Under the pieces are notes generated by a model. The model worked only from the letters and a program-made list of their open reading frames with translations. It made no database searches and had not been told where the DNA came from. Position numbers and translations under genes: made by a program. From positions 73,496 to 137,495 of the forward strand of contig CAZQTW010000007.1 in assembly GCA_964596165.1 (NCBI GenBank): 64,000 nucleotides of DNA, given 5' to 3'. Positions 1-64,000 of the stretch are shown piece by piece. The DNA comes from an uncultured Planctomycetales bacterium (GTDB taxonomy: Bacteria > Planctomycetota > Phycisphaerae > UBA1845 > JAFGLZ01). How positions within the stretch are numbered: position 1 is the first letter of the stretch; each line of letters begins with the position of its first letter.

Positions 1-351
1 GTCGGTTTCGCCATGGATTCGCCCGAGGTGCAGCCGAAGGAGATCGTCGAGCAGCGCCGGCATTTACGGTCGGGCCGCCTCCGGTGTGCGTTCGCCCGGA
101 TGAATCGGCGGATGGTCGGCGTGGGGACGCTGGTCGTCGGCAATGAGGAGTTGGTCGGGGTGGGCACGCTGCCCGAATTCCGCCGGCGCGGCGTGGCGGC
201 CTCCGTAAGCAGCCACCTAATAGCCGAACACTTCGCACACGGTGGCAAGGTCGTCTGGCTCACGACGGGCGATGCCGCCGCCGAGGCGGTCTACCGCAAG
301 ATCGGCTTCCGTCCTGCCGGCGTGCGACTCCATTACACCGATGCCGGTTAG
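1..351 (+). CDS. GNAT family N-acetyltransferase, C-terminal part (5' end outside window)
   Basis: Frame is open from nt 1 to TAG at 349-351. The translation ...LVGVGTLPEFRRRGVAASVSSHLIAEHF...AEAVYRKIGFRPAG resembles the GNAT acetyl-CoA-binding motif (R-x-x-G-x-A). Confidence 0.7.
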   Translation, partial: VGFAMDSPEVQPKEIVEQRRHLRSGRLRCAFARMNRRMVGVGTLVVGNEELVGVGTLPEFRRRGVAASVSSHLIAEHFAHGGKVVWLTTGDAAAEAVYRKIGFRPAGVRLHYTDAG

Positions 352-575
352 GGGTTCGTGACCCACGGTTCCGACACCCGCACGTCAGGAATGTTGTGGC
401 GGCCGTCGGTTCTTGAAGCGGCCCGCGAATGCGCTTGCCCACCCGATCGCGGCGACCTCGACCCTGATCAACCACCGATTGACCCTACCTCCGTATGAGG
501 TATGATCTCGTCCGGCCGACCGGAGGAGAATCACCCGGAGGGTCCGGTTCCCCCGACGAACGGAGTCGCCGTCCG

Positions 576-3500
576 ATGCCCGACAGGTCCGACAAGCAAT
601 TTGTCCACCTGCACTGTCACACGCACTACTCGCTGCTGGACGGCGCCAACCATATCGAACCGCTGGTCAAACGGGCCAAGGACCTCGGCATGGAAGCCCT
701 GGCGTTCACCGACCACGGCAACATGTTCGCCACGATCGAGTTCTACGCGAAGGCGCTGTCCGCCGGGGTCAAGCCGATTATCGGTTGCGAGGTTTACTGC
801 GCCGCCAACAGCCGGTTCGAAAAGACCGGCGGGACCAACTGCCCCAGCTATCACCTGGTCCTGCTGGCGTCCAATCAGACGGGGTACCGCAACCTGATCA
901 AGCTGGTCAGCCTCGCCTATCTCGAGGGATTCTACTATCGCCCCCGGATCGACCGCGAACTGCTCGAGAAACACCACGAAGGCCTGATCCTCATCGACGG
1001 ACACCTGGGCAGCGACCTGGGCGACTACATGACTCGCGGTGACCCGGCCGGCGCCGAGCAAGCCGCCCGCTGGTATCGCGACCTGTTCGGGCCCGAACGC
1101 TTCTACATCGAGCTTCAACGGCACGGCAATCCGGTGCAGGACCGGCTCAACCCGCTGTTGATCGATCTGGCCGACCGGCTGAAGGTGCCGCTGGTGGCGA
1201 CGAACGACGTCCACTACCTGACGCGGGACGATGCGTTCGCCCAAGAGGTCATGATCTGCATCAATACGAGCAAGACGCTCAAGGACGAGAATCCGCTCAA
1301 GCACGAAACACAGGAGCTTTACCTGAAGAGTCCCGAGGAGATGGCCGTCCTCTTCCGCGATCGCCCCGACGCCATCGAAAACACCGTGCGGATCGCCGAG
1401 CAATGCAATGTCCCGCTTGATTTCAAGACGAGGCACGCGCCGGTCTTCCGTCCGCCGGACCGCAAGACGCCCGACGATTTTCTCCGCGAATTGGTCTACG
1501 CCCGCGCCGGCGAGAAGTATGGCCGGATCACGCCCGAACTCCGCGAGCGAATCAACTACGAGCTGGAGGTCATCGCCTCCAAAGGGTTCAGCAGTTACTT
1601 TCTGATCGTCTGGGATTTCGTCCAGTTCGCGCGATCCAAGGGAATCCCGGCCGGCGCGCGCGGCAGCGGGTGCAGCACGGTCATCGGCTACTGCCTGGGC
1701 CTGAGCGCGCCCGAGCCCATCCGGTACGGGCTGTACTTCGAACGGTTCATGGACCCCGAGCGCGACGAGATGCCCGACATCGACATCGACATCTGCCAGA
1801 ACGGCCGGGCCGAAGTCATCGAGTATGTCCGCCGGAAGTACGGACACGTCGCACAGATCATCACCTACGGAACGCTCAAGGCCCGCGCGGCGATCCGCGA
1901 CGTCTGCCGCGTGATGGAGGTGCCGCTGGGCGAGGCCGACACGCTCGCCAAGCTCGTGCCCAACGAACTGAAGATGACGATCGACAAGGCCCTCGCCCAG
2001 GAACCCGAGCTGAAGAAGGCCTACGAGGAGAACGAGCAGTACCGCAAGGTCATCGACATTGCGCGCAAGCTCGAGGGCATGGCCCGACACGCTTCGGTGC
2101 ATGCGGCGGGCGTCGTCGTGGCCGACAAGCCTCTGACCGACTTCCTGCCCCTCTGCAAGGTCTCCGACAACGACCACCCCATCACGCAGTTCGACGGGGC
2201 GGCCGTTGAGAAGGTCGGCCTACTCAAGATGGACTTTCTCGGCCTGCGAACGCTCACGATTCTGGAGCGGGCCAAGCAATTGGTCCACCAGCGAGACGGA
2301 CGCCCGCTCAACCTCGAGACGATCGATCTCACCGATCAGCGGGTCTACGACGTGTTCGCGCGCGGGCAAACCAAGGGCATCTTCCAGTTTGAGTCCGGCG
2401 GCATGCGCGACGTGCTCATGAAGATGCGACCGAACCGCATCGAGGACCTCATCGCGGCCAACGCCCTCTTCCGTCCGGGTCCGATGGTCAACATCGACGC
2501 TTACGTCGCCCGCAAGCATGGGCAGGAATGGACCACGCCGCATCCGGCGATGACCGAGGTTCTTCAGGAGACCTACGGCATCATGGTCTACCAGGAGCAG
2601 GTCTCGCGGCTCGTCAACCGGCTCGGCAACATCGAGCTGAAACGGGCGTTCCGCCTGGCCAAGGCCATCAGCAAGAAGCGGACGGCGATGATCGAGGCGG
2701 AGCGCCAACCCTTCATCGACGGCGCGGTCGCCAACGGCGTGGCGAGGGAAACGGCCGACAAGATCTTTGAGGACATCCTGCGATTCGGCGGGTACGCCTT
2801 CAACAAGGCGCACTCGACCGGTTATGCGCTGGTGGCGTTCGAGACGGCCTACATGAAGACGTACTATCCGGTCGAGTTCATGGCGGCGCTGCTGACCTAT
2901 GAAATCCCCGCCGCCAAGCCCGACGAGCGCGGCCTCTACATCGACGAATGCCGCCGGATGGACATCGCCGTCCGCCCGCCCGACATCAATCAGTCGAACG
3001 CGGATTTCACCGTCGTGTACGAGGATGCTCCTGTCGGCAACGGCAACGAAAAGGTCGGCCGGAAGGCATATATCCGTTTCGGCCTGGCGGGCATCAAGGG
3101 CGTCGGCGAAGCGGCGGTTCACGCCATTCTCGAGGCCCGCGAGAAACACGGGCCGTTCCGGGACATCTTCGACTTCTGCGAGCACGTCGACCCGCAGAAG
3201 GTGAACAAGTCGGTGGTGGAGGCATTGATCAAGGCCGGCGCGTTCGACGGCACCGGGGCGATGCGCAAGGCGTTGATGGAGGTCGCCGAGCGGGCGATGC
3301 AGATGGGGTGCGAGGTGCAGCGCGATCGCCGCGCCGGCCAGATGACGATGTTCGACACCTTCCAGACGGAAGCAGAAACCTCCCACACCAGGACCATCGG
3401 TTCCAGCGAATGGACCGAGTCGGAGATGCTGGCGCACGAGAAGGAAGCCCTCGGATTCTATGTCACCAGCCACCCCTTGGGACAACACGCCGAAACCCTC

Positions 3501-4196
3501 TCGCGATTCACGACGGCCGACGTGGTTGACCTGAGGAGGCCGGAGTTCGGCGACGGAACGCAAGTCGTCCTGGGCGGCATGATCACCAAGATCCGAACGG
3601 TCGTCACCAAGGCGGGCCGGAACCCCGGCTCCAAGATGGGCATCGTGACGCTCGAGGACCTGACCGGCAGCGTCGAGGTCGTGCTGTTCCCCGACGACCT
3701 CGAAAAGCATCGTCCCTTGATCGCGGCGGACCGCCTGGCCCTATTCTGCGGGCAGGTGGACCGCCGCCGCCAAGAGCCGAGCGTCCGGGTCAGCGAAGTC
3801 ATCCCGATCGAACAGGCCGCCGAGCGGCTCGCGCAGGGCGTCATCGTGAGAGTACAGTGCGTGGGGACCGAGGAGAAGGTCTTACGGCAATTGCAGGATG
3901 TCTGCCGGGCGCATCCGGGCCAGACGCCGTTGTTCGTACAACTGGTCACACCGACCGGCCTCCGTGTTCTGGTGCGGTGCCGCCAGCCAAGCGGAGTCAA
4001 GCCTGACCACGCATTCCTGCGTGACGTGGCCGGCCTGTTGGGCGACGAGCACGTGATCATCGAGGGCCCGCCCCGCCGGGTTCCTCGGCGCGCCGCTGTC
4101 GTCGCGGAGGAGACCGTCCCTGCCGAGTCTGCCGCCATCGAGGAACCCCCGCCGCCGTCGGCAGAAGACGAGGCCGAACACGAAGTCTACGCGTAG
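576..4196 (+). CDS. dnaE: DNA polymerase III alpha subunit
   Basis: Long ORF with PHP-domain N-terminus FVHLHCHTHYSLLDG, polymerase core motifs (GFSSYFLIVWDF, MPDIDIDI) and a C-terminal OB-like region. ATG at 576 follows GGAG at 562-565 and gives a conventional N-terminus. The ORF-track start at 495 is an upstream in-frame ATG. Confidence 0.95.
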   Translation: MPDRSDKQFVHLHCHTHYSLLDGANHIEPLVKRAKDLGMEALAFTDHGNMFATIEFYAKALSAGVKPIIGCEVYCAANSRFEKTGGTNCPSYHLVLLASNQTGYRNLIKLVSLAYLEGFYYRPRIDRELLEKHHEGLILIDGHLGSDLGDYMTRGDPAGAEQAARWYRDLFGPERFYIELQRHGNPVQDRLNPLLIDLADRLKVPLVATNDVHYLTRDDAFAQEVMICINTSKTLKDENPLKHETQELYLKSPEEMAVLFRDRPDAIENTVRIAEQCNVPLDFKTRHAPVFRPPDRKTPDDFLRELVYARAGEKYGRITPELRERINYELEVIASKGFSSYFLIVWDFVQFARSKGIPAGARGSGCSTVIGYCLGLSAPEPIRYGLYFERFMDPERDEMPDIDIDICQNGRAEVIEYVRRKYGHVAQIITYGTLKARAAIRDVCRVMEVPLGEADTLAKLVPNELKMTIDKALAQEPELKKAYEENEQYRKVIDIARKLEGMARHASVHAAGVVVADKPLTDFLPLCKVSDNDHPITQFDGAAVEKVGLLKMDFLGLRTLTILERAKQLVHQRDGRPLNLETIDLTDQRVYDVFARGQTKGIFQFESGGMRDVLMKMRPNRIEDLIAANALFRPGPMVNIDAYVARKHGQEWTTPHPAMTEVLQETYGIMVYQEQVSRLVNRLGNIELKRAFRLAKAISKKRTAMIEAERQPFIDGAVANGVARETADKIFEDILRFGGYAFNKAHSTGYALVAFETAYMKTYYPVEFMAALLTYEIPAAKPDERGLYIDECRRMDIAVRPPDINQSNADFTVVYEDAPVGNGNEKVGRKAYIRFGLAGIKGVGEAAVHAILEAREKHGPFRDIFDFCEHVDPQKVNKSVVEALIKAGAFDGTGAMRKALMEVAERAMQMGCEVQRDRRAGQMTMFDTFQTEAETSHTRTIGSSEWTESEMLAHEKEALGFYVTSHPLGQHAETLSRFTTADVVDLRRPEFGDGTQVVLGGMITKIRTVVTKAGRNPGSKMGIVTLEDLTGSVEVVLFPDDLEKHRPLIAADRLALFCGQVDRRRQEPSVRVSEVIPIEQAAERLAQGVIVRVQCVGTEEKVLRQLQDVCRAHPGQTPLFVQLVTPTGLRVLVRCRQPSGVKPDHAFLRDVAGLLGDEHVIIEGPPRRVPRRAAVVAEETVPAESAAIEEPPPPSAEDEAEHEVYA

Positions 4197-4505
4197 CTTG
4201 ATCGTGGTGGTCAGGTCGGCCGAGTAGCTGCCGCACTGAACGGTAACCGTCGAGTTGCCCGTGACCGAAATCGTCGTGTTGCATATCCCTAGCGGAAGCT
4301 TCCTGCTTGCGGGCCTAATGGATGCCCCTCTTGCGTCCGTCCGGTCATCTGTTCCTCTGCAATTCCTGTGCATTGAGTCAGTCGGGCGCCACGCCGGGCG
4401 GGGCACCGGCCGCTGCACTCAAGCGCAAACCGCTCCGGCCCGCTTCCGGGCCATTTGGGGGGAATGGGTTACATAGCCCACGCTCACGATCTTCAGCGGA
4501 TGACG

Positions 4506-5450
4506 TCACGGGAAGAGCTGGCTGATGTCGATGTCCCGTCCCTGCTGTGCATACAGTTGGTTGAACAGGTAGGTGAGAAATGGACGCGCATCGGCCAGGT
4601 TGAACGGATTGATCGGGCGGCCGTGAGGATTGGCGGCACTCGTCGGCTGGGGATCGCGGTGGAGCTCGACGTGACCGTCGAAGTACGCCAGGCTTCCCCG
4701 CTTGTACAGTCCCGAGTAGTCCGGTTGTTCCTTCACGGGCTGACCGTGGTATTGGCCTATCTCGTCATACAGGAAGAACACGCAATCCGCCCGCATGGGC
4801 CAATCCTCGCCCGGGTCGGAGTTGTAGGTGTAATCGCCCGCCACATGGCGGTTCCATTGTTCGTCGATCAGCATGATCAGCGAACTGGGGGAGAAGATGG
4901 CGCCAAGTCTCATCGTCGGTCCGCGGAAGTCACCAAAGAACGGGTTGCTCCCATCCCCCCCGAGAAAGGGTGGGGGACGCCACTTCTTACACGCGATGCT
5001 CCGGGTGTAGTTGAAGCGATGCTGCATGATACCCGCGTCGTGGATCCGCTCAAATTCAGGGCAGCGATACAGGTCGCCGAAACGGGTGTAGGGGAACAGC
5101 ACCCCGCTCTGCGGCAGACGAACACCGGCATTGACCCAACCGTCTTCGTCCAACGTGTGGTCAAGGACGATCTGCATCTGGTTTGGTTCGGCCAGCCAGG
5201 CCTCGTTCGGGTCGGGCCTGTCGAACCCGTGGTCGACGAAGGGAGGCGACTCCTTGAAGTCATCGGCGTAGAGCAGCAATCCTTTGCTAAGCTGTGCGAT
5301 GCGGGTGCCGCAGAGCGTCGTTCTGGCCTGACTGCGCGCCTTGCTGAGGCTTGGCAGGAGGATGGAGATCAACAGGGCAATAATGGCGACGACAACCAAC
5401 AACTCAATGAGCGTAAAACCGACTGGTGCCGGTCGGTGGAGTCTGCGCAT
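4506..5450 (-). CDS. Prepilin-type N-terminal cleavage/methylation domain protein, DUF1559-like (type II pseudopilin-like)
   Basis: Internal ATG at 5450 gives MRRLHRPAPVG|FTLIELLVVVAIIALLISILLPSL, a class III signal peptide with Glu at +5. The C-terminal ...LAYFDGHVELH is typical of planctomycetal DUF1559 proteins. The upstream part of the 396-aa ORF is not protein-like. Confidence 0.85.
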   Translation of the reverse strand: MRRLHRPAPVGFTLIELLVVVAIIALLISILLPSLSKARSQARTTLCGTRIAQLSKGLLLYADDFKESPPFVDHGFDRPDPNEAWLAEPNQMQIVLDHTLDEDGWVNAGVRLPQSGVLFPYTRFGDLYRCPEFERIHDAGIMQHRFNYTRSIACKKWRPPPFLGGDGSNPFFGDFRGPTMRLGAIFSPSSLIMLIDEQWNRHVAGDYTYNSDPGEDWPMRADCVFFLYDEIGQYHGQPVKEQPDYSGLYKRGSLAYFDGHVELHRDPQPTSAANPHGRPINPFNLADARPFLTYLFNQLYAQQGRDIDISQLFP

Positions 5451-5593
5451 GTTGATTGAATAGGCCATTTCGAGGTGATTTCTCCCCACAAAGGAGTTCC
5501 ATTTAATCATACACGGACACCACAACACGGCCAAGGTGGTTCGGCAAGGAACTTTGCGGTTCGCCCGCTGCAAACGTACCATCGAGGCGAGGC

Positions 5594-5627
5594 GCAAGAA
5601 AAGAGGCGCACGTTTCATGCGCCTCTT
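5594..5627 (-). terminator. Candidate intrinsic terminator downstream of the lipoprotein gene
   Basis: Perfect 10-bp stem AAGAGGCGCA (5601-5610) / TGCGCCTCTT (5618-5627) with a 7-nt loop. On the minus-strand RNA the stem runs into UUUUCUUGC. It lies about 50 nt after the stop at 5677. Confidence 0.55.
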
Positions 5628-5676
5628 GGCATATGCCGGCAAGTCAGGGGGGCAGAAGCACCCGGCTGCGCCGGTG

Positions 5677-6018
5677 CTACTTCTCCACCCGGGCAAGTTT
5701 GAGCTGGTCGGTGCCGCGCTTCAGTTGGAGCGTCTTGTTCATGATGACCATGGCATTCCAGACCTGGTCGCCCTCTTTGGTGCTCAATTTGAGCTGGAAG
5801 CCGTTGAACTGGTACTTCCCGACCTTTGACACCTTCTGTTTTGCCTCGATCATGTCGGCTTTGAACATGCCGTCTTTAGTGAACTCGATGTGCTGAATGA
5901 TGTTCTTGGCATTTTTGAGGTCGGCTGTGGTCTCGACGTTCCATTTGCCCACGATGAAATTGTTGCATCCTGCAAGAACAAACAGCCCTAGCGTTAGGAT
6001 AGCGAGTCTCGCTCTCAC
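5677..6018 (-). CDS. Small lipoprotein, lipocalin-like, function unknown
   Basis: MRARLAILTLGLFVLAGC has a lipobox (L-A-G-C). 113 aa. The gene is visibly less GC-rich than its neighbours. Confidence 0.7.
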   Translation of the reverse strand: MRARLAILTLGLFVLAGCNNFIVGKWNVETTADLKNAKNIIQHIEFTKDGMFKADMIEAKQKVSKVGKYQFNGFQLKLSTKEGDQVWNAMVIMNKTLQLKRGTDQLKLARVEK

Positions 6019-6318
6019 GATAGAAGCTCCTTATGTGTTCACGACTTACTGTTCGATAGGAAAGCGAACTACCATCGGAGCAACCTCCTGCCGCTCCGCG
6101 CCAAGTCAACCCAAGACGCTACTATAAGTTAAATATCGGACGTTGGGCTTGTCAACGGTTAGGAAATGTTCCGCCCCGGAAAACCCTAAGCCGGCTGCTT
6201 GCTTGCGGGTGGAGATGGCATCTATAGAATGGGGACTCATGAGTCTTGTCCATGTGTTTCTTCACAGTCACGTCCCGGGCATTTCAGTCCCGGGCATCGG
6301 CCTGATGGAGTCGGTCAC

Positions 6319-7440
6319 ATGAGGCACGTTGGTCAAGCGGGCGGAGTCCGACGAATCATCAAGCAGGTGTTCGTCGGTGTCGTCTTTCTGGTCGTCGTCG
6401 TGTTCCTAATGCTTTGGCTCATAGGGAGTTTCAGGCCAAAGGTGGGTGCTGTGGGGTCGGGGTCGGTCGTTAAACGACGTGTCGGCGATGCACGGTTGGT
6501 ACCGGTGCGGTCGCTTCGGGTGCCCACCACCGAGTCGGCGGTCGGGACGATTCGGGCGGTGTACGAGTCGTCGGTGGCCTCGAAGATCTTGGCGAGGGTG
6601 GTGGAGGTCCGGATCAAGGCCGGGCAGAAGGTGGCCAAGGATGAGGTCTTGATTCGCCTCGACGACGCGGATCTTAAGGCCCGCCGTCAACAGGCCGAGG
6701 CGGCCGCTGTTGCCGCCCGGGCCAATAGCGATCAGGCCAAGACCGAGTTCAACCGAATTGAAGGGCTCTTCAAACAAAACGCGGCGGCCAAGATAGAGTT
6801 TGAGCGGGCGACCACGGCGCTGAAAGACGCGGAGGCGAAGCTCGAGCAGGCCAACCAGGCCCTTCGCGAGGCCGAAACCAACCTTGGATACGCGACGATT
6901 GTCAGTCCGCTGACCGGCGTGGTGGTGGACAAAAAGGTCGAGTCGGGGGACACGGTGACGCCGGGACAGGTGCTGGCGACGCTCTACGACCCGACACACA
7001 TGCAGCTTGTGGCCAGCGTCCGCGAATCGCTGACGCATCGGCTGAGGGTCGGGCAGACGATCGGGGTTCAAATCGAATCCCTCGGCAAGACGTGTGAGGG
7101 TCAGGTCAGCGAGATTGTCCCCGAGGCGCAGTCGGCAAGTCGATCGTTCCAGGTGAAGGTCACCGGGCCGTGTCCGCCGGGAATGTACACGGGGATGTTC
7201 GGTCGACTGCTGATTCCGTTGGATGAGGAAGATGTCCTTGTCGTGCCGCGAGCGGCCGTCCGTCATGTCGGACAACTGGACATCGTCGACGTGGCCGACG
7301 AAGCGGGCAAGACCCTGCGTCGTCGGAGCGTCCAACTAGGCCGGATCTTCGGCGATGACGTTCAGGTATTGTCCGGCTTGAGGGCGGGAGAGAAGGTCGC
7401 TTTGGCCGTGGTCGGCGAAACCGATCGCAAGGGGATCTGA
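6319..7440 (+). CDS. Efflux RND transporter periplasmic adaptor subunit (HlyD/MFP family)
   Basis: ATG at 6319 gives an N-terminal TM anchor (VFVGVVFLVVVVFLMLWLIG). A coiled-coil segment (ADLKARRQQAEAAA...AEAKLEQANQALREAETNLGYATIVSPLTGVV) and beta-barrel motifs follow. The stop is 2 nt before the RND permease start. Confidence 0.85.
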   Translation: MRHVGQAGGVRRIIKQVFVGVVFLVVVVFLMLWLIGSFRPKVGAVGSGSVVKRRVGDARLVPVRSLRVPTTESAVGTIRAVYESSVASKILARVVEVRIKAGQKVAKDEVLIRLDDADLKARRQQAEAAAVAARANSDQAKTEFNRIEGLFKQNAAAKIEFERATTALKDAEAKLEQANQALREAETNLGYATIVSPLTGVVVDKKVESGDTVTPGQVLATLYDPTHMQLVASVRESLTHRLRVGQTIGVQIESLGKTCEGQVSEIVPEAQSASRSFQVKVTGPCPPGMYTGMFGRLLIPLDEEDVLVVPRAAVRHVGQLDIVDVADEAGKTLRRRSVQLGRIFGDDVQVLSGLRAGEKVALAVVGETDRKGI

Positions 7441-7442
7441 CG

Positions 7443-10400
7443 ATGCCCACAGATACGACTTCCAGGCCGGAAGATCCGCGTCATGATCCCTCGCATCCGC
7501 ACCACGGCTTCACCAACGCCGTCGTTCGCATTTTCCTTCACTCCAATCTGTCCATCGTGCTGATCATCCTGGCGGCGGCGGTGGGGATCACCTCGCTGAT
7601 GGTCACGCCTCGCGAGGAGGATCCGCAGATCATCGTGCCGCTGGCCGACGTGTTCGTCGGTTTTCCGGGGCACTCGGCCGAGGAAGTCGAGCGGCTCGTG
7701 GCCACGCCTTTGGAAAAGCTGCTCTACCAAATCGACGGCGTGGAGTACGTCTATTCGATGTCGCGTGAGGACCAGGCGATCATCACGGTGCGGTACTACG
7801 TCGGTGAGGATCGCGAGCGAAGCCTCGTCAAACTCTATAAGCGGATCGACGAGCACATCGACATCGTACCGCCGGGCGTGACGGGGTGGGTCGTCAAGCC
7901 GGTCGAAATCGACGACGTGCCGATCGTCACGCTGACCCTGAAGAGCAGGACCTCCGACTCGTACACGCTGCGCCGGGTGGCCGAGGAGATGGTCGAACGC
8001 CTGGCGGCGGTCAAGGACACCTCACGGGCGTACGTCGTCGGCGGGCAGCCGCGAACGGCGTATGTCCGGCTGGACGCGGATCGAATGGCCGCGCACAACG
8101 TGTCCCCTTTCGAGATTCAGAAGGCGATTCAGGGCGCCGACGTCACGCGAACGGCGGGGGAGTTCGCCAAAGACGATGCGGTGTACCGCGTCGAGGTCGG
8201 GCGGGCGTTTTCCCGCGTGACGGAACTGAGGGACCTGGTAGTCGGCGTGTTCGGCGGACGGCCGGTCTTCCTCAAGGACGTGGCGAACGTGGCGGACGGG
8301 CCGGCGGAGCCGACGGACTACGTGCGGCACGGATGGGGTCCGGCCCGCGGGTTTGAACACCATGAGCATTTCACGGGGACGCTGATCGGAGCGCCGGCGG
8401 GGTCCTCCGAGCAGGACGGCGCGGCGGGTGGGCAGCCGAGGCTCGGTGAAGGAGGTCCCCCCGGCGCGACTCCGGCGGTGACGATCGCACTGGCTAAGAA
8501 GAAGGGAACCAACGCCGTGTGGGTCGCCGAGGACATCCTCAAGGCGGCTGAGGAACTGAAACGCGACATCGTGCCCGACGACGTCGAGGTGGTCATCACT
8601 CGCAACTACGGCCTGACGTCGAACGAGAAGGTCAATGAGCTGGTCGAGGCGCTGGCCGTGGCGATCTTCATCGTGATCGCCCTGCTGACCATCGGGCTGG
8701 GCTGGCGGGAATCGCTGATCGTAGCCGTCGCCGTACCCGTGGTGTTCGGACTCACGTTGACGGTCAACCTTCTGTGCGGCTACACGATCAACCGCGTGAC
8801 GCTTTTCGCGATGATCCTGTCGCTGGGGTTGCTCGTGGACGATCCGATCGTCGACGTGGAGAACATCGCTCGGCATTTCTCGTTGCGGCGACGTGCGACG
8901 CGGGAGATCGTCCTGGAAGCGGTCGCGGAAATCCGCCCGCCGCTGATCACGGCGACGCTGGCGGTTATCGTCTCGTTCCTGCCGATGTTCTTCATCACGG
9001 GGATGATGGGACCGTACATGCGGCCGATGGCGCTGAACGTTCCCGTAACGATGCTGATGTCGATGGTGGTCGCGTTTACGATCACGCCGTGGCTGGCCTA
9101 CCACGTTCTCCACAAGCACTACGGACGCTCCGACACGGAGCCGTCACTCGTGAAGAGCCCGGCGACCCCGTCGGGCGGCGAGGCGGACGACATGGAGGCC
9201 GTCAAGCGGACCTTCCTGTATCGCATGTTCTACCCGCTCATGGCCCCGCTGTTGCATTCGCGCAAGGTCGCGTGGGGGTTCCTGGGTGTGATGGGGGCAT
9301 TGATGCTCGGCGCGGCGGCACTGGCGGCCACACGACACGTCCAGCTCAAGATGCTTCCCTTCGACAACAAGAACGAACTCCTGCTGGTGCTCGACTTCGA
9401 CGAGGGCACGACGCTCGAGCGATCCGACGCGGCGGTTCGCCAGTTTGAGGAATATCTGGCGGGCGTGCCCGAGGTCACCGACTACACATCGTATGTCGGT
9501 GTGGGCTCGCCGATGGATTTCAACGGATTGGTTCGGCACTACTACCTCCGACGAGGGGACAATGTGGCCGATATTCGCGTCAACTTGGTGGGCAAAAAGG
9601 CCCGCCGGCAGCAGAGCCACGCGATCGGGCTGCGGGTTCGCGACGACCTGACGGCAATCGCGGCGAAACACCAGGCCCGACTGAAGATCGTCGAGACGCC
9701 GCCGGGACCGCCGGTCATCGCCACATTGGTGGGCGAGGTCTATGGCCGGCCCGATCAGCGGTATGGCGACTTGATCGCCGCCGCCCGGACCGTGGCCGCC
9801 CGGATGCGGGTCGAGCCGGGCGTGGTGGACGTTGACGACACGGTCGAGGCGGACAGCCGCAAGCTCGTGTTTGTCACCGACAAGGAGAAGGCCGCGCTTG
9901 CCGGCGTGTCGGTGAGTGAGATCGCCGACACAATCCGGATTGCCCTGGCCGGCGCGGTGGTCGACACGATTCGCGAACCGTCGGAACGAAATCCGCTAAA
10001 GATCGAACTGCGTCTGCCTCGGGCCGTCCGATCCGGCACGGCCGATCTGGGGCGGCTGCATGTCAAAGGTCAAGGCGGAGAGATGGTTTCTCTGGCCGAG
10101 CTGGGTCGATGGGAGAACGCTTCGGTCGACAAGACGATCTATCACAAGAACCTTGAGCGGGTAGTGTACGTTTTCGCCGAGACGGCGGGGGTTCCGCCGG
10201 CGGCGGCCGTCGTGGACATCCAGGCGGATCGTGTCGCGTGGGCATCAGCGGTCATGCGGTCAGGTTCGCCTTCATCCCAGCCTGCCGGTAGCAAGAACGC
10301 CCCCGAATCCTCCCTCGGCAACGGGGGACACAGCAGGGTCGGCAGCGGTTGGGTCAGCGAGGCCCAGCCGCGCCCGCTCGAGGGGCGAACGTTCCTGAAC

Positions 10401-11018
10401 AACGGAAGTGGGGTCGCGTGGGCAGTACCGGAGGGGATTCGCGTTCGTTTCTCCGGCGAGGGCGAATGGCAGATCACGCTGGACGTCTTCCGCGACCTAG
10501 GCCTGGCCTTTGCCGCCGCGCTGGTGGCCATCTACATCCTGCTGGTCGGGCAGACCGGTTCGTTCGTGATCCCGGTCGTGGTCATGCTGGCGATTCCGTT
10601 GACGGTTGTCGGCATCATGCCGGGATTCTGGCTGCTGAACCTGATCGCCGGCGGGCAGGTAGGGCAATACTCCGACCCGATCTACTTCACGGCCACCGGG
10701 ATGATCGGAATGATTGCCCTGGCGGGCATCGTGACGCGGGATTCGATCATCCTCGTGGATTTCATCCACTTGTCGTTGGCGCGGGGGCGATCGCTGTTCG
10801 ACGCGATCATGGAGAGCCGCGTCGTTCGGCTTCGCCCGATTCTGCTTACGGCGGCGACGGCGATGCTGTCGGCCGTACCGATCACCATCGACCCGATCTT
10901 TTCGGGGCTGGCGTGGTCGCTGATCTTTGGCCTGATCGCCTCGACCGTGTTCACGCTGTTTGTGATACCTGTGACCTACTGGTTGCTATACGCGAACAGG
11001 CCCGGTCACAGCCTGTAG
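7443..11018 (+). CDS. Efflux RND transporter permease (AcrB/AcrD/AcrF family)
   Basis: 1191 aa with the typical 12-TM architecture and two large periplasmic loops. Motifs include LGLLVDDPIVDVENI and GIVTRDSIILVDF. It is translationally adjacent to the adaptor gene. Confidence 0.9.
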   Translation: MPTDTTSRPEDPRHDPSHPHHGFTNAVVRIFLHSNLSIVLIILAAAVGITSLMVTPREEDPQIIVPLADVFVGFPGHSAEEVERLVATPLEKLLYQIDGVEYVYSMSREDQAIITVRYYVGEDRERSLVKLYKRIDEHIDIVPPGVTGWVVKPVEIDDVPIVTLTLKSRTSDSYTLRRVAEEMVERLAAVKDTSRAYVVGGQPRTAYVRLDADRMAAHNVSPFEIQKAIQGADVTRTAGEFAKDDAVYRVEVGRAFSRVTELRDLVVGVFGGRPVFLKDVANVADGPAEPTDYVRHGWGPARGFEHHEHFTGTLIGAPAGSSEQDGAAGGQPRLGEGGPPGATPAVTIALAKKKGTNAVWVAEDILKAAEELKRDIVPDDVEVVITRNYGLTSNEKVNELVEALAVAIFIVIALLTIGLGWRESLIVAVAVPVVFGLTLTVNLLCGYTINRVTLFAMILSLGLLVDDPIVDVENIARHFSLRRRATREIVLEAVAEIRPPLITATLAVIVSFLPMFFITGMMGPYMRPMALNVPVTMLMSMVVAFTITPWLAYHVLHKHYGRSDTEPSLVKSPATPSGGEADDMEAVKRTFLYRMFYPLMAPLLHSRKVAWGFLGVMGALMLGAAALAATRHVQLKMLPFDNKNELLLVLDFDEGTTLERSDAAVRQFEEYLAGVPEVTDYTSYVGVGSPMDFNGLVRHYYLRRGDNVADIRVNLVGKKARRQQSHAIGLRVRDDLTAIAAKHQARLKIVETPPGPPVIATLVGEVYGRPDQRYGDLIAAARTVAARMRVEPGVVDVDDTVEADSRKLVFVTDKEKAALAGVSVSEIADTIRIALAGAVVDTIREPSERNPLKIELRLPRAVRSGTADLGRLHVKGQGGEMVSLAELGRWENASVDKTIYHKNLERVVYVFAETAGVPPAAAVVDIQADRVAWASAVMRSGSPSSQPAGSKNAPESSLGNGGHSRVGSGWVSEAQPRPLEGRTFLNNGSGVAWAVPEGIRVRFSGEGEWQITLDVFRDLGLAFAAALVAIYILLVGQTGSFVIPVVVMLAIPLTVVGIMPGFWLLNLIAGGQVGQYSDPIYFTATGMIGMIALAGIVTRDSIILVDFIHLSLARGRSLFDAIMESRVVRLRPILLTAATAMLSAVPITIDPIFSGLAWSLIFGLIASTVFTLFVIPVTYWLLYANRPGHSL

Positions 11019-11346
11019 CCGTTGCACCCTTTGGCGTTTCCTGCCCGGGGCGGTGTCCGACCGGAGACAGGGCGATGGGGGTCCCTGGCGTGCTGGGAGG
11101 CGGCGCGCACCAAACGACTTCAGGCTAATCGTCCACCCGGCGCAAGCCGATAGATGCGCTGCGATTTCGCACGTGGAGACCGTCTGGAGCAACGACCGGG
11201 ACGAGAGATGGATTCCTGTTAAGTATAGACTAGGTCTAGGGTTGTGTCTCCCGGCTCGCGGGCGCCTCGCACACTGTCTTCCGACTGTCTGTCGTCGAGG
11301 TGTCACGCGGCGGTTCCATTGGTCGAGAAGAGAGCAGGCTGAGTCC

Positions 11347-11955
11347 GTGGTCGACAACTGGTTCTCCGACTTTGTCACGCTATGGGCGGTGATCGATCCG
11401 ATCGGGACCATCCCCGTCTTCCTGGCGATCACAGCCGCGATGATACATCGCGACGCACGACGCATGGCCAGAGAGGCCGTGTTGGTCGCCGGCGGCGTCC
11501 TGATCGGGTTCGTTATGCTGGGGCAGCTCCTGCTTCAGGCGATGCACATCAGCATCGGGTCCTTTCAGGTTGCGGGCGGATTGGTTCTGTTCCTTCTCGC
11601 CATGATGATGATCTTTGGTCACGTTCGAACGAACCAGTCCGACCAGGAAGAGGGTCACAACCCCGCCATCTTCCCACTGGCCATGCCGCTCATCGCGGGG
11701 CCGGGCGCGATCCTGGCCGCCGTTGTCCTGACGGATAACGATCGGTACGCGATTCCTCACCAAGTCAGGACGGTGTTCGTCATTCTAGGCGTCTTGTTCA
11801 TTCAGTGGGTGTTGCTCCGTTTCGCCACCTCGGTTCAGCGCCGGCTCGGAAGAGGCGTGATGAACATCCTCAGCCGGGTCACGGGACTCCTCCTGGCCGC
11901 CCTTTCGGTTGAGACGATCGTGGGCGGCGTCCGGTTGTTGCTGCACACAGGCTAA
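11347..11955 (+). CDS. MarC family (UPF0056) integral membrane protein
   Basis: In-frame GTG at 11347 gives MVDNWFSDFVTLWAVIDPIGTIPVFLAIT, the canonical MarC N-terminus. About 200 aa and multi-TM. The upstream 98 codons of the ORF-track call are Arg-rich and not protein-like. Confidence 0.8.
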   Translation: MVDNWFSDFVTLWAVIDPIGTIPVFLAITAAMIHRDARRMAREAVLVAGGVLIGFVMLGQLLLQAMHISIGSFQVAGGLVLFLLAMMMIFGHVRTNQSDQEEGHNPAIFPLAMPLIAGPGAILAAVVLTDNDRYAIPHQVRTVFVILGVLFIQWVLLRFATSVQRRLGRGVMNILSRVTGLLLAALSVETIVGGVRLLLHTG

Positions 11956-11989
11956 CGGAACGGGTGGCGGCAAACGAGGGTGACTCAGA

Positions 11990-12961
11990 CTATCCCGCCT
12001 TCTTCAACGGCCGCACCCCCATTTCGTAATCCAGCGTATACGAAAAGTTGGGGTTGTCGTATGTCCGTTTCAACGTCGGCGAATAGGTCTGTACGTGGAT
12101 CTTATTCTCCTCGGGGACGAACCGGAGCGTTACGAGCCAGCCGTCGCCGCCGTTGGGCAGACCCTGATAGTCGGCCAGGATCTCGAGCACCGGCCGCCCG
12201 GCGTCATTCGTGCTGGTCTGATGCCGGACACCCACGACGTGACCGCTGACGACCATGAAGATGTTCTCATGCTTGCGAATGAGCCGGTTCCAGAGTTCGT
12301 CGCCGACGTGCCCGTCGAAGCCCTTGGGGCTGCCCTCGCTGGGCCGGCCTTCGGGGCGAAGGTAGTAGTGCGTCGCGACGATGACCTGGCGGTCCTTATG
12401 CGCGTTGATCACGCCGCTGGCCCAGGCGATGATCGCGTCGGACGGCGCGAACTCCAGGCTCACGACCATGAACTTCTTTCCGCCTCCCTCGAAGAAGCAG
12501 TAATTGTTGGCGTTGGATTGCCCCATATGTCCGCCGTACCACCGGTACTTCTTGAATCGTGAGGGCGGAAAGTACTTGTCGAAGAGCGTGGCCGGTCGCT
12601 TCTCCTTGCTGCCCCGGTCATAGTCGTGGTTGCCCAACGTGACGCTGTAGGGCACCACGCCGTCCAGAACTTTGTGGGCCCGGTCGGCGACCTGCCATTC
12701 GTTTTCGGCGCCGGGGGTATCGGTAATGTCGCCCAGGTGGATGACGAACCTGATGTTGTCCTCTTTCGCTCGCGACGCGATCCACTGTGTCTGTGCCATG
12801 TAGGTCTCGGGGAACTGTTCGGAGTAGTACTGCGTGTCGGGCAGAAGCACGACGGTGAAGCTCTCCGAGCCCTTCTTCAGAGGCGTGCAGCCGCTGACGA
12901 CGGCGACGAGCAAAGGGCAAACGAACAGCCACGGAACGTGACGACGGGCCGATGTCCGCAT
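11990..12961 (-). CDS. Calcineurin-like metallophosphoesterase, probable lipoprotein
   Basis: ATG at 12961 is preceded by GGAGAA. The signal/lipobox is LLVAVVSGC. Phosphoesterase motifs are LLPDTQYY, HLGDITD and GNHDYD. Confidence 0.8.
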   Translation of the reverse strand: MRTSARRHVPWLFVCPLLVAVVSGCTPLKKGSESFTVVLLPDTQYYSEQFPETYMAQTQWIASRAKEDNIRFVIHLGDITDTPGAENEWQVADRAHKVLDGVVPYSVTLGNHDYDRGSKEKRPATLFDKYFPPSRFKKYRWYGGHMGQSNANNYCFFEGGGKKFMVVSLEFAPSDAIIAWASGVINAHKDRQVIVATHYYLRPEGRPSEGSPKGFDGHVGDELWNRLIRKHENIFMVVSGHVVGVRHQTSTNDAGRPVLEILADYQGLPNGGDGWLVTLRFVPEENKIHVQTYSPTLKRTYDNPNFSYTLDYEMGVRPLKKAG

Positions 12962-13251
12962 GGGTTTCTCCTTCCTCGGAAGACCGACCTCGGCTCGCAA
13001 AGGGAGTTGGACTGCACTCCGCCGATCCGAGAGATCGCCGGATGCGATAGTCACATGCTATTCGGTACGGGTGCGGTCCGCCAGGGTCAGCGAACCCGGC
13101 TTCCTTGACACCCTGACTCGATTCATCATCCTTGGATGGCACAATTTCGAGCCGCACATACGTATCCAGTACGCGGCCGCTGCAAATCATGACTTCGCGG
13201 GTGCTCTCTGCTAGATTAACAGGAGGGATTTCGCATCTCGGAGGGCATGTC

Positions 13252-14373
13252 GTGAGTGGAAAAACGGGCCGGTTCGTCATTGTCATTTCCGTTTTGTTGC
13301 TGGTGGACGCGGAGGCGCCGGCGGTCGTGCTCGTGGCCGACCATTTCCCCGGCTATGCCCAGGAGCCCAACTGGAACCTCTCGTGGATTCGCGGCGTGGG
13401 CAGCGTCACGTACAGCCCGAGCAACGGCGGTTTCGCCCACCTGAGTCTCAACGGGCCTGGTGTCGGCGGGACATATCACAATGCCGAGCTGATCAACTTC
13501 AACATGACCTATCGCACACCGCCCTATTGCGACCTGGAGATCCGCCTCCGCAACAGCAACAACAACGGTTTCGACTCGCCCGGCGGCCCGAACAACCCCG
13601 ACCCGAACTACGGGATCGGGTCGCGCGGCTGGGGGTTCTGGAACTCGTCGATGGATCCGCTCAACAAGCCGATGAACACGATCTGGTTCGCCAGCATCTC
13701 CCCACAGTCGGAAGACATGCTGCAAGGCACGCGATTGTGGGTCGTCAAGCAGAACGTGCCTATCGCCTTCCAGGACCTCAACACCGACCTGACCCAATGG
13801 CACACCTATCGGTTGAAATGGCGGTCGAATCTGCTGGCCGCGTACATCGACGACATGAGCACGCCCATCTGGCAGACCATGGATTCAGGGCAGATTCCGA
13901 ATATCGGGTTGAACTTCACGGTGTGGATCGACAACTACGTGCTGACCGGCACGTTCCCCAGCTTCACGATCGGCTACCTGCCTGTGCCCGCGATCCAACA
14001 GTACATCGACGTGGACTACGTCCGGATCTACACGGCCGAGTACACGCTGACGCTCAACGTCATCAACGGGACGTTCGGAGTGGTCGATGTCGAGCCGAAC
14101 TACCCGACCTATGCCGAGGGTTCCACCGTGACGCTGACGGCCATACCCAACGAGGGGAGAAGCCTTCGCGAGTGGACGCTCTTCGATCCGAACTACCCGG
14201 GCGATGCCAATCTCGCCGCTGTTGACGCGAACAATCCGATTGCCGTCACGATGAACGCCAATCGTGAGGTCACGGCGGCATTCAAGTGTGGCAGCGGCGC
14301 GGCCGACATGTTTCCGCTGGGCGCAGCCGCGATGCTGACGCTGGCGGCGATTCGGAGGCGTCGGGCAAGGTAG
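13252..14373 (+). CDS. Secreted concanavalin-A-like lectin/glucanase-fold protein with an Ig-like repeat and a C-terminal sorting-signal-like tail
   Basis: GTG at 13252 follows GGAGGG (13240-13245), and the N-terminus is a signal peptide. The central region (WHTYRLKW...AAYIDD...FTVWIDNY) resembles GH16/LamG-type beta-sandwiches. YTLTLNVINGTFG...VTLTAIPNEG...W resembles an InlB-B-repeat-like module. The C-terminus is a hydrophobic helix plus RRRRAR. Confidence 0.6.
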   Translation: MSGKTGRFVIVISVLLLVDAEAPAVVLVADHFPGYAQEPNWNLSWIRGVGSVTYSPSNGGFAHLSLNGPGVGGTYHNAELINFNMTYRTPPYCDLEIRLRNSNNNGFDSPGGPNNPDPNYGIGSRGWGFWNSSMDPLNKPMNTIWFASISPQSEDMLQGTRLWVVKQNVPIAFQDLNTDLTQWHTYRLKWRSNLLAAYIDDMSTPIWQTMDSGQIPNIGLNFTVWIDNYVLTGTFPSFTIGYLPVPAIQQYIDVDYVRIYTAEYTLTLNVINGTFGVVDVEPNYPTYAEGSTVTLTAIPNEGRSLREWTLFDPNYPGDANLAAVDANNPIAVTMNANREVTAAFKCGSGAADMFPLGAAAMLTLAAIRRRRAR

Positions 14374-14387
14374 CGGCCGGCGCGCCG

Positions 14388-14520
14388 CACACTGGCGGAC
14401 GAGCCGCCAGTGGCACCCGTGCGCATGGGCTGGGTAGCGGCAGGGGCCGTCGCAGGCCGTAGACACTTTTCGGCCGGCGAGTCGCCGGCCGCTACCGAGT
14501 AACGGGGTGCGTCCGCGGCG
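14388..14520. repeat. REP-like palindromic repeat unit 1
   Basis: Begins with hairpin CACTGGCGG-acgag-CCGCCAGTG (14390-14412) and ends with GGGGTGCGTCCGCGGCG (14504-14520). Also contains palindrome CGGCCGGCGA-g-TCGCCGGCCG (14471-14491). Confidence 0.6.
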
Positions 14521-14546
14521 TGCAATGCACGCCTTGACACACCCAA

Positions 14547-14657
14547 CACACTGGCGGGCAAGCCGCCAGTGCCACCCGACGCAAACCTGCATGCCCACGT
14601 AAGCGTGCGACATGCCATCCGCCGCTACGGATCTATGTTGGGGGTGCGTCCGCGGCG
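14547..14657. repeat. REP-like palindromic repeat unit 2
   Basis: Begins with hairpin CACTGGCGG-gcaag-CCGCCAGTG (14549-14571) and ends with an identical GGGGTGCGTCCGCGGCG (14641-14657). The end overlaps the 3' end of the next CDS. Confidence 0.6.
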
Positions 14658-15325
14658 CAGAGGTCGAGGTGCCAGAAGCCGTTCCGCTCCGTGGCCTGGC
14701 CCGCTACGAAGGCCACGGGATGGCGGAAGATCGGCCCGTCGTAGACGAACGTATGGAACTCTCCGTTTTCACCGCAGGGGTCGGCCGTCGGAGGCAGCTC
14801 GTTCAGAAGTGCCGCGTCAAACAGGCGGCCGCAGAAGGACGGGTCGATCTGCTTGGGGTCGACGCTGGTCAGGATCGCTCGAAACCCCTGGGCGATGAAC
14901 TCCTCGGCCAGCCTGTGTGTATCCTGTCCCCACAGCGGATACAGCCCGCTAATGCCGATCCGGGCGAGGTTCCGGTCGCGGTACTCGCGTATGTCGTTGA
15001 GGAACAGGTCGCCGAAGACGACGCGACGAACGCCTCGCTCCTTGTGGCGGCCCAGCAGATTGCCCATTCGCTCCTCATAGACGGCGTTGTGGGCCTGGGC
15101 GGGGATGCGTACGACCTCCAGCGGCAGGCCGGTGGCCGCCGCCTGCTGCTCGAGCAAGGCGAGCGGGACGTTGTGCATGCCGATCCGCTCACCGTCTTCG
15201 ACGACGGTCGTCAACAGGGTGTCCACGCGGAAGACCGGGTCCTGGCGGATCGCGTGCAGCGCCATCGCACTATCCTTGCCGCTGCTCCAGGAGAGCAGAA
15301 CCGATTCCGTAAGGAAAGCAGACAC
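14633..15325 (-). CDS. Dph6-related ATP pyrophosphatase (adenine nucleotide alpha-hydrolase, MJ0570-like)
   Basis: N-terminal PP-loop LLSWSSGKDS. Also LYPLWGQDT and the C-terminal CGENGEFHTFV motif typical of this family. Confidence 0.75.
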   Translation of the reverse strand: MSAFLTESVLLSWSSGKDSAMALHAIRQDPVFRVDTLLTTVVEDGERIGMHNVPLALLEQQAAATGLPLEVVRIPAQAHNAVYEERMGNLLGRHKERGVRRVVFGDLFLNDIREYRDRNLARIGISGLYPLWGQDTHRLAEEFIAQGFRAILTSVDPKQIDPSFCGRLFDAALLNELPPTADPCGENGEFHTFVYDGPIFRHPVAFVAGQATERNGFWHLDLCAADAPPT

Positions 15326-15344
15326 GGTCTTCCTGCCCGTTCAG

Positions 15345-17255
15345 CTACCTTACAGACAGTGCGTACAGCGATGCGCTGAGCGGCGGCAGCGTCAGCCGGT
15401 TCTTCAGGCCGGTGCATGGTTCTTCGCGGACGACCACCGCCGGCGGCCGGCCCGGCTTGTTGGCCGCCATCGGATCGAGACCGGCGATCCGGTACAGGCG
15501 GCCTTCGCCTGTGAGCGCGGCGCCCTTCAGATCCATGGACAGATCGATGTCCTTGACCGTCGGGTTGACGATCGAAACCGTCAGGACTTTTCGGTCCTGT
15601 GTCCAGGCGGCGGCCACGTCGAGCGGCTCGACATTTCCGTCAACCGCGACCGGCGTGCTGCCGAATTGGTGACGATAGACCTTGAGCACCAGCCCGGTCG
15701 TATCAAAGACAGCCTCCGTCTTGCTCGTCTTGATCGCGCCGATCACGTTGACCGTCTGGGCGTAGTTGGCCATGAAGATGATGTCCGTGCAGCGACTGTA
15801 TTCGTTGATGCCGGCGGCGATGCCGAGGGCGTCCTTGAGGTGATACTGCACGCCGATCTCCCCATAGAGGTCCGGCCCATACCAGTAGTTCCATTCGTCC
15901 ATCGCAATGCGGATGTCCTTGCCCTTGAGCGCGTCGATCTTCTTGCGGTAGTCGCGGTGGGCATTGGCGATCCGTCGGATGTTGTTAGGGATCTGCCGGA
16001 TGTGGTCCACCACGTCCGGCTTATCGCCGCAGTAGAAATGCTCGCTCATCAGCTCCATGTGGCCGGCGCACTCCTTGAGCATGCGCTCGCTCCACGGCCC
16101 GACGGCGCCGACGGCGATGCATTTGATGGAGGGGTCTACCTTACGCATCGCGTCGACGAACTGATTGTGTTTTTGCGTGTATTTCTCCAACGGCATGTGG
16201 CCAAGCTGCCAGTTGCCGTACATCTCGTTGCCGATACCCCACCATGTCACCTTGTAGGGCTCGGCGTGCCCATTCTTCGCGCGGAGCCGCCCCATCGGCG
16301 TCTCGGGCCCGCCGTTGGCATATTCGAGTTCCTCGATGGCCATCTCGACCTGACCCAGGCCGGTATTGACGACGATCAACGGCTCGGTCTTCAGCTCGCG
16401 GCAGAAGACGATGAATTCATCCATGCCGAAATCGTTGTGCTCGACGCCTTTCCAGGCGGGGTTCTTGCGCGGCGGTCGGCGGTCCGGATCGCCGAGGCCG
16501 TCTTTCCAGTTATAGCCGCTGACGAAGTTGCCGCCGGGCCAGCGGTAGATCGGGGCGTCCAATTCCTTGAGCAGTTTAAGCGTGTCGGCCCGCATGCCGT
16601 GGACGTTGTCGGCGGGCATGAGTGAGACGGCGCCGATTCGGAACCTGCCTCTGCCCCGGCCGGCGATCTCGAGCCTGCCGTCGTCGGTGTCGGCGCCGGC
16701 GGTGAATCGCAGCGGCCACTTCTTGTAGTCCGCCGAAAGATGGTCGAAGGTGGCCGACTGTCGATCGCCTGCTCCGGGACCCCAGATCAGACTGACCTGG
16801 ACGGATTCCACGTCGTCATCGACCGCCACGACGATGCGCCCGACGTATTCACGTCCTTTGAGCAGACCCAGACCGCCCTGAACGATGCCGCACGGCGAGT
16901 CGCCGCTCAGTCGGACTTCAGGTGTGTGCTCGCCGACCAGTTGGTTCTGCTTGATCATCGTAACGGTGTCAGCGGTACCGAGGGTCTTCCAGGGCGAGTC
17001 GTTTGCACCGACGGGGTAGAAGAACTTTCGGTCTTCGAGCATCTCGGCCCAGATGCCGCCGTAGATGCACCTACCGAGGTGTTCGATGAACTGGCCATAG
17101 ATGTACTTCGAGATCGGTTCGGCCGTCTTGCCGGCGTCGATCGTGACTGCGGGTTGTGGATTCGCGGGCTCGGCGGCGAGCGAATCCGTGGCGCCCAACC
17201 AGAGGAGGCCGCAGATACACAAGAAAACGGTTGTAACGCAAGAGTTCATCGACAT
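15345..17255 (-). CDS. Secreted alpha-L-arabinofuranosidase, GH51-like
   Basis: Signal peptide, then IYGQFIEHLGRCIYGGIW, RWPGGNFVSGYNWKDGLG, the catalytic-region WGIGNEMYG, and a C-terminal beta-sandwich. Confidence 0.85.
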   Translation of the reverse strand: MSMNSCVTTVFLCICGLLWLGATDSLAAEPANPQPAVTIDAGKTAEPISKYIYGQFIEHLGRCIYGGIWAEMLEDRKFFYPVGANDSPWKTLGTADTVTMIKQNQLVGEHTPEVRLSGDSPCGIVQGGLGLLKGREYVGRIVVAVDDDVESVQVSLIWGPGAGDRQSATFDHLSADYKKWPLRFTAGADTDDGRLEIAGRGRGRFRIGAVSLMPADNVHGMRADTLKLLKELDAPIYRWPGGNFVSGYNWKDGLGDPDRRPPRKNPAWKGVEHNDFGMDEFIVFCRELKTEPLIVVNTGLGQVEMAIEELEYANGGPETPMGRLRAKNGHAEPYKVTWWGIGNEMYGNWQLGHMPLEKYTQKHNQFVDAMRKVDPSIKCIAVGAVGPWSERMLKECAGHMELMSEHFYCGDKPDVVDHIRQIPNNIRRIANAHRDYRKKIDALKGKDIRIAMDEWNYWYGPDLYGEIGVQYHLKDALGIAAGINEYSRCTDIIFMANYAQTVNVIGAIKTSKTEAVFDTTGLVLKVYRHQFGSTPVAVDGNVEPLDVAAAWTQDRKVLTVSIVNPTVKDIDLSMDLKGAALTGEGRLYRIAGLDPMAANKPGRPPAVVVREEPCTGLKNRLTLPPLSASLYALSVR

Positions 17256-17441
17256 TATCTCCTTTTCGTGACGTGCGGTCCAGAGCGGGCATAAGTGTAA
17301 CTACTCTGCCTTTGGCAGGCCAGCCCCCGTGAGTGCCATGTGAAGCGGCCGGATCATCGAGGGCATCAGGCCTCGTGCGGCCCCTTCCAACCGCATTGGG
17401 GAGGAACCCCAGAATCCCGGCGTTTTTCACTAGTTTTGCAC

Positions 17442-17469
17442 TTGCATCGGCACATATGGCCGCTATATT
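17442..17469 (+). promoter_or_regulatory. Candidate sigma70-type recA promoter
   Basis: TTGCAT (17442-17447), 16-nt spacer, TATATT (17464-17469), about 58 nt upstream of the recA ATG. SD GGAG at 17515-17518. Confidence 0.5.
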
Positions 17470-17471
17470 GA

Positions 17472-17504
17472 TACCCGAACACAAACCGAACTTTTACCCG
17501 GAAC
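17472..17504. promoter_or_regulatory. Candidate SOS operator downstream of the recA -10
   Basis: GAAC (17477-17480)-N7-GAAC (17488-17491) is the reverse complement of the alphaproteobacterial-type GTTC-N7-GTTC direct repeat. It is embedded in TACCCGAAC ... TACCCGGAAC (17472-17480, 17495-17504). Confidence 0.3.
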
Positions 17505-17526
17505 GGAGCTGTCTGGAGAACGAGTC

Positions 17527-18597
17527 ATGTCTGAAGAGATGCACGCGAAACGAGAGCAGGCCCTCAGTCGTGCGATTCAGCAGATTGAGAAGACTTACGG
17601 CAAGGGCGCGATCATGCACCTGGAAGGTGTGGCATCGGCATCCGTGGATGGGATCAGCACGGGCGCGCTTTCGCTGGACTTGGCGTTGGGTGGGCGAGGG
17701 ATTCCGCGGGGGCGCGTAGTTGAGATCTTCGGACCCGAGAGCAGCGGCAAGACGACGCTCGCCCTGTCGATCATGGCGCAGGCACAGAAGGGGGACGGAG
17801 TCGCCGCCTTGATCGACGCCGAGCACGCCTTTGATCCCTCGTGGGCCAAGCGGATCGGCGTGAATCTGGAATCGCTGATGGTCAACCAGCCGAGCAGCGG
17901 CGAGGAGGCACTCGACATTTGCGAGATGCTCGTTCGGAGCAACGCGGTTGACATCATTGCGGTCGACTCGGTCGCTGCCCTGATTCCCAAGGCCGAGATC
18001 GAGGGGCAGATGGGAGACACCCACGTCGGCATCCAGGCCCGCCTGATGAGCCAGGCCATGCGGAAGCTCACCGCCGCTATCGCCAAATCGCGGACCATCG
18101 TCATTTTCATCAACCAGATCCGCGAGAAGATCGGCGTGATGTTCGGCAACCCGGAGACGACGCCCGGGGGTCGTGCGTTGAAGTTCTACAGTTCGGTCCG
18201 CATCGACGTGAGGCGGATCAGCACGATCAAAGAGGGTGAAACGGCCGTCGGCATCCACATTCGCGCCAAGGTCGTCAAGAACAAGGTGGCGCCGCCGTTT
18301 CGCGAGGCCGAGTTCGATCTCATGTTCGCCAGCGGCATCAGCCGCGAGGGAGACTTGCTCGATCTGGCGGTCAACCACAACATCATTGAGAAGAGCGGTG
18401 CATGGTTTACGTATGGGCAGGTGCGGCTTGGGCAGGGCCGCGAGAACGTGAAACAATTCTTGAAGGATAATCCCGATCTGGCCGAAGAGATTCGCAAGGG
18501 CATCCTGGTCAAGTGCGGGGTGGCGGCCGAGCAACCTGCGGCGGCGCAGGCCGAGACCGAATCGACCGCCAAGGATGACAAGAAGAAACGGAAGTAG
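17527..18597 (+). CDS. recA: Recombinase RecA
   Basis: 356 aa. Walker [13 protein letters not shown], then [11 protein letters not shown]1/L2 loop regions and [28 protein letters not shown]. Confidence 0.97.
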
Positions 18598-18607
18598 GCC
18601 GTCGTAC

Positions 18608-20173
18608 ATGTCTGCCGCAATTCGCGAGATACGTCACGGATGGCGGGCGTCGAGCTTGCCGCGGGTCTTGTGCGTGTGGGCAATTGGGACCGCCGGACCG
18701 GCCTTGTGGATGGGGCAGGGCGGCTGTGCCACGTCGCCCACGACGGTGGCGCCGACCGAATCGGTCCGGGCAGGAGGCCGAAAATCCACGACGACCGCTC
18801 AATCCAGCGCCGTCCTCCGCCCCGCGCGGACGGGTGTCATCGGGCCCGTTGCGGATCTGCAGGCGATCCAGAACGCCTTTGAGAACCTGGCCCGGCGGGT
18901 CGCTCCGAGCGTGGTAACGATCAAATCGGTGCGGTACAACGTCAGGCCGCCCGCGACGCGCGAGGTCATGTCGCAGGGGCGCCCTCGGCTGACATACGAA
19001 CGACGGACATCGGGCGCGGGAAGCGGCGTGATCGTCCGCGCCGACGGCATGATATTGACGAACGAGCACGTGATTCACGACGCCGAGGAGATCGTCATTC
19101 ACCTGAACGACGGGCGGGAGTTTCTCGCCTATGTCGTTCAGATCGACCCCCGAAGCGATCTGGCCGTCCTGCAAATCGAGACGCATGGCCTGTCGCCCGC
19201 CGTCCTGGGCGATGTGGCGACGGTAAAGCAGGGACACCTGGTCTTCGCGATGGGCAATCCGTTCGGCGTCGCTTCGGAGGTGGGCAACGCCTCGCTGAGT
19301 TGGGGCCTCGTCAGCGCGCTGGGGCGGCCACTTCCGTTGCTGGGCGCGGCCGAGGACCGCTACTACGGCAACCTGATCGAGACCACCGCGCCGATCAACC
19401 CGGGTAATTCGGGCGGCCCGCTTTTCGACATCTATGGCCGCGTCATCGGGATCAATACCGCGATCAGCACGCGAACGGGGCGGAGTGAGGGCGTCGGCTT
19501 TGCCGTGCCGATCTGTCCGCGCACGCGGCGGATCATCGATACGCTGATTCGCGGCGACGAGGTAGAGTATGGTCTGCTGGGCGTGATGGCCCGGACACCG
19601 GATGATCACGAACGAGAGGCCGCGGGAGGTCCCAAAACGCGCGGCGCCCTGGTGGAGAGCCTCGATCCCGGCTCGCCGGCCGAGAAGGCCCAGATCCGAC
19701 CGGGTGATCTGATCATCCGGTACGACGGTCAGGACGTGTTCGATGCCGACCATCTGGTCCGCATGGTGGGCAGTACCTCGCCGGGGCAACCCGTTGACGT
19801 AACGTTTCTTCGGAACCGAAAGACGACGACACTGCAGTTGGCCTTGGCCCGGCGCGAGCGCACCGGCACGGAGGATACGGCGCCGGTTCGATGGCGCGGG
19901 CTGATGGTGGTGCCGATGACGCCGGACAATCGCCGTGCGTTCAACCTGTCCCTGCTCGCGGTCGGCGACGCCGGCGGTTTGATCATCGCCAAGGTCCGGC
20001 CGGGTTCGCCCGCCGAACAAGCGGGGGCCAAGCCCGGCATGGTCGTCACGAAGATCGGCGAACAGACGGTCGGAACGTTGCGCCAGCTTCGTCAGGCAAT
20101 CCGTGCCACGAAGACGCAGCCCGCCGGGATCGCTCTGCAGGATGGAACACGGTTGACGATTCCGGCCAGTTGA
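18608..20173 (+). CDS. HtrA/DegP-family serine protease (S1C) with two PDZ domains
   Basis: ATG at 18608 lies just after the recA stop. The catalytic triad context is TNEHVI, SDLAVLQI and GNSGGPLF. Two PDZ-like segments are present (GALVESLDPGSPAEKAQIRPGDLI; LIIAKVRPGSPAEQAGAKPGMVV). Confidence 0.9.
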   Translation: MSAAIREIRHGWRASSLPRVLCVWAIGTAGPALWMGQGGCATSPTTVAPTESVRAGGRKSTTTAQSSAVLRPARTGVIGPVADLQAIQNAFENLARRVAPSVVTIKSVRYNVRPPATREVMSQGRPRLTYERRTSGAGSGVIVRADGMILTNEHVIHDAEEIVIHLNDGREFLAYVVQIDPRSDLAVLQIETHGLSPAVLGDVATVKQGHLVFAMGNPFGVASEVGNASLSWGLVSALGRPLPLLGAAEDRYYGNLIETTAPINPGNSGGPLFDIYGRVIGINTAISTRTGRSEGVGFAVPICPRTRRIIDTLIRGDEVEYGLLGVMARTPDDHEREAAGGPKTRGALVESLDPGSPAEKAQIRPGDLIIRYDGQDVFDADHLVRMVGSTSPGQPVDVTFLRNRKTTTLQLALARRERTGTEDTAPVRWRGLMVVPMTPDNRRAFNLSLLAVGDAGGLIIAKVRPGSPAEQAGAKPGMVVTKIGEQTVGTLRQLRQAIRATKTQPAGIALQDGTRLTIPAS

Positions 20174-20239
20174 CGGCCTCTTGACCAACCACGCTGGCCT
20201 AGGTAAGCTCATAGGTAGATTCCTATAAAGGCGTCGACC

Positions 20240-20488
20240 ATGCAGACCGAGCAGGCCAACTTCATGTTGCCCGCCGAACTTCTGCGAGAACTCCGCGCCC
20301 GCGTCCCCCGCGGGCAGCAGAGCCATGTGGTTGCCGATGCGCTCCGCCGTGAGTTGAGGCGGATGGCTTTGGTACAGGCGATCGAGAACAGTTTCGGCGC
20401 GTGGAAGGGACATTCACATCGTGAGTTATCCGGCGGCACGGGGGCGTATGTCCGCAGGTCTCGGCGGTCATCACGCGGGAGCGCGTAA
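20240..20488 (+). CDS. Ribbon-helix-helix antitoxin (VapB-like)
   Basis: 82 aa. The N-terminal FMLPAELLRELRARV is an RHH-type beta-strand/helix. The stop is 2 nt before the PIN gene ATG. Confidence 0.7.
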   Translation: MQTEQANFMLPAELLRELRARVPRGQQSHVVADALRRELRRMALVQAIENSFGAWKGHSHRELSGGTGAYVRRSRRSSRGSA

Positions 20489-20490
20489 CC

Positions 20491-20874
20491 ATGCCGGTTC
20501 GCGTCCTGATCGATAGTGACGTGCTGATTGACTTTCTTCGCGGAAAGCCGGGCGCGAAGGAGGCGATTGCGGTTGTTGCGAGAGAGAGCCTTCCTTGTTG
20601 CTCGGTAATCACCGTGGCCGAGATTCGCGCCGGGATGAAGCCCGATGAAGAGACGGCCACGATGGCCTTGCTCGACGCTCTCGAGGTTCTGGACGTCGAC
20701 AGAGAAACGGCCCTAACGGCGGGGGCCTTGAGACAGGCTTCTGCGTTCAGACAGGAGTTGGATGACTGTCTGATCGCGGCCACTGCCATTGGCGCCAAGG
20801 CCAGACTGCTGACGCACAATCCGAGACATTATCGACATATGGGCCTGGACGTCCTTCCAGCCATGTACCGATGA
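20491..20874 (+). CDS. vapC: PIN-domain ribonuclease toxin (VapC)
   Basis: The N-terminal VLIDSDVLIDFL carries the first acidic residue. Also VITVAEI and DCLIAATA, plus a C-terminal LLTHNPRHY. 127 aa. Confidence 0.85.
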   Translation: MPVRVLIDSDVLIDFLRGKPGAKEAIAVVARESLPCCSVITVAEIRAGMKPDEETATMALLDALEVLDVDRETALTAGALRQASAFRQELDDCLIAATAIGAKARLLTHNPRHYRHMGLDVLPAMYR

Positions 20875-20987
20875 CAGGAACCTCTGACGCGATCTTGCGC
20901 AGGCGCGCTTCCGTCGAGGGTTCCTGGCATAGTTGCATGGAGTCGAGCTTGTAGTGTTGGTGCCCTCTTCTTACGATACCGGTCCTC

Positions 20988-22211
20988 ATGGAACGTCGAC
21001 TTCGCAGACTGCTCTGCCTGTTCCTTCTGCCGGGCAGTCTCTGGGCGCAGACGGCGGACAGACTGCCGCTCAAAGTCAACCTGGTGCCCGATTTCGACCG
21101 ATTCGGCCTCGTGCCCCGATCGCAGGGAAAACGCGATACCTGTTCCCTGTTTGCCATCACTGCCTTGGCCGAGTTCGAGGCCGCCGCGTCCCCGGCCACA
21201 CGACCAAAGCGGTTCTCCGACGAGTTCCTGATCTGGGCTGCAAACGAGGCCACCGGCCTCAAGGGCGATCAAGCGATGTTCTACGAGGCCGTCCACGGCC
21301 TCAATGTGTTCGGAATCTGCACGGCCGACCTCATGCCCTATGCCCTTATCGGCGACCCCAATCGCCGTCCGTCCGAGCGAGCCTTGGCGAGCGCCAAGAC
21401 GCTCAGTCATCGGTGGAAGGTTCACTGGATCAAGCGCTGGGACCTCCGGAACGTCCTCACGAACTCGCACCTGCTGGACATCAAGAGCTCGTTGGCCCGG
21501 CGACACCCGGTGGCCTGCGGTTTGCGCTGGCCGAAGAAGCCCAAAGGTCACGAGCTTCTGGATGTCCCGCCGCCCGACGACGTGATCGATGGCCACAGCA
21601 TCGCGTTCGTCGGCTACGAGGATGATGCCAACAGGGCGGGTGGCGGCGTGCTCGTCTTTCGGAACAGCGCCGGAGCTAACTGGGGCAACCGGGGCTACGG
21701 CCTGATGTCGTACGCGTATGCCCGGGCGTACGCCAATGATGCGTTGTGGCTTGAATTTGGCCCGCCGGGCAGCGAGATTCCGATCGAGCGATTTGAGGCT
21801 GAGTCCTTGCCCGTCACGCACGGAGAGCTGTGCTCGACCGCCCTGCAGGATATGACCGAATGGGGCGCGCCCATGTGGGGCGGAGGCAAGCAGCTTCTGT
21901 GTAAGGCGAGGTCGGGCGGCTTCGTTGAGTTGAGCTTCGACGTTCGCCGAGCCGGTCGCTATCGGTTATGCGTGTCGGCCACCGCTGCGCCGGATTATGG
22001 CCGGATCCGCATGTCGGTTGATGAGGCAAACGCCGGACCGATGGTGGACCTCTACGCCGGTCGCGTGTGTCCCGCCGGACTCCTGGAGCTTGGCGTCCAC
22101 GACCTGGCGGCCGGCCGACATTTCATCCGGTTCAAGGCCGTCGGCAAGAACCCCGCTTCGACCGGCACCTTCTTCGGGATCGATACAATCGATTTGCGGT
22201 TGGCCGACTGA
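20988..22211 (+). CDS. Secreted papain-like (C1 family) cysteine peptidase with a C-terminal carbohydrate-binding-like beta-sandwich
   Basis: Signal peptide. SQGKRDTCSLFA has Gln at -6 and the catalytic Cys. IDGHSIAFVGY carries the His. FRNSAGANWGNRGYG carries Asn-Ser-x-x-x-x-Trp. The C-terminal 140 aa starts FEAESL... and resembles CBM6/35-like modules. Confidence 0.75.
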   Translation: MERRLRRLLCLFLLPGSLWAQTADRLPLKVNLVPDFDRFGLVPRSQGKRDTCSLFAITALAEFEAAASPATRPKRFSDEFLIWAANEATGLKGDQAMFYEAVHGLNVFGICTADLMPYALIGDPNRRPSERALASAKTLSHRWKVHWIKRWDLRNVLTNSHLLDIKSSLARRHPVACGLRWPKKPKGHELLDVPPPDDVIDGHSIAFVGYEDDANRAGGGVLVFRNSAGANWGNRGYGLMSYAYARAYANDALWLEFGPPGSEIPIERFEAESLPVTHGELCSTALQDMTEWGAPMWGGGKQLLCKARSGGFVELSFDVRRAGRYRLCVSATAAPDYGRIRMSVDEANAGPMVDLYAGRVCPAGLLELGVHDLAAGRHFIRFKAVGKNPASTGTFFGIDTIDLRLAD

Positions 22212-22235
22212 GAAGACCGAGCGTGTCGTTCGGCT

Positions 22236-24170
22236 CTACTCCTTCGGCCGGAGCGTCGCCGAGGCCGGATCGATCGCCAAGTGGCCGTCGCGTTTGGTAA
22301 TACCCAGGATCTTGTCCAGGCGCGGTTCCAGCGGATCGGGGCCGGTCAGGCCGAGCTTCGCTCGGACCTCGCGCCGCAGCCACCAGAAACCGGAGTTCCA
22401 CGAATACAGGTGGTGGCCATAAGGCTTGCCGGTGTTGGTGTCCAACGATTCATGGAACGCGGGCATCCAGGCGAGTTCCTTTTCCAGGCGCCAGAGCAAC
22501 TTATCGTCGACCCAGTTCGGATCCATGCCGTGGATCAGGCCGTCGAGGTAGTTTGCCGCGTCGTTGAGGAACCACGAGCCGCCGAAGACGTAGGCGCCGC
22601 TATGGCCGTCGAGCAGGTCGCCGTTCGCCTTTGAGATGACCCGCATGCCGTAGGGCGTCTGAATCTTCATCGTGGTCTCGAGGTGCTTTTTCACCATCTC
22701 GTCGGGCAACAGCTTGCGGCCGAAGACGGCATACGTCAGCACCTCGCCGTAGAGGGCGTCCTGACCGACATGGTCCTGCTGTTTGAGGCTTGTGGCGAAA
22801 TAGCCTCCGGCCTTGTTGAACATTCGCGCATAGCCGGCGATCGCCTTGTCGATCTCCGCGTCGGTCACCTTGAATCCCAACTCGCGGGCGGCCAGCAGGG
22901 CGCCGCAATGGAAGCCTTGGTTCGACGACGGCGCATCATCGTCGTCGTAGGGTAGCTGGTCGTGATAGGTCTTCATGCAAGCCCGGTCCGACGTCAGCCG
23001 TGGCGGGACGTAGAGTCCGTCGACCTCGTGACGGCGGATGAACTCATAGGCCCTCGTCACCGTTCGCGGGTCGATGTCGGCCCCGGCCTTCTTCACCATC
23101 ATCGACCAGATCAGGTAGTACTGGGCGTTATCCTCGTAGTCGACGCGCTCGTAGAAGACGGCCGCCTGCGACTCGGCGTCGTATTTCGGGTCGTCCAGCC
23201 CGCGGCTCATCCAAAATCCGTCGCTCACCCACTGTTTCCAGCCGTAGCCGACGCCCGAGATGAAGATGAAGTCACTTTCCGGCCGGAGCAGGTTACGACG
23301 GAGCAGCAGATACGACGTATTCCGCAGGATGGCCTCCAGACCCGATCGGTTGAATCCCTTCGCGTTCGCCAGGGCGACATGTGCGGCCAATTGAACGTCG
23401 TAGAGTGACGTGGCCGGTGAGTCGAAGATCCAGGTCCTGTAGGTCTGGGTTTGGCCGATCTCGATATGTTGCCAGCCGTCGAACGCCGCGCGATAGACGC
23501 TGGTGGCATCGACGCCGCGAGGAATTGAAATGGTCCGCCGGGCGGAGCCGTCTCCCGTTGTCAGCGACAGCCGTCGCTTGGCGACATCGAAGGCCATGAA
23601 GCAGCGATTCTCCCAAAGCCCGGGCGTGTCGCCGACAAAGCCGAAGAACCTGTCATCAACCCGGCAGCCGAGCATGGGAAACGTCTGGCGGGCGTCCTGG
23701 TTGAACTCGGGCCCCGCGCAGCCCGGGCTGTAGGCCTTCGTCGCGGGCTCCTTGCCGGTAAAGGAGTAGAAGTCGCCCTGGGTCGGCGCCTGCCAGCCCA
23801 GTTCGAGGTAGTACCGCTGGTCGGACTGTGCGGTGACGGTGACGGCTCGCTCGATGAGGTTCGGGTTGATCCGCCTCCAGGTCTCAGAAAGCGACAGGCC
23901 CGTCGCCTTGCCCCCGGTCAGCGTGATCGTACCGTCCTTCGGGTTGGCTTCGGCGTACCGGACGGCCGTCGTGCCGGTCGGCTGGACGACGATCAGGCTG
24001 GAATTCGTTTCGATCGGCGAGAAGAGAATCTCCTTGCCGTCGACGATCTGGACGCAAAAACCGTCCGCAGCCCTCACGAGATCGAATTGGACGTCGGCTT
24101 GGACGACCGCCGTCGTACCGATGAACGCGACGAACATTGGAATCCGGCCTGCAAACGTGTCTCCGCGCAT
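22236..24170 (-). CDS. Secreted protein, probable (alpha/alpha)6-barrel glycoside-hydrolase-like enzyme
   Basis: ATG at 24170 (or 24137) gives signal peptide ...MFVAFIGTTAVVQA. The C-terminal half (NQGFHCGALLAA..., GGSWFLNDAANYL, YSWNSGFWW) resembles six-hairpin glycosidases. The family is not resolved by eye. Confidence 0.5.
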   Translation of the reverse strand: MRGDTFAGRIPMFVAFIGTTAVVQADVQFDLVRAADGFCVQIVDGKEILFSPIETNSSLIVVQPTGTTAVRYAEANPKDGTITLTGGKATGLSLSETWRRINPNLIERAVTVTAQSDQRYYLELGWQAPTQGDFYSFTGKEPATKAYSPGCAGPEFNQDARQTFPMLGCRVDDRFFGFVGDTPGLWENRCFMAFDVAKRRLSLTTGDGSARRTISIPRGVDATSVYRAAFDGWQHIEIGQTQTYRTWIFDSPATSLYDVQLAAHVALANAKGFNRSGLEAILRNTSYLLLRRNLLRPESDFIFISGVGYGWKQWVSDGFWMSRGLDDPKYDAESQAAVFYERVDYEDNAQYYLIWSMMVKKAGADIDPRTVTRAYEFIRRHEVDGLYVPPRLTSDRACMKTYHDQLPYDDDDAPSSNQGFHCGALLAARELGFKVTDAEIDKAIAGYARMFNKAGGYFATSLKQQDHVGQDALYGEVLTYAVFGRKLLPDEMVKKHLETTMKIQTPYGMRVISKANGDLLDGHSGAYVFGGSWFLNDAANYLDGLIHGMDPNWVDDKLLWRLEKELAWMPAFHESLDTNTGKPYGHHLYSWNSGFWWLRREVRAKLGLTGPDPLEPRLDKILGITKRDGHLAIDPASATLRPKE

Positions 24171-24855
24171 GCCTCGCCTCCTGCCTTGGGCAGAAGTTGT
24201 AGCGGCACGAAAGGTTCTGTGGAAGGGCGCTGATGGAAGGATTTCAGTGGATCTGTTGTTCGCAGGCTGACGGTGCGTTATTGCCTCACCCGGATTGGCA
24301 ACCACCAGGCACGTTCGTAAGGCACGTTGTCCGGCGGGGGGTTTGCGAGCTTCTCTTGCCGGACCTTGACCCGACAGCACGTCCTCGACGTCTTGAAACG
24401 GTCTTGGCAGTCCAGGTAAACCGCGTCGTTCCTGCTCGCGTCGCTGCAATCGCGCCAAGGCTTCTGTCTAAACCTGTCTGAATGTGTACGATGCCTTGTC
24501 CCCTCATCGGTGACGGCTAGCATGACACTCGCTGCTTTCATCATGCGGACGTCTGCTCTTCCTGCTAAATGCTGCCGACAAGAAGGACGGCGGCTGGTTC
24601 GTCTCCGGCTCGCCGCGATTTGCCCTGGAGGGCGAGGCCCAATCGGGCCTCAAGCAGGCTTGGCTGGCCAATGAAGGTAAGGGCCTGCTCGCCACGCCAA
24701 TCCACATCGACAGACTTCAACCCACCGGCGCTCGCTTCCGTTCCTTTGCACCGGCATATGAACCGATCGCCAAGGACGATCAAGGAGGCGCCTGCCTGCT
24801 GACGCAAGCCGTCGGCCGCGGGCTTCTGGTCGCCGCCGCGGGTCCGATCATCCCG

Positions 24856-26514
24856 GTGGAATTGCTGGCCAATGCCTTCCTCCGCCTGCAGTGCCGAGGC
24901 GAGGTCTTCAATGTAGGATTGCTGCCGGGGGCCGAGACGGTACGGCTGGGCCAAAACGAACTGTTGTTGGGCATAGCGGAGTTGCCGGACTCCGCCGGCA
25001 ACGTCAACGTCTTGGTCGATGTGATCGATGCGGATGGGAACGTGTCGACGCTGCAGTACTTCAATACCTCCGTGGCGGGCGACGGCCTCCGCATTCCACT
25101 CCGGTACAACGCCAGCAGGGAAGGAGTCGGCCGAGTGGTGGTCAGCATCGCCGACCCGGTCGACGGTGCATTGTTGCGACGATTTTTCATCCCCTTGTTG
25201 CATGACCAACGTGTCGAGATCCTGCCGGACAAGAATTACTACACGACGAAGCCCCATGCCAACCTGCGGCTCCGCTACGTTGACGGGGCGCTCGCCAAGG
25301 CCTCAGTGCACGTCACGCAGGGCGACAGTGACCTCAACGTCGAACTGAGCGGAAACGGCATCCGGTTCGCCAAGGTGCCGATCGGGGGATTGTCAGCGGG
25401 GCAGCATAAGCTCGACGTGTCGTTCCTATTGGACGGGAAGGCTGCTTACGCCAAGACCGTGTTGATCCGCAAGGAGCCGTCGTTCCCGAATGCCGTCAAG
25501 CTTCTCTATCACCGGAACTGCATACTGGAGGTCGAGGGCACGCCCTTCTTTCCGTACGGCTGCTACGGCATTTCGGAGACGCAGGAAGCCGGCCTCATTG
25601 GGCTGGGCGTGAACACCGTGGTCGGAGCTAAACCGACCCAGAACCGCAAACTCTGGGTTGCCGAACACGGACTCGCGGGTTGGGCGACGAACAAGCAGTG
25701 GCCGCGCGAGAAGGTTCTCGACACGCTGCGTACCGATGGCTACGCCAGGCTTCTGTCGTGGTACATGTATGACGAGCCTGACTTGAATGGCCAGTCGCCT
25801 GATTTCGTCCGTGGTGTCTACGAGGCTGGCCGGCCCAAGGATCCCTACCATCCACAGATGATGGTTTACGTCGGAAGTTCAGGTTATCCGTGCTATCCCG
25901 ACTACATGCCGTTCGCCGACTGTCACATGATGGACCACTACCCATTGCCCTACGCCGCGCCGGCGACGTATGGCCTGTATCTCCGAAAGGTTGCCGAGGC
26001 CGCCCGGGGCACGCGGAACGTCTGGGGCGTACCGCAGTGTTTCGACTGGCGTGAGATCGGCACGGCGTTCGGCCCGTTCAAGAAGGAAAGTCTGCACCCC
26101 ACAGGCCGGGAGGCCCTCAACTACATTTACCAGTCCATCATTGAGGGCGCCGGCGCCATCACCTTCTGGACATACCGGTACGTCGCGGAGGACCCTCGCC
26201 GCCATGAACCCTTCCTGAAGGCCCTGGCGGAGGGCGCCAAACTGACCGACCTGGTTGTCCGCGGGACGGTCGTGCCGTCGCCACAAGTCAGGCCCTTCTC
26301 CTCGCAGATCCGTTGTCGCAGTTTCAAGCGGGGTAGCGAGGTCTACATCGTGGCGGCGAACTACCTGGAGCGCAAGGCCGATGTTGAGTTCGTCGCGCCG
26401 TACCTCAAGGAAGCTAACCTGCGGCAGTACTTGCCTGCCCCACGCACGCTCGGCTCACTCAAAGACACGTTCGAGCCGTTGGAGGGAAAAGTCTATGTGG
26501 CGGCAGTTCCCTAA
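24856..26514 (+). CDS. Glycoside-hydrolase-like TIM-barrel protein, 5' end unresolved
   Basis: ORF-track start is GTG at 24856, but the frame is open and coding-like from 24526. The C-terminal part (GVNTVVG..., SWYMYDEPDL, HMMDHYP, WGVPQCFDW) resembles GH42/GH5-type barrels. Confidence 0.55.
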   Translation: MELLANAFLRLQCRGEVFNVGLLPGAETVRLGQNELLLGIAELPDSAGNVNVLVDVIDADGNVSTLQYFNTSVAGDGLRIPLRYNASREGVGRVVVSIADPVDGALLRRFFIPLLHDQRVEILPDKNYYTTKPHANLRLRYVDGALAKASVHVTQGDSDLNVELSGNGIRFAKVPIGGLSAGQHKLDVSFLLDGKAAYAKTVLIRKEPSFPNAVKLLYHRNCILEVEGTPFFPYGCYGISETQEAGLIGLGVNTVVGAKPTQNRKLWVAEHGLAGWATNKQWPREKVLDTLRTDGYARLLSWYMYDEPDLNGQSPDFVRGVYEAGRPKDPYHPQMMVYVGSSGYPCYPDYMPFADCHMMDHYPLPYAAPATYGLYLRKVAEAARGTRNVWGVPQCFDWREIGTAFGPFKKESLHPTGREALNYIYQSIIEGAGAITFWTYRYVAEDPRRHEPFLKALAEGAKLTDLVVRGTVVPSPQVRPFSSQIRCRSFKRGSEVYIVAANYLERKADVEFVAPYLKEANLRQYLPAPRTLGSLKDTFEPLEGKVYVAAVP

Positions 26515-26665
26515 TGACGAGCGACGGTTGCATCTTTGAGCGGCGAATCCGGAAGAGCGGGCGCACTCGCGATCTCCCCCTCACCCACGCGGCCACGCTA
26601 CGATCTGTGGCTCGCAAGCGCACGCACCTTCCCGACGAACCCGCAATCTCACCTGTGACGAACCG

Positions 26666-27301
26666 CTAGGCCTTCATCTTCCGGACGACGCCGACAACCA
26701 CGCCCTGAATCCTCGCCTCCTTGACGTAGATCGGTTCCATGCTGGAATTGGCAGGTTGGAGTCGTATTCGGTCGCCCTCGCGGTAGAACTTCTTAAGCGT
26801 GGTCTCGCCGGTGTCGAGAAGGGCGACGACCGTCTCGCCGTCGCGCGCGGTCTCCCGGCGCTCGGCAATCACATAATCACCCTCGCGGATCTGGTCCTCA
26901 ATCATGCTCTCGCCCCGAACCCGAAGGGCGAACCGAGAGCCCCGCGTGGCAAAGACTTCCTCCAAATCGAGCACGTCCGCATCCTGGAGGGCTTCAACCG
27001 GAACACCCGCCGCAATTCGTCCGAGCAACGGTATCCGTGTCGAACGTTCATCGGGAAAACTCAGTTGAGGAGCCAGCTTCAACGATCGCGCCTTGTGCCG
27101 ATGCCGCTTGAGAAACCCCTTCTTGTGCAATACGCCAATGTGCTCGAAAATCGTGACCTTGCTCACCTCAAAGTGGTCCGCCAGTTCCTGAAGCGTCGGC
27201 GCGTAGCCGTACTCCCGCTCGTAGTCCCTCACGTAAGTCAGAATGGCCAGTTGTTTCGGCGTCAACGGCTTCGACCGGCGAGGATCAGTGGGGGGCGACA
27301 T
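26666..27301 (-). CDS. lexA: LexA repressor
   Basis: N-terminal winged HTH (LTPKQLAILTYV...PTLQELADHFEVS). Autocleavage and catalytic motifs are GESM (Ser) and TLKKF (Lys). 211 aa. Confidence 0.93.
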   Translation of the reverse strand: MSPPTDPRRSKPLTPKQLAILTYVRDYEREYGYAPTLQELADHFEVSKVTIFEHIGVLHKKGFLKRHRHKARSLKLAPQLSFPDERSTRIPLLGRIAAGVPVEALQDADVLDLEEVFATRGSRFALRVRGESMIEDQIREGDYVIAERRETARDGETVVALLDTGETTLKKFYREGDRIRLQPANSSMEPIYVKEARIQGVVVGVVRKMKA

Positions 27302-27533
27302 ACCTGCAATTCCTTGGAGATTGGTTGGACGGACGCCGGAACCGGTTAGGCGCCGTTTCCGTCGAGATGTTCAAGCCGCGCCTCGCGCACCGAAGCGAAG
27401 CCGCTCATGTCGGCCGGAAACGGCACCGAAAAACGATTGCCTGCGGGCGGCATCGTTTGGATCTCTGGAAACGAAAGACGACCCGCCAAAACAACCCTCT
27501 CGAACAGAACGCCACCGCAAGTGTTCTCGTTCT

Positions 27534-27559
27534 GTTAGGGTAATAAAACATACCCTAAC
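27534..27559. promoter_or_regulatory. Perfect palindrome overlapping the candidate lexA -10 (operator candidate)
   Basis: GTTAGGGTA (27534-27542), 8 nt, TACCCTAAC (27551-27559). The arms are perfect 9-bp inverted repeats. Confidence 0.4.
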
Positions 27560-27575
27560 ATCGACCAAACGTCAA
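27547..27575 (-). promoter_or_regulatory. Candidate sigma70-type promoter upstream of lexA
   Basis: On the minus strand: TTGACG (27575-27570), 17-nt spacer, TATGTT (27552-27547). This implies a leader of about 240 nt. Confidence 0.4.
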
Positions 27576-27727
27576 GCGGATATTCAAGGCGTTCTTCCAT
27601 TGGCTTCATAGGGATTGCCCTATTCCAATAGGACATCAGTTGAATATAGCTATTTGAAACATAACGACTTACAACTAACTTACTGATCCGGTTGGCCGAT
27701 CAAATTGCCTACGCTGACTTCGGTGGA

Positions 27728-28471
<744 letters not shown>

Positions 28472-28532
28472 TCAGCCGGCAAACGCATAGGATCCGTCAC
28501 GTTGTCCCGAGGAGTCGAACCCGTCGAGGAAA

Positions 28533-29354
28533 TCACTTCACCGTGACGGGGGAGCCGATGCGCGCCGCGAGCACTTCCGACGCACTCCCACGGTTCACGG
28601 CGATTTCGAGAAGGCCGACGCTCCCGATCAGCGCAATCGCCGCGCCCACTTCCACTTGGGCATAGGTCTGGCGCAGGGGCCCAATATCGTGATCGCCGAG
28701 CCACACATGGGCGCCGGGCAGGACGTTGAGCGTATGCGCCAGCTCCTCTCGAGAAAGGTTGGTTACCATGTTGCCGAAACCGTCGACATAGACGACCTGG
28801 CCATGCACGGAATGGTCCGGCATTCGCTCCGGGCGAGGAAGGTTGAGCATCTCGATGTGGTCGGTGGGTGGTCCCAGGTCCGTTATCTTTCCCCCCCGTG
28901 CGAGGTGTCCGGCCGCCGGCGCCAAGATGTCGCGGCCATGGAACGTGCTGGTGGGCTGCTGCACGAACAAACCGCGGTTCCCAATTTCCCGCAGTATTTC
29001 GAGCCCCGCATCTCGTTGAAGGCATGACGCAATGCCGTTGTCGGGGCACAGCAAAAACTGGCCGCCGTATTGCGCCGCGATCAACCGTCGAGCCGTGCCC
29101 ACTTCCGGGTCGACCACAACCACGTGGATCGTCCCACGCGGGAAACTGGGCCAAACGGCCCGAATGACGAAGGCGGCCTGGACGACGTCGTGACGGGCTA
29201 TTTGATGGGTCACATCCACCAGTGTCGTCCGAGGGGCGATCTGCAGAATGATCCCCTTCATCGCCGCCACGTAGTGATCGTTCTGGCCGAAGTCCGTTGT
29301 GAGCGTGACGATGGGCATGGGCAACGTTTGCCTCAAGGTGTTCAGAAAGTCCAT
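28533..29354 (-). CDS. SAM hydrolase / SAM-dependent halogenase family protein (DUF62, SAM hydroxide adenosyltransferase-like)
   Basis: IVTLTTDFGQNDHYVAAMKGIIL, IHVVVVDPEVGT and LCPDNGI. Alternative ATG at 29318 (MPIVTLTTDFG). Confidence 0.8.
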   Translation of the reverse strand: MDFLNTLRQTLPMPIVTLTTDFGQNDHYVAAMKGIILQIAPRTTLVDVTHQIARHDVVQAAFVIRAVWPSFPRGTIHVVVVDPEVGTARRLIAAQYGGQFLLCPDNGIASCLQRDAGLEILREIGNRGLFVQQPTSTFHGRDILAPAAGHLARGGKITDLGPPTDHIEMLNLPRPERMPDHSVHGQVVYVDGFGNMVTNLSREELAHTLNVLPGAHVWLGDHDIGPLRQTYAQVEVGAAIALIGSVGLLEIAVNRGSASEVLAARIGSPVTVK

Positions 29355-29585
29355 TCGCCTCGGTCGGTTCACATTATCCTGGAGTTCATAACGTTGTCAA
29401 CGAACGGTCGCGCCGTGCCGATTTCCGGTAGGCCTTTGCCGAACGGCTTAACCGGCAGGCCCGCTCGTCACCTCGCCGTTTTCTGATCCGCTCGGTTACA
29501 GTGGCAACCCTGATCGTGGAGAAGAGAGCGGTTGCAGGGCAATTCCGTCAACCGATGTCGATTCTTAGGTGTCCCTCGCTGAAGG

Positions 29586-30071
29586 TCAGATCTTTCCGTC
29601 GTCGATGTGTCGTTCGTAGTGGAGATCGGCCAGCGGCTGAATGAGATCGGTCGTCCGCTCGATGCTGCCGTTGATACCCGTGCGAAGCGACAGTAGGATC
29701 ATGGCGGCGGCCGCTGCGCCCGCCGTCCGGGCGAGCGGACCCTCTATCTTGGGCCAAATCCCGACCGAAGGCTTGGCCTTCCGTAATTGATCCGCTTTGG
29801 GGGTTGCGCGAAGCGTGCGAGCAAGCATGCCGAGCGCCCGTTCGTTGGCCCGGCCGATCAGCCCGATCGGGGCGGCCTGGGTCGCCAACAACGTAAACCC
29901 GGCGCTCACGCGAGAAATCCGTTGAATCCGTGCCCGACACTTCGGGCAGGTCGCCGCGTGTTCAAGAAGTCTCTCCGGTACGGGTCCGCCCTTATCGATC
30001 CACCGCGTCAACAACGCACGGCGGGTTCGGCACCGCCCATCGGTCCCGCCTTGTGTTCGCCGTGCTCTCAT
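29586..30071 (-). CDS. Anti-sigma factor with zinc-binding ZAS motif
   Basis: H-x3-C-x2-C motif in LEHAATCPKC. The start codon overlaps the sigma gene stop (TAATG at 30069-30073). Confidence 0.6.
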   Translation of the reverse strand: MRARRTQGGTDGRCRTRRALLTRWIDKGGPVPERLLEHAATCPKCRARIQRISRVSAGFTLLATQAAPIGLIGRANERALGMLARTLRATPKADQLRKAKPSVGIWPKIEGPLARTAGAAAAAMILLSLRTGINGSIERTTDLIQPLADLHYERHIDDGKI

Positions 30072-30652
30072 TACGACTCCTCCTTCGCCAGCATCACCGA
30101 CAGCCGAATGACCGCCTGTCGGCGGTACACCCTGGCCGTTCCGTCGGTGATTCCCAGAATCCTGGACACCGAGCGATAGTCATGGCCCGCCAAGTCGTGA
30201 AGGACGACCACATCCCGAAGATGTGGCGGCAAATCCATGACGGCCTGTCGCACACGATCCACCATCCCCAGGTGATCCAGGTTGGCGCTCACGTCCGGGC
30301 TCTCTGGGCGATGCGCCCGCCGGGCGACCATCGCAAGGCGGTCACGCTCCCGCTTCCGTCGGCGCATGAGTTCGATGGCCGCATTCATCGCGGCCCTGTA
30401 GAAATAGGCGCCGCGATCACCTCTGATGCCCTTGTTGGTCCTCGCCGCCAGTTGGCACACCACGCTCTGATAGGCGTCGCACACGTCCTGCTCGCGCCCC
30501 AACATCCGCCAGAGAACCGCAACAATATCGGGGCCATGGCGCTGCAGAAGTGTGAGGATCCACTTCTGACCTGCGGCGGTGTCGGCCGAGGCCAGTTCCT
30601 CCAATATCCCGCGGAGGCTCGCGGGTAGGCTGGCAACAGCGATTCGGGACAT
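30071..30652 (-). CDS. ECF-type RNA polymerase sigma-70 family factor
   Basis: Region 2 (DVCDAYQSV...AYFYRAAMNAAIELMRRR) and region 4 (LPPHLRDVVVLHDLAGHDYRSVSRILGITDGTARVYRRQAV). 193 aa. Confidence 0.85.
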   Translation of the reverse strand: MSRIAVASLPASLRGILEELASADTAAGQKWILTLLQRHGPDIVAVLWRMLGREQDVCDAYQSVVCQLAARTNKGIRGDRGAYFYRAAMNAAIELMRRRKRERDRLAMVARRAHRPESPDVSANLDHLGMVDRVRQAVMDLPPHLRDVVVLHDLAGHDYRSVSRILGITDGTARVYRRQAVIRLSVMLAKEES

Positions 30653-30676
30653 GCCCGGTCCCCTGTTTCACCCTCA

Positions 30677-30705
30677 TTATAGACGGCCACCAAGTGGCTG
30701 TGTTA
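30677..30705 (-). promoter_or_regulatory. ECF-type promoter candidate for the sigma/anti-sigma operon
   Basis: On the minus strand: TAACAC (30705-30700), 14 nt, CGTCTATAA (30685-30677), i.e. AAC-N16-CGT. It lies 24 nt upstream of the sigma ATG. Confidence 0.5.
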
Positions 30706-30747
30706 ATCGAAATACTTTCGGCCGCGAGGCGGCCATCCCCGGGGCGC

Positions 30748-30776
30748 TAACACCTCGTCTGGTTCCACGTCTATAA
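30748..30776 (+). promoter_or_regulatory. ECF-type promoter candidate for the GspE-like operon
   Basis: TAACAC (30748-30753), 14 nt, CGTCTATAA (30768-30776). The hexamer, spacing and 9-mer are identical to the divergent copy. It lies 28 nt upstream of the ATG at 30805. Confidence 0.5.
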
Positions 30777-30804
30777 CCTCGGAAGGCAACAAGGATCCTT
30801 CATC

Positions 30805-31977
30805 ATGGCCCGTAGCGATACCCCACCCTCCGATGCGGTTGTCAAGTTAGTGGACGGTCTACTGGCCCGCGCGGTTCGCGAACGGGCCAGCGACGTCCAC
30901 TTCGAGCCCGCCGAGCGGCAACTGCTCGTCCGATTCCGGCTCGACGGTCTCCTTCATGACATCGAGCGTCTGCCGGCCGAGATCGCTGACAACGTGATCG
31001 CCCGGCTCAAGGTGATGGCCGCCTTGTTGACTTATCGCATCGATATCCCGCAGGAGGGCTCGCTGCCGGCATCGCACTTCTCGGCGGGTGGAGACTCCGC
31101 CGCGCTGGACATGCGGGTGGCAACGTTCCCGACGATTCGCGGCGAGCGCGCCGTCGTGCGAATCATGTATTCGGGCTCGGGTATCGGTGAACTCAGTGAA
31201 CTGGGCTTTGCAACCGACATAGTTCGGCTGCTTCGCAAGGCGGGCGAGCAACAGTCCGGCCTCGTGGTCGTCACCGGACCGGCCGGCGCGGGCAAGAGCA
31301 CCACGCTCTACGCCATTGCCAGGCACATCCTGGCGTCCACACCCGGTCGCAGCGTCGTCGCGCTCGAGGACCCCGTCGAGCAGCGCGTCGAGGGGATGAC
31401 GCAGATTCAGATCGCCCCGCACGGCGAGCTGGACTATCCGCGGGCGATGCGATCGCTGCTCCGTCAGGACCCACAGGTCCTTCTGATCGGCGAGGTTCGA
31501 GACGCGCACACGGCCAATGTGGTCGTCGAGGCGGCGCTGACCGGCCACCTGCTCCTGACGACCATGCACAGCGGCGATCCGGCCGAGGCCGTCATCCGAC
31601 TCCTGGAAATGGGAGTGCCTCCGTATCAGGTCGTGAGCACGTTGAGTCTGGTCTGTTCGCAGCGGCTCGTCCGGAGGTTGTGTCCGGCCTGTCGCCGCCA
31701 GACCGGCCGACCGGAGGAGCCTTTTCAGCGAGCGGGATGCGACGAATGCCACCAGACCGGCTATCGCGGGCGGATCGGCTGTGGGCAGGTCCTTCTGATG
31801 GACGACTCCGTCCGCCCGGCGATCCTTGCCCATGCGACGACGGCCGGACTCCGGGAGATCGCCTTGCGGCAGGGCCCGAGCCTGGCGGACGATGCCGGTC
31901 GCCTGGTCCGCGAAGGCCACACCGACGCGGACGAGGTGCGGCGGATCATCGGCCAACCGGTTGGCCAAGGAGTGTGA
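30805..31977 (+). CDS. GspE/PilB-family secretion ATPase, short form lacking the N1 domain
   Basis: ASDVHFEP...RFRLDGLL, Walker A GPAGAGKSTT, the Asp box, Walker B LLIGEVRD, the His box TGHLLLTTMHS, and a tetracysteine CPACR...CDECHQTGYRGRIG. Only 390 aa. Confidence 0.9.
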   Translation: MARSDTPPSDAVVKLVDGLLARAVRERASDVHFEPAERQLLVRFRLDGLLHDIERLPAEIADNVIARLKVMAALLTYRIDIPQEGSLPASHFSAGGDSAALDMRVATFPTIRGERAVVRIMYSGSGIGELSELGFATDIVRLLRKAGEQQSGLVVVTGPAGAGKSTTLYAIARHILASTPGRSVVALEDPVEQRVEGMTQIQIAPHGELDYPRAMRSLLRQDPQVLLIGEVRDAHTANVVVEAALTGHLLLTTMHSGDPAEAVIRLLEMGVPPYQVVSTLSLVCSQRLVRRLCPACRRQTGRPEEPFQRAGCDECHQTGYRGRIGCGQVLLMDDSVRPAILAHATTAGLREIALRQGPSLADDAGRLVREGHTDADEVRRIIGQPVGQGV

Positions 31978-31980
31978 ACC

Positions 31981-33180
31981 GTGCCTTGGTTTGAATATGA
32001 AGGGGTGTGTCCCGGCGGGACGGCGATTGCGGGCCGAGTCGAGGCCGAGAGCCACGACGCGGCACAGCGGCTCCTCGGCGAGACGATGCGGGTTGTCCTG
32101 AGCGAAGTGCGCGAGGCGAAGCCACCACCCGCAAAGGCTGCCATCGGAGAAGCGGACCTCATCTTCTTCAACGAACAACTGGCCTCATTGGCCTCGGCGG
32201 GACTGGCGCTCGACGAAGGGCTTCAACAGCTCGCCCGTGATGTCGACTCGCCTCGGCTTCGAGGCTTCATCGAGGCGGTGGCGGTGGACCTTCGCCGCGG
32301 CGAGACCATCGAGCAGGCGATCGCCAAGCACGAAGCTCAATTACCTTTGCTCTACAGCCGAGTCATTCGCGCCGGCGTCCAGAGCGGTCAGCTCCCCGCA
32401 ACGCTGCTGAACCTCAACCAGCACCTGCGGCTCATGGGCATGACGCGCCAGGTCCTTTGGGAGATTCTGGCGTACCCCATCTTCGTACTGGTGGCCGGGC
32501 TGATAATCGTGTCGCTCTTTTTCATCAAGGTCGTGCCGCAGTTCAAGGAGATCTTTTACGACTTTGGATCAAAACTCCCAGGACCTACGCTTCTATTGCT
32601 TAGGGTGGCCGACTCGTTTCCACGTATCCTCATTGCGGTGGGCGTCATTGCCGTCCTCATTGTTGTCGGGTGGCAACTTCTGAAGCTGACGCCCGGTGGC
32701 CGACGATTTCGAGAGCGCTTCGTGGCCGCCATTCCCATCGTGGGGCGAGTCTATCGTGCCTCGCTGGTCTCGCGATTCGTCCGGTCGGTGGCCACCAGCG
32801 TCCAGGCGGGCGTCACGCTGCCCGAGGCCCTTCGACTGGCGGGCGGCGCTACCGGGAGTCCCGGACTGGGCGTCGAGGCCGACCGAATCGCCGCCGACGT
32901 CGAGCGGGGCGGGTCGATCTTCGAGGCCTCACAACTCTGCCAATGGATACCCGCCATCTTCGGATACACGGTTCAGGTGGCATTAGGTCGCGACGCGTTG
33001 TCATCCGCCCTGATGCAGCTTTCGGACACCTACGAATCACGCGCAACCCACTATCAATCGATGTTGCGAGTCATCATGTTCCCTGTCGTGGTGATCCTCG
33101 TCGGCGGCTTCATTGCATTGGGTGTGATCGGGCTTTTCCTGCCGCTGGTAAGCCTGGTCAACGCGGTGAGCGGCGGCTGA
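31981..33180 (+). CDS. Type II secretion system F (GspF/PilC) platform protein
   Basis: 399 aa. Two T2SSF repeats (FFNEQLASLASAGLALDEGL...; FVRSVATSVQAGVTLPEAL...), three TM segments and a PQFKEIFYDFGSKLPGPT linker. GTG start. Confidence 0.85.
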   Translation: MPWFEYEGVCPGGTAIAGRVEAESHDAAQRLLGETMRVVLSEVREAKPPPAKAAIGEADLIFFNEQLASLASAGLALDEGLQQLARDVDSPRLRGFIEAVAVDLRRGETIEQAIAKHEAQLPLLYSRVIRAGVQSGQLPATLLNLNQHLRLMGMTRQVLWEILAYPIFVLVAGLIIVSLFFIKVVPQFKEIFYDFGSKLPGPTLLLLRVADSFPRILIAVGVIAVLIVVGWQLLKLTPGGRRFRERFVAAIPIVGRVYRASLVSRFVRSVATSVQAGVTLPEALRLAGGATGSPGLGVEADRIAADVERGGSIFEASQLCQWIPAIFGYTVQVALGRDALSSALMQLSDTYESRATHYQSMLRVIMFPVVVILVGGFIALGVIGLFLPLVSLVNAVSGG

Positions 33181-33208
33181 GTCTTGTCGTGCAACGAGGT
33201 GGCGACCC

Positions 33209-34885
33209 ATGTTGGTCTTCCCGATCCTCTTTGTGGCCCTGGTCCTGTTCACCGGCGGGGTCGCCCTGGCCGTCACGGAGCGACGGCGGGGTATCGCCCG
33301 TACCGTCGTTCGCCAGATGGCCATGGTGACGTCGCAGAATCTGCCGCTCGGCACCGGCCTGATGCTCGCGGGCAGAGGCGAACGGGGAAAGGCCGGCAGA
33401 ATCCTCCAGCGCGTCGCCGATCTGGTTTCCCAGGGCGTGCCGCTGGGCGAGGCCGTCGTGCAAGGCTACCCCAATTGCCCGGGCCTGATCGTCAGCGTCA
33501 TTCAGGCCGCCCAGCAGGTGGGGCGACTGGCCGGCGCCTTGCGCATGCTGAGTCGCGATCTGGACCGGCACGAGCGGCGTCGGTCGAAGATCATGCCGCT
33601 GGCGATCATCTACGCACTGTTCCTGTTGTTCGTCCTGCTCATCGTGTGGACGAGCATCATGATCGTCATCGTGCCGAAATTCAAAGAGATATTCTCCGAC
33701 TTCGGGGCGAAGCTACCGGGGGTAACTGTCTTCGCCATGCAGTTATCCGAGGACGTGGCCAACCGAATCCTCATTCCGGTGGCGGTCTTCTGGCTGGTCC
33801 TGGCCATTCCGTTCGGATTGTACCGCCTGTTCCGCCCTCGGGCGTCGGGTCGATCCAAAGGTCGCGACACCGTCGTAATCTTGCTCCGCGTCGTGGTGGT
33901 GTTGATGTTGCTCGTGCTGGTCGGCATGGTCTCTTCGCCAATCTCTGTCCTTTCCAGGACGGGTTGGAATCCGACCATCCTATTGGCTTCTCCGCCCGGC
34001 GACTTCGCCAGGTTGGATCCGCTCGTGACACTTGCCGTTTTGGTAGTGGTCTTGGCGCTCGTAGTGGGGTTCAACCGCATCGTGTGGTACCGTTCCGGCT
34101 ATCCACCTGAACTACTGAGTCGAATTGTTCAGCAGATCCGCCGTGTGAGGATCCAGGGCGTGGCCGCCGCGTTTCTCTGCGTGGTCATCCTGATGGAACT
34201 GGCCGTACTGTTCATGATCGTGGGACTGTTTCTGTTCCGGCCGGCCGGCCTCGCGATGAGTCTCACCGATATCCGGCGCCACGGCGTTGAGTGTGTCGTC
34301 GAGATGCCGTGGGTGCCGCTGGGTATTGTTGGATTCTTTCTGGCAATTCCACTGAGTCTGCACTGGGTGTTTCGATCTCGCCGGCCGGCGCGACCTTTCA
34401 CAGCCTCCGTGATCGCCGACGGCGTTCGATGGCGCATGCCCGGCCTCGGACGAATGCAGATGGCCGAGGGCATGGCGACGTTCGCCTCGCTCCTTCGACT
34501 CTTCGTGGGCGCGGGGATGCCGCTGGGTCGGGCCGCCGCTCTCGCCGGCGAGGCGGACATGAATGCCGTGCTGCGTCAGCGGGTCCGACGGTTTGCGGAA
34601 ATGATCGATCTCGGAACGCCGCCGCCCATGGCGGCCGACCAGGCCGGCCTCGGCATGATCCTCGCCACCGCGCTGCGGAGCGGACAAGTCGGCGACCGAT
34701 TGGATGCGTCGCTGCGATTCGCGGCCGACTACTACCGATCGATCGTCAGTCGGTTCTGGATCGTCCTCCGCACGATCATGTGGCCGGTGCTAACGCTGAT
34801 CATGGCCGTTCTCGTCGGGACGTTCGTCGCGGCGATGTTCCTGCCGCTCGTGGCCCTTATCAATGCGGTCCTGGAAACGGTGTGA
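33209..34885 (+). CDS. Divergent GspF-like platform paralog with a large multi-TM insertion
   Basis: 558 aa. It has an extra N-terminal TM and T2SSF repeat 1 (VTSQNLPLGTGLMLA...), then PKFKEIFSDFGAKLPGVT. An insertion of about 190 aa (residues about 210-400) carries at least 4 hydrophobic helices. T2SSF repeat 2 follows (FASLLRLFVGAGMPLGRA...). Confidence 0.75.
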   Translation: MLVFPILFVALVLFTGGVALAVTERRRGIARTVVRQMAMVTSQNLPLGTGLMLAGRGERGKAGRILQRVADLVSQGVPLGEAVVQGYPNCPGLIVSVIQAAQQVGRLAGALRMLSRDLDRHERRRSKIMPLAIIYALFLLFVLLIVWTSIMIVIVPKFKEIFSDFGAKLPGVTVFAMQLSEDVANRILIPVAVFWLVLAIPFGLYRLFRPRASGRSKGRDTVVILLRVVVVLMLLVLVGMVSSPISVLSRTGWNPTILLASPPGDFARLDPLVTLAVLVVVLALVVGFNRIVWYRSGYPPELLSRIVQQIRRVRIQGVAAAFLCVVILMELAVLFMIVGLFLFRPAGLAMSLTDIRRHGVECVVEMPWVPLGIVGFFLAIPLSLHWVFRSRRPARPFTASVIADGVRWRMPGLGRMQMAEGMATFASLLRLFVGAGMPLGRAAALAGEADMNAVLRQRVRRFAEMIDLGTPPPMAADQAGLGMILATALRSGQVGDRLDASLRFAADYYRSIVSRFWIVLRTIMWPVLTLIMAVLVGTFVAAMFLPLVALINAVLETV

Positions 34886-34887
34886 TC

Positions 34888-35319
34888 ATGAGAGGTGCAA
34901 CCCAAGACATCGTTGCACGTGATGCCGTGCTCGGCGTGCCTGTCGCTGCATCGGCGCGCCGGGGCATTATCAACACGGAGATGATGGCGAGCATCGTGAT
35001 CCTGATGCTCGTCGCCGGACTTCTGCTGGCGATGTCGTCCGCCTACGTGCGGTCCCGCGGTGATCTGATGCGCGAGCGCGTGCTGCGGCTTGCCGCTCAG
35101 GCCCAACTGGAGCGGTACCGGGCCGGTGTTCGACTGGACACACCGCCGCCGGCTGACACTCTCCCCGACGGCGTCACACTGAAGACGACCACCACGCCCG
35201 GCAGCGGCGTGTGGACCGGCATGACCCAGGTGACGGTGACGGCCAGCGCGCTCGACGTCAAGAAGCGGGAGCACCACGTAACGATCTCCGGCTATCTTCG
35301 GGAGGTATCGACGAAATGA
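34888..35319 (+). CDS. Pseudopilin-like protein with degenerate prepilin signal
   Basis: ATG is 2 nt after the preceding stop. ...SARRG|IINTEMMASIVILMLVAGLLLA has Gly at -1, Glu at +5 and a hydrophobic helix. 143 aa. Confidence 0.5.
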   Translation: MRGATQDIVARDAVLGVPVAASARRGIINTEMMASIVILMLVAGLLLAMSSAYVRSRGDLMRERVLRLAAQAQLERYRAGVRLDTPPPADTLPDGVTLKTTTTPGSGVWTGMTQVTVTASALDVKKREHHVTISGYLREVSTK

Positions 35320-35840
35320 CCCCTACCCGACCCAGAGCCTTCACGCTGTTCCACACGCTGATGGCCGTCACGCTGGCCGGTGTCGCACTGAGCATCGGAA
35401 TGCCGATGATCATGCAATCGATCGGAATCCAGAAGCGGGTTTCAATGTGGGTGAATGATGACGCCGTAACCCAGCAGATCATCCGGCAGGTGCGCCGCGA
35501 TATGTCGTCAGCAAACCAGGTGGAGATCGTTCAAGATCAATTCCCCGTCCTGCTGCTGCGCGGGCCCGTAGGCCAGGTGCGATATGAGAATACGCCCGAT
35601 GGCATCGTCCGCCTCGCGACGCCGACGGGCCGAACGCCTTCTCGGTCGCTCTACCCACTTCGTCGCTCGGTGATTGACTGGCGTTGCGAGCGGGTCGATG
35701 CGGGAGGCACCATCATCTGGCTCGTCGTGGAAATCCGCGATCCCGTTGGAAAGCAGCGCGGGAAGACCGTCACCATGAACCAGCGATATGCCACCGCGTT
35801 GCGTCCGGGCATATCGGCGAGGCAGGAGGACGTGCGATGA
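35316..35840 (+). CDS. Pseudopilin-like protein (atypical: Ala -1, His +5)
   Basis: ATGA start/stop overlap at 35316-35319. The N-terminus is MTPTRPRA|FTLFHTLMAVTLAGVALSIG. 174 aa. Confidence 0.45.
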   Translation: MTPTRPRAFTLFHTLMAVTLAGVALSIGMPMIMQSIGIQKRVSMWVNDDAVTQQIIRQVRRDMSSANQVEIVQDQFPVLLLRGPVGQVRYENTPDGIVRLATPTGRTPSRSLYPLRRSVIDWRCERVDAGGTIIWLVVEIRDPVGKQRGKTVTMNQRYATALRPGISARQEDVR

Positions 35841-36226
35841 GGCGCAGGGGCTTCGGGCTCATCCTGGTTCTGGCCGTCATGACGCTGGTCGGAACGGCGC
35901 TCACGCTCATGGCGTTGCACGTGGGACAGTTGGCGCGGCAGCGTCAGCACGATCGCGCCCGAACGTTCGCGCAGGTCGTGCTCGACAGCGGAGTGGCCTA
36001 TGCCCGTTCACACCGGGGCCCGGTCGCTACGGCGCCCAGCACCACCGAGGTTGCGCTTCCGACGGAAGGCCTCTTGCCCGCGCCGGCCAGGGCAAGCCTT
36101 ACGCTCCAGCCGGCCGACGACGGATCGATCCGCGTCATTGCACGCGTCGACTACGGCCGCGCCCACGCCACCGAAGAGGCCGTGATCGCGACGACAGTCC
36201 CGGCCGGCAGGCCACGAACGCCGTAA
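35837..36226 (+). CDS. GspK-like or minor-pseudopilin-like small protein
   Basis: ATGA overlap at 35837-35840. The N-terminus MRRRGFGLILVLAVMTLVGTAL resembles GspK N-termini. 129 aa. Confidence 0.4.
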   Translation: MRRRGFGLILVLAVMTLVGTALTLMALHVGQLARQRQHDRARTFAQVVLDSGVAYARSHRGPVATAPSTTEVALPTEGLLPAPARASLTLQPADDGSIRVIARVDYGRAHATEEAVIATTVPAGRPRTP

Positions 36227-36425
36227 GGGGCTGGTCAAGCCTACTTCCTCTTGAGAATGGCTCGCCAGCCCGTCGGGGGGACGTACCCTCGGTAGATATT
36301 CAGGTTGCTTGACCGGACGTTTTCGACGGTGGTGAGGACGTCGGAATCGACGGCTTCCCACCCATTCATCATACCGGTTCCCATGAATGCGGGGGTTGGT
36401 GAATTGCCGACCCGGGCCGAAGAGT

Positions 36426-37754
36426 CTACGCCCCCTTTGTCCGCCCCATCCATCCCAGTTCGGGCAGATCGCCGAGGGCGTCTCGGAATAGGCGGTAGTA
36501 CAGCAGTTCTTCCTTGCTGTTGAGCCGCCAACCGTTGGAGAGCGTGCGCTCGCGGAGGAACTCACCGTCCGGAATGCTCTCATCGGCATGGCGCGCCAGA
36601 AGGTCGCCGACGCCGGTTCCCTCCCAGAACTTCGCCTTGGTGCGACGTCGCACCGGTTCAGGCAGATCCTCGCCGATCGCCTGTCGAAGAATCCATTTCT
36701 CAATGCCGTTATGAAGTTTCAGTTCCGCCGGGATCCTCAGGGCGTATTCGACGACGATCGGGTCAAGAAACGGTACCACCGCCAGCAGACCGTGGGCCTG
36801 CGAACAACGATCCACGCGCTGAAGAGCGGTGTTGTGAAGCCGTGCAATGATATCCAATAGTTCGGCGGCCAGCTTCTCTCTCGGCAGGGCCTTCAGGTAG
36901 TCGTAGCCGGCGAAGAGTTCGTCGCCGCCCTCTCCGGAGAGGACGGCCGGCACGAATGAGGCGGCCGCCTTGCCCGCCGAATAGTTCATGACACTCGAAC
37001 GGACCAACAGGGCGTCAAACGATTCCAGGTGGCGAATCACCTCCGGCAGACGGCGCAGCACGTCGCGAAGCGAGAGCATAATCTCGTGATGCTCGCTGCC
37101 GATGAAATCGGCGACCTGCCGTGCGTACACCAAGTCCGGAGCGCCCGCAAGACCCGTGGCGAATGTGTGCAGGACCTTCACGTGTCGGCGGGCCAACGCC
37201 GCCAGGATGCTCGAGTCCAGCCCACCGGACAGCCAGACCCCGATGCCGTCCACGCCGAACGACTTGACCACAGCCGACTCCAGTCGGTTTCGGAGCTCGG
37301 TGGCGATGCGACCGGCCGACTCGTCCAAGATCGGACCGGGTTGTATGCCGGAGCACGAGGGTGCAACCAAGCCGTCGTGTTGCCCTCCCGGCGGCAATTC
37401 AAAGACGTCCGACGTCACGGTGAGCAGGGACTTCACTTCCGAGGCAAAACACAACGTGCCGTTCTGCGTGCGCCCGAAATACAACGGGGCCACACCCATC
37501 GCATCACGGTCCAGCATCAGATGATCCCGCCGCCAGGCGGCCCGGGCGAACCGCCCGTCGCCCGAGGCGTCCTGGACGGTCGCCTCGGCCATGCTCAGAC
37601 TGCCCGGCTGTGCCCGTGGCCACACGGCGCCCAACGTGACTTCGCCGGCTTCGAAGACCTCACGGCCGGCGCCGCCGCGGTGAATCATCACCTCCAACAT
37701 CCGTCGGACGTCTTCCCGGCGGCCGGCTTGAGCGATTCCTGCAATCCCCGCCAT
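36426..37754 (-). CDS. Asparagine synthetase B-family protein lacking the N-terminal Cys nucleophile
   Basis: The N-terminus is MAGIAGI (canonical MCGIxG), and the Ntn domain is short. PP-loop VWLSGGLDSS, then LSGEGGDELFAGY. 442 aa. Confidence 0.85.
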   Translation of the reverse strand: MAGIAGIAQAGRREDVRRMLEVMIHRGGAGREVFEAGEVTLGAVWPRAQPGSLSMAEATVQDASGDGRFARAAWRRDHLMLDRDAMGVAPLYFGRTQNGTLCFASEVKSLLTVTSDVFELPPGGQHDGLVAPSCSGIQPGPILDESAGRIATELRNRLESAVVKSFGVDGIGVWLSGGLDSSILAALARRHVKVLHTFATGLAGAPDLVYARQVADFIGSEHHEIMLSLRDVLRRLPEVIRHLESFDALLVRSSVMNYSAGKAAASFVPAVLSGEGGDELFAGYDYLKALPREKLAAELLDIIARLHNTALQRVDRCSQAHGLLAVVPFLDPIVVEYALRIPAELKLHNGIEKWILRQAIGEDLPEPVRRRTKAKFWEGTGVGDLLARHADESIPDGEFLRERTLSNGWRLNSKEELLYYRLFRDALGDLPELGWMGRTKGA

Positions 37755-37758
37755 TCTG

Positions 37759-39645
37759 CTACCTCCACGCGGATCGCGCCGATTCCATGCCGCTGAGTGT
37801 CCGTCGCACGCGGTCCGCCGCGGACACGGGCATCCCGTGCTCGTCCACCACCTTGACCGCCCCGTGGATCACACGCGTTTTCCACTCGACCGCCCGGCGG
37901 AATTCGTCACGGCATTCCCATAGGTAAGGAACGGGGAGAAATCCCGCCGCGAAGATTCGGTATAGCCCCTCGGCGCTGTATGCCTGCGGTATCGACCTTT
38001 CAATTCCGTCGATTACGACGCGGGCCTCGCCGAGCAATTCGTCAGTCCTGTGCATGACCTCCGGATGATGCGTCATGTCGTCCACCGCCCCCGTTGCCCG
38101 AAGCCGGCGGTATTCAGTCAGGGCGTGCCGGATGATCTGGATGCTCTCATCCACTACGGAGGGATCCGCCAGGTGAGAGGCCTCCGAGTAGCTTACGACA
38201 TGGATGATCGGCGGACTGCCGGTGTCGCGGGGCTCGATGTCGTCCATCAGCGCGGTCACGGCGGCAAGCTGGGCCTTGGCCGTTTCCAGATCCGACGAGA
38301 AGTAGTCCAGTCCGGCGCGAGGCTGAAGGATCACGCGGAAGGTCCTGCTTTGAAGTCCTCGGAGCAGGTAGAGCATCGCTCGGGACTTGGCAAGGTCCTG
38401 GACTCCCCAGGTAGTCTTCGGCGTGTTAAGCATGTTCTGGAGGATCAAGCAGCCTATCCCCGATTGCTTCGCCGCCCTGGCCGCCAGATAGGCCGAGACC
38501 ACATACGTCACGTCGTCGGCACCGCGAAACGCGAAATGGTGTGGGACGTTCGGCTCGAACGGCTTGCCCGTCTCGACCACGCATCGCAGCGTTTCGAAAT
38601 GCTGTTCGAGATTCTCTCGGAGGGAATAGGGGCCCCTTCCATCAATCCGGCAGAACCACCAGAGGGACAGGGCGTGCCAGGCGATGTGGATGGTCCGCTC
38701 GTACATTCGAGCCAACTCGGGGATGTTCCGTGTCCCCGCGTAGGCGCGGACCAGCATCGGGCGGGCTGCGGCCCATACGGCGGAAAACTCTTCCGGGGAA
38801 TTCAACGGCACGCCGCCACCGTTCGGCAAGCCACCCCAATCCATGCCGAAATGCGACTGCGTGAGTTGCGACGTCCCGATGGACAGGACATCCAGGAATC
38901 CCGACGCGGCGAGCCGCCGAGTCCAGTCGAGGAACAATCGGACCGCCTCGTCTCGATCAGGAAGGTACGGACCGACATGCGCACGCATCAACGGAAGCGC
39001 CCGTGCCTCCGTTGCCGCCCTCAGCCTCGTTGCGACCGTATCCCGCTCGGTTCCAAACCCGTCGTAGCCGCCCCGGGCGGGCGGGCGAACGGCCATGTAT
39101 TTCCCCTTGGCGACGAGGTCCTTGCCGAACGCGAGACGGGCGTCGTCATAGGCGACGCCTTGTACCCAATCACCGGGGAGGACGGCCGGATCGATCCCCA
39201 GCATTCGCAGCGTCTCGCCCGACGTTTCGTCGCCCGTGAAGACGCCCGCGACGCTGGGTACTCGACGACGAACGAGTTCACACGTTTGCGGAAGCCCGGC
39301 GAAGTAGATTCCCTTCAAGGGGCCGCCTTGGTCGGCCCACAGACGGCGGCTCTTGAGCAGATGGATCAGGCGCTCGAACGTCTCGGCGCCTTCGGCCGGG
39401 TCAAGTCGAAAGCTGAAGCCGAGAACGGTAATACGATTCTCGGCAAGCCACCGCTCGATGATCGCCGGGGAATCGGCATCGTCCAGTTGGCCGAAGGCCC
39501 CACAGGTCCGGGCGTCCGCAATCACGGTCCGGACGCCGCACGCCTCCAGGAGCTGCTGAACGGAGAAGAGCCCAAGCGTGTGCGCGTCGAGGGCCGGCCG
39601 GACCAGCCCGAAGCCGTCCTCTCGTGTGATCGGCGTGTTCTTCAT
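37759..39645 (-). CDS. Cobalamin-binding-domain protein fused to a large barrel-like domain (glutamate-mutase S+E-like, tentative)
   Basis: The N-terminal 140 aa carries DAHTLGL (a D-x-H-x-x-G B12-binding signature) followed by VLGFSFRL and IYFAGLP. The remaining 480 aa shows pattern resemblance to GlmE (MRAHVG..., PNGGGVPLN, VRAYAGTRN). The combined size equals GlmS plus GlmE. Confidence 0.6.
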   Translation of the reverse strand: MKNTPITREDGFGLVRPALDAHTLGLFSVQQLLEACGVRTVIADARTCGAFGQLDDADSPAIIERWLAENRITVLGFSFRLDPAEGAETFERLIHLLKSRRLWADQGGPLKGIYFAGLPQTCELVRRRVPSVAGVFTGDETSGETLRMLGIDPAVLPGDWVQGVAYDDARLAFGKDLVAKGKYMAVRPPARGGYDGFGTERDTVATRLRAATEARALPLMRAHVGPYLPDRDEAVRLFLDWTRRLAASGFLDVLSIGTSQLTQSHFGMDWGGLPNGGGVPLNSPEEFSAVWAAARPMLVRAYAGTRNIPELARMYERTIHIAWHALSLWWFCRIDGRGPYSLRENLEQHFETLRCVVETGKPFEPNVPHHFAFRGADDVTYVVSAYLAARAAKQSGIGCLILQNMLNTPKTTWGVQDLAKSRAMLYLLRGLQSRTFRVILQPRAGLDYFSSDLETAKAQLAAVTALMDDIEPRDTGSPPIIHVVSYSEASHLADPSVVDESIQIIRHALTEYRRLRATGAVDDMTHHPEVMHRTDELLGEARVVIDGIERSIPQAYSAEGLYRIFAAGFLPVPYLWECRDEFRRAVEWKTRVIHGAVKVVDEHGMPVSAADRVRRTLSGMESARSAWR

Positions 39646-39648
39646 GCT

Positions 39649-41271
39649 TCAAGGCCCCCCCCCGACGACCGACGGCGCTCCGCCGACCGGTTGGGGCGCG
39701 GGCTCCACGCCCACAACCAAAAGGCGAATGTCCTTCACGGACATCCCGGACAAGCCGAGACGCGCGACCGTTCGACCTTGTTTCCAGAAGTCCACGCCAT
39801 GCATGGCACAGGCCATGTGAACGACGGCGTTTATCATCGGCGTGGGAACCTTGAGCATCTCGCCCAGGCCGGCAATCGGGACGAGACTCGCCGGAACGTC
39901 CTCATAAATGTATCGGTGGAGGACGGTCCCGGGCGCCCGGATGCCCCGGTAGCCGGGGTTGGCCCGCATGGCCTCAAACAGGGTCCGTCCGGCGGCGTCG
40001 TAGGCATGATAGAGCCATTCCCGCGCGGTGTACGCGCGGATGCCCAGGGCGGCGGCTACGCTCACGCGCTCGCGGTCGACGGCCTCGAGCACGGCGGCCA
40101 CGGCCGGCGTTACCCCTTCCACGTAGTATTCGAAGTCCCCGTGCGTGTCCTCAATCCGCCCCGCGTTCAGAATCGTGATGGCGGGGTGAAACACCGCGCC
40201 CACGTTGTCCAGACTCGTTTTCAGCACATTGTCGCCGGGCACGAACTGAGGCAAGGCCTTCCGGATGATCGGGAGAATGTCGGCGATGTGGTAGGCGGGC
40301 AATGCCGCCAGGGGGACGGAGTTCTTGATTCCATAAATGTGGACTTGGCCCGGATTCGTGGCTCGCGCCGCATAGAGCAGCGTCTGCGCCTCGGCGATGT
40401 AAGGACGAACGGAAGGATTGCTTTCCTTCAAGACCTGCGCGACCTCCAGCGCACCGCCGGTCCTGCCGGGGTTCAGGACGATGATCTGACCGTCCTTGAC
40501 GTGTGGAGCAATGAGATGCGCCACATCGCGATGCGCGGTGGCGGGGACAACGATCATCAGGATGTCCATGTTGTCCACGGCCTCGGCCACGTCGCTCGTG
40601 GCCAGATTGATCCGCGCGAATCCTTCGACCTCGCCCGTCACCTCGAGACCTTCTCGGGATCGGACGGGATCGATGCGAGACGGCGTGCGGTTGAAGAGAT
40701 TCACCTTGCACCCGCCAATCGCGAGGTGGGCGGCCATCGCCATGCCCCCGTGCCCCGCACCCAGCACGCAAAACGAAGGCAGCCCCTCGGCGGCCACAAT
40801 GTCGCCCAGAGGTCCCTCCGCTGCTCGTACGACGTCGATGAGCTCCGCAGCCGAACGAACCCGTTGCAGGGACTCCAGAACACCGTCCGATCCGCACAGC
40901 CTCGCCAAACGCCCCAGGATGCGCAGGTGCAATACCTGCGCCACCGGCGGACCCAGGAGCAGGAAGATGAGATGGACCTTCGTGTTCGTGGACGGACACC
41001 ACGAAACGCCGGAGCGCGATATCCCCACCGCCACGAGCAACTGCCTGCAGGACGTCGTCGACGCGTGCGGAACGGCGATGGTCAGCGGACCCGCCGGAAC
41101 GATGGTCGGGCCTGAGCGCTCCCGCGCGAGGATGTCCTTGCCGGCCGCCGCGGTGTCAAGGGGCCTTACGGAGGCAATGGCCGAGACCAACCGTTGGATC
41201 GCGTCCTCCTTCGAAACCCCCTCCAGATCCAAGAGCACGGCCTCGGGCACGAGGATGTCCGCGACACGCAT
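39649..41271 (-). CDS. Fusion of a PTS EIIA(Ntr)-like domain and an NAD(P) opine (octopine/nopaline) dehydrogenase family domain
   Basis: ATG at 41271 follows GGAGG at 8 nt. The N-terminal 150 aa (ILVPEAVLLDL...ERERSGPT...IAVPHAS...VHLIFLLLGP) is PtsN/EIIA-2-like with the conserved His. The C-terminal 380 aa aligns along its length with Arthrobacter CENDH-type opine dehydrogenases (VLGAGHGGMAMAAHLA, IVVPA, LNPGRTGGALE, YYVEGVTP, NPGYRGI, YIYEDVP). Confidence 0.85.
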   Translation of the reverse strand: MRVADILVPEAVLLDLEGVSKEDAIQRLVSAIASVRPLDTAAAGKDILARERSGPTIVPAGPLTIAVPHASTTSCRQLLVAVGISRSGVSWCPSTNTKVHLIFLLLGPPVAQVLHLRILGRLARLCGSDGVLESLQRVRSAAELIDVVRAAEGPLGDIVAAEGLPSFCVLGAGHGGMAMAAHLAIGGCKVNLFNRTPSRIDPVRSREGLEVTGEVEGFARINLATSDVAEAVDNMDILMIVVPATAHRDVAHLIAPHVKDGQIIVLNPGRTGGALEVAQVLKESNPSVRPYIAEAQTLLYAARATNPGQVHIYGIKNSVPLAALPAYHIADILPIIRKALPQFVPGDNVLKTSLDNVGAVFHPAITILNAGRIEDTHGDFEYYVEGVTPAVAAVLEAVDRERVSVAAALGIRAYTAREWLYHAYDAAGRTLFEAMRANPGYRGIRAPGTVLHRYIYEDVPASLVPIAGLGEMLKVPTPMINAVVHMACAMHGVDFWKQGRTVARLGLSGMSVKDIRLLVVGVEPAPQPVGGAPSVVGGGP

Positions 41272-41321
41272 GCCATGACCCTCCGCGGGCGTCATTCCTC
41301 GATCGATGCTCGGCCGAGGGC

Positions 41322-41666
41322 TCACCCTTTCCATGCAGCGACGCCACGGGCCGAAAACCACAGAAGCAGAGCAAAGATCAGCAGAAGCGCGGCGTACCTC
41401 CTCCAGTGTCCGAGCGATGCCGGTTGACCCCACGCAGTCAGCCCGCCGAACCTCCTGATGTCCAGATACCGCACGGCCATGAGCAAGACGATGATCGCCC
41501 AAAACACCAGGTCGGCCGGACCCAGCGCATACGCCGCGCCATCCGAGATCACCTTCGCGCAAAGCAGCAGACACAAATTCCCGATCAGCATCCAGAACAG
41601 CCTGGCCAAACAACCGCCAGGACGCCCTTGTGAACTCGATGTCAATTCGTCCTCAACAGGCATCAT
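41322..41666 (-). CDS. Small integral membrane protein (3 predicted TM helices), function unknown
   Basis: ATG at 41666/41663 is preceded by GGAGG. It has hydrophobic segments and lies 50 nt upstream of the EIIA-opine-DH gene. It is preferred over the Arg-rich N-terminal extension of ORF 39649..41613 in another frame. Confidence 0.6.
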   Translation of the reverse strand: MMPVEDELTSSSQGRPGGCLARLFWMLIGNLCLLLCAKVISDGAAYALGPADLVFWAIIVLLMAVRYLDIRRFGGLTAWGQPASLGHWRRYAALLLIFALLLWFSARGVAAWKG

Positions 41667-41942
41667 CTAGCCTCCGGTAGCGGAACCTCCGTCCCGACCC
41701 GTAAGGGTGGCGGCCCGACCCTCCCGATTGCCTGCCGGCGCTCACGCGCCGGTACCCTTCTCAGAGCCGAAGCGCCCTCGGACATGCTGCGGCCCTGTCG
41801 ATCACCATGTTGTGAAGCGTCCCATCTCCATTGCCCAGCCTTGTCGCTGAGGCCTTCGCACGGTTGCTCGATCCCACCGTGCGTCTCGCGGCCACCACGA
41901 CTTCTCTCGATTCGCGAGACCGGCCGCAAGGATCGCGGTCCT

Positions 41943-42440
41943 CTATCGCCCGCCCCGGATGCCTCGCCACGTGCCGTCCGTGTCCGCCCGGGCGTGCTCC
42001 AAGCAGTATCGAGCCCACGGAATCGCGCGAAGGCGGGCCTTGGAAATGGGCCGCCGTGTCGCCTCGCAAATCCCGTAGGTCCCGTTTCGGATCCGCTGGA
42101 GCGCATCATGAATCTCGTTCAGCAACAAGCGTTCCCGTTCCAACAGACCGATCGCGAATTCCTGTTCCCACGTGTCGGTGGCCGATTCGGCCGGGCTGCT
42201 CATCCCGGGATGCCCTCTCTGCTCGCCCGTCTGACTGCGGCCCGATGCCTCCTTGCGAAGCGAAGTGAGGTCTCCCAAGAGCTCTCGCCGCTTGGCCAGA
42301 AGGGCCTCACGAAACTCCTTCAATTCGGCGGGGGCGAATCGATGCCCGCGCGAAAACCCCGTCCCCGAGCCGCGACCCGATGGGCCGGTGTCACGTCTGA
42401 GCCTGTTGCCGGAATGCACTGTCCTTTGGCGCGATCTCAT
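41943..42440 (-). CDS. DksA/TraR-family protein with a two-Cys (CxxT-N17-CxxH) finger
   Basis: Coiled-coil region (ELKEFREALLAKRRELLGDL) followed by RIRNGTYGICEATRRPISKARLRAIPWARYCLEHA. Confidence 0.75.
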   Translation of the reverse strand: MRSRQRTVHSGNRLRRDTGPSGRGSGTGFSRGHRFAPAELKEFREALLAKRRELLGDLTSLRKEASGRSQTGEQRGHPGMSSPAESATDTWEQEFAIGLLERERLLLNEIHDALQRIRNGTYGICEATRRPISKARLRAIPWARYCLEHARADTDGTWRGIRGGR

Positions 42441-42474
42441 GTCGTTACCCTGCGTCCAAGAAAGGCCCGCCCGC

Positions 42475-42825
42475 CTACGTCGACGCCCGCTGCCACGCAT
42501 CGACACGCTTCTTGCGCCGGAGCCTCTGCCTTCGGTCGAACGTGCTTCTGAGCCGGCGCTCCATGCGAATCACCGCACGACCGATGGCGGTCTCCGCGTC
42601 GACTTCCGTGGCCCTGACCGCCAGCTCGCCCGAGGGGATCGTCTTGACCTCGATCCGGCACTGTTGGTCGTGCCCGCCTCGCGGACCGTTCACGTCGTCC
42701 AGGCGAACCACCACCTGGCGGATTCGGCGCTCAAAACGACTCAATGCGAATGCAAGACGACGCCCCACGAAATTACGGAGCGATTGGCTGTCTAGGTCGT
42801 TCTTCGCAAAAACCTGGAAGTCCAT
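42475..42825 (-). CDS. Short HPF/RaiA-family ribosome-associated protein
   Basis: ATG at 42825 is preceded by GGAG. MDFQVF...LRNFVGRRLAFALSRFERRIRQVVVRLDDVNGPRGGHDQQCRIEV...AIGRAVIRMERRL matches the short NGPRGG-containing HPF subfamily. Confidence 0.7.
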   Translation of the reverse strand: MDFQVFAKNDLDSQSLRNFVGRRLAFALSRFERRIRQVVVRLDDVNGPRGGHDQQCRIEVKTIPSGELAVRATEVDAETAIGRAVIRMERRLRSTFDRRQRLRRKKRVDAWQRAST

Positions 42826-42923
42826 CACAGTCTCCTTTCGCCGGATTGCCCGACCGCTCGCACCTCTCCAGTCCCTCCCTTTATACGATGCCGGTAATCC
42901 ACGGATTCATCGATAATCATGTA

Positions 42924-42952
42924 TTGATCCATCGATAAAAACGAAGTATGAT
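42924..42952 (+). promoter_or_regulatory. Candidate sigma70 promoter placing the TSS at or near the lysR-type ATG (leaderless mRNA candidate)
   Basis: TTGATC (42924-42929), 17 nt, TATGAT (42947-42952), then 6 nt to the ATG at 42959. No SD is present. Confidence 0.4.
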
Positions 42953-42958
42953 CGGGCC

Positions 42959-43882
42959 ATGGAATGGCTCAACTACCACCATCTGCTCTACTTCTGGGTC
43001 GTGGCGAAGGAAGGAACCATTGCGGCGGCCTGCAAGCGACTGCTTCTGACACAGTCGACGATTTCCGCCCAACTCCATGCCCTGGAAAAGGCCCTGGGAC
43101 GGAGGCTCTTCGACCGCATGGGTCGAAACCTTGTCCCCACCGAGGCCGGACGTCTGGTCTACCGATACGCCGATCAGATCTTTGCGTTGGGGTCCGAATT
43201 GCTCGATGTCGTGAAGGGAAGGCCCTCGACCCCTCCGATCCGGTTGAACATCGGCGCGCACGATGTCTTGCCGAAGCTGGTGGCCTATCGCCTGCTCGAA
43301 CCCATTCTACGTTTCCCAAAGCCGGTCCACATCGTATGCTTCGAAGGGACCCCGACGCAGTTGCTGCCCAGACTGGCGGTTCGCGAAGTGGACCTCGTCT
43401 TGACCGACACCCCCATCGACCCGCACATCCGGGTTCGCGCGTACAGCCATCCGTTGGGCGAGTCCGGGATCGGCTTCTACGCGGCACCCAAGCTCGCTCG
43501 CCGTTTGCGAATCGGTTTTCCCCAGTCGCTTCACCACGCGCCGGCGCTCCTGCCCACCGACAACACCGCCATGCGACGCAGCCTGAACCGGTGGTTCGAT
43601 GCCGTGGGCGTCCGGCCCAAGGTGGTGTCGGAGTTCGAAGACAGCGATCTCATGATGGTGTTCGGGCGCGACGGCCGGGGGTTCTTCCCCGGCCATGATG
43701 TCATCGCCAACGAAATCATCGAGGGATTCCATGTGGAGTCTGTCGGTACCATCCAACGTCACCGAGAACGCTTCTACGCCGTGACCGCCGAACGCCAGCC
43801 CCGCCATCCGGCCGTGATGGCCTTGACGCGAACGCCGCGGAAGACCAAGTCTCCCGGGCCCGACCCACCGTTGCCCATCTGA
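42959..43882 (+). CDS. LysR-family transcriptional regulator, NhaR-like
   Basis: The N-terminal LNYHHLLYFWVVAKEGTIAAACKRLLLTQSTISAQLHALE resembles the NhaR HTH. A LysR substrate-binding domain follows. Confidence 0.85.
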   Translation: MEWLNYHHLLYFWVVAKEGTIAAACKRLLLTQSTISAQLHALEKALGRRLFDRMGRNLVPTEAGRLVYRYADQIFALGSELLDVVKGRPSTPPIRLNIGAHDVLPKLVAYRLLEPILRFPKPVHIVCFEGTPTQLLPRLAVREVDLVLTDTPIDPHIRVRAYSHPLGESGIGFYAAPKLARRLRIGFPQSLHHAPALLPTDNTAMRRSLNRWFDAVGVRPKVVSEFEDSDLMMVFGRDGRGFFPGHDVIANEIIEGFHVESVGTIQRHRERFYAVTAERQPRHPAVMALTRTPRKTKSPGPDPPLPI

Positions 43883-44075
43883 CTGTGCCGGTTTGCTCCT
43901 GCGATTTCCTCAAGCCTCCGGCGGTCACACGCGCGGGCGAGCCCTCGTGTGACATCTGTCGTTCTTGATCCGTGGCCTTATGGAGTCCCCACAAACGATT
44001 GTTCCGCCTGCTGACAGCGGCTGTCGATTGCGTGCGCATCACGGATACTTCGGTGAGTCCCTCGACAACGAAATC

Positions 44076-46238
44076 CTACCAGGGAATGGTGAAACGCAGA
44101 GAGATCTGACGCTCGGGTCTTGCCGTCCAGATCGCGACCCGATCGCGGACCTCACGGTCGTTCCATGTGGCCGGGCGGTCTTGTCCGGTGGTGCGGATGA
44201 GGATCTCTTCCGAGCCATTCGCGAGCCGGATTCGCAGCGCCAGGGCATCGGATGGTCGGTTGGCCGGCGTTTGAAGCGCGAAGGCCTCCACCGAACGAAT
44301 GGGCGGCGTAGCGCCTTTGAACGGCCGGAATACGTAGGCCATCGTCACCACACCCTTGCCCTGCCTCGTGTAGACGGCCGTGGCCGCCGGGCGGACGTCA
44401 TAAGCACCACACTTGACCCACCCTTGGACGTTCGGTTGCTCCTCGCCTGCGATGATCTTGCCCTTGATGTCCATCCCCGTCGCCGGGGCGATGACGATGT
44501 TGCCGCCCTTGAACTTCGTGGTGAACAGATCCGTCTCTGGGGCCATCGCCGCTTCTTCCGGTTGAGCGTCGGTGTGGAAGAAGGCCTCGTAGAGGTGCGG
44601 CCTGTCGTCGCGCGGCCGGAGGGTATCGATCACGACCCAATAGTCGGGCTTGACGAACAGGATCTCGCGGCAATGGCCGGCGATTTTCTCTGAACGGCTC
44701 CCGAAACCGTCATCGTAAACGGCGGAGGCATAATCATACTTCGGATCGGTCCTCCACTCGTGCGGCAGGGGTTCGGAGACAACGCTGGTTTGCCCCTTCA
44801 GGCGGCGACGGTTCTGCGGTTCGCCGTCCACGTGGACAACATTGTGGGCGAAGCTGCCGATGTGATACTTCCGCCACGGGGAGGTGTCGTACGGGTAGTT
44901 GCCGGGGTCGATGATCAACTCGCGCCCCTGCGCGTAGAGCACGAAGTGCAGCTTGTCCTCGTGCTGATGTGCAAGCCCGAACGGACCGACATCAAAAAGC
45001 AGGTAAGCATCGTCCGGCCCCCAGCCGGTCCGCATGATCAGGTGCCCGGCATACGGGAAGGCATAGCTGACCTGCGACGGCGGCGAGCCCTCCTTGCGAT
45101 CGGTGGCCGCCCAGAGAAAATCCTTGCGGTTTGGGAAGAACTCATAACCCTCTCTGCAGAGGCTCCTGACGTCGGCATGGCCGCCGTCGTTCAAGTCGGG
45201 CAAACGCAGGTTCGGCATCGCGGCATAAAGATTGTAGTGATACATCCGCTCGAGCCTCTCGATGTAGCCCGGGGGCAGTTCGATGCCGTTTAACCTCGCC
45301 AGGAACACCGGTTGGACGAAGTTGCGCAGAGCGACTTGATGGTAGCCGGTGGAGAGCTCCATCTGCGCCCCGTCGGGATAAACCTGTGCATCGAGTTCAT
45401 GCCGCAGTCGCTTGAGCCCCGTGTCGCGCCAACTCGCCGCCTCCTTGAACTCAGGGAACAGCACGCCGACGTGGAACAATCCGTTCGATTCCATGGTCAG
45501 CCAGTTTGCCCGCGTCGGGTACTTCATCAGATGATGGGCGTGCTCGACCATGCTGGCCACCATCTTGCAGATGCTGGCGTCGTCGAAGCTGGGCGAGGGC
45601 AGGAACCCGAAGAACGCGGTCGGCCAGCTTCCGCCCATACGTATGCCGCATTCGATCGTTCGCCACGCCGAGTCGCGATAGTTGCCCGAGTCGTTCGGCC
45701 GGGGACACCGATCGATCCAACTGTTGAGCTGCCGGACAAAGGCCTGCGCGTACTTCTCGTCGCCGGTGGCCCAGTAGGCATCGCGCAGGGTTCGCCAGTA
45801 CGGGTGACGGCCGAGCTGCCACACGTACTCGTCGTAGCGGTTCCTCGTCGGATTCAGGAACCAGTCGATTTCCCGGCCATAGTCATGCTTGACGCTGACC
45901 GTGACCACGACGTTTCGGGCGGCTTGGTCGGCGGCGCGCGTATCCACGCCCGCAGGCCGTGACGCGGGCCTGGTCCACGAGCGCCAATCGAAGTGCCACT
46001 TCGGCGCCGTACGGGACTTCAGGTAGGCTACAAAGGCCTTCCGTGCGGCCGCGATGTCTCCCGATTCCACAGCCTGTTTGACTGTCACCAGATCGGGACG
46101 CGACAGATCCAGGGCGCTCAGCATCTCTTGCTGTGTGAACCGCGGCGAGGCGGCTCGTTGCGAAGATGGCTCCGCCTGGACAGCCGTCGACGCAGTAGCA
46201 ACCCACCAGAGTGCTACGCATGACTTGAAGCGCATCAA
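44076..46238 (-). CDS. Secreted heparinase II/III-family polysaccharide lyase-like protein
   Basis: Signal peptide. The N-terminal alpha/alpha toroid region has WQLGRHPYW and AQAFVRQLNSWI. The C-terminal part has GPFGLAHQHEDKLHFVLYAQGRELIIDPG and SFAHNVVHVDG. Confidence 0.8.
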   Translation of the reverse strand: MMRFKSCVALWWVATASTAVQAEPSSQRAASPRFTQQEMLSALDLSRPDLVTVKQAVESGDIAAARKAFVAYLKSRTAPKWHFDWRSWTRPASRPAGVDTRAADQAARNVVVTVSVKHDYGREIDWFLNPTRNRYDEYVWQLGRHPYWRTLRDAYWATGDEKYAQAFVRQLNSWIDRCPRPNDSGNYRDSAWRTIECGIRMGGSWPTAFFGFLPSPSFDDASICKMVASMVEHAHHLMKYPTRANWLTMESNGLFHVGVLFPEFKEAASWRDTGLKRLRHELDAQVYPDGAQMELSTGYHQVALRNFVQPVFLARLNGIELPPGYIERLERMYHYNLYAAMPNLRLPDLNDGGHADVRSLCREGYEFFPNRKDFLWAATDRKEGSPPSQVSYAFPYAGHLIMRTGWGPDDAYLLFDVGPFGLAHQHEDKLHFVLYAQGRELIIDPGNYPYDTSPWRKYHIGSFAHNVVHVDGEPQNRRRLKGQTSVVSEPLPHEWRTDPKYDYASAVYDDGFGSRSEKIAGHCREILFVKPDYWVVIDTLRPRDDRPHLYEAFFHTDAQPEEAAMAPETDLFTTKFKGGNIVIAPATGMDIKGKIIAGEEQPNVQGWVKCGAYDVRPAATAVYTRQGKGVVTMAYVFRPFKGATPPIRSVEAFALQTPANRPSDALALRIRLANGSEEILIRTTGQDRPATWNDREVRDRVAIWTARPERQISLRFTIPW

Positions 46239-46275
46239 GTGCTTCCTCCGCAGGGGTGGTCACCGATTGTGTCGG

Positions 46276-47061
46276 TCACGCAAGCCCCGCCAGCATGACG
46301 CCCACCAGATAGGCGGCCAGGGCGGCCAGGCCGCCGACGAGCAACGTCTCCAGTCCGGACAGCAGCCAATTGCGCTCGGTGATCTTCACCTTGAGCGATC
46401 CGAGGGCAAACAGGGTCGAGGCGGTCAGTACACAGGCCAGGGGGAATGCCACCGGACGAATCGAGCCGACGAACTTAGAGAGAACGAAGGCGATCAGTGG
46501 AACCGAACCAAACGCGGCGAACGAAAGGAACGTGGCCAGGCCGTTCTTGGCCGGCGATTCGTTGCTCTCCACGATGCCCAGTTCCTCCACCATCATGACA
46601 TCCACCCACGCCTCCTTGTTCTTGGCCAGGATGTCGACGATGGTCTGCGCGTCAGGTCGGCTGAGCCCTTTGCTGGTGTAGAGCTGGATCAGTTCCTCCT
46701 TCTCACCTTCGGGGTAATTGTCGACCTCCCAGGCCTCGCGGTTCCGCTCGGCCTTGTTGTATTCGTTTTCGGCCTTCGTGCTGAGGTAATCGCCGATAGC
46801 CATCGACAGGCCGTCGGCGATGAGGTTGGCCAGGCCGAGGATCAGCACGATACCGGCCGACAACGCCGCGCCCGCCACGCCCGCGACCACGGCGAAGGTC
46901 GTGATAATCCCGTCCAATCCGCCGTAGACGATGCTCTTGAGGTATCGCCCCTGCAACTGATGGTGCTGTTCGGGTCTATGGTGTAAGTGCGCGAGCCGAG
47001 ACAGCTCGACGTCTCGCTTGGCATAAGCCGCCTTCGCCTGCTGAATGTCACGGGAGGGCAT
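46276..47061 (-). CDS. VIT1/CCC1-family iron/manganese transporter
   Basis: YLKSIVYGGLDGIITTFAVVAGVAGA and ANLIADGLSMAIGDYLS. A cytoplasmic acidic helix region and five TM segments are present. ATG at 47061. Confidence 0.85.
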   Translation of the reverse strand: MPSRDIQQAKAAYAKRDVELSRLAHLHHRPEQHHQLQGRYLKSIVYGGLDGIITTFAVVAGVAGAALSAGIVLILGLANLIADGLSMAIGDYLSTKAENEYNKAERNREAWEVDNYPEGEKEELIQLYTSKGLSRPDAQTIVDILAKNKEAWVDVMMVEELGIVESNESPAKNGLATFLSFAAFGSVPLIAFVLSKFVGSIRPVAFPLACVLTASTLFALGSLKVKITERNWLLSGLETLLVGGLAALAAYLVGVMLAGLA

Positions 47062-47297
47062 AGAACGATTCTCCACTGTGGCACCATGTTACCAGGAACC
47101 CAGCCAATGTCAGTCCGCAGACACACTCTATGACAGAGCCGGCTCGCCCGCCTCCCTGGTACGGCCACGGGCCATTCCGTGGCAAGCGGTAGGGCCGAAG
47201 GCCGTACCGGGGTGTCGAGCCGGGGTCGCCGATCGTGCCCCGCCTGATGCGGTGTTGGGCACACCGGGACGACACGCCACGGCTCTGACTTAGGAGT

Positions 47298-49610
47298 CTA
47301 CTGGACCTGCGGCGGCGGAATTGCCTGGCCATCCTTCTGGGCCAACTGCTCGGCCTTCGAGTAGGTGCCGTAGAAGGCGGCGTTGCCGTCGAGCCAGAGG
47401 GCGATTCGGCGACGCTCGTCGTCGGTCAGGTTGAGCTTGCCGGCGTGGTTGGTATCGCCGAGGATCCTGGTCAGTGGGCTTTCGTCGGCCGGCATGTGGC
47501 CAGGATGCGTGACGATCTGACCCAGCGACTGGCTGCCCCACTCGTACCACCGCACGTATTCTCGCAGGCCCTGATAGGACCGTGTGAATTCCCCCTCCGG
47601 CCTGCCGGACAAATCAGGATCGTGCTTGCCCTGTTTCTTGCCGCCGTCGTGGCAACCGGCGCACCGAACGTCCAGGATGGGCTGTATCAGGCGGGCGTAA
47701 CTCCACGGCCGCGAGCCGTCGGGTCCCGCTTGGATCCCAAACGGACGAACGCCCTTGGTAACGGTCCGGCGAACCGACTCCGTCGTCGTCCCTGTTGGCT
47801 CGTGACAACCCACACAGCCCCGACGCTCACCGGGCTGGAGGTACGTGACGCTCCGCATGCCCTGAACGGCATGGCCCTTCTCGTCGACGATCTGAAAGTA
47901 CAACGGCTTGCGGGCCGGGGCGCGGAAGTAGGCCGATCCGTCGGGACGGACCGGCACCGTGCCCAGCAACATACGGGCGGACTCCGCATTGGCGTATCCC
48001 AATCGCGGCTGATTGGCGATGTGCGTCTCCGTCTTGGGAAGCACCTGAAAGACCCTCAGCTCCTTGACGGGTCTGCCCTTGGGCAAGGGAAAGTGACTCT
48101 GCCCCACCCCCGTCAGAATGAACTCCCCTTGGTCGCCCAGAGACGCGTCCAGCGAACTGGGAATCACCGGCGGGGTCGGCCTGGGCGCCAGCGGGATCGG
48201 ATACATCGACGAAATGCCTTCCCTGCGATACAGCAGCTCCATGTTGCCGAATCGATCGAAATAGTACAGACCGGTCTCCGTGTCCTTCCTAACACGCGGT
48301 CCCATCCCGGGTAGCGGGTCGAAGCTGAAGGCGACCAGGAAGCAGTCCTCCGACAGTGGCCAGGGGCTGTGAAGATACGACGTCGGCCAACCGGGGGCCT
48401 CGGGAAAGCAGACCTCAGGCGTTAGGACGTCCAGTGACTCGAAGCAGTCTTCTCCACTGTTGGGATCCAGGCGGGTCTGGGTCGGGTCGACGATGACCAA
48501 CGAGCCGCCGACGTCGGCGTGGTGCGCGCCGGCGACGAACGCGATGCGGCCGGAACCGGGGATCGCTCGGGGCTGATAACACGCGTTGATCCGCTCGGTG
48601 TAGTTGCCGAAGAGGACTCGCGGATTCGTGCCGTCGGGTCGGCTCACCCACAGCCCATGGAAGTTGGCCGCGGACCGATCGACATAGTCCCAGCGCGAAT
48701 AGACGATACTCCCGTCGTTCAAGACGCTCGGATGCCATTCGTTGGTCTCATGGAACGAGAGCGTGCGGATGTTCCGCCCGTCGCGGTCCATTCGATGGAG
48801 CGTGTACGTGGGCAGCGGCTCCCACGGATTGTGGCAGCGACCGAAGCCGCCGCGCCGCGTCGACATGAATGCGATGCCGCCGTCGGGCAGTTCGCACGGG
48901 TCAAAATCGTCGTCCGGCCCGTCGGTCAACTGGCGAAGGTGCCCGCCGTCGGCGTCCATCGCATGGATGTGGAAGCATCGGCGATCCGACGAGTAGTAGT
49001 CGGGCTTGCGGTCGGCCCGGGGCGCAAAGGCGAAGTAGATCGTCCGCGCATCGAAGCTGAGCGACAGCGTGACATAGTTGCCCCGCGGGAGGCGTCCGCG
49101 AATCAGGTCGCGGATCGCGAACGATTCCCCGGGCTTGTCCAGCACGTACACGCCGCCGCCGGCAATGTCCCCGTAGTCGTAATAATACCCGAGGTATTCG
49201 TGCAGCATCTGCCGGATGAACCGCCTCCGCTCCATGAAAACGATAGGCTTCCCCTTTAACAGGGGGTTTCGCATCGCCAGATCGCGCGTCGCCCAGCGGA
49301 TATCGTGGTAGAGGGCCAATCGGTCGGCGGGTTCCAGCTTGTTCACGTCGCCGATACGAGTACCCAGGGAACGGAGGGTCGCAGCGATGCGGGTCCGATC
49401 CGATTCATCCAGCCCGGGGGCAAGCTGGGCCAACAGCCGCTCGGCGCGACGCATCGCCTGGCGAACGGTTATGGGGTCACCGGGCGAACGTTTTGACCGT
49501 TGCTCCTGCCGCGCCCAATCCGCCTCGATCGTCGGTCGGAAGCCGTCGGTGCCCGAATTCGCCGCCGCGAGTGTTGCCTCCATCATGGCAACAATGATGA
49601 TCGCGCTCAT
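47298..49610 (-). CDS. TolB/PD40-like beta-propeller protein with two C-terminal CXXCH heme-c motifs (HzsA-related-like, tentative)
   Basis: N-terminal signal anchor. The propeller-like region has LTDGPDDDFDPCELPDGGIAF and WHPSVLNDGSIVYSRWDY. The heme motifs are CVGCH and CAGCH. Confidence 0.6.
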   Translation of the reverse strand: MSAIIIVAMMEATLAAANSGTDGFRPTIEADWARQEQRSKRSPGDPITVRQAMRRAERLLAQLAPGLDESDRTRIAATLRSLGTRIGDVNKLEPADRLALYHDIRWATRDLAMRNPLLKGKPIVFMERRRFIRQMLHEYLGYYYDYGDIAGGGVYVLDKPGESFAIRDLIRGRLPRGNYVTLSLSFDARTIYFAFAPRADRKPDYYSSDRRCFHIHAMDADGGHLRQLTDGPDDDFDPCELPDGGIAFMSTRRGGFGRCHNPWEPLPTYTLHRMDRDGRNIRTLSFHETNEWHPSVLNDGSIVYSRWDYVDRSAANFHGLWVSRPDGTNPRVLFGNYTERINACYQPRAIPGSGRIAFVAGAHHADVGGSLVIVDPTQTRLDPNSGEDCFESLDVLTPEVCFPEAPGWPTSYLHSPWPLSEDCFLVAFSFDPLPGMGPRVRKDTETGLYYFDRFGNMELLYRREGISSMYPIPLAPRPTPPVIPSSLDASLGDQGEFILTGVGQSHFPLPKGRPVKELRVFQVLPKTETHIANQPRLGYANAESARMLLGTVPVRPDGSAYFRAPARKPLYFQIVDEKGHAVQGMRSVTYLQPGERRGCVGCHEPTGTTTESVRRTVTKGVRPFGIQAGPDGSRPWSYARLIQPILDVRCAGCHDGGKKQGKHDPDLSGRPEGEFTRSYQGLREYVRWYEWGSQSLGQIVTHPGHMPADESPLTRILGDTNHAGKLNLTDDERRRIALWLDGNAAFYGTYSKAEQLAQKDGQAIPPPQVQ

Positions 49611-49873
49611 GTGAAGAGGATCCCCTCCCCTACAGAGCCGGGGCGTATCGCCCCGGTGCCGATGAAAGACAGACCGTGCTGTGCGGCCGGGCTACGTGAG
49701 GCCGGAATCTCCTCTTGTGACAGAGCCGCCACGTGTCGAGCCGAGGTTATCGGTTGTGCCTCGCCCGATAGAAAGAGAGCTCCGGGGTCGGCACAGCCCG
49801 GCTCAGTACGCGCTATCGTATGCGTTTCACACACCGACGATCAACACCGGTGGATACGCCGAGGCAGTCATTG

Positions 49874-51262
49874 TCACTCGTAACGGAGCGCCTCGATCGG
49901 ATCCAACCGCGAGGCCTTCCAGGCAGGGTAGAAACCGAAGACCACCCCGACGCTCGCGGACACGATGACGGCGGCCACGATCGCCCCCGGCGAAAGCTCC
50001 GTCGGCCAGCGCAAAAAGGTCCTCACCAGCCACGAACTGCCGCGCCCCAACGCGATGCCCAGTCCGCCGCCGAGCAGGCAAAGGACAATCGCCTCCACGA
50101 GAAACTGGCGGAGGATGTCGCGAGCCCGGGCCCCAACGGCCATCCGCAGCCCGATCTCGCGCGTCCGCTCGGTCACCGAGACGAGCATGATGTTCATGAT
50201 CCCCACGCCGCCCACCACCAGCGAGATCAAGGCCACGCACAGCAACAAATTCGTCATTAGCGCCGTCGTGGAACTCAGGGCCCGAGTGATCTCGGTCATG
50301 TCGCGGATGTTGAAGTCGTCCGGCTCGTCGTCCCGAATCCGGTGCCGCTCGTGCAACAGCGCGGTCACCTGTTCGATGGCCCGAGGAACCTCCGCCGGAG
50401 ATCGTGCCGCAATCAGAATCTGATCGACATTGGTGAATCGCACCGGAAGCGGATTGTTCGCAACCTGTGCGGCCGACGGCACCGGGTACAGACTGGGTTG
50501 CCCCGGGTACAGGTCGCTCAAGGTTTTCACCTGCTCGCTACCGGCTGCCCCCGCGGCGCTCTGGTTGACGTTCGTCAGCGTCGTGCCGGCCACACGGTTC
50601 TTGATCGTCGTCCACGGCGCAATCAGGATGTCGTCCTGATCCATGCCCATCATGTTCGCCCCCTTGGGGGCCAACACGCCGATGACCCGGAACGACACGT
50701 TCTTGACGCGAACTTCTCGGCCAATCGGCGACTCGCCCTGAAACAGCTCCCGAACCAGCGTCTGGCCCAGCAGGCAAACCTTGCTGGCGTTTCGGACGTC
50801 CTGATCGGTGAACGCTTCTCCCTCCGCAAGGTTGCGCCAATCGCGGACGTCGAGAATCGACGGCGTGGATCCGTAAATGAATAGCGGTACCCAGTTCCGG
50901 TTGCCGTAAAGGACCTGCGTTCGTGCCCGGACGACGGGCGCAATGGCACGAACGGCCGGGCATTCGCGAAGGATGGCCTCGCCGTCCTCGGGCGTGAGCG
51001 TCATGGACGTGCCGCCGCCGAAGGAGACGCCGCCGCTCGCCGCCGTGCCCGGCAGGACGAAAAAGTTGTCGGCGCCCATGGTCGCAATGGATTGCTGCAC
51101 CGCGCGCGACGACCCGCTGCCGATCTCCATCATGGCAATGACCGCCGCCACGCCGATGATGATGCCCAGCGTGGTCAGCGCCGACCGCATCGTGTTCCGG
51201 CGGAGCGCATGAAACGCCGTGCGGAGGATTCGGACATAACGCGTCGCCGAGAACCCTCTCAT
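49874..51262 (-). CDS. ABC transporter permease, MacB-type (MacB periplasmic core plus FtsX domain)
   Basis: N-terminal TM (SALTTLGIIIGVAAVIAM), a periplasmic domain, and a C-terminal FtsX 3-TM with TREIGLRMAVGARARDI. Confidence 0.9.
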   Translation of the reverse strand: MRGFSATRYVRILRTAFHALRRNTMRSALTTLGIIIGVAAVIAMMEIGSGSSRAVQQSIATMGADNFFVLPGTAASGGVSFGGGTSMTLTPEDGEAILRECPAVRAIAPVVRARTQVLYGNRNWVPLFIYGSTPSILDVRDWRNLAEGEAFTDQDVRNASKVCLLGQTLVRELFQGESPIGREVRVKNVSFRVIGVLAPKGANMMGMDQDDILIAPWTTIKNRVAGTTLTNVNQSAAGAAGSEQVKTLSDLYPGQPSLYPVPSAAQVANNPLPVRFTNVDQILIAARSPAEVPRAIEQVTALLHERHRIRDDEPDDFNIRDMTEITRALSSTTALMTNLLLCVALISLVVGGVGIMNIMLVSVTERTREIGLRMAVGARARDILRQFLVEAIVLCLLGGGLGIALGRGSSWLVRTFLRWPTELSPGAIVAAVIVSASVGVVFGFYPAWKASRLDPIEALRYE

Positions 51263-52026
51263 GGCGAAAACCCCTTCGACAATCCCGCAGGATCCGTCAT
51301 CGGCTCGCGATGGGTGTTCGATGATTCGGCCGCATGCGGTGCCGCGTAGTTGCCGTCAATCTGGCCGTCCAGGATGTGAATGATCCGCCGCGCATGGTGA
51401 GCGACGCCGGCGTCGTGCGTCACCAGGATGATGGTGATCCCCTCTTCGCGGTTTAGCCGTTCAAACATCTCGAGCGTCTCCTTGCTCGTCCGCGAATCGA
51501 GGTTGCCCGTCGGCTCGTCGGCGAACAACAGCGAGGGCTGGTTGATCAACGCTCGTGCAATGGCCACCCGCTGCTGCTGACCGCCGGAAAGCTGCGAAGG
51601 CTCATGGTCCATCCGGTCTCCCAGCCCCACGCGGCGAAGCAGCTCAATCGACCGATCCCGAACCTCACGATCGGACTGCCCCGCAGTCGAGTACGACGCC
51701 GGCATCATCACGTTTTCCAAGGCGCTCGTCCGGGCAAGCAGGTTGAAGTTCTGAAACACGAAACCGATCTTGCGATTCCGCAGCAAGGCCCGCTCGTCGG
51801 CGGAAAGGCCGGAGACCTCTTCCCCTTCGAGCCAGTACTTGCCGGAGGTGGGCCGGTCGAGACAACCGAGAATGTTCATGAGCGTCGTCTTGCCCGAACC
51901 CGAGACGCCCATCAGCGCGACCATCTCGCCGCGCTCCACGGTGAGCGATATCCCCTTGAGAACCGGCACGTCCACCTGCCCGAGGTGATAGGTCTTATGG
52001 ATGTCCTCGAGCTTGATCAATTCCAC
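51259..52026 (-). CDS. ABC transporter ATP-binding protein (MacB/LolD-type)
   Basis: GTG at 52026 is preceded by GGGAGG at 8 nt. Walker [11 protein letters not shown]-loop, signature LSGGQQQRV and Walker B LLFADEPT. It overlaps the permease start by 4 nt. Confidence 0.9.
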
Positions 52027-52048
52027 GAGCAGCGCCTCCCATCCACGA

Positions 52049-53398
52049 CTACCGTCGGCCGCCCCGCGTGATCTTCGGTACGAACGGATTGACGGTCTCG
52101 GACGGCTTGCCGCCCTGCCCGACAACCTCACCCACGACGACCTCCGTCCCCTCGTCCAAATTCTCGCCCTCAACCTCCGTCATGCCGCCGTCGCTCGCGC
52201 CGGTCCTGACGACCCGGGGACGCACATATTCACCCTCCCGAACCCACAGCGTCCCACGACCGGAGTCTCCCGGGCTCGGCCTGCCGACCGAAGCCGGACT
52301 CCGGGCCGACGAGGACTTGCCCTGAACCAGCCGGCCGGCCTCCTCACGTGCGTCGGGAGCAATCCGATCCTCGGACGGCGTCCAGCGCAACGCCGCCGTC
52401 GGCGCGGCCAACACGTTGTCCCGCCGGATGACCTCAAATTGCACGTTGGCCGTCAGGTAAGGCAGCAACTTCCCGTCGGAGTTGTCGGTGTTGATCTCCA
52501 CCGTGTATGTGACCACGTTCTGCGTCATGCTGGCATTCAAACGGATTTTGCCCACCTCGCCGCGGAAAACCTCCCCCGGAAAGGCATCGACGGTAAACCG
52601 GACGGGCTGACCCGGATGAACGCTGCCGATGTCCGCCTCATTCACCGCGGCCCACACCTGCATCTTTGTCAGGTCCTTGGCGATCAGGAACAAACTGGGC
52701 GCATTCAGGCTGGCGACGACCGTCTGACCGATGTTCACGCGGCGGTCGATGATGACCCCCTTCACCGGCGACTTGATGGTGCAATAGCCGTGGTTCGTCT
52801 GAACCCTCTTCAAGGCCGCCTCGGCCTGGGCCACCCCCTTCTCCGCCTGCACGACGCCGGCCTCGCCCACCCCAACGGTGGCCCTGGCCGTCTCGTAGTT
52901 CGCTTCGTACATGTCGTAGTCGGTGGCGGACAGCGCACGAGACACGCCGATCTCCCGGGCTCGTTTCCAGTTGCGCTCCGCCTGAATCAACTTGGCCTTC
53001 ATCTGATCCAGGTCGGCCTTGGCGCGAAGGACGTTCGCCTTGGCCTGATCGAGCATGGCGACCGCCTGAGCCACGTCGGCGGCGTAAAGCGCATCGTCGA
53101 TACGCGCCAAGACGGTGCCTTCCTCGACCGGCGAACCGTAATCAATCACGTTGCCCTTCGGATCCTTTCCGAAAGCCTCGATCTTGCCCGCCACCTGGGC
53201 GCCGACGTCGATCACCTCGATCGGCTCCAGCGTCCCCGTCGCGCTGATGGCAACCAGAATGTCCCCGCGTTTGACCGGCGCGGTTCGCAACGAAGCAGGC
53301 GGGGTCGCCGAACGCTGCCAGTAGTACGCGCCGGCGCCGCCGGCCAGTGCCAGCACGACGATGAGAATAAGGACCTTCTTCATACGACGGCTCCCCAA
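52049..53398 (-). CDS. Efflux periplasmic adaptor subunit (MacA/HlyD family)
   Basis: N-terminal TM anchor, a lipoyl-like region, a long coiled-coil hairpin (ANVLRAKADLDQMKAKLIQAERNW...), a beta-barrel and a C-terminal domain. Confidence 0.85.
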   Translation of the reverse strand: MGSRRMKKVLILIVVLALAGGAGAYYWQRSATPPASLRTAPVKRGDILVAISATGTLEPIEVIDVGAQVAGKIEAFGKDPKGNVIDYGSPVEEGTVLARIDDALYAADVAQAVAMLDQAKANVLRAKADLDQMKAKLIQAERNWKRAREIGVSRALSATDYDMYEANYETARATVGVGEAGVVQAEKGVAQAEAALKRVQTNHGYCTIKSPVKGVIIDRRVNIGQTVVASLNAPSLFLIAKDLTKMQVWAAVNEADIGSVHPGQPVRFTVDAFPGEVFRGEVGKIRLNASMTQNVVTYTVEINTDNSDGKLLPYLTANVQFEVIRRDNVLAAPTAALRWTPSEDRIAPDAREEAGRLVQGKSSSARSPASVGRPSPGDSGRGTLWVREGEYVRPRVVRTGASDGGMTEVEGENLDEGTEVVVGEVVGQGGKPSETVNPFVPKITRGGRR

Positions 53399-53420
53399 GT
53401 GCGCGTCTGAGAATCCGTGC

Positions 53421-53909
53421 TCACGTTATTGCCTCCGCCTGCCGGTTCCTCGGCTCGAACACCCGGTGCAAGACATCGGTCGCTTGCCGCACCGCCGCGA
53501 GATCGGCCGGCGACATGGCCTTGAATCTGACGGCCAGCGCCTTCTGAATGATTCGCTCGACGGTCCGCACCGCCGCCTGACCTCGCTTCGTAAGCGAAAG
53601 CGAGACGCTCCGCCGATCGTCGATCCGCGTCTGACGGTTCAGCAAACCCCGCTTGACCAACAGATCGACCGTTCTCGACGCCGCCGGCATCGAAAGACCC
53701 AGGTGCTCGGCCAGCTCGGAAAGCGACGCGCTGTCGTTGTGCGCGACAAACACCAGTGCCCGAAACTGGGGTATGGTCAACTCGCCGTTCCGGTGCCCTT
53801 GCACTTCGGTCCGGATGAAACGCATGACGTGTGGCAGTGCCGTCAACAACCCCCGCGCACAGGCGTCGGCGGAAGCCGCACGAATAGTTCCATTTGATAA
53901 CTGTTGCAT
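53421..53909 (-). CDS. MarR-family transcriptional regulator
   Basis: LTIPQFRALVFVAHNDSASLSELAEHLGLSMPAASRTVDLLVKRGLL...DDRRSVSLSLT is a winged HTH. ATG at 53909. It heads the macA-macB cluster. Confidence 0.85.
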   Translation of the reverse strand: MQQLSNGTIRAASADACARGLLTALPHVMRFIRTEVQGHRNGELTIPQFRALVFVAHNDSASLSELAEHLGLSMPAASRTVDLLVKRGLLNRQTRIDDRRSVSLSLTKRGQAAVRTVERIIQKALAVRFKAMSPADLAAVRQATDVLHRVFEPRNRQAEAIT

Positions 53910-54095
53910 ATAGGAATTATAGGACGCGCTCGAAACACGTGTCAATCCGGTCGTGGACGTGCTCGCGGAGCCGGCCTGTGCCGGGCCGGTGGTTCTTCTT
54001 GTTGTGAAGAAGCCGCCTCGCCCGCCACGGCATGGCCGCAGGCCGTGCCGTGGCGGGCAGTCCGGCTCTGTAGGCGAACCGAAAGCGTACGCGGC

Positions 54096-55703
54096 TCAGG
54101 GTGTGACCAGGATGGTCCCCAGGATGTTAACGCCCTGCGGACCGGCACCGTCCGTCCACCATGGAACATCACGATTGGCGACGCGTATCGCGTAGCGGGC
54201 GTCGTTCTTCAACACCTCCGCCGAGTCTGGCAGCCACAGGCCGATCAGATAGGCACCCGGCTTCAGCCCACCCATCGCACCGAAAGATGATGTGACAGTG
54301 TGTGTGATCGGGGCGAAGTCGCGATCGCCGGGCGTATGGGGCTGCCATGTTCGCGGATCGGCGTCGGTAGACTGAATTCGTGCAATCTCGCCCGCCGCAC
54401 TGATGAGCACAAAACAGACCTTGCGAGGATTGTGAAGAACGCTGAACCCACGGTTGATCAGGGCAACCTCGACCGGCAGCGTGCCGGCTCTCGACACGGT
54501 ACGGGGAAACCGCGCACGCTGCAGCTCGATGCGATAGCCCAAGTGATCGCGGATGTACTCGAATGGCGTCCGCTCCACCGACCTTCCCTCGGCGTCCTCG
54601 AAGTAGCCGTCGGAGATAGGCAGCTTCGCCTCCTTGACCTGCTCGATTCGCAACGGGGTCCTCATCCACACGTCGATGCCGTAAGGCTTGCCTTCCTGCC
54701 CCGAATAGCTGTGCGCCAGGCTGAAGGAGCTGTAGTGATGGAGTCGCATACGAACCGCCGCCTTGAATCCGTCGACCCGGCCGTTGATGTCGGACCAGAA
54801 GAGTTCGCCGTCCACCGGCACGAAGGGGCACTCATTCGTCATATAGTCGAATTCGGGATTGCCCGGGTTTGCGTACCGTGGGGGCTCGGTCCACGTGCCG
54901 CCGTCCGTCTTGCCGGCCAGGAAACCGTCGTTGTGGAAACCGATTCGCGCGGCCGGCGCCGGGGTGAACGCCGTCTTGGCATCGATGATCCGGAAGGCGT
55001 TCAGCGGCGCCTCGCTGAGGACCCGGCGCTTGTACTTCGGCACCCGCACCTGCGTCATGCGATCGGTCGGCAACACGTCGAGGACTTTGGCCATGATGAC
55101 CGAAAGATGTGCGGGATTCCGCTCAATCCCCTTGGCGGAACTATGCCACTCTCCCCAGGCGCCGACAAACCCCGCCTGCATCACGTGGATCACATCCGTG
55201 TTCTTCCGGATGGTCGGTGCAAGTTGATCGATGTGTTTCAGGATGGTCGACAGGTCGGGGCCCGCCTTTCGGTCCATGTCTTTTTCGTAGGCGAACCGGA
55301 GCACGGCCTTCAGTCCGGCCTTGCGGAGGGCATCAAACCCGCGTTGCAGGCATTGCAGCTTCTCCTCGCTGATCACCGTCGGGGACGGGTCAAGATAGCA
55401 GTAGGCCTGGACCAGCGTCAGGCCGAAGGGTTCATAGCGTCGGGCATCCAGCAGCCACCACTGGTCGGTAAACGACGCCGGCAGACGGCCCTTCAGGTGA
55501 GCGACCTCCCGGTAGAAGGAAGATCCGTTCGGTTCGGCGAAGACGGCCTCTGTTCGCAGGCCCCGCTCCGGGTTACGGAGCCCAAGCGCGCCGCCCGGGT
55601 CGGTCGGCCGGATGCCGTGAAATCGGACCTCCTGAACCTGCGCCTGCTCGGCGACCGCCGGAGCGCCGAGCAAAAGTGCCGACGCGATAATGAGTGCCCT
55701 CAT
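54096..55703 (-). CDS. Secreted DUF4874/DUF4832-like glycosidase-like protein
   Basis: ATG at 55703 gives signal peptide MRALIIASALLLGAPAVA. Motifs are LRNPERGLR, QAGFVGAWGEWH and FHNDGF. Confidence 0.7.
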   Translation of the reverse strand: MRALIIASALLLGAPAVAEQAQVQEVRFHGIRPTDPGGALGLRNPERGLRTEAVFAEPNGSSFYREVAHLKGRLPASFTDQWWLLDARRYEPFGLTLVQAYCYLDPSPTVISEEKLQCLQRGFDALRKAGLKAVLRFAYEKDMDRKAGPDLSTILKHIDQLAPTIRKNTDVIHVMQAGFVGAWGEWHSSAKGIERNPAHLSVIMAKVLDVLPTDRMTQVRVPKYKRRVLSEAPLNAFRIIDAKTAFTPAPAARIGFHNDGFLAGKTDGGTWTEPPRYANPGNPEFDYMTNECPFVPVDGELFWSDINGRVDGFKAAVRMRLHHYSSFSLAHSYSGQEGKPYGIDVWMRTPLRIEQVKEAKLPISDGYFEDAEGRSVERTPFEYIRDHLGYRIELQRARFPRTVSRAGTLPVEVALINRGFSVLHNPRKVCFVLISAAGEIARIQSTDADPRTWQPHTPGDRDFAPITHTVTSSFGAMGGLKPGAYLIGLWLPDSAEVLKNDARYAIRVANRDVPWWTDGAGPQGVNILGTILVTP

Positions 55704-55871
55704 GTGAAGCTCCGTGCGAACAGAACCGCGAAAAATCGCGTTCTCCACGTCGGACCGCTCAAGCCCATCCTCGGCCATCTCCTCTTCGGCATGCGACGAC
55801 AAGTAGTAATCGCGGCTGCGTATCTTCTGTCGGATTTTATCGAGCGCTGGCACGGACACCCTTCCCATCAC
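55704..55871 (-). pseudogene. DUF4258-like toxin N-terminal remnant, in frame with the downstream gene
   Basis: The 56 codons upstream of the signal peptide read ...LDKIRQKIRSRDYYLSSHAEEEMAEDGLERSDVENAIFRGSV. They match the S-x-HA-x3-M-x4-I/L-x3-DV-x3-I pattern of DUF4258 N-termini, but the remainder of the domain is missing. Confidence 0.35.
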
Positions 55872-55873
55872 GG

Positions 55874-56344
55874 CTACGAACGACAGATTCGACCGTCGTG
55901 CTCCACGCGATTGGACGGACTCACGAGTCCGGCTTGGCTTTCGCGACAGAGCTCAACGTATGAGAAGACATCCTTGAGATCCTTCTTGGCCCGTTCTCCC
56001 AGATCTACCCGAACCTCTCCTCGTTGCTTCCATTCCTCATAGACCGTTGCGACCCGCCCCCGGTGCTCGCCTACCCGAATCTGGACGACATCGCCGTTGC
56101 GAAACGGTGCGCCGTTGATCCTTGCTAGGATATGCCACAGAGCACGAAGGAAGACCCATGTGCTCACCACACCGCAAGCTGCCCCCATCACGATTGTGCC
56201 ACATTCTGCGTGGTCTGCATCACCTCTCGTGACAAACAAGATACCGGCGTAGAGTGAACCCCCCCAGAAGGCGAGTGTCCACGGCCAACGCTGGGCCAGA
56301 AACCGCTGCACGCCTGAAGGTCTGACCATTCCTGCCCACCCCAT
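55874..56344 (-). CDS. Hypothetical membrane protein with a C-terminal KOW/SH3-like segment
   Basis: Two hydrophobic helices, then NGDVVQIRVGEHRGRVATVYEEWKQRGEVRVDLG. No family recognised. Confidence 0.4.
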   Translation of the reverse strand: MGWAGMVRPSGVQRFLAQRWPWTLAFWGGSLYAGILFVTRGDADHAECGTIVMGAACGVVSTWVFLRALWHILARINGAPFRNGDVVQIRVGEHRGRVATVYEEWKQRGEVRVDLGERAKKDLKDVFSYVELCRESQAGLVSPSNRVEHDGRICRS

Positions 56345-56377
56345 CGCGAGACGGACCTGTCCTGCTCCGCGGTGGCT

Positions 56378-58711
56378 TTACCGGCGTCCGCCACCACGAA
56401 AGCCGGCACCACCGCCGCTCCGGAAGCTGCCGCTCCCAGGGCTGCTGCTGTACCGCTGGAAGCTGTCGGTCCGGTAAGCGCCCCTGTCGCGGGCATAGGA
56501 CTGCCGGTCCAGGTCGGCGCGGCCCGCGGAATAGCCGCCGGCGACGTAGGACGGACGTCCCTGCGGAGCGGACCTCTGAAATCCGGTGTCGGATGGTCTG
56601 CGCGCCGGTGTCGCGCGATCGATACCGGATTGCACTCTCTGACCTCCCAAATCCGTCCGGGACCAGTTGTTGCCGGTTCGCCGCTGCCAGCCTTCCTCGG
56701 TGCGACGATAGACATTGCCGTTGCGGTCCGCATAGACATCGTTGGCCAAACCGGATTGGACGGTTCGAACCGGAGCGCCTCCCAGCCGGGTCGGCTGACC
56801 CGTGCCGGATCGAACGGAAGCATCCAAATGCCTCCCCGCAACTGAACGGTCCGCACCAGCCGGCCTGAGGGCATTGCCATCGATGTTGCCGGGTCGGTTA
56901 TAGATGTTCTGACGGTGCTCGACGGCCCATCGGTTGTTCATATCGATCCTGTTGATGCCCACCCCACCCCGAACGGAGGGCATAGGATGCAGACCACCGT
57001 GGCCCCACCATCCGTGCCCCCAGACGCCGCCGGCGGCCCAGAAGCCCTGGTAGAACTTGCCGTCGCGGTAGCCGAAGGCCACCCATCCGTTGGGACCCGC
57101 GTAGCCGGCACGGACTCCCCAATTCCCCGTGAACGGGTTGTAGTGGAAGCCAAAACCCCATGTCGCCGGCCGCGGATAGTAGACCGCGCCGTACCAGCCC
57201 GGATAGTAAAAGCCGGTGCCGTAGACGACGGTACCGTAGAACGGATAACAGCCCACATAACCCGGCGTATACCCCACGAAGACATACTCCGGCGTCGACT
57301 CGTACACCTGCACGTACTTCACCGGGTAAACCGGGCACTCCGGCGGAAGGGTGTAGATGACCTGCGGGACCGAATCACAGACAATCCACGGGCCCGTCGC
57401 GACATCGGCAACGAACCAAACCCCTTCGTTGCAGCAGTAGTATCTGCTTCCCACCCGGATCACGTCGCTCGCGCTGTTCTCGGCGTATTCCATCTCCGTG
57501 CCTGCGATCGCCTTGAAGCGGGGCGCGCCGTCGTAATCGACCTTAAGCGTGGCCTTCTTGCGTTCAATCCGAGCGGTCTGAGGGATGTAGGTCTCCTGGA
57601 CGGCCTCCTCCGCTTCGTCCGTGCCCGCGACATGGGCACGGACGTACCCCTTCTCCGAGCCTGCCGGGATCTTCGCGAAATCGCCGGGAAGCTTGTCGGC
57701 CGGCACATAAGACCACGGTCCGTCCATCGATTTCGAGCTGTACCATCGCCCGGAGAGCAGCACGAAACAGTGCTGTGAGGCAATCTCCATGAATACATCG
57801 CTCTCCGTGTTGCTCATGTACAGGAGGCCCGTGTCGGCAATGGGGGAGTATTGGGGTTCACCGTCCGAACTGATGAGTTCCGTCGGCTCGGTGGCCACGA
57901 TGATCTGAGGCATACCGCCCGCTTTTGAGAATCGCTCATCACTCGCCGGCGCCGCATCGGCTTCCTTGGTCACCAGTGCGGTAATCGACGACGGGGGGTT
58001 GTCTGCCACCCGCCAGGGTCCGTTGATGTCCTTAGCGACGAACCAGTCGTCTCCGCCCCTGAGGTAATATGATTTGCTTTCCGGCTCCAAGAGGATCAGG
58101 AAGGGCGTGTTGACGACCCGCATGACCTTGGAATGCTCAACTCCGCGAAGCGCGGGTCTCCCATCGATCAGGACCAGGACGGCCGGGTGCTTGACGAAGA
58201 GGATCTTCGGCGGCTTGGTGTTCAACTGGTCCGCGGCGGCCTTCTCCTGGTCGGCCAGCTTGAGGGCGGTCAGAATGCGGTCGAGCGAGACCGGGTGAGC
58301 CTGCTTGGTCAGCTCGGTCTGGAGGACGCGGCCAAGCTTCTCTCGCTGTTCCGGCGTGGTGTTTGGGAACTTGGCCTCCGCAACCTCCAGGTCTACCAGT
58401 GTGACCATTCGGCTGTCGCGATCGGTCTCGACCTTGCACTTGAACCATGCGGCTCCAAAGACGGGGTCGGTGGCTCCCTTCGGCGTCACGGAGACGGCGG
58501 CCCGTGCGGTCAGCTTGTTTCCCGCAAAAGACTCGAGCTGGGGTTGATACACGACGATTTCGGCCTCGGGCGCATCAATCTCACGTGGCCACCTCGGCTC
58601 GCCGGCCTCTTCCTGATCTTCCGCGAGCGTCCGGACGGGCAACGGCAGAATACTCGCGCCTGCAATCAGCACACAGATACCCAGGTGAGTGCGAAATCGG
58701 TCCGGCAACAT
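56378..58711 (-). CDS. Large secreted protein with a Gly/Tyr/Trp-rich region and an RGG-type C-terminal tail
   Basis: ATG at 58711 is preceded by AGGAGA, and the N-terminus is a signal peptide. The C-terminal third is low complexity (YGTGFYYPGWYGAVYYP..., WGHGWWGHGG, ...GGGAGFRGGGRR). Confidence 0.6.
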   Translation of the reverse strand: MLPDRFRTHLGICVLIAGASILPLPVRTLAEDQEEAGEPRWPREIDAPEAEIVVYQPQLESFAGNKLTARAAVSVTPKGATDPVFGAAWFKCKVETDRDSRMVTLVDLEVAEAKFPNTTPEQREKLGRVLQTELTKQAHPVSLDRILTALKLADQEKAAADQLNTKPPKILFVKHPAVLVLIDGRPALRGVEHSKVMRVVNTPFLILLEPESKSYYLRGGDDWFVAKDINGPWRVADNPPSSITALVTKEADAAPASDERFSKAGGMPQIIVATEPTELISSDGEPQYSPIADTGLLYMSNTESDVFMEIASQHCFVLLSGRWYSSKSMDGPWSYVPADKLPGDFAKIPAGSEKGYVRAHVAGTDEAEEAVQETYIPQTARIERKKATLKVDYDGAPRFKAIAGTEMEYAENSASDVIRVGSRYYCCNEGVWFVADVATGPWIVCDSVPQVIYTLPPECPVYPVKYVQVYESTPEYVFVGYTPGYVGCYPFYGTVVYGTGFYYPGWYGAVYYPRPATWGFGFHYNPFTGNWGVRAGYAGPNGWVAFGYRDGKFYQGFWAAGGVWGHGWWGHGGLHPMPSVRGGVGINRIDMNNRWAVEHRQNIYNRPGNIDGNALRPAGADRSVAGRHLDASVRSGTGQPTRLGGAPVRTVQSGLANDVYADRNGNVYRRTEEGWQRRTGNNWSRTDLGGQRVQSGIDRATPARRPSDTGFQRSAPQGRPSYVAGGYSAGRADLDRQSYARDRGAYRTDSFQRYSSSPGSGSFRSGGGAGFRGGGRR

Positions 58712-58828
58712 GGCCTCTCCTGTCTCTGTTTGAGTTGTCGGCAAGTCGCTCGTGACGTGACGCAAATGCATATCCCGCGGGTTCAGATTCTCGTAAGACT
58801 GCAAGACACGCGGTCCTGCGATTCGCCC

Positions 58829-60103
58829 CTATGCCACGGCGTCCTTTCGTTGCCCGGCGAACGGGCAATGGTAGTGCCCGACCGGGGCCGTGACCTTCAG
58901 ACGCTGCGGGTTGAACGGGAAGGTCGCCTTATCTATCGCCAATCCGCGGACCTCGATCCGCTTCGGATCGATCACCCCCGCGCCCGCCGAGGCCAACAGC
59001 TTCAAGTGGTTGTCGCCCTGGAAGGGGAACTGATTGTGATCGGCCTGCGGGTCGTACCCCATGACGGCGGTGCAGATCGCGTCGGTGCAGACGCCGTTGC
59101 GTCCGGCAAAAATCAGTTTCGGTTGAACCGGTGCGACCCCCGGGATCCATGGCCCTTCGCCGCCGCGATTCGTCTCGATGCCGTCGATGATCGCCAAGTC
59201 GCAAGGACGCGCCAGGTACAGATCCGCGGTGATCGCCGGAATGCGATGCTGCCACTGGCCCGCCGGCCATCCGCGATCCAGTTCGGCCGGGACGCCCGCG
59301 GGGGGCCTGCTCTTGCCTTCATGGAAGATCTGAATGCGGGCTTTCAAGCTGTTCTCGTTCGGGGCATCGTCACCGTAGAGCGACTGCGGTGTGATTCCGA
59401 AGAGGTTCTTGGCGGTCAGGGTCACGCCGGCGCAGGCGTGGTCCTTCATCTTGCTCAAGGAGACGAAGACGTCGGTCTTCTCATACGCCTGGCTGAGATC
59501 GAAGGCCGGATAGGCAAAACCGCCGTCGGGGACGACGAATCGGCTGTACGTGGGGAACGGACCTCGGTTCCGCGTATCGATGAACTCCACGCGGTTCCCG
59601 CCGGCCGACCTGATGGCCTGCACGTCCCAGCCCCAGCCGGCCAGGGTCTCCTCGCACGGCTTGAGGCTGTACTGGCTTTCCACCACGACGATTCGCCTGG
59701 CCCCGTTGTCGTGGAGCGCGGCGCACAAGGCGGCCAGGGCCTTGGGATGCGAGTGATAGGTCCGGTACGGCTCCAACCCGCCGATCTTGCCCGCCTGGCC
59801 GCCCGTCAGGTTCAGCTTCACCGTCACCGCCTTGTTCTCGACCAACTTGCGGATCCCGCCGATCAACTCGAAGGCCTCGTCCAACGCGCGGCGCAGGAGC
59901 TGCGGCTCGTACGACTCGCACCGTTGGATCGCCACGGGCAGGCTCGGCGCTCGGCCCGACCGGTCCGGCCGCACGGCCGCTTGCCGGGCCGATGGCTGTG
60001 CCGCCCGTGCAAACGGCAAACCGCCGCCGGCAATCAGGCCGGCCGCTCCCAGGCCGCGGGTCAACAGATCGCGTCGCGTCAGTCGATCGGTCATGATAGA
60101 CAT
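58829..60103 (-). CDS. Tat-exported DUF362-domain protein
   Basis: Twin-arginine signal LTRRDLLTRGLGAAGL. DUF362-like motifs are VTVKLNLTGG and MKDHACAGVTLTAKNLFGITP. Confidence 0.75.
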   Translation of the reverse strand: MSIMTDRLTRRDLLTRGLGAAGLIAGGGLPFARAAQPSARQAAVRPDRSGRAPSLPVAIQRCESYEPQLLRRALDEAFELIGGIRKLVENKAVTVKLNLTGGQAGKIGGLEPYRTYHSHPKALAALCAALHDNGARRIVVVESQYSLKPCEETLAGWGWDVQAIRSAGGNRVEFIDTRNRGPFPTYSRFVVPDGGFAYPAFDLSQAYEKTDVFVSLSKMKDHACAGVTLTAKNLFGITPQSLYGDDAPNENSLKARIQIFHEGKSRPPAGVPAELDRGWPAGQWQHRIPAITADLYLARPCDLAIIDGIETNRGGEGPWIPGVAPVQPKLIFAGRNGVCTDAICTAVMGYDPQADHNQFPFQGDNHLKLLASAGAGVIDPKRIEVRGLAIDKATFPFNPQRLKVTAPVGHYHCPFAGQRKDAVA

Positions 60104-60208
60104 AGTCTCCCAAAATCAGGCAGCCTGAGGCACCGTCCCGTTCTGCGTCATTCTACTGGGACACGCCGCTTGGATGCCAGCGCAACGGGCGGACCGGCGA
60201 TTCGACGA

Positions 60209-63200
60209 TCAACCCACCGTCACCTGTACGGCGTGTTCAAGGTGGTCATCCACCATATGGATACCCAGATCAGGGACGTCCTCTCCGTCGACCGTGACCC
60301 GGCGAACGGTACGCGTGTTGGGACCCTCGACGATCACCTCAATGTGGTACATCGTCCCGTGGAAACGGTAGTGGACACGGAATTGCTGCCATGTCGGCGG
60401 TAACAACGGTTCGATTCGCAGTATGTCCGCCTCCCGACGGATCCCGAGCAGACTCTCCTGCAGCAAACGGTACATCCATGACGCCGAGCCGGTGTACCAG
60501 GTCCACCCCCCACGGCCTTCGTGCCCCTTCAACGTGTAAACATCCGCGGCGACAACATACGGTTCGACCTTGTACGCGTTGACGTGCTCGGGCGTGTCGC
60601 CGTGCCGCACCGGGTTGATCAGATCGAATAGCCGCCAAGCCTGCTCGGCATCCCCCAGGTCGGCAAAGGCCATGGCCGCCCAGACCGCGGCGTGGGTGTA
60701 TTGGCCGCCGTTCTCGCGCACGCCCGGAGGATAGCCGCGGATATACCCCGGATCGCACGTCCGACCCTCGAACGGCGGGTCCAATAACCGGATCAGCCGA
60801 AGCGACGGATCCACAAGATGCTCCAGAACCGCCTGCATGGCCATCCGGGCTCGCCCCGGATCCCCCGCGCGGCTGAGCACGGACCAGGCCTGCGGAAGCA
60901 CATCAATGCGACATTCGCTGTTCTGCCCCGAACCCAATGGCTCACCGTCGTCAAAATACGCCCGACGGTACCACCGACCGTCCCATCCGTGCGCCTCAAT
61001 GTTGTCCCTCAACGTGCAGGCCCACTCTTGGCACTCGTCGGCAAGGGCCTGGTCGTCCTTGCGACGTGCCAGGTCGGCAAATTCTTTCAGCACGTGATAG
61101 AGGAAGAACGCCAACCATACGCTTTCGCCGGTCCCCTTGATCCCCACGCGGTTCATCCCGTCGTTCCAGTCCCCGCAACCCATCAACGGCAACCCGTGGG
61201 GACCAAACCGCAGGCCGCGCCGCACGGCTCGTACGCAGTGCTCGTAGAGCGTCCCCTGCTCCTCCGCGACACTGGGAAGATCGTAAACCGATTCCTCGTC
61301 GGCCCTGGGCTGACGACCCTCAAGAAACGGAACCTTCTCATCCAGCACGCCGGTGTCGCCGACGATCTTCACGTACCGGCAGGTGGCCAGAGGCAACCAG
61401 AGAAAGTCGTCCGAAAAATGCGTGCGAACGCCTCGCCCCGTGGGCGGATGCCACCAGTGCTGCACATCGCCCTCGCGAAACTGCCGCCCCGCGGCCGTCA
61501 GAAGGTGTTGCCGAAGAAGCCAGGGGCATTCGTGCGCGAATGCCATCGCGTCCTGCAACTGGTCCCGGAATCCGAAGGCGCCGGCCGATTGGTAGTAGCC
61601 GCTCCGTCCCCAGAATCGGCACGCCAGCACCTGGTAAGGCAACCAGTGGTTGGCCATGAAATTGACCGACTCGTCGGGAGTCTCAACGTAGACGCCGCCA
61701 AGGACATGCTTCCAGTGCTCCCATACCGCCTCGAGTGCCTGTCGGGCTCCGCCGGTCCCGGCGAATCGGCCAAGCAACTCGCGGACATGCGATTCGTTGT
61801 GCCCGGCGCCCAAGGTAAACACGATCTGCCGTTGTTCGCCGGGAGGCAAGTCCAGATAACCCTGAATCGCACCGCACGGATCGAGTCCCGCCCCCACCCG
61901 ACTCGACAACTCCCGGCGATGCAGGGCGGCCGGATCTCTCAAGGAGTTGTTACGACCGATGAACTCCGTACGATCCGCGGTGAGGGAGCGGTCGGGCTCG
62001 CTGCACTGAAAGAACACCACCTTGTCCGGGAAATCCGAGGCGTAGGCGTTCGAGGCCAGAATCGCGCCCGACTGCGGATCGATGTGCGTCACGATGTGGG
62101 GAGCGTGCTTGTCCCGCATGTCCCCCAACACCCATTCCACAAAGCCGGTGGCGCTGACACGGACGGTTCGCTCGGTCGTGTTTCGAACGGTCAGAATCCA
62201 CAACCGCACGGGCGCGTCGACCCCAACCGTGGTGATCAGCTCGGTGAAGAGCCCCCTCTGTGCGTTCTCGAACGCCGAATACCCCAACCCGTGGCGGCAG
62301 ACATAATGCGTGTGACCCCGCGCGGGTTGAGGCGTCAGGGACCAGAATTCGCCGGTCTCCTCGTCCCTCAGGTAAAACGCCTCCCCCGCCATGTCGGTGG
62401 CGGGATCGTTGTACCAAGGCGTCAGACGGTACTCGTGCGCGTTCATGAACCACGTATACCCGCCGCCCGTCTCACTGACGACCGCGCCGAAGTCCGGATT
62501 CGCCAGCACGTTGACCCAAGGCGCCGGAGTCGTCGTCCCCGGCCGCAGCACGACAACATATTCGCGGCCGTCGGGTGTGAATCCCCCCAGGCCATTGAAG
62601 AAACGAAGATCCCGCGGCGGTAACTCCATTTCCGACGGCAAGGGGGCCTGCGGTCTACGCGTTCTCGCCAGCGGTGCCGTCCTCACCTCCGGGCGGCCAC
62701 GGCGATCGATCTGATCCGTCAGGCTCCCCGCTCGATCGCTAAGGAACACGCGGGCCACCGCTTGAAGCAAACGGCGATCCTCGTCCGGCAGTTGGTCGGT
62801 GCTGCGCACAAAAACGCCGCCGGGTTGATCGAGAACCTTCATCTCGGGACCGGCGTTGACCTCGCCCATAACCTGGTCCAGCAATGCCTGACGATACCCG
62901 CTGAAGGCATCACACCAGATGAACAAGTCCGTGCGGAGCCCCTTGTGACGCCAGTAGGCGTGCGCCTGTAGCGCCCGACGGACAAGCTCGAGCCCCTTCG
63001 GCTCCGTCACGTGCACCAGCGCGATGGGCAGGTCGCCCGAAACCCCGTACACCCACAACGCCGACTGCCCCCGACGGTTGCGGGCGATAACGCTGGACCC
63101 CGCCCGATGTCGGGGATTGGCGTACACAAGCGAGGCGGCCAGACGGCCGAAAAGCACGGCATCCGACTCGGTGATCCGCAACTGATGCTGCAGCACCTGG

Positions 63201-64000
63201 CTCTGGGTCCAGGCAATTTCAAAGACCCGGTCCGCCAACCGCCGATCATGATACCGTTCGACCTGCAGCACCGCCTGATCGCGAGTCAACGAGCCGCCCA
63301 TGATGGCATCGACCGTGAGAGAAGTCCCCGGCCCCAACGTGAACCGCCTCCGAATCGACAGGACCGGGTCCAGCACCGACCCGGCGGTGTTGGACAAAGG
63401 TCCGGGATGGTCCATCGCGGCGGGATGGGCAAGCGTCCGGTTGCGCCCCACCCATGTCGGCCGGTGAGTCTCAAATGACACCTCGCCGAGGATCGCCTTG
63501 GCCCCCATCGGACCCGTCCCCGCCTCCGGACCGTGAACGATCAGGGTGTGAAACATCCACGGCGGGTTCTCATCGATCGATCGCGCGCGTCGCGTGCACA
63601 GCAACGCGGTTCGATCCTTCACCACGTCGGTCTCGACGAAGAGGTTGTTGAAAACCGGGTGCGCCTCTTCCGCGCGAGGGTCCATCAGAACAGGCTCCGC
63701 ATAGCTGGTCAGCTCCACCGTCCTCTTGCGATTGGTCGGATTCGAAATCGTCATTCGGCGCAATTCGATGTCGTCTTCGGGCGAAACGGCAATCCGGGTG
63801 TGGACCTGCAGCTCGTCTTGAGCGGCGCGAAACTCCGCCTGCCCCTGTGAGAAGACGGCTTCGTATCGGGCAAGCTTACGACATACCGGCTGATACGTGG
63901 TGGACCAGAACGAACCCTGATCCACGTCCCGAATATAGAAAAACGTTCCCCACGCATCCCGCGTCACGTCCTCGCGCCAACGCGTCAGTGCCAGCCCGTT
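60209..64000 (-). CDS. GH94-family glucan phosphorylase / cyclic beta-1,2-glucan synthase C-terminal-like protein (5' end outside window)
   Basis: The frame is open to the window edge. There are two carbohydrate-binding N-domains (FFYIRDVDQGSFWSTTYQP; AFYLRDEETGEFWSLTPQP). The catalytic (alpha/alpha)6 region has GAFGFRDQLQD, GCGDWNDGMN and GGQYTHAAVW. Confidence 0.85.
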   Translation of the reverse strand, partial: NGLALTRWREDVTRDAWGTFFYIRDVDQGSFWSTTYQPVCRKLARYEAVFSQGQAEFRAAQDELQVHTRIAVSPEDDIELRRMTISNPTNRKRTVELTSYAEPVLMDPRAEEAHPVFNNLFVETDVVKDRTALLCTRRARSIDENPPWMFHTLIVHGPEAGTGPMGAKAILGEVSFETHRPTWVGRNRTLAHPAAMDHPGPLSNTAGSVLDPVLSIRRRFTLGPGTSLTVDAIMGGSLTRDQAVLQVERYHDRRLADRVFEIAWTQSQVLQHQLRITESDAVLFGRLAASLVYANPRHRAGSSVIARNRRGQSALWVYGVSGDLPIALVHVTEPKGLELVRRALQAHAYWRHKGLRTDLFIWCDAFSGYRQALLDQVMGEVNAGPEMKVLDQPGGVFVRSTDQLPDEDRRLLQAVARVFLSDRAGSLTDQIDRRGRPEVRTAPLARTRRPQAPLPSEMELPPRDLRFFNGLGGFTPDGREYVVVLRPGTTTPAPWVNVLANPDFGAVVSETGGGYTWFMNAHEYRLTPWYNDPATDMAGEAFYLRDEETGEFWSLTPQPARGHTHYVCRHGLGYSAFENAQRGLFTELITTVGVDAPVRLWILTVRNTTERTVRVSATGFVEWVLGDMRDKHAPHIVTHIDPQSGAILASNAYASDFPDKVVFFQCSEPDRSLTADRTEFIGRNNSLRDPAALHRRELSSRVGAGLDPCGAIQGYLDLPPGEQRQIVFTLGAGHNESHVRELLGRFAGTGGARQALEAVWEHWKHVLGGVYVETPDESVNFMANHWLPYQVLACRFWGRSGYYQSAGAFGFRDQLQDAMAFAHECPWLLRQHLLTAAGRQFREGDVQHWWHPPTGRGVRTHFSDDFLWLPLATCRYVKIVGDTGVLDEKVPFLEGRQPRADEESVYDLPSVAEEQGTLYEHCVRAVRRGLRFGPHGLPLMGCGDWNDGMNRVGIKGTGESVWLAFFLYHVLKEFADLARRKDDQALADECQEWACTLRDNIEAHGWDGRWYRRAYFDDGEPLGSGQNSECRIDVLPQAWSVLSRAGDPGRARMAMQAVLEHLVDPSLRLIRLLDPPFEGRTCDPGYIRGYPPGVRENGGQYTHAAVWAAMAFADLGDAEQAWRLFDLINPVRHGDTPEHVNAYKVEPYVVAADVYTLKGHEGRGGWTWYTGSASWMYRLLQESLLGIRREADILRIEPLLPPTWQQFRVHYRFHGTMYHIEVIVEGPNTRTVRRVTVDGEDVPDLGIHMVDDHLEHAVQVTVG

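Follow-up and report, generated by a model that had tools for sequence, protein, structure and literature searches.

Type IV filament systems and related loci

In platform proteins of the GspF/PilC type, a Tyr-Pro pair in TMS1 and a Glu-Pro pair in TMS3 line the channel of the trimer, and the channel Glu is considered functionally important (PMC10790770). Tad is the only bacterial class in the superfamily of type IV filaments (TFF) known to have two homologous platform genes in tandem (PMC6668835), and for TadB and TadC a trimer of heterodimers has been suggested (PMC10790770). In the planctomycete Planctopirus limnophila, ATPase and platform genes annotated as "type II secretion" are followed by genes for small phylum-restricted proteins (Plim_0401-0410); of these ten genes, three encode ATPases (two GspE-like, one PilT-like), one is a platform gene and six are unknown, all but one were scored essential, and no ECF pair was reported (PMC10632474).

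The module described here can be likened to Plim_0401-0410 by description only, since that too is a planctomycete operon and no secretin is annotated among its ten genes. It encodes each of the components by which Denise et al. 2019 (PMC6668835) recognise a generic TFF system, namely a GspE/PilB ATPase, a T2SSF platform and a pilin with a class III signal (the small prepilin-like protein sA), and it is a distinct, undescribed branch of this well-known machine family rather than a new kind of system. With the T2SS (Gsp/Pul/Eps) it shares GspE as the best-scoring ATPase model, a Cys4 zinc motif, a protein (F) that follows the GspF profile from end to end, the gene order ATPase, platform, pseudopilin-like genes, and a minor-pseudopilin-like E5/E5/no-E5 pattern. 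Unlike the T2SS, it has an ATPase without the N1 domain, a second, distinct platform paralog and no channel Glu in either paralog, its operon carries no gene for a GspG-type major pseudopilin, neither a secretin nor GspC/L/M or GspO was found among the window ORFs of at least 180 aa, and all NCBIfam equivalog cut-offs are missed. From T4aP it differs in having a single ATPase, not of the PilT type, and in the lack of PilMNOPQ in the window scans. Like Tad/Flp, it has two homologous platform genes in tandem; however, TadB and TadC carry one T2SSF domain each (a gene fission) whereas F and F' carry two each, and the ATPase reaches only 23 bits against the TadA-family model.

Gene content and conservation of the locus

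The window, by which we mean the whole 64-kb stretch of DNA that was analysed, comes from a bacterium of the Phycisphaerae (Planctomycetota) and contains eight genes between positions 29586 and 36226, as defined by the ORF list and Pfam. Genes for an anti-sigma factor and an ECF sigma factor lie on the minus strand, divergent from a plus-strand series that encodes an assembly ATPase, the platform proteins GspF and GspF' and the small prepilin-like proteins sA, sB and sC. The GTG start of GspF lies 3 nt past the ATPase stop codon, and ATGA overlaps occur at both the sA/sB and the sB/sC junctions. Directly 3' of the sC stop, a consensus scan places a weak terminator-like hairpin (36228-36242, plus strand) that only suggests the end of the operon, as hairpin-type terminator sites in the region are not above the chance number in that scan; the gene that follows (36426-37754) is AsnB-like and lies on the opposite strand. 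Pfam scans of the window, which outside the module covered ORFs of at least 180 aa, detected no Secretin, Peptidase_A24 or GspL/M/C domain among the 40 further ORFs and no PilM/N/O/P/Q domains in the window ORFs, in keeping with the sequence-only reading, which had listed the secretin, prepilin peptidase and GspL/M/C as missing from the window. Overall, that reading's description of the locus is confirmed, with small corrections of coordinates and wording.

The arrangement is far from chance. Many independent genomes have the eight genes in colinear order: they were found in 11 of the 12 genomes in which the upstream side is visible (the window itself, W, and L001, L003, L004, L006, L007, L012, L014, L016, L020 and L023), and in L022 the sigma pair is missing beside the operon. 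Thus the sigma pair, whose co-conservation with the module had been singled out as a point to check, accompanies it down to about 39% sigma identity; the sigma orthologs that adjoin the module in these 11 genomes are 39-66% identical, the ATPase orthologs are 49-72% identical with all catalytic motifs kept, and no complete locus has any of the eight reading frames broken. The flanking genes differ every time, no further gene recurs beside the module in three or more genomes, and a Secretin domain is absent both from the window scans and from the annotated flanks of the related loci.

The sigma/anti-sigma pair and its predicted promoters

The sigma factor (30071-30652, minus strand, 193 aa) belongs to the ECF (group IV) branch of the sigma-70 family: it consists of the sigma-2 and sigma-4 regions only, passes the Pfam cut-offs for Sigma70_r2 and Sigma70_r4_2, and scores 58.4 bits against TIGR02937 (cut-off 42.9), while none of the NCBIfam equivalog models is reached. 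Its stop/start overlap with the anti-sigma gene (TAATG, minus strand ...AAGGAGGAGTCGTAATGAGAG...), preceded by AAGGAGG upstream of the junction, bears out the translational coupling that had been read from the sequence.

The anti-sigma factor (29586-30071, minus strand, 161 aa) had been called a ZAS protein, and this identity holds on the strength of the motif C14...H38-x3-C42-x2-C45, since the Pfam zf-HC2 model remains sub-threshold (E=0.037). The motif is kept in all six close orthologs, and HxxxCxxC is also found in L016, L020 and L023, with the His gone in L014. Together, H-x3-C-x2-C and an upstream Cys/His ligand are what marks the co-transcribed class I (ZAS) anti-sigma of an ECF sigma, and binding of zinc and of the sigma factor is predicted on this basis; a ZAS motif alone is no demonstration of redox sensing, and the results lend no support to the stress inducibility that the sequence-only reading had proposed. 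A membrane anchor was also considered and found unsupported, the best 19-residue hydropathy window being 1.37. The pair resembles SigR-RsrA pairs in that an ECF sigma is co-transcribed with an anti-sigma that bears C...HxxxCxxC, and in the predicted autoregulatory promoter, which is of ECF type and has AAC within its -35 and CGT within its -10 element. It differs from them in the extra conserved C-terminal half of the anti-sigma (QPLADxHxERHI) and in an apparent regulon that is a pilus-type machine, not thiol-stress genes.

In the 152-bp intergenic region between the sigma and ATPase genes, TAAC-N16-CGTC, a -35/-10 pair of ECF type, occurs exactly twice. The copy directed at the sigma gene (30682-30705, minus strand, TAACacagccacttggtggcCGTC followed by TATAAT) has its CGTC ending 29 nt upstream of the start codon, and the other faces the ATPase operon (30748-30771, plus strand, TAACacctcgtctggttccaCGTC), 33 nt upstream of the ATG. 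These are two of the three matches in the window, against 1.14 expected, and a position weight matrix gives 34 bits (34.4 at the sigma-facing site) compared with 11 bits for the best other site in the 64 kb. No sigma-70-type promoter is predicted in the intergenic region. Two divergent copies occur in nine genomes, preserved inside intergenic DNA that has otherwise diverged, and because the inner spacing is always 16 nt but the two motifs lie anywhere from 36 to 141 bp apart, the pattern fits two promoters rather than one operator. The more distant genomes L016 and L020 deviate: in L016 the sigma promoter reads TAAT-N16-CGTC and no clear N16 site precedes the operon, and in L020 no site is recognisable. 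From position and ECF-like geometry only, we infer that the promoters are used by this sigma, and autoregulation through the copy upstream of the sigma operon is predicted. The sequence-only reading had proposed a stripped-down pseudopilus machine under ECF control; the divergent promoters back the regulatory link and therefore support that proposal.

The assembly ATPase and the two platform paralogs

The ATPase (30805-31977, plus strand, 390 aa) matches Pfam T2SSE with E=5.8e-97 and carries a Walker A motif (GPAGAGKS), a Walker B motif, a His box and a C-x2-C...C-x2-C zinc motif, which like the catalytic motifs is intact and conserved. Whether it would group with PilT-type retraction ATPases had been named as a point on which the earlier reading could fall; NCBIfam models give GspE 364 bits, PilB 340, ComGA 217 and PilT 120, all under their equivalog cut-offs, and the PilT signature AIRNLIRE is absent, which places it with GspE/PilB. 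Since its alignment spans only positions 108-485 of the 486-position GspE profile, the N1 (GspL-binding) domain is lacking, as had been claimed. With no N1 on the ATPase and no GspL/M/C found among the window ORFs of at least 180 aa, the machine probably does without a canonical alignment complex.

Two platform paralogs had likewise been reported, and both are present at full length, each with two T2SSF stretches, so that F and F' represent a true duplication. GspF (31981-33180, plus strand, 399 aa; Pfam T2SSF E=9e-36) matches the TIGR02120 GspF profile over its full length, with 190 bits against a cut-off of 424. Its TMS1 keeps Tyr-Pro, and the position of the channel Glu in TMS3 is Phe in the window and F, L or G in 9 of 10 orthologs, L018 being ambiguous. 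In GspF' (33209-34885, plus strand, 558 aa; Pfam T2SSF E=8.7e-28), an N-terminal hydrophobic helix takes the place of the N-domain and TMS3 reads W-P. The orthologs of GspF' are 376-385 aa long, and the greater length in the window is due to a hydrophobic insertion of about 180 aa, specific to its lineage, between the two T2SSF domains; hydrophobic segments cover residues 1-25 and extend across 182-389. The GspF' family comprises up to about 530 clusters, separates cleanly from generic GspF (at least 199 bits as opposed to at most 115), and among 150 representatives has Trp at the Glu position in 92 and Glu in 5, with the Pro kept in 149. All six control GspF-like proteins have both Y-P and E-P. 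Both paralogs thus lack the channel Glu reported as conserved in GspF/PilC, so that its mode of action may differ from that of PulF, or F and F' may not form the same channel. This loss either puts the generality of the channel model in doubt or signals a mechanistically different branch.

A reading that we judge improbable is that the module belongs to an ordinary T2SS or T4aP divided among several loci, with the genes for secretin, alignment proteins, major pilin and peptidase at other places, and so is not a stripped-down or distinct machine. T4aP genes are commonly spread over more than one locus and a prepilin peptidase often serves more than one system (PMC6668835), the visible part of the genome is 64 kb only, and a GspG-like prepilin gene lies 25 kb off. 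Nevertheless, the N-terminal domains through which GspE/PilB connect to partners of the GspL/PilM type are missing from the ATPase, GspF' is a family of its own set cleanly apart from generic GspF, an otherwise conserved channel Glu is missing in both platforms, and the eight genes travel alone through differing neighbourhoods with a private sigma factor and promoters, the promoter being found at no other site in the window.

The small prepilin-like proteins

The three small genes, each with a corrected start, encode proteins whose class III signals had been described as degenerate, which holds for sB and sC (both without E5) but not for sA. The signal of sA (34888-35319, plus strand, 143 aa) is canonical (RRG/IINTE, with G at -1 and E at +5), and the orthologs examined have G, A or S at -1 and E or D at +5 throughout. 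An AF2 model of sA (mean pLDDT 80) consists of a helix at 21-78 and a three-stranded sheet, for which Foldseek returned no significant match in the PDB (best E 0.43). One homolog of sA has been named pseudopilin PulG by JGI.

In sB (35316-35840, plus strand, 174 aa) the signal reads PRA/FTLFH, with G or A at -1 across the orthologs. All the distant lineages (L013, L014, L016, L018, L020, L022 and L023) have E at +5, and most of the window's close clade have H, N or A; a subunit that polymerises would not usually lose E5 as sB has in the clade of the window. The N-terminus profile of sB matches type IV pilins weakly (E about 0.01), and its single-sequence AF2 model is unusable (pLDDT 39). The signal of sC (35837-36226, plus strand, 129 aa), RRRG/FGLIL, is of the GspK/PilX/ComGG-like kind, with no acidic residue at +5 in any ortholog examined, and the N-terminus matches NCBIfam GspH/I/K weakly (E 0.014-0.03). 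No Pfam or NCBIfam pilin model gave a significant score, and PDB profile searches yielded only weak N-terminal helix matches; the pilin fold of the small proteins is putative. The class III signals are kept across deep divergence, and the family-wide +5 pattern of sA, sB and sC (E5/E5/no-E5) resembles, as far as sequence goes, a minor-pilin priming set such as GspI/J/K or PilV/W/X.

The module also resembles the Gram-positive comGA-GG operon, with which it shares a compact operon, an N1-less ATPase, a platform without Glu-Pro, small pilins of which the last, ComGG-like, has no E5, a peptidase encoded elsewhere, as is presumed for the module, and no secretin. A Com-like competence pseudopilus for DNA uptake would account for this architecture, for the 217 bits of the ATPase against ComGA and for the weak ComGE match of sA (NCBIfam, E=0.015), but we regard it as very unlikely. 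ComGA misses its cut-off of 300 and is far exceeded by GspE and PilB, ComGB gives 90 (F) and 54 (F') against 240, there are two platform genes rather than one, with F/L/W-Pro and not the Gln-Pro of ComGB (PMC10790770), ComGC (NCBIfam) has no match and no ComGC-like major pilin was detected. Furthermore, control is by an ECF sigma as opposed to ComK/ComX, and neither the window Pfam scans nor the annotated flanks of related loci contain a ComEA/ComEC-like gene; no DNA-uptake genes lie near the module. Unlike the Gram-positive hosts of Com, the host of the module is presumably a diderm planctomycete.

That many canonical parts are missing, that sB has lost E5 in the window's clade and that GspF' of the window has a 180-aa insertion might also suggest that a T2SS locus was duplicated and that the module is what is left of one copy, in decay or no longer functional. 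This is hardly credible given the eight intact frames in every complete locus, an ATPase that retains all catalytic motifs at 49-72% identity, short promoter motifs preserved in diverged intergenic DNA, and a GspF' family of hundreds of clusters with a conserved W-P signature.

A model for the module

It is likely, in our view, that the locus is a self-contained unit in which an ECF sigma, restrained by a ZAS anti-sigma, switches on an operon for the core, at the inner membrane, of a type IV filament machine of the T2SS/T4P/Com class. On some signal, the anti-sigma would let go of the sigma, which would bring RNA polymerase to the two divergent promoters, whose motifs and conservation are described above. 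One promoter would re-express the sigma and anti-sigma, resulting in autoregulation, and the other would transcribe the six remaining genes as one tightly coupled operon. The N1-less ATPase hexamer may then dock on a platform made of both paralogs, by analogy with the PulF trimer (PMC10790770) and the TadB/TadC hetero-oligomers (PMC6668835), and this platform could build sA, sB and sC into a short pseudopilus (endopilus) or a priming tip. The prepilin peptidase, together with any secretin or additional major pilin, would have to come from elsewhere in the genome.

A more far-reaching reading, which we put forward tentatively and consider rather unlikely, is that the module is the founding member of a separate TFF lineage, known to date from MAGs of Phycisphaerae and other Planctomycetota, with a motor on a hetero-oligomeric platform of two full-length paralogs in which aromatic or aliphatic residues replace the ion-coordinating channel Glu, no alignment complex of the GspL/M/C or PilMNOP type and possibly no secretin, and that it produces an ECF-gated, periplasm-confined endopilus of which the three subunits are the whole filament. 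If this were true, it would offer a natural test of whether filaments can be assembled without the proposed GspF/PilC ion channel. One N1-less ATPase, two platforms and three pilin-like proteins make up a natural minimal core for type IV filament assembly, useful for asking which parts are truly required, and the dedicated sigma/anti-sigma pair with its clearly identifiable divergent promoters is a tractable regulatory circuit.

A prepilin-like gene elsewhere in the window

Planctomycetota encode very large numbers of prepilin-like proteins, for which the module is one candidate machine; the present data give no link between the two. The sequence-only reading had pointed to a DUF1559-type gene at 4506-5450 and suggested that such proteins could be substrates or fibre subunits of the machine, which finds no support here. 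The gene lies about 25 kb from the module in a minus-strand ORF (4506-5696) that has no TAAC-N16-CGTC promoter, and the DUF1559 assignment is not supported: with the thresholds applied, the ORF gave no match to DUF1559 or to H-X9-DG. What the ORF does pass is the TIGR02532 prepilin domain, and its N-terminus is GspG-like (E=9e-9).

Organization and Conservation of the Module

The stretch 29586-36226 holds eight genes arranged as two divergent units. On the minus strand, an ECF sigma factor of 193 aa (30071-30652), which scores above the cut-offs for Pfam Sigma70_r2 and r4_2 and for NCBIfam TIGR02937, is followed by a ZAS-type (zinc-motif) anti-sigma factor of 161 aa (29586-30071) whose start overlaps the sigma stop codon in the sequence TAATG, with AAGGAGG lying just 5′ of the overlap. 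On the plus strand, a GspE/PilB-type ATPase of 390 aa (30805-31977) is followed, 3 nt past its stop codon and with a GTG start, by a GspF platform protein of 399 aa (31981-33180), then by a second platform protein of 558 aa, here called GspF′ (33209-34885), and by three small prepilin-like genes, sA (34888-35319), sB (35316-35840) and sC (35837-36226), which overlap one another through TGATCATG or ATGA junctions. The sequence-only reading of this region had proposed this gene content, and all eight genes are found, as are the ZAS motif and the translational coupling of the sigma pair.

A word-indexed search with GspF′ returned only six relatives, all of them in Phycisphaerae metagenome-assembled genomes, and on their contigs the eight genes occur in unchanged order and orientation while the flanks are different each time. 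Colinearity with all eight window proteins was confirmed by tblastn for loci L001, L003, L004, L006 and L007, and also for L012; across the first five, identity to the window copy is 65–72% for the ATPase, 61–67% for GspF, 59–66% for sigma, 49–55% for the anti-sigma, 47–54% for sA, 28–37% for sB and 41–53% for sC. When the flanking ORFs were compared all against all, no additional gene family turned out to be common to three or more genomes. The full module is also present in four more distant members (L014, L016, L020 and L023, the last being the outermost member of the family as listed), and five short contigs (L010, L011, L013, L018 and L019) are colinear up to their ends. The sequence-only reading would have lost its footing had the operon and the sigma pair travelled separately in relatives; the pair is present in 11 of the 12 genomes whose upstream side is visible, with sigma identity falling to about 39%. 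It is clear that the module is real and conserved.

A few loci carry variations on this arrangement. The six-gene operon of L022 (5888-12492) is without a sigma/anti-sigma pair and has a HAF-repeat protein divergent in their place, and the Cys4 zinc motif is missing from its ATPase as well. L016 carries two genes between the ATPase and GspF (3988-6636). One encodes a tail-specific S41/PDZ protease and the other a ResA/TlpA-like lipoprotein of thioredoxin fold, with a CGFC active site and an LNAC lipobox-like signal, and both would be co-transcribed with the module; an envelope protease and a thiol-disulfide oxidoreductase, taken together with the ZAS motif, give only a hint that the context involves the envelope or redox state. 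In two genomes only, the module is immediately followed on the same strand by a gene for a protein of about 980 aa that has a signal peptide and is weakly LptD-like (E ~2e-7; L002:10942-13878 and L012: about 13500-16462). As an alternative outer-membrane conduit this protein was rejected, adjoining only two modules and having no tblastn match in the window.

The Sigma/Anti-Sigma Pair and Its Promoters

The anti-sigma matches Pfam zf-HC2 below threshold (E=0.037), and its ZAS ligand set is complete (C14...H38-x3-C42-x2-C45). All six close anti-sigma orthologs keep the set, as do three that are more distant, and one has lost the His: at L014 (981-1577) an Arg stands at the ZAS histidine (RLSTCESC), with sigma, promoters and module all intact at that locus. 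A membrane-anchored anti-sigma is unsupported, the hydropathy maximum being 1.37 over 19 residues.

ECF promoters typically combine a -35 element containing AAC with a -10 element containing CGT. The DNA between the sigma and ATPase genes, otherwise diverged, carries two mirrored copies of TAAC-N16-CGTC in every close genome. In the window, one copy faces sigma (30682-30705, minus) and stops 29 nt short of the sigma start; the other faces the operon (30748-30771, plus) and stops 33 nt short of the ATPase start. In the related loci the pair sits at the equivalent position and hardly anywhere else; it is also present in the distant L023, and the exact pair occurs in nine genomes in total. Since the inner spacing is constant at 16 nt and the distance between the motifs varies from 36 to 141 bp, the arrangement as read from sequence fits two independent -35/-10 promoters rather than one palindromic operator. 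There are two exceptions: in L016 the sigma promoter reads TAAT-N16-CGTC and the operon side shows no clear N16 site, and L020 has no recognisable promoter site.

The 64-kb window contains three matches to TAAC-N16-CGTC against 1.14 expected by chance; the third (49448-49471, minus) falls within an ORF for a 770-aa protein and is consistent with the chance expectation. A promoter matrix built from 16 sites in eight close genomes gives the two intergenic sites 34 bits and the next best window site 11 bits, and by this matrix there is no other candidate regulon member in the 64 kb, the prepilin-like gene at 4506-5696 included. No sigma-70-type promoter was predicted in the sigma–ATPase intergenic region. 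At 30676-30685 the sigma-facing -10 CGTC is directly followed by TATAAT (CGTCTATAAT), the sigma-70 -10 consensus, an adjacency seen in four of the eight close genomes that may permit basal housekeeping transcription of the sigma operon.

The ATPase and the Two Platform Proteins

The ATPase scores 364 bits against the NCBIfam profile for GspE, 340 against PilB, 217 against ComGA and 120 against PilT. Its match to the GspE profile (486 positions) is confined to positions 108–485, indicating that the GspL-binding N1 domain is absent. Walker A, Walker B, His box and C-x2-C...C-x2-C zinc motifs are all present, and are conserved in seven of eight orthologs. Grouping with PilT was the other outcome that the sequence-only reading had named as telling against it, and a PilT-type ATPase was rejected, given the 120 bits for PilT versus 364 for GspE and the absence of the PilT signature AIRNLIRE from the sequence. 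Judged by these profiles and motifs, the module ATPase is an assembly ATPase of the GspE/PilB type.

The initial searches gave the impression that the GspF′ family is very rare, based as they were on the six word-indexed relatives, four of 185,579 species representatives and three metagenome contigs. This impression arose because the searching was word- and pattern-based, pattern scans reaching only close relatives, and it was overturned by an exhaustive HMMER search with a GspF′ profile, in which 530 clusters passed E<=1e-30. Of the 530, the top 150 all score at least 199 bits and cover the full profile, versus at most 115 bits (E>=6e-28, by local calibration) for generic GspF proteins, the module's own GspF among them. 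Given this score gap, GspF′ is, by profile, a distinct family, numbering at most about 530 clusters at 50% identity.

GspF′ lacks an N-domain and has a hydrophobic helix at its N-terminus. In the window copy the two cytoplasmic domains are also separated by a hydrophobic insertion of some 180 aa (residues ~182–389), which adds roughly five or six hydrophobic segments; the insertion is absent from most orthologs (376–385 aa) and partial in L006 and in another relative, P0002, and in many distant members the N-terminus is instead extended by about 100 aa. The two paralogs also have in common an altered motif in the transmembrane part. In six of six canonical GspF-like proteins used as a control, both Y-P and E-P are present. 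The module GspF keeps Y-P and has F, L or G at the Glu position in nine of ten orthologs (L018 being ambiguous), and in GspF′ the Glu position is occupied by Trp in 92 of 150 representatives and by Glu in only 5, with the Pro kept in 149. The platform protein PulF is a trimer (PMC10790770). Elsewhere, tandem platform genes are known only from Tad and from certain archaeal systems, in which fission has left each gene with a single domain (PMC6668835); in contrast, both paralogs of the module are full-length.

The Small Prepilin-Like Proteins

None of sA, sB and sC has a significant Pfam or NCBIfam match. In sA, position -1 is G, A or S and position +5 is always E or D across the whole family. 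In sB, position -1 is G or A and +5 is E in every distant lineage, with H, N or A in most of the window's close clade. In sC, which has an RRRG|hGLhh-type leader, position -1 is G or A and +5 is never acidic, as in GspK, PilX and ComGG. Sequence profile searches of the PDB gave only weak matches of sB to pilin N-terminal helices (E ~0.01) and nothing above noise for either sA or sC. When sA was modelled with AlphaFold2 on a seven-sequence alignment (mean pLDDT 80), a single long helix (residues 21–78) lay against a three-stranded antiparallel sheet, a predicted topology that is minimal pilin-like; Foldseek found no significant match to it in the PDB (best E 0.43). A single-sequence model of sB was discarded (pLDDT 39).

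The succession of E5, E5 and no E5, together with the gene order, fits a priming set of minor pilins such as GspI/J/K or PilV/W/X. Instead of the three proteins forming such a set, sA may equally well polymerise as the main subunit.

Relation to Known Systems and a Probable Mechanism

The module contains the ATPase, platform and class III pilin by which a type IV filament system is minimally defined, and the defining features of the canonical T2SS, T4aP, Com and Tad systems, as far as tested, are absent from it. The literature surveyed, which took in planctomycete ECF work in part, describes neither the module nor any ECF group associated with T2SS-like genes. Among planctomycetes the closest comparator is the Plim_0401-0410 locus of Planctopirus limnophila, nine of whose ten genes were scored essential and whose composition, compared by description rather than by sequence, differs from that of the module. 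What is unusual here is the duplicated full-length platform and the loss of the channel glutamate, plus the dedicated ECF switch; nothing in the data points to a departure from the general principle of pilus assembly.

With the gene content, coupling, promoter motifs and conservation as a unit observed, the most likely sequence of events is one in which the anti-sigma would hold sigma sequestered until a cue arrives, whereupon free sigma would act at both promoters, giving positive feedback as well as operon expression. The N1-less ATPase, as a hexamer, would then engage a mixed F/F′ platform, a peptidase encoded elsewhere would cleave the three prepilin-like proteins, and from the cleaved products the platform would build a short pseudopilus, or else a priming tip.

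The Surrounding Window

The sequence-only reading had noted that secretin, peptidase and GspL/M/C genes are absent from the window, and Pfam scans of its 40 other ORFs of at least 180 aa bear this out, with no Secretin, Peptidase_A24 or GspL/M/C/PilMNOP domain detected. The same reading had placed a DUF1559-type prepilin-like protein at 4506-5450. The prepilin-like assignment holds for the ORF at 4506-5696 on the minus strand, with a TIGR02532 domain that passes its threshold and a GspG-like N-terminus (E=9e-9); neither a DUF1559 domain nor H-X9-DG was detected in it at the thresholds used. The C-terminal ~280 aa are without a detected domain, and no ECF-type promoter lies upstream of the gene.

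The neighbours of the module are housekeeping and catabolic genes, encoding DnaE, an RND efflux pair, RecA, LexA, BioD, a SAM hydroxide adenosyltransferase, an AsnB-like protein and glycoside hydrolases. RecA (17527-18597, plus), LexA (26666-27301, minus) and the DNA polymerase III alpha subunit (495-4196, plus) share one 64-kb window, and no link between these three genes and the module was seen. Five large ORFs of 552–808 aa (18509-20413, 22236-24458, 37759-39645 and 56378-58804 on the minus strand and 24856-26514 on the plus strand), for which neither Pfam nor NCBIfam gives a match at the thresholds used, are putative genes. The 770-aa protein encoded at 47298-49610 (minus) carries a hydrazine-synthase alpha middle domain (PF18582, E=8e-26).

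What the first reader, a model, noticed from the sequence alone, without database searches (positions are those of the whole stretch)
36426..41666. Tightly coupled operon: membrane protein, EIIA(Ntr)::opine dehydrogenase, B12-binding mutase-like protein, Cys-less AsnB-like enzyme; candidate undescribed small-molecule pathway
Seen in sequence:
- Four co-directional minus-strand genes have gaps of 50, 3 and 4 nt. These are TGA-agc-ATG at 39643-39651, and ATG at 37752-37754 four nt after TAG at 37759-37761. This implies co-translation.
- The domains are called from the motifs listed in the feature table.

Established knowledge:
- Opine dehydrogenases catalyse NAD(P)H-dependent reductive condensation of an amino acid with a 2-oxo acid.
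- GlmS/GlmE-type adenosylcobalamin mutases rearrange amino-acid carbon skeletons.
- AsnB-family members without the Cys nucleophile (beta-lactam synthetase, carbapenam synthetase, lasso cyclases) use the PP-loop domain for ATP-dependent amide or lactam formation.
- EIIA(Ntr) domains are phospho-regulated sensors.

Inference: the combination suggests synthesis or catabolism of a rearranged, N-alkylated (opine-like) and amidated or cyclised amino-acid derivative, under PTS(Ntr)-type control. The small membrane protein could be an exporter or anchor. I do not recognise any characterised pathway with this gene set.
Basis: partly seen in the sequence, partly recalled or inferred. Interest (0 to 1): 0.8.

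Follow-up and report, generated by a model that had tools for sequence, protein, structure and literature searches.

The report
Salt-riboswitch operon: opine dehydrogenase plus B12 mutase
This is a real, widely conserved but uncharacterised bacterial operon that pairs an opine dehydrogenase with a vitamin-B12 mutase and an amide-forming enzyme, and a lithium/sodium-sensing RNA switch in front of it suggests that it makes a new small molecule during salt stress.

Summary
The four minus-strand genes and their 50/3/4-nt gaps are as described, and all domain calls hold.

- **Genes.** They encode a PTS EIIA domain fused to an opine dehydrogenase (ODH), a 628-aa B12-binding domain fused to a glutamate-mutase-E-like barrel, and a Cys-less AsnB-like enzyme.
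- **Conservation.** The ODH + mutase pair is the conserved core: relatives occur in 341 species representatives across many phyla. The AsnB-like gene accompanies it in about 40% of loci and the EIIA fusion in about 30%. The 114-aa membrane gene is not part of the module.
- **New regulatory context.** An nhaA-I (Li+/Na+) riboswitch lies at 41705-41757, in the operon leader. The same riboswitch sits directly 5' of ODH/mutase operons in at least five other lineages. An NhaR-type regulator, MscS-type channel genes, a Na+/H+ exchanger and citrate-to-2-oxoglutarate enzymes recur nearby.
- **ODH specificity.** The ODH carries the Arg/Gly pair shown experimentally to confer preference for acidic amino acids plus pyruvate.
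- **Best reading.** A cation-induced pathway converts glutamate or an aspartate-type acid into a rearranged, N-carboxyethylated, amidated solute.

The chemistry is inferred, not shown. I found no paper describing this pathway.

The parts
41705..41757 (-). nhaA-I (Li+-I / Na+-II class) riboswitch aptamer in the 5' leader of the gene string
   Evidence: Rfam RF03057 scores 42 bits (gathering score 37), E 5.7e-5 for the whole window. Homologous instances lie 5' of the same operon in other lineages. Covariation supports the fold: 11 of 15 pairs show compensatory changes and 0 of 500 shuffles reach the observed score.
41322..41666 (-). 114-aa predicted membrane protein, the first gene after the riboswitch; not part of the conserved enzyme module
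   Evidence: The ORF is. It has no Pfam or NCBIfam hit. Homologues occur only in L008 (59% identity, directly after a riboswitch) and L006 (31%, next to a riboswitch on the opposite strand).
39649..41271 (-). EIIA-ODH fusion protein (540 aa from the ATG at 41271): a regulatory PTS EIIA_2 domain plus an NAD(P)H opine dehydrogenase
   Evidence: Pfam hits are. The ODH part matches PDB 1bg6 (CENDH/ArODH) at E 4e-83. The start codon was read.
40828..41253 (-). EIIA_2 domain, with its phospho-acceptor His at about 41065-41067
   Evidence: PF00359, E 2.2e-19. The His of the 'PHA' motif is invariant in 14 EIIA-ODH fusions.
39721..40776 (-). Opine dehydrogenase domain. It has Arg ('NPGRTGG', codon about 40462-40464) and Gly ('DNVGAVFHP') at the positions equivalent to ArODH A111 and N198
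   Evidence: The positions come from the alignment to 1bg6. PMC10787698 shows that this R/G pair sets acidic-amino-acid specificity. The domain is 50% identical to the Anaerolinea thermophila ODH, E 1e-124.
37759..39645 (-). 628-aa fused B12-binding (GlmS-like) + GlmE-like TIM-barrel protein: a putative adenosylcobalamin carbon-skeleton mutase of unknown substrate
   Evidence: - AF2 model: pLDDT 82.5.
- Foldseek top hits: glutamate mutase E chain 1cb7_B (E 1.8e-9) and ornithine 4,5-aminomutase 3kp1_A (E 4e-8).
- hhalign against a GlmE alignment: probability 85.6%, E 5.6e-6.
- Distant relatives hit PF06368, or are fused to the MutL reactivase.
39571..39588 (-). DAHTLG, the (D/E)xHxxG cobalamin lower-ligand motif (His22)
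   Evidence: His22 and Gly25 are invariant in 22 homologues. A family profile matches the B12-binding domains of PDB entries 4jgi, 2yxb, MetH and HCM over this motif.
36426..37754 (-). 442-aa AsnB-like PP-loop amide synthetase with a dead, shortened glutaminase domain (Cys1 replaced by Ala, no NGEIYN); PP-loop SGGLDSS at about 37209-37229
   Evidence: PF00733, E 1e-58. E. coli AsnB 1ct9, E 7e-46. NF006949 scores 304.6 bits, below its cut-off of 499. In the alignment of operon-linked homologues, 16 of 20 are Cys-less and 4 keep MCGI.
42959..43882 (+). NhaR-type LysR regulator, divergent from the minus-strand gene string; a likely additional Na+-responsive regulator (inference)
   Evidence: NCBIfam NF008284 'transcriptional activator NhaR' scores 227.7 bits (cut-off 219). 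Orthologues are divergent from and directly adjacent to EIIA-ODH in L008 and L009, and are present in L006, L016 and L081.

Best explanation
The locus is a cation-stress-induced biosynthetic operon for an undescribed small molecule, most likely an anionic or zwitterionic compatible solute of the opine type.

Shown here:
- An nhaA-I riboswitch lies in the leader. Published work describes this class as a Li+- or Na+-activated ON switch.
- An NhaR-type regulator lies next door.
- The ODH carries a PTS EIIA domain with an intact phospho-acceptor His.
- The enzymes are an ODH of the 'acidic amino acid + pyruvate' type, a fused GlmS-GlmE-like B12 protein, and an AsnB-like adenylating enzyme that cannot hydrolyse glutamine.

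Inferred mechanism:
1. When intracellular Na+/Li+ rises, the riboswitch (and NhaR) turns the operon on.
2. Glutamate, fed from citrate to 2-oxoglutarate, is rearranged by the adenosylcobalamin mutase to a 3-methylaspartate-type acid. Alternatively the mutase acts on the N-substituted product of the ODH.
3. The ODH condenses the acidic amino acid reductively with pyruvate, using NADPH, to give an N-(1-carboxyethyl) derivative.
4. The AsnB-like enzyme adenylates an aspartate-type carboxylate and amidates it with free ammonia, removing one negative charge.
5. The EIIA domain lets the phosphorylation state of the nitrogen-PTS (a readout of K+/nitrogen status) tune ODH activity.
6. In other lineages, MscS-type channels encoded in the same operon would release the solute on osmotic downshift.
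For: **Gene identities.**

**Conservation.**
- The mutase has more than 2,898 homologous clusters at 64-76% identity across Planctomycetota, Armatimonadota, Verrucomicrobiota, Desulfobacterota, Acidobacteriota and others.
- 341 GTDB species representatives encode a relative.
- In 80 fetched loci, an ODH is adjacent in about 58, an AsnB-like gene is present in about 31, and EIIA is fused to the ODH in about 25.

**Salt link.**
- The nhaA-I riboswitch lies in the window leader.
- It sits directly 5' of, and co-directional with, the enzyme genes in L048 (Lentisphaerae), L007 (Phycisphaerae), L079 (Holophaga), L092 and L008. Weaker variants lie in the same position in L004 and L024.
- Covariation supports the RNA fold.
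- Published function: Li+-activated ON switch, with Na+-sensing variants. Cation riboswitches are known to precede osmoprotectant genes such as ablA and eam (PMC9646797, PMC9337991).
- An NhaR equivalog lies next to the operon in 6 loci.
- MscS or MscS-like TM proteins occur in 20 loci, often between the ODH and mutase genes.
- A Na+/H+ exchanger is co-directional in L090. A P-type cation ATPase lies in L031.

**Carbon link.** Citrate synthase lies inside the operon in L024. Isocitrate dehydrogenase lies directly upstream of the ODH in L003 and L091. Aconitase is adjacent in L092.

**ODH specificity.**
- The window ODH has the Arg/Gly pair at ArODH positions 111 and 198. So do 50 (Arg) and at least 36 (Gly) of 53 operon ODHs.
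- Mutagenesis shows that this pair switches preference to L-Asp/L-Glu with pyruvate and NADPH (PMC10787698).
- The nearest cultured relative of the characterised enzyme mODH-45 is Anaerolinea thermophila. Its ODH gene lies 72 nt downstream of a B12-binding protein homologous to the window mutase (34% identity, E 5e-63).

**Amidation rather than lactam formation.** Four operon-linked AsnB homologues keep MCGI and EIYN, as normal glutamine amidotransferases do. The window protein is much closer to AsnB (E 7e-46) than to beta-lactam synthetase or CarA (E 1e-14 to 4e-16).

**Recurrent third enzyme.** Elsewhere the third enzyme is another carboxylate-amide ligase: an ATP-grasp protein, or a glutathione-synthetase-like domain fused to the mutase.
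Against: - No product, substrate or activity is known for the mutase or the AsnB-like enzyme.
- The window protein does not itself reach any GlmE sequence model.
- Motif-level mapping suggests that two of the five glutamate-contacting residues of GlmE are replaced: Arg100 by Gln263 and Glu171 by His324. Free glutamate may therefore not be the substrate. This mapping is low-confidence.
- A riboswitch was found in only about 8-10 of about 85 loci. It was absent from 26 loci scanned with Rfam.
- The validated ligand of most nhaA-I RNAs is Li+, and their usual target is nhaA, not biosynthesis.
- An N-carboxyethyl-aspartate-type product would still be anionic after one amidation, which is unusual for a compatible solute.
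- In Bacteroidota and some other loci the pair sits in polysaccharide clusters. In Tissierellia the mutase lacks an adjacent ODH and sits next to amino-acid ABC importers. The module's product may therefore serve several ends.
- No MutL/GlmL reactivase or B12-supply gene lies within 10 kb.
- In the window, the riboswitch's first downstream gene is the membrane protein. Read-through into the enzymes is inferred only from the 50-nt gap and the lack of a predicted terminator.
Confidence: 0.5

Rival explanations
1. The operon makes an opine-type aminopolycarboxylate metallophore or chelator, analogous to staphylopine and pseudopaline. The ODH performs the last reductive condensation, and the product is exported to bind metal cations. 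These might include cations whose homeostasis is disturbed by Li+/Na+.
For: - The ODH family includes the CntM enzymes (from established knowledge; papers listed).
- The predicted product has three carboxylates and a secondary amine.
- An MFS transporter follows the operon in L092.
- A TonB-dependent receptor follows the mutase in Rikenellaceae loci.
- A CitMHS transporter lies near the module in a few loci.
Against: - No nicotianamine-synthase-like CntL and no metal-importer operon accompanies the pair.
- The regulators are Li+/Na+ sensors and NhaR, not Zur, Fur or Nur.
- The recurrent channel partners are MscS-type, not exporters.
- The Rikenellaceae loci with the TonB receptor lack the ODH.
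Confidence: 0.12
2. The operon is catabolic. The ODH runs oxidatively to split an imported opine or N-carboxyalkyl amino acid. The mutase then feeds the released acidic amino acid into a methylaspartate-type fermentation route.
For: - ODH reactions are reversible (established knowledge).
- Many hosts are anaerobes, including amino-acid-fermenting Tissierellia. In those loci the mutase sits beside polar-amino-acid ABC transporters and an M20 amidohydrolase.
- GlmE-type mutases are classically fermentative.
Against: - An ATP-consuming amide synthetase is part of the operon.
- No methylaspartate ammonia-lyase or mesaconase lies nearby.
- No importer is present in the window locus.
- Citrate synthase, aconitase and isocitrate dehydrogenase neighbours argue for precursor supply.
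- The riboswitch is activated by a cation, not by a substrate.
- The characterised relatives prefer NADPH.
Confidence: 0.1
3. The ODH + mutase module makes a modified amino acid that is attached to cell-surface glycans or other acceptors by an amide ligase. The window operon would be the free-acid/amide version of that chemistry, and the salt-related neighbours would be incidental.
For: In five loci (L068, L076, L080, L083, L085) the pair is joined to an ATP-grasp L-amino-acid-ligase-like gene. There it sits among a flippase, GT2, DegT-type aminotransferase and CapD-like genes. In L004 a GT4 glycosyltransferase lies between the riboswitch-like element and the mutase.
Against: - The window and most PVC, Planctomycete and Desulfobacterota loci have no glycan genes.
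- The ODHs in the polysaccharide loci are only 34-39% identical to the window ODH, so they may be a separate subfamily.
- The salt-related neighbours recur across phyla and are therefore not incidental.
Confidence: 0.08

Closest known systems
Glutamate mutase (GlmS/GlmE, EC 5.4.99.1; PDB 1cb7/1ccw) and its reactivase GlmL/MutL
   Same: - It has a B12-binding Rossmann domain with the (D/E)xHxxG His-on motif.
- It has a GlmE-like TIM barrel with the C-terminal domain: Foldseek E 1.8e-9, hhalign probability 85.6%.
- Relatives of the family are fused to MutL.
- Arg221 and Arg300 sit where the GlmE carboxylate-binding residues Arg66 and Arg149 sit (motif-level inference).
   Different: - The two subunits are fused, with the B12 domain N-terminal.
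- There is no direct sequence-model hit (PF06368 and PDB searches are negative for the window protein).
- The residues equivalent to GlmE Arg100 and Glu171 appear to be Gln263 and His324.
- There is no methylaspartate ammonia-lyase or GlmL gene nearby.
- It is paired with an ODH and is under cation-riboswitch control.
Metagenomic acidic-amino-acid opine dehydrogenases mODH-45/47/48/49/55/582 (Telek et al. 2024, PMC10787698) and Arthrobacter ArODH/CENDH (PDB 1bg6)
   Same: - The fold and the catalytic His are the same.
- It is 48-53% identical to the mODHs.
- It has the same Arg/Gly specificity pair.
- The closest cultured relative of the mODH-45 source also has the B12-mutase gene next to its ODH.
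   Different: - The window enzyme carries an N-terminal EIIA domain.
- Its own substrates are untested.
- The published enzymes were studied as biocatalysts, with no physiological role or genomic context given.
- Their poor kinetics with L-Asp (KM about 25 mM, kcat about 1 per s) suggest that the natural substrate is something else.
N-acetylglutaminylglutamine amide (NAGGN) pathway with the AsnB-type amidotransferase AsnO; asparagine synthetase B
   Same: An AsnB-family PP-loop enzyme amidates a carboxylate of an amino-acid-derived osmolyte. The PP-loop and the SGEGxDE motif are conserved.
   Different: - The window enzyme lacks the Cys nucleophile and part of the glutaminase domain, so it must use free ammonia or another amine.
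- It is below the cut-off for TIGR03104 and NF006949.
- Its partners are an ODH and a B12 mutase, not a GNAT/ATP-grasp Ngg.
Li+-I / Na+-II (nhaA-I) and Na+-I riboswitch regulons (White et al. 2022, PMC9646797, PMC9337991)
   Same: The aptamer consensus is the same and the score is above the Rfam threshold. There is precedent for cation riboswitches controlling osmoprotectant genes (otsA, ablA, eam) and mscS.
   Different: The published list of associated genes contains no ODH, B12 protein or AsnB-like gene. The ligand (Li+, Na+ or other) of these particular variants is unknown.
Staphylopine/pseudopaline biosynthesis (CntL-CntM)
   Same: An ODH-family enzyme makes an N-carboxyalkyl amino-acid product.
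   Different: There is no CntL, CntK or metal-uptake gene. The ODH belongs to a different clade. The regulators are salt-type.

Membership tests
GlmS/GlmE-type adenosylcobalamin carbon-skeleton mutase | B12-binding Rossmann domain with the DxHxxG His-on motif | tested here: met
   DAHTLG is present, with His22 and Gly25 invariant. The family profile hits the B12 domains of 4jgi (E 6e-6), 2yxb (E 7e-5), MetH and the HCM small subunit. 25 of 42 family members hit PF02310. The window protein alone is sub-threshold at 17.5 bits.
GlmS/GlmE-type adenosylcobalamin carbon-skeleton mutase | GlmE-type TIM-barrel catalytic subunit | tested here: met
   Foldseek top hits are 1cb7_B and 6h9e_B (E 2e-9 to 4e-9, TM-score by target 0.59) and 3kp1_A. 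hhalign against a GlmE alignment gives probability 85.6%, E 5.6e-6, over the C-terminal half. 7 of 42 relatives hit PF06368.
GlmS/GlmE-type adenosylcobalamin carbon-skeleton mutase | Direct match of the protein itself to the family sequence model (PF06368) | tested here: not met
   There is no PF06368 hit at E <= 0.01, no NCBIfam hit and no PDB sequence hit.
Glutamate mutase (substrate = L-glutamate) | Substrate-binding residues Arg66, Arg100, Arg149, Glu171 and Tyr181 (C. cochlearium numbering, recalled from the literature) | tested here: inconclusive
   By motif and strand order, Arg221, Arg300 and Tyr340 fit. The positions of Arg100 and Glu171 appear to hold Gln263 and His324. The hhalign alignment of this half of the barrel is low-confidence.
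Glutamate mutase operon | Accompanying GlmL/MutL reactivase and methylaspartate ammonia-lyase, as in E. coli O157 | tested here: not met
   Neither is present within 10 kb of the window gene or in the other loci examined. Only distant relatives are fused to MutL.
Opine dehydrogenase (PF02317, ArODH type) | N-terminal GxGxxG NAD(P)-binding domain, C-terminal Octopine_DH domain and the catalytic His | tested here: met
   PF02317 scores 167.7 bits (cut-off 30). The match to 1bg6 has E 4e-83 over 352 residues, with His202 aligned to a His.
Acidic-amino-acid ODH subclass (mODH type) | Arg at ArODH position 111 and Gly at position 198 | tested here: met
   'NPGRTGG' and 'DNVGAVFHP' align to ArODH 'NPGATGG' and 'TNVNAVMHP'. 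The determinants come from PMC10787698. The pair is conserved across the operon ODHs.
EIIA(Ntr) / PtsN | PTS EIIA_2 fold with the phosphorylatable His | tested here: met
   PF00359 scores 70.3 bits (cut-off 27). The His of the 'PHA' motif is invariant in 14 fusions.
EIIA(Ntr) / PtsN | Match to the PtsN equivalog model; stand-alone protein | tested here: not met
   TIGR01419 scores 36.7 bits against a cut-off of 138.7. The fruA-type EIIA model scores higher (55.1 bits). The domain is fused to the ODH.
Asparagine synthetase B (glutamine-hydrolysing) | N-terminal Cys nucleophile and an intact class-II glutaminase domain | tested here: not met
   The protein starts MAGIAGI, has no NGEIYN motif, and its N-domain is about 55 residues short. 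NF006949 scores 304.6 bits, below its cut-off of 499.
Asparagine synthetase B (synthetase half) | PP-loop SGGLDS and the SGEGxDE adenylation site | tested here: met
   LSGGLDSS and SGEGGDE are conserved in all operon-linked homologues.
Beta-lactam synthetase / carbapenam synthetase / lasso cyclase (Cys-less AsnB relatives that form intramolecular amides) | Closer relationship to these enzymes than to AsnB; a family without glutaminase-competent members | tested here: not met
   1jgt has E 1e-14 and 1q15 has E 4e-16, against 7e-46 for AsnB 1ct9. Four operon-linked orthologues keep MCGI and EIYN.
nhaA-I RNA (Rfam RF03057; Li+-I / Na+-II riboswitch) | Score above the gathering threshold, with the two-hairpin fold and the conserved GGGU...AGG...GGUCGGGCCGCC core | tested here: met
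   The score is 42 bits against a threshold of 37. Across 11 instances, 92.5% of cells are paired and 11 of 15 pairs covary.
nhaA-I RNA | Ligand (Li+ or Na+) and ON-switch behaviour | not testable with these tools
   This is known only for the published representatives. The expression platform here could not be resolved.
NhaR (Na+-responsive LysR activator) | Match to the NhaR equivalog model above its cut-off | tested here: met
   NF008284 scores 227.7 bits against a cut-off of 219, over residues 1-290.

The most novel reading that the evidence does not exclude
This would be the first B12-dependent carbon-skeleton mutase dedicated to stress-solute synthesis, and it would define a new chemical class of bacterial osmolyte. 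That class would be an N-(1-carboxyethyl)-3-methylaspartate/asparagine-type 'opine amide' made from glutamate. Three layers of control would act on it: a Li+/Na+ riboswitch, NhaR, and an EIIA phospho-switch built into the ODH. The model would also give the published acidic-amino-acid ODHs their physiological substrate (3-methylaspartate or a relative). It would add a whole biosynthetic pathway to the Li+/Na+ riboswitch regulon.
Probability: 0.22. Interest if true: 0.88.

Novelty: new variant of a known kind. Interest (0 to 1): 0.78.

Why it matters
- **A new B12 enzyme family.** The 628-aa family is large (thousands of sequence clusters, hundreds of species, many phyla) and very conserved (about 65% identity between phyla). 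No Pfam or NCBIfam model detects it, and no function is known. Showing that it is a GlmE-type B12 enzyme with a fixed ODH partner defines a new B12-dependent reaction to look for.
- **A physiological context for the ODH.** The riboswitch, NhaR and MscS links give that reaction a testable context in salt/cation stress. They also extend the known regulon of Li+/Na+ riboswitches from transporters to a complete biosynthetic pathway.
- **A link to published enzymes.** The model explains why recently described metagenomic ODHs prefer acidic amino acids, yet use aspartate poorly.
- **Organisms to work with.** Cultured organisms are available for experiments: Anaerolinea thermophila and [Clostridium] ultunense.

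Tried and rejected
- **Direct sequence searches for the mutase found nothing useful.** I searched the 628-aa protein, and a 22-sequence profile of close homologues, against PDB sequences. Homology to GlmE appeared only with a broader profile, by fold comparison, and through distant relatives.
- **hhalign could not map the active site.** Over the N-terminal half of the barrel, its alignments to GlmE were inconsistent between runs. The active-site mapping therefore rests on motif and strand order only.
- **PLP-dependent aminomutase (OAM/LAM type) is not favoured.** Ornithine aminomutase is the third-best fold hit. However, no invariant Lys exists in the B12 domain to carry PLP.
- **Lactam or cyclisation chemistry by the AsnB-like enzyme is rejected.** Cys-containing orthologues occur in the same operon position.
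- **The membrane protein is not an exporter of the pathway.** It is not conserved with the enzymes.
- **Literature searches returned nothing relevant.** I searched for ODH + glutamate mutase, ODH + cobalamin, and ODH or methylaspartate + osmolyte.
- **Terminator and promoter scans were uninformative.** The counts were at chance level.
- **Folding the leader gave no clear expression platform**.
- **B12 supply could not be checked.** The nearest candidate, a CbiA/AAA_26 gene, looks like a BioD-type protein rather than a cobalamin gene.
- **The 1021-aa plus-strand ORF at 38050-41115 is not a gene.** It is an antisense artefact of high G+C.

Full report
**1. Observation**

The four co-directional minus-strand ORFs exist as described.
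- 41322-41666 encodes a 114-aa protein.
- 39649-41613 is the next ORF in the mechanical list. Its TTG start overlaps the upstream gene. An in-frame ATG at 41295 is an alternative.
- 37759-39645 encodes a 628-aa protein.
- 36426-37754 encodes a 442-aa protein.

The junctions read TGA-AGC-ATG and TGGAGGTAG-CAGA-ATG. In the second, the Shine-Dalgarno sequence overlaps the stop codon, which is a classic arrangement for translational coupling. Gene calls on three identical metagenome contigs agree, with lengths 113/540/628/442 aa. The operon ends where it converges with a plus-strand type II secretion/pilus cluster.

**2. What the genes are**

*EIIA-ODH fusion.* The protein has a PTS EIIA_2 domain (PF00359, E 2e-19) and an opine dehydrogenase (ODH) domain (PF02317, E 2e-49). 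The ODH part matches PDB 1bg6, the Arthrobacter N-(1-D-carboxyethyl)-L-norvaline dehydrogenase, at E 4e-83. The phospho-acceptor His of the EIIA domain is invariant in 14 such fusions. The domain is nevertheless far below the PtsN equivalog cut-off, so 'EIIA(Ntr)' is only a family-level label.

*AsnB-like protein.* The adenylating half is well conserved: PP-loop LSGGLDSS, the SGEGGDE motif, and E. coli AsnB 1ct9 at E 7e-46. The N-domain begins MAGIAGI, lacks NGEIYN and is shortened, so glutaminase activity is impossible.

*628-aa protein.* It has no family assignment in Pfam or NCBIfam apart from a sub-threshold B12-binding hit. It has no sequence match in the PDB. Four lines of evidence place it with the glutamate-mutase type of B12 enzymes.
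- It carries a (D/E)xHxxG motif (DAHTLG), with His22 and Gly25 invariant in 22 homologues.
- A profile of 42 family members matches the B12-binding domains of solved mutases and methionine synthase.
- An AlphaFold model (pLDDT 82.5, pTM 0.84) has the glutamate mutase E chain as its best structural match (1cb7_B, E 1.8e-9). Ornithine 4,5-aminomutase is next, and both are well separated from generic TIM barrels.
- Profile-profile comparison with a GlmE alignment gives 85.6% probability, E 5.6e-6. The GlmE alignment was built from the E. coli O157 gene.

In addition, relatives at 30-39% identity reach PF06368 (Met_asp_mut_E) or are fused to the MutL/GlmL reactivase.

The protein is therefore a fused GlmS-GlmE-like enzyme, most likely adenosylcobalamin-dependent. 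Its substrate is unknown. By motif and strand order, Arg221 and Arg300 occupy the places of the GlmE carboxylate-binding residues Arg66 and Arg149. The places of Arg100 and Glu171 seem to be taken by Gln263 and His324. This is inference only, because hhalign was unreliable over that half of the barrel.

**3. Conservation**

The mutase family is large and unusually conserved. It has more than 2,898 90%-identity clusters, with 64-76% identity between phyla. It has 455 representatives at 50% clustering. Relatives occur in 341 of the GTDB species representatives. The cultured hosts include [Clostridium] ultunense.

In 80 fetched loci:
- an ODH is adjacent in about 58;
- an AsnB-like gene is present in about 31;
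- EIIA is fused to the ODH in about 25 (Planctomycetota, Syntrophales, Lentisphaeria, Dehalococcoidales, Acidobacteriota).

The exact trio is found, for example, in a Desulfobacterota MAG. Armatimonadota have ODH-mutase-cyclase. Verrucomicrobia have mutase-ODH.

The 114-aa membrane protein recurs in only two related Planctomycetes. The core is thus ODH + mutase. The third enzyme varies but is usually a carboxylate-amide ligase: the AsnB-like enzyme, an ATP-grasp protein, or a glutathione-synthetase-like domain fused to the mutase.

Of 20 operon-linked AsnB homologues, 16 are Cys-less and 4 keep MCGI and EIYN. This argues that the reaction is ordinary amidation with ammonia and not lactam formation.

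**4. Unexpected context: salt**

*Riboswitch.* An Rfam scan of the window gave a single hit. It is an nhaA-I RNA (RF03057) at 41705-41757 on the minus strand, about 40 nt upstream of the first gene (42 bits against a threshold of 37).

Rfam, and a covariance model built from the first instances, found the same RNA directly 5' of and co-directional with the enzyme genes in five other loci:
- Lentisphaerae (L048: riboswitch, ODH, MscS-like, mutase, AsnB-like);
- Phycisphaerae (L007);
- Holophaga (L079);
- an unclassified contig (L092);
- a second Planctomycete (L008, two copies in tandem).

It also lies nearby on the other strand in L006 and L009. Weaker variants lie in the same position in Verrucomicrobia (L004) and Kiritimatiellia (L024). 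Across the 11 instances, 92.5% of cells pair and 11 of 15 pairs show compensatory changes, which no shuffle reaches. Twenty-six further loci scanned with Rfam had no riboswitch.

According to White et al. 2022, nhaA-I RNAs are Li+-activated ON switches that mostly control nhaA. Rare variants sense Na+. Some are associated with otsA, mscS and glycosyltransferase genes. No ODH, B12 or AsnB gene is on their list, which records only the first downstream gene. The companion paper notes that Na+ riboswitches precede osmoprotectant genes, including the aminomutases ablA and eam.

*Other salt-related neighbours.*
- The LysR gene at 42959-43882 passes the NhaR equivalog cut-off. Its orthologues are divergent from and directly adjacent to EIIA-ODH in L008 and L009, and occur in six loci in all.
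- MscS or MscS-like TM proteins occur in 20 loci, often between the ODH and mutase genes.
- L090 has Na+/H+ exchanger-TauE-EIIA-ODH-mutase, all co-directional.
- L031 adds a P-type cation ATPase.

About a third of the loci carry at least one such element, although many contigs are short.

**5. Precursor and chemistry clues**

Three different enzymes of the citrate-to-2-oxoglutarate branch turn up next to the module in separate lineages. Citrate synthase lies inside the operon in L024. Isocitrate dehydrogenase lies directly upstream of the ODH in L003 and L091. Aconitase is adjacent in L092. This points to 2-oxoglutarate or glutamate as the carbon source.

Telek et al. 2024 characterised six hot-spring metagenomic ODHs. 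Unlike all earlier ODHs, these prefer acidic L-amino acids (L-Asp, then L-Glu and cysteate), with pyruvate and NADPH. The authors showed by reciprocal double mutants that Arg at ArODH position 111 plus Gly at position 198 set this preference.
- The window ODH has exactly this pair, as do the operon ODHs in general.
- It is 48-53% identical to these enzymes.
- The closest cultured relative of the mODH-45 source is Anaerolinea thermophila (92% identity). There the ODH gene lies 72 nt downstream of a 546-aa B12-binding protein that is homologous to the window mutase (34% identity, E 5e-63).
- The paper does not discuss genomic context, B12 or physiological role.
- The published KM for L-Asp is about 25 mM and kcat about 1 per s. 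This suggests that the natural substrate is a related acid.

**6. Best explanation**

Put together, the evidence fits a cation-induced biosynthetic pathway. Glutamate is rearranged by the B12 mutase to a 3-methylaspartate-type acid, or the mutase acts on the ODH product. The acid is N-carboxyethylated by the ODH with pyruvate and NADPH. An aspartate-type carboxylate is then amidated by the AsnB-like enzyme with free ammonia.

Control would come from three sources: the riboswitch, NhaR, and the EIIA domain built into the ODH. The EIIA link to K+/nitrogen status rests on established knowledge of PtsN. MscS-type valves accompany the module in many lineages.

The gene identities, their conservation and the riboswitch association are shown here. 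Induction by salt, the order of the steps, the substrates and the role as a compatible solute are inferred.

My confidence is about 0.9 for the enzyme assignments, 0.85 for cation-riboswitch control, 0.5 for a stress-solute role, and 0.2-0.25 for the specific chemistry.

**7. Rivals and caveats**

A metallophore, a catabolic route and a glycan-decoration building block each have some support in particular lineages: TonB receptor or MFS neighbours, ABC importers in Tissierellia, and polysaccharide clusters in Bacteroidota. They fit the window locus less well.

Caveats:
- The riboswitch is found in a minority of loci.
- The usual nhaA-I ligand is Li+.
- The predicted product would remain anionic.
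- There is no GlmL or B12-supply gene nearby.
- No direct GlmE sequence-model hit exists for the window protein itself.

**8. Novelty**

Every part belongs to a known superfamily. However, the mutase family is unannotated and its reaction is unknown. The ODH-mutase pairing is undescribed in the searchable literature. So is a biosynthetic operon under an nhaA-I riboswitch. I rate it a new variant of known kinds, with high interest.

Noticed in passing
window 41705-41757 (-): An nhaA-I (Li+/Na+) riboswitch lies upstream of the 114-aa membrane gene. The first-stage reader did not report it. It became central to the interpretation.
   Followed up: yes
window 42959-43882 (+): This LysR-family gene passes the NhaR equivalog cut-off (227.7 bits against 219). 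It is divergent from the minus-strand string.
   Followed up: yes
window 41943-42440 (-) and 42475-42825 (-): A DksA/TraR zinc-finger protein and an HPF/S30AE-like (ribosome hibernation, 'sigma-54 modulation') protein lie between the NhaR gene and the riboswitch, on the operon strand. Whether they belong to the same stress unit is unknown.
   Followed up: partly
window 38050-41115 (+): A 1021-aa ORF lies antisense to the ODH and mutase genes. It is an artefact of high G+C, not a gene. Similar antisense ORFs appeared in the related high-GC loci.
   Followed up: partly
window 47298-49610 (-): A 770-aa protein carries a hydrazine-synthase alpha middle domain (PF18582, E 8e-26). This is a curious domain outside anammox bacteria.
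   Followed up: no
window 44076-46238 (-) and about 46.0-47.0 kb: A heparinase II/III-family protein lies here. According to the gene calls on the identical contig, a VIT1 (Fe/Mn transporter) gene is next to it.
   Followed up: no
window 30805-36226 (+): A type II secretion / type IV pilus-like cluster (T2SS E, two T2SS F genes, pseudopilin-like small genes) converges on the 3' end of the operon.
   Followed up: no
L008 5538-5591 and 6381-6434 (+): Two nhaA-I riboswitches lie about 800 nt apart upstream of the homologous operon. The second directly precedes the homologue of the 114-aa membrane protein. White et al. 2022 mention tandem Li+-I riboswitches in environmental sequences.
   Followed up: partly
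proteins P0170, P0205, P0242, P0238 (distant relatives of the mutase): Fusions of the B12/GlmE-like protein occur with a glutathione-synthetase/RimK-type ATP-grasp domain (P0170) and with the MutL/GlmL reactivase (1226-1266 aa). They are useful for inferring that the family is a true AdoCbl mutase whose product is ligated through a carboxylate.
   Followed up: partly
L093/L094 6288-9110 (Anaerolinea thermophila-type contigs): A B12-binding GlmE-like gene lies immediately upstream of the ODH that is 92% identical to the published biocatalyst mODH-45. No riboswitch is present there.
   Followed up: yes
L050, L063, L069, L071, L077 (Rikenellaceae): The mutase has no adjacent ODH here. It is flanked instead by PEMT-like, leucine-carboxyl-methyltransferase-like and SAM-methyltransferase genes and by a TonB-dependent receptor. 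This is a different, unexplained context.
   Followed up: no
L086 (E. coli O157:H7 Sakai 843-853 kb): This is the canonical glutamate mutase island: glmS-glmL-glmE, methylaspartate ammonia-lyase, a cob(I)alamin adenosyltransferase and fumA. I used it as the reference for comparison.
   Followed up: yes
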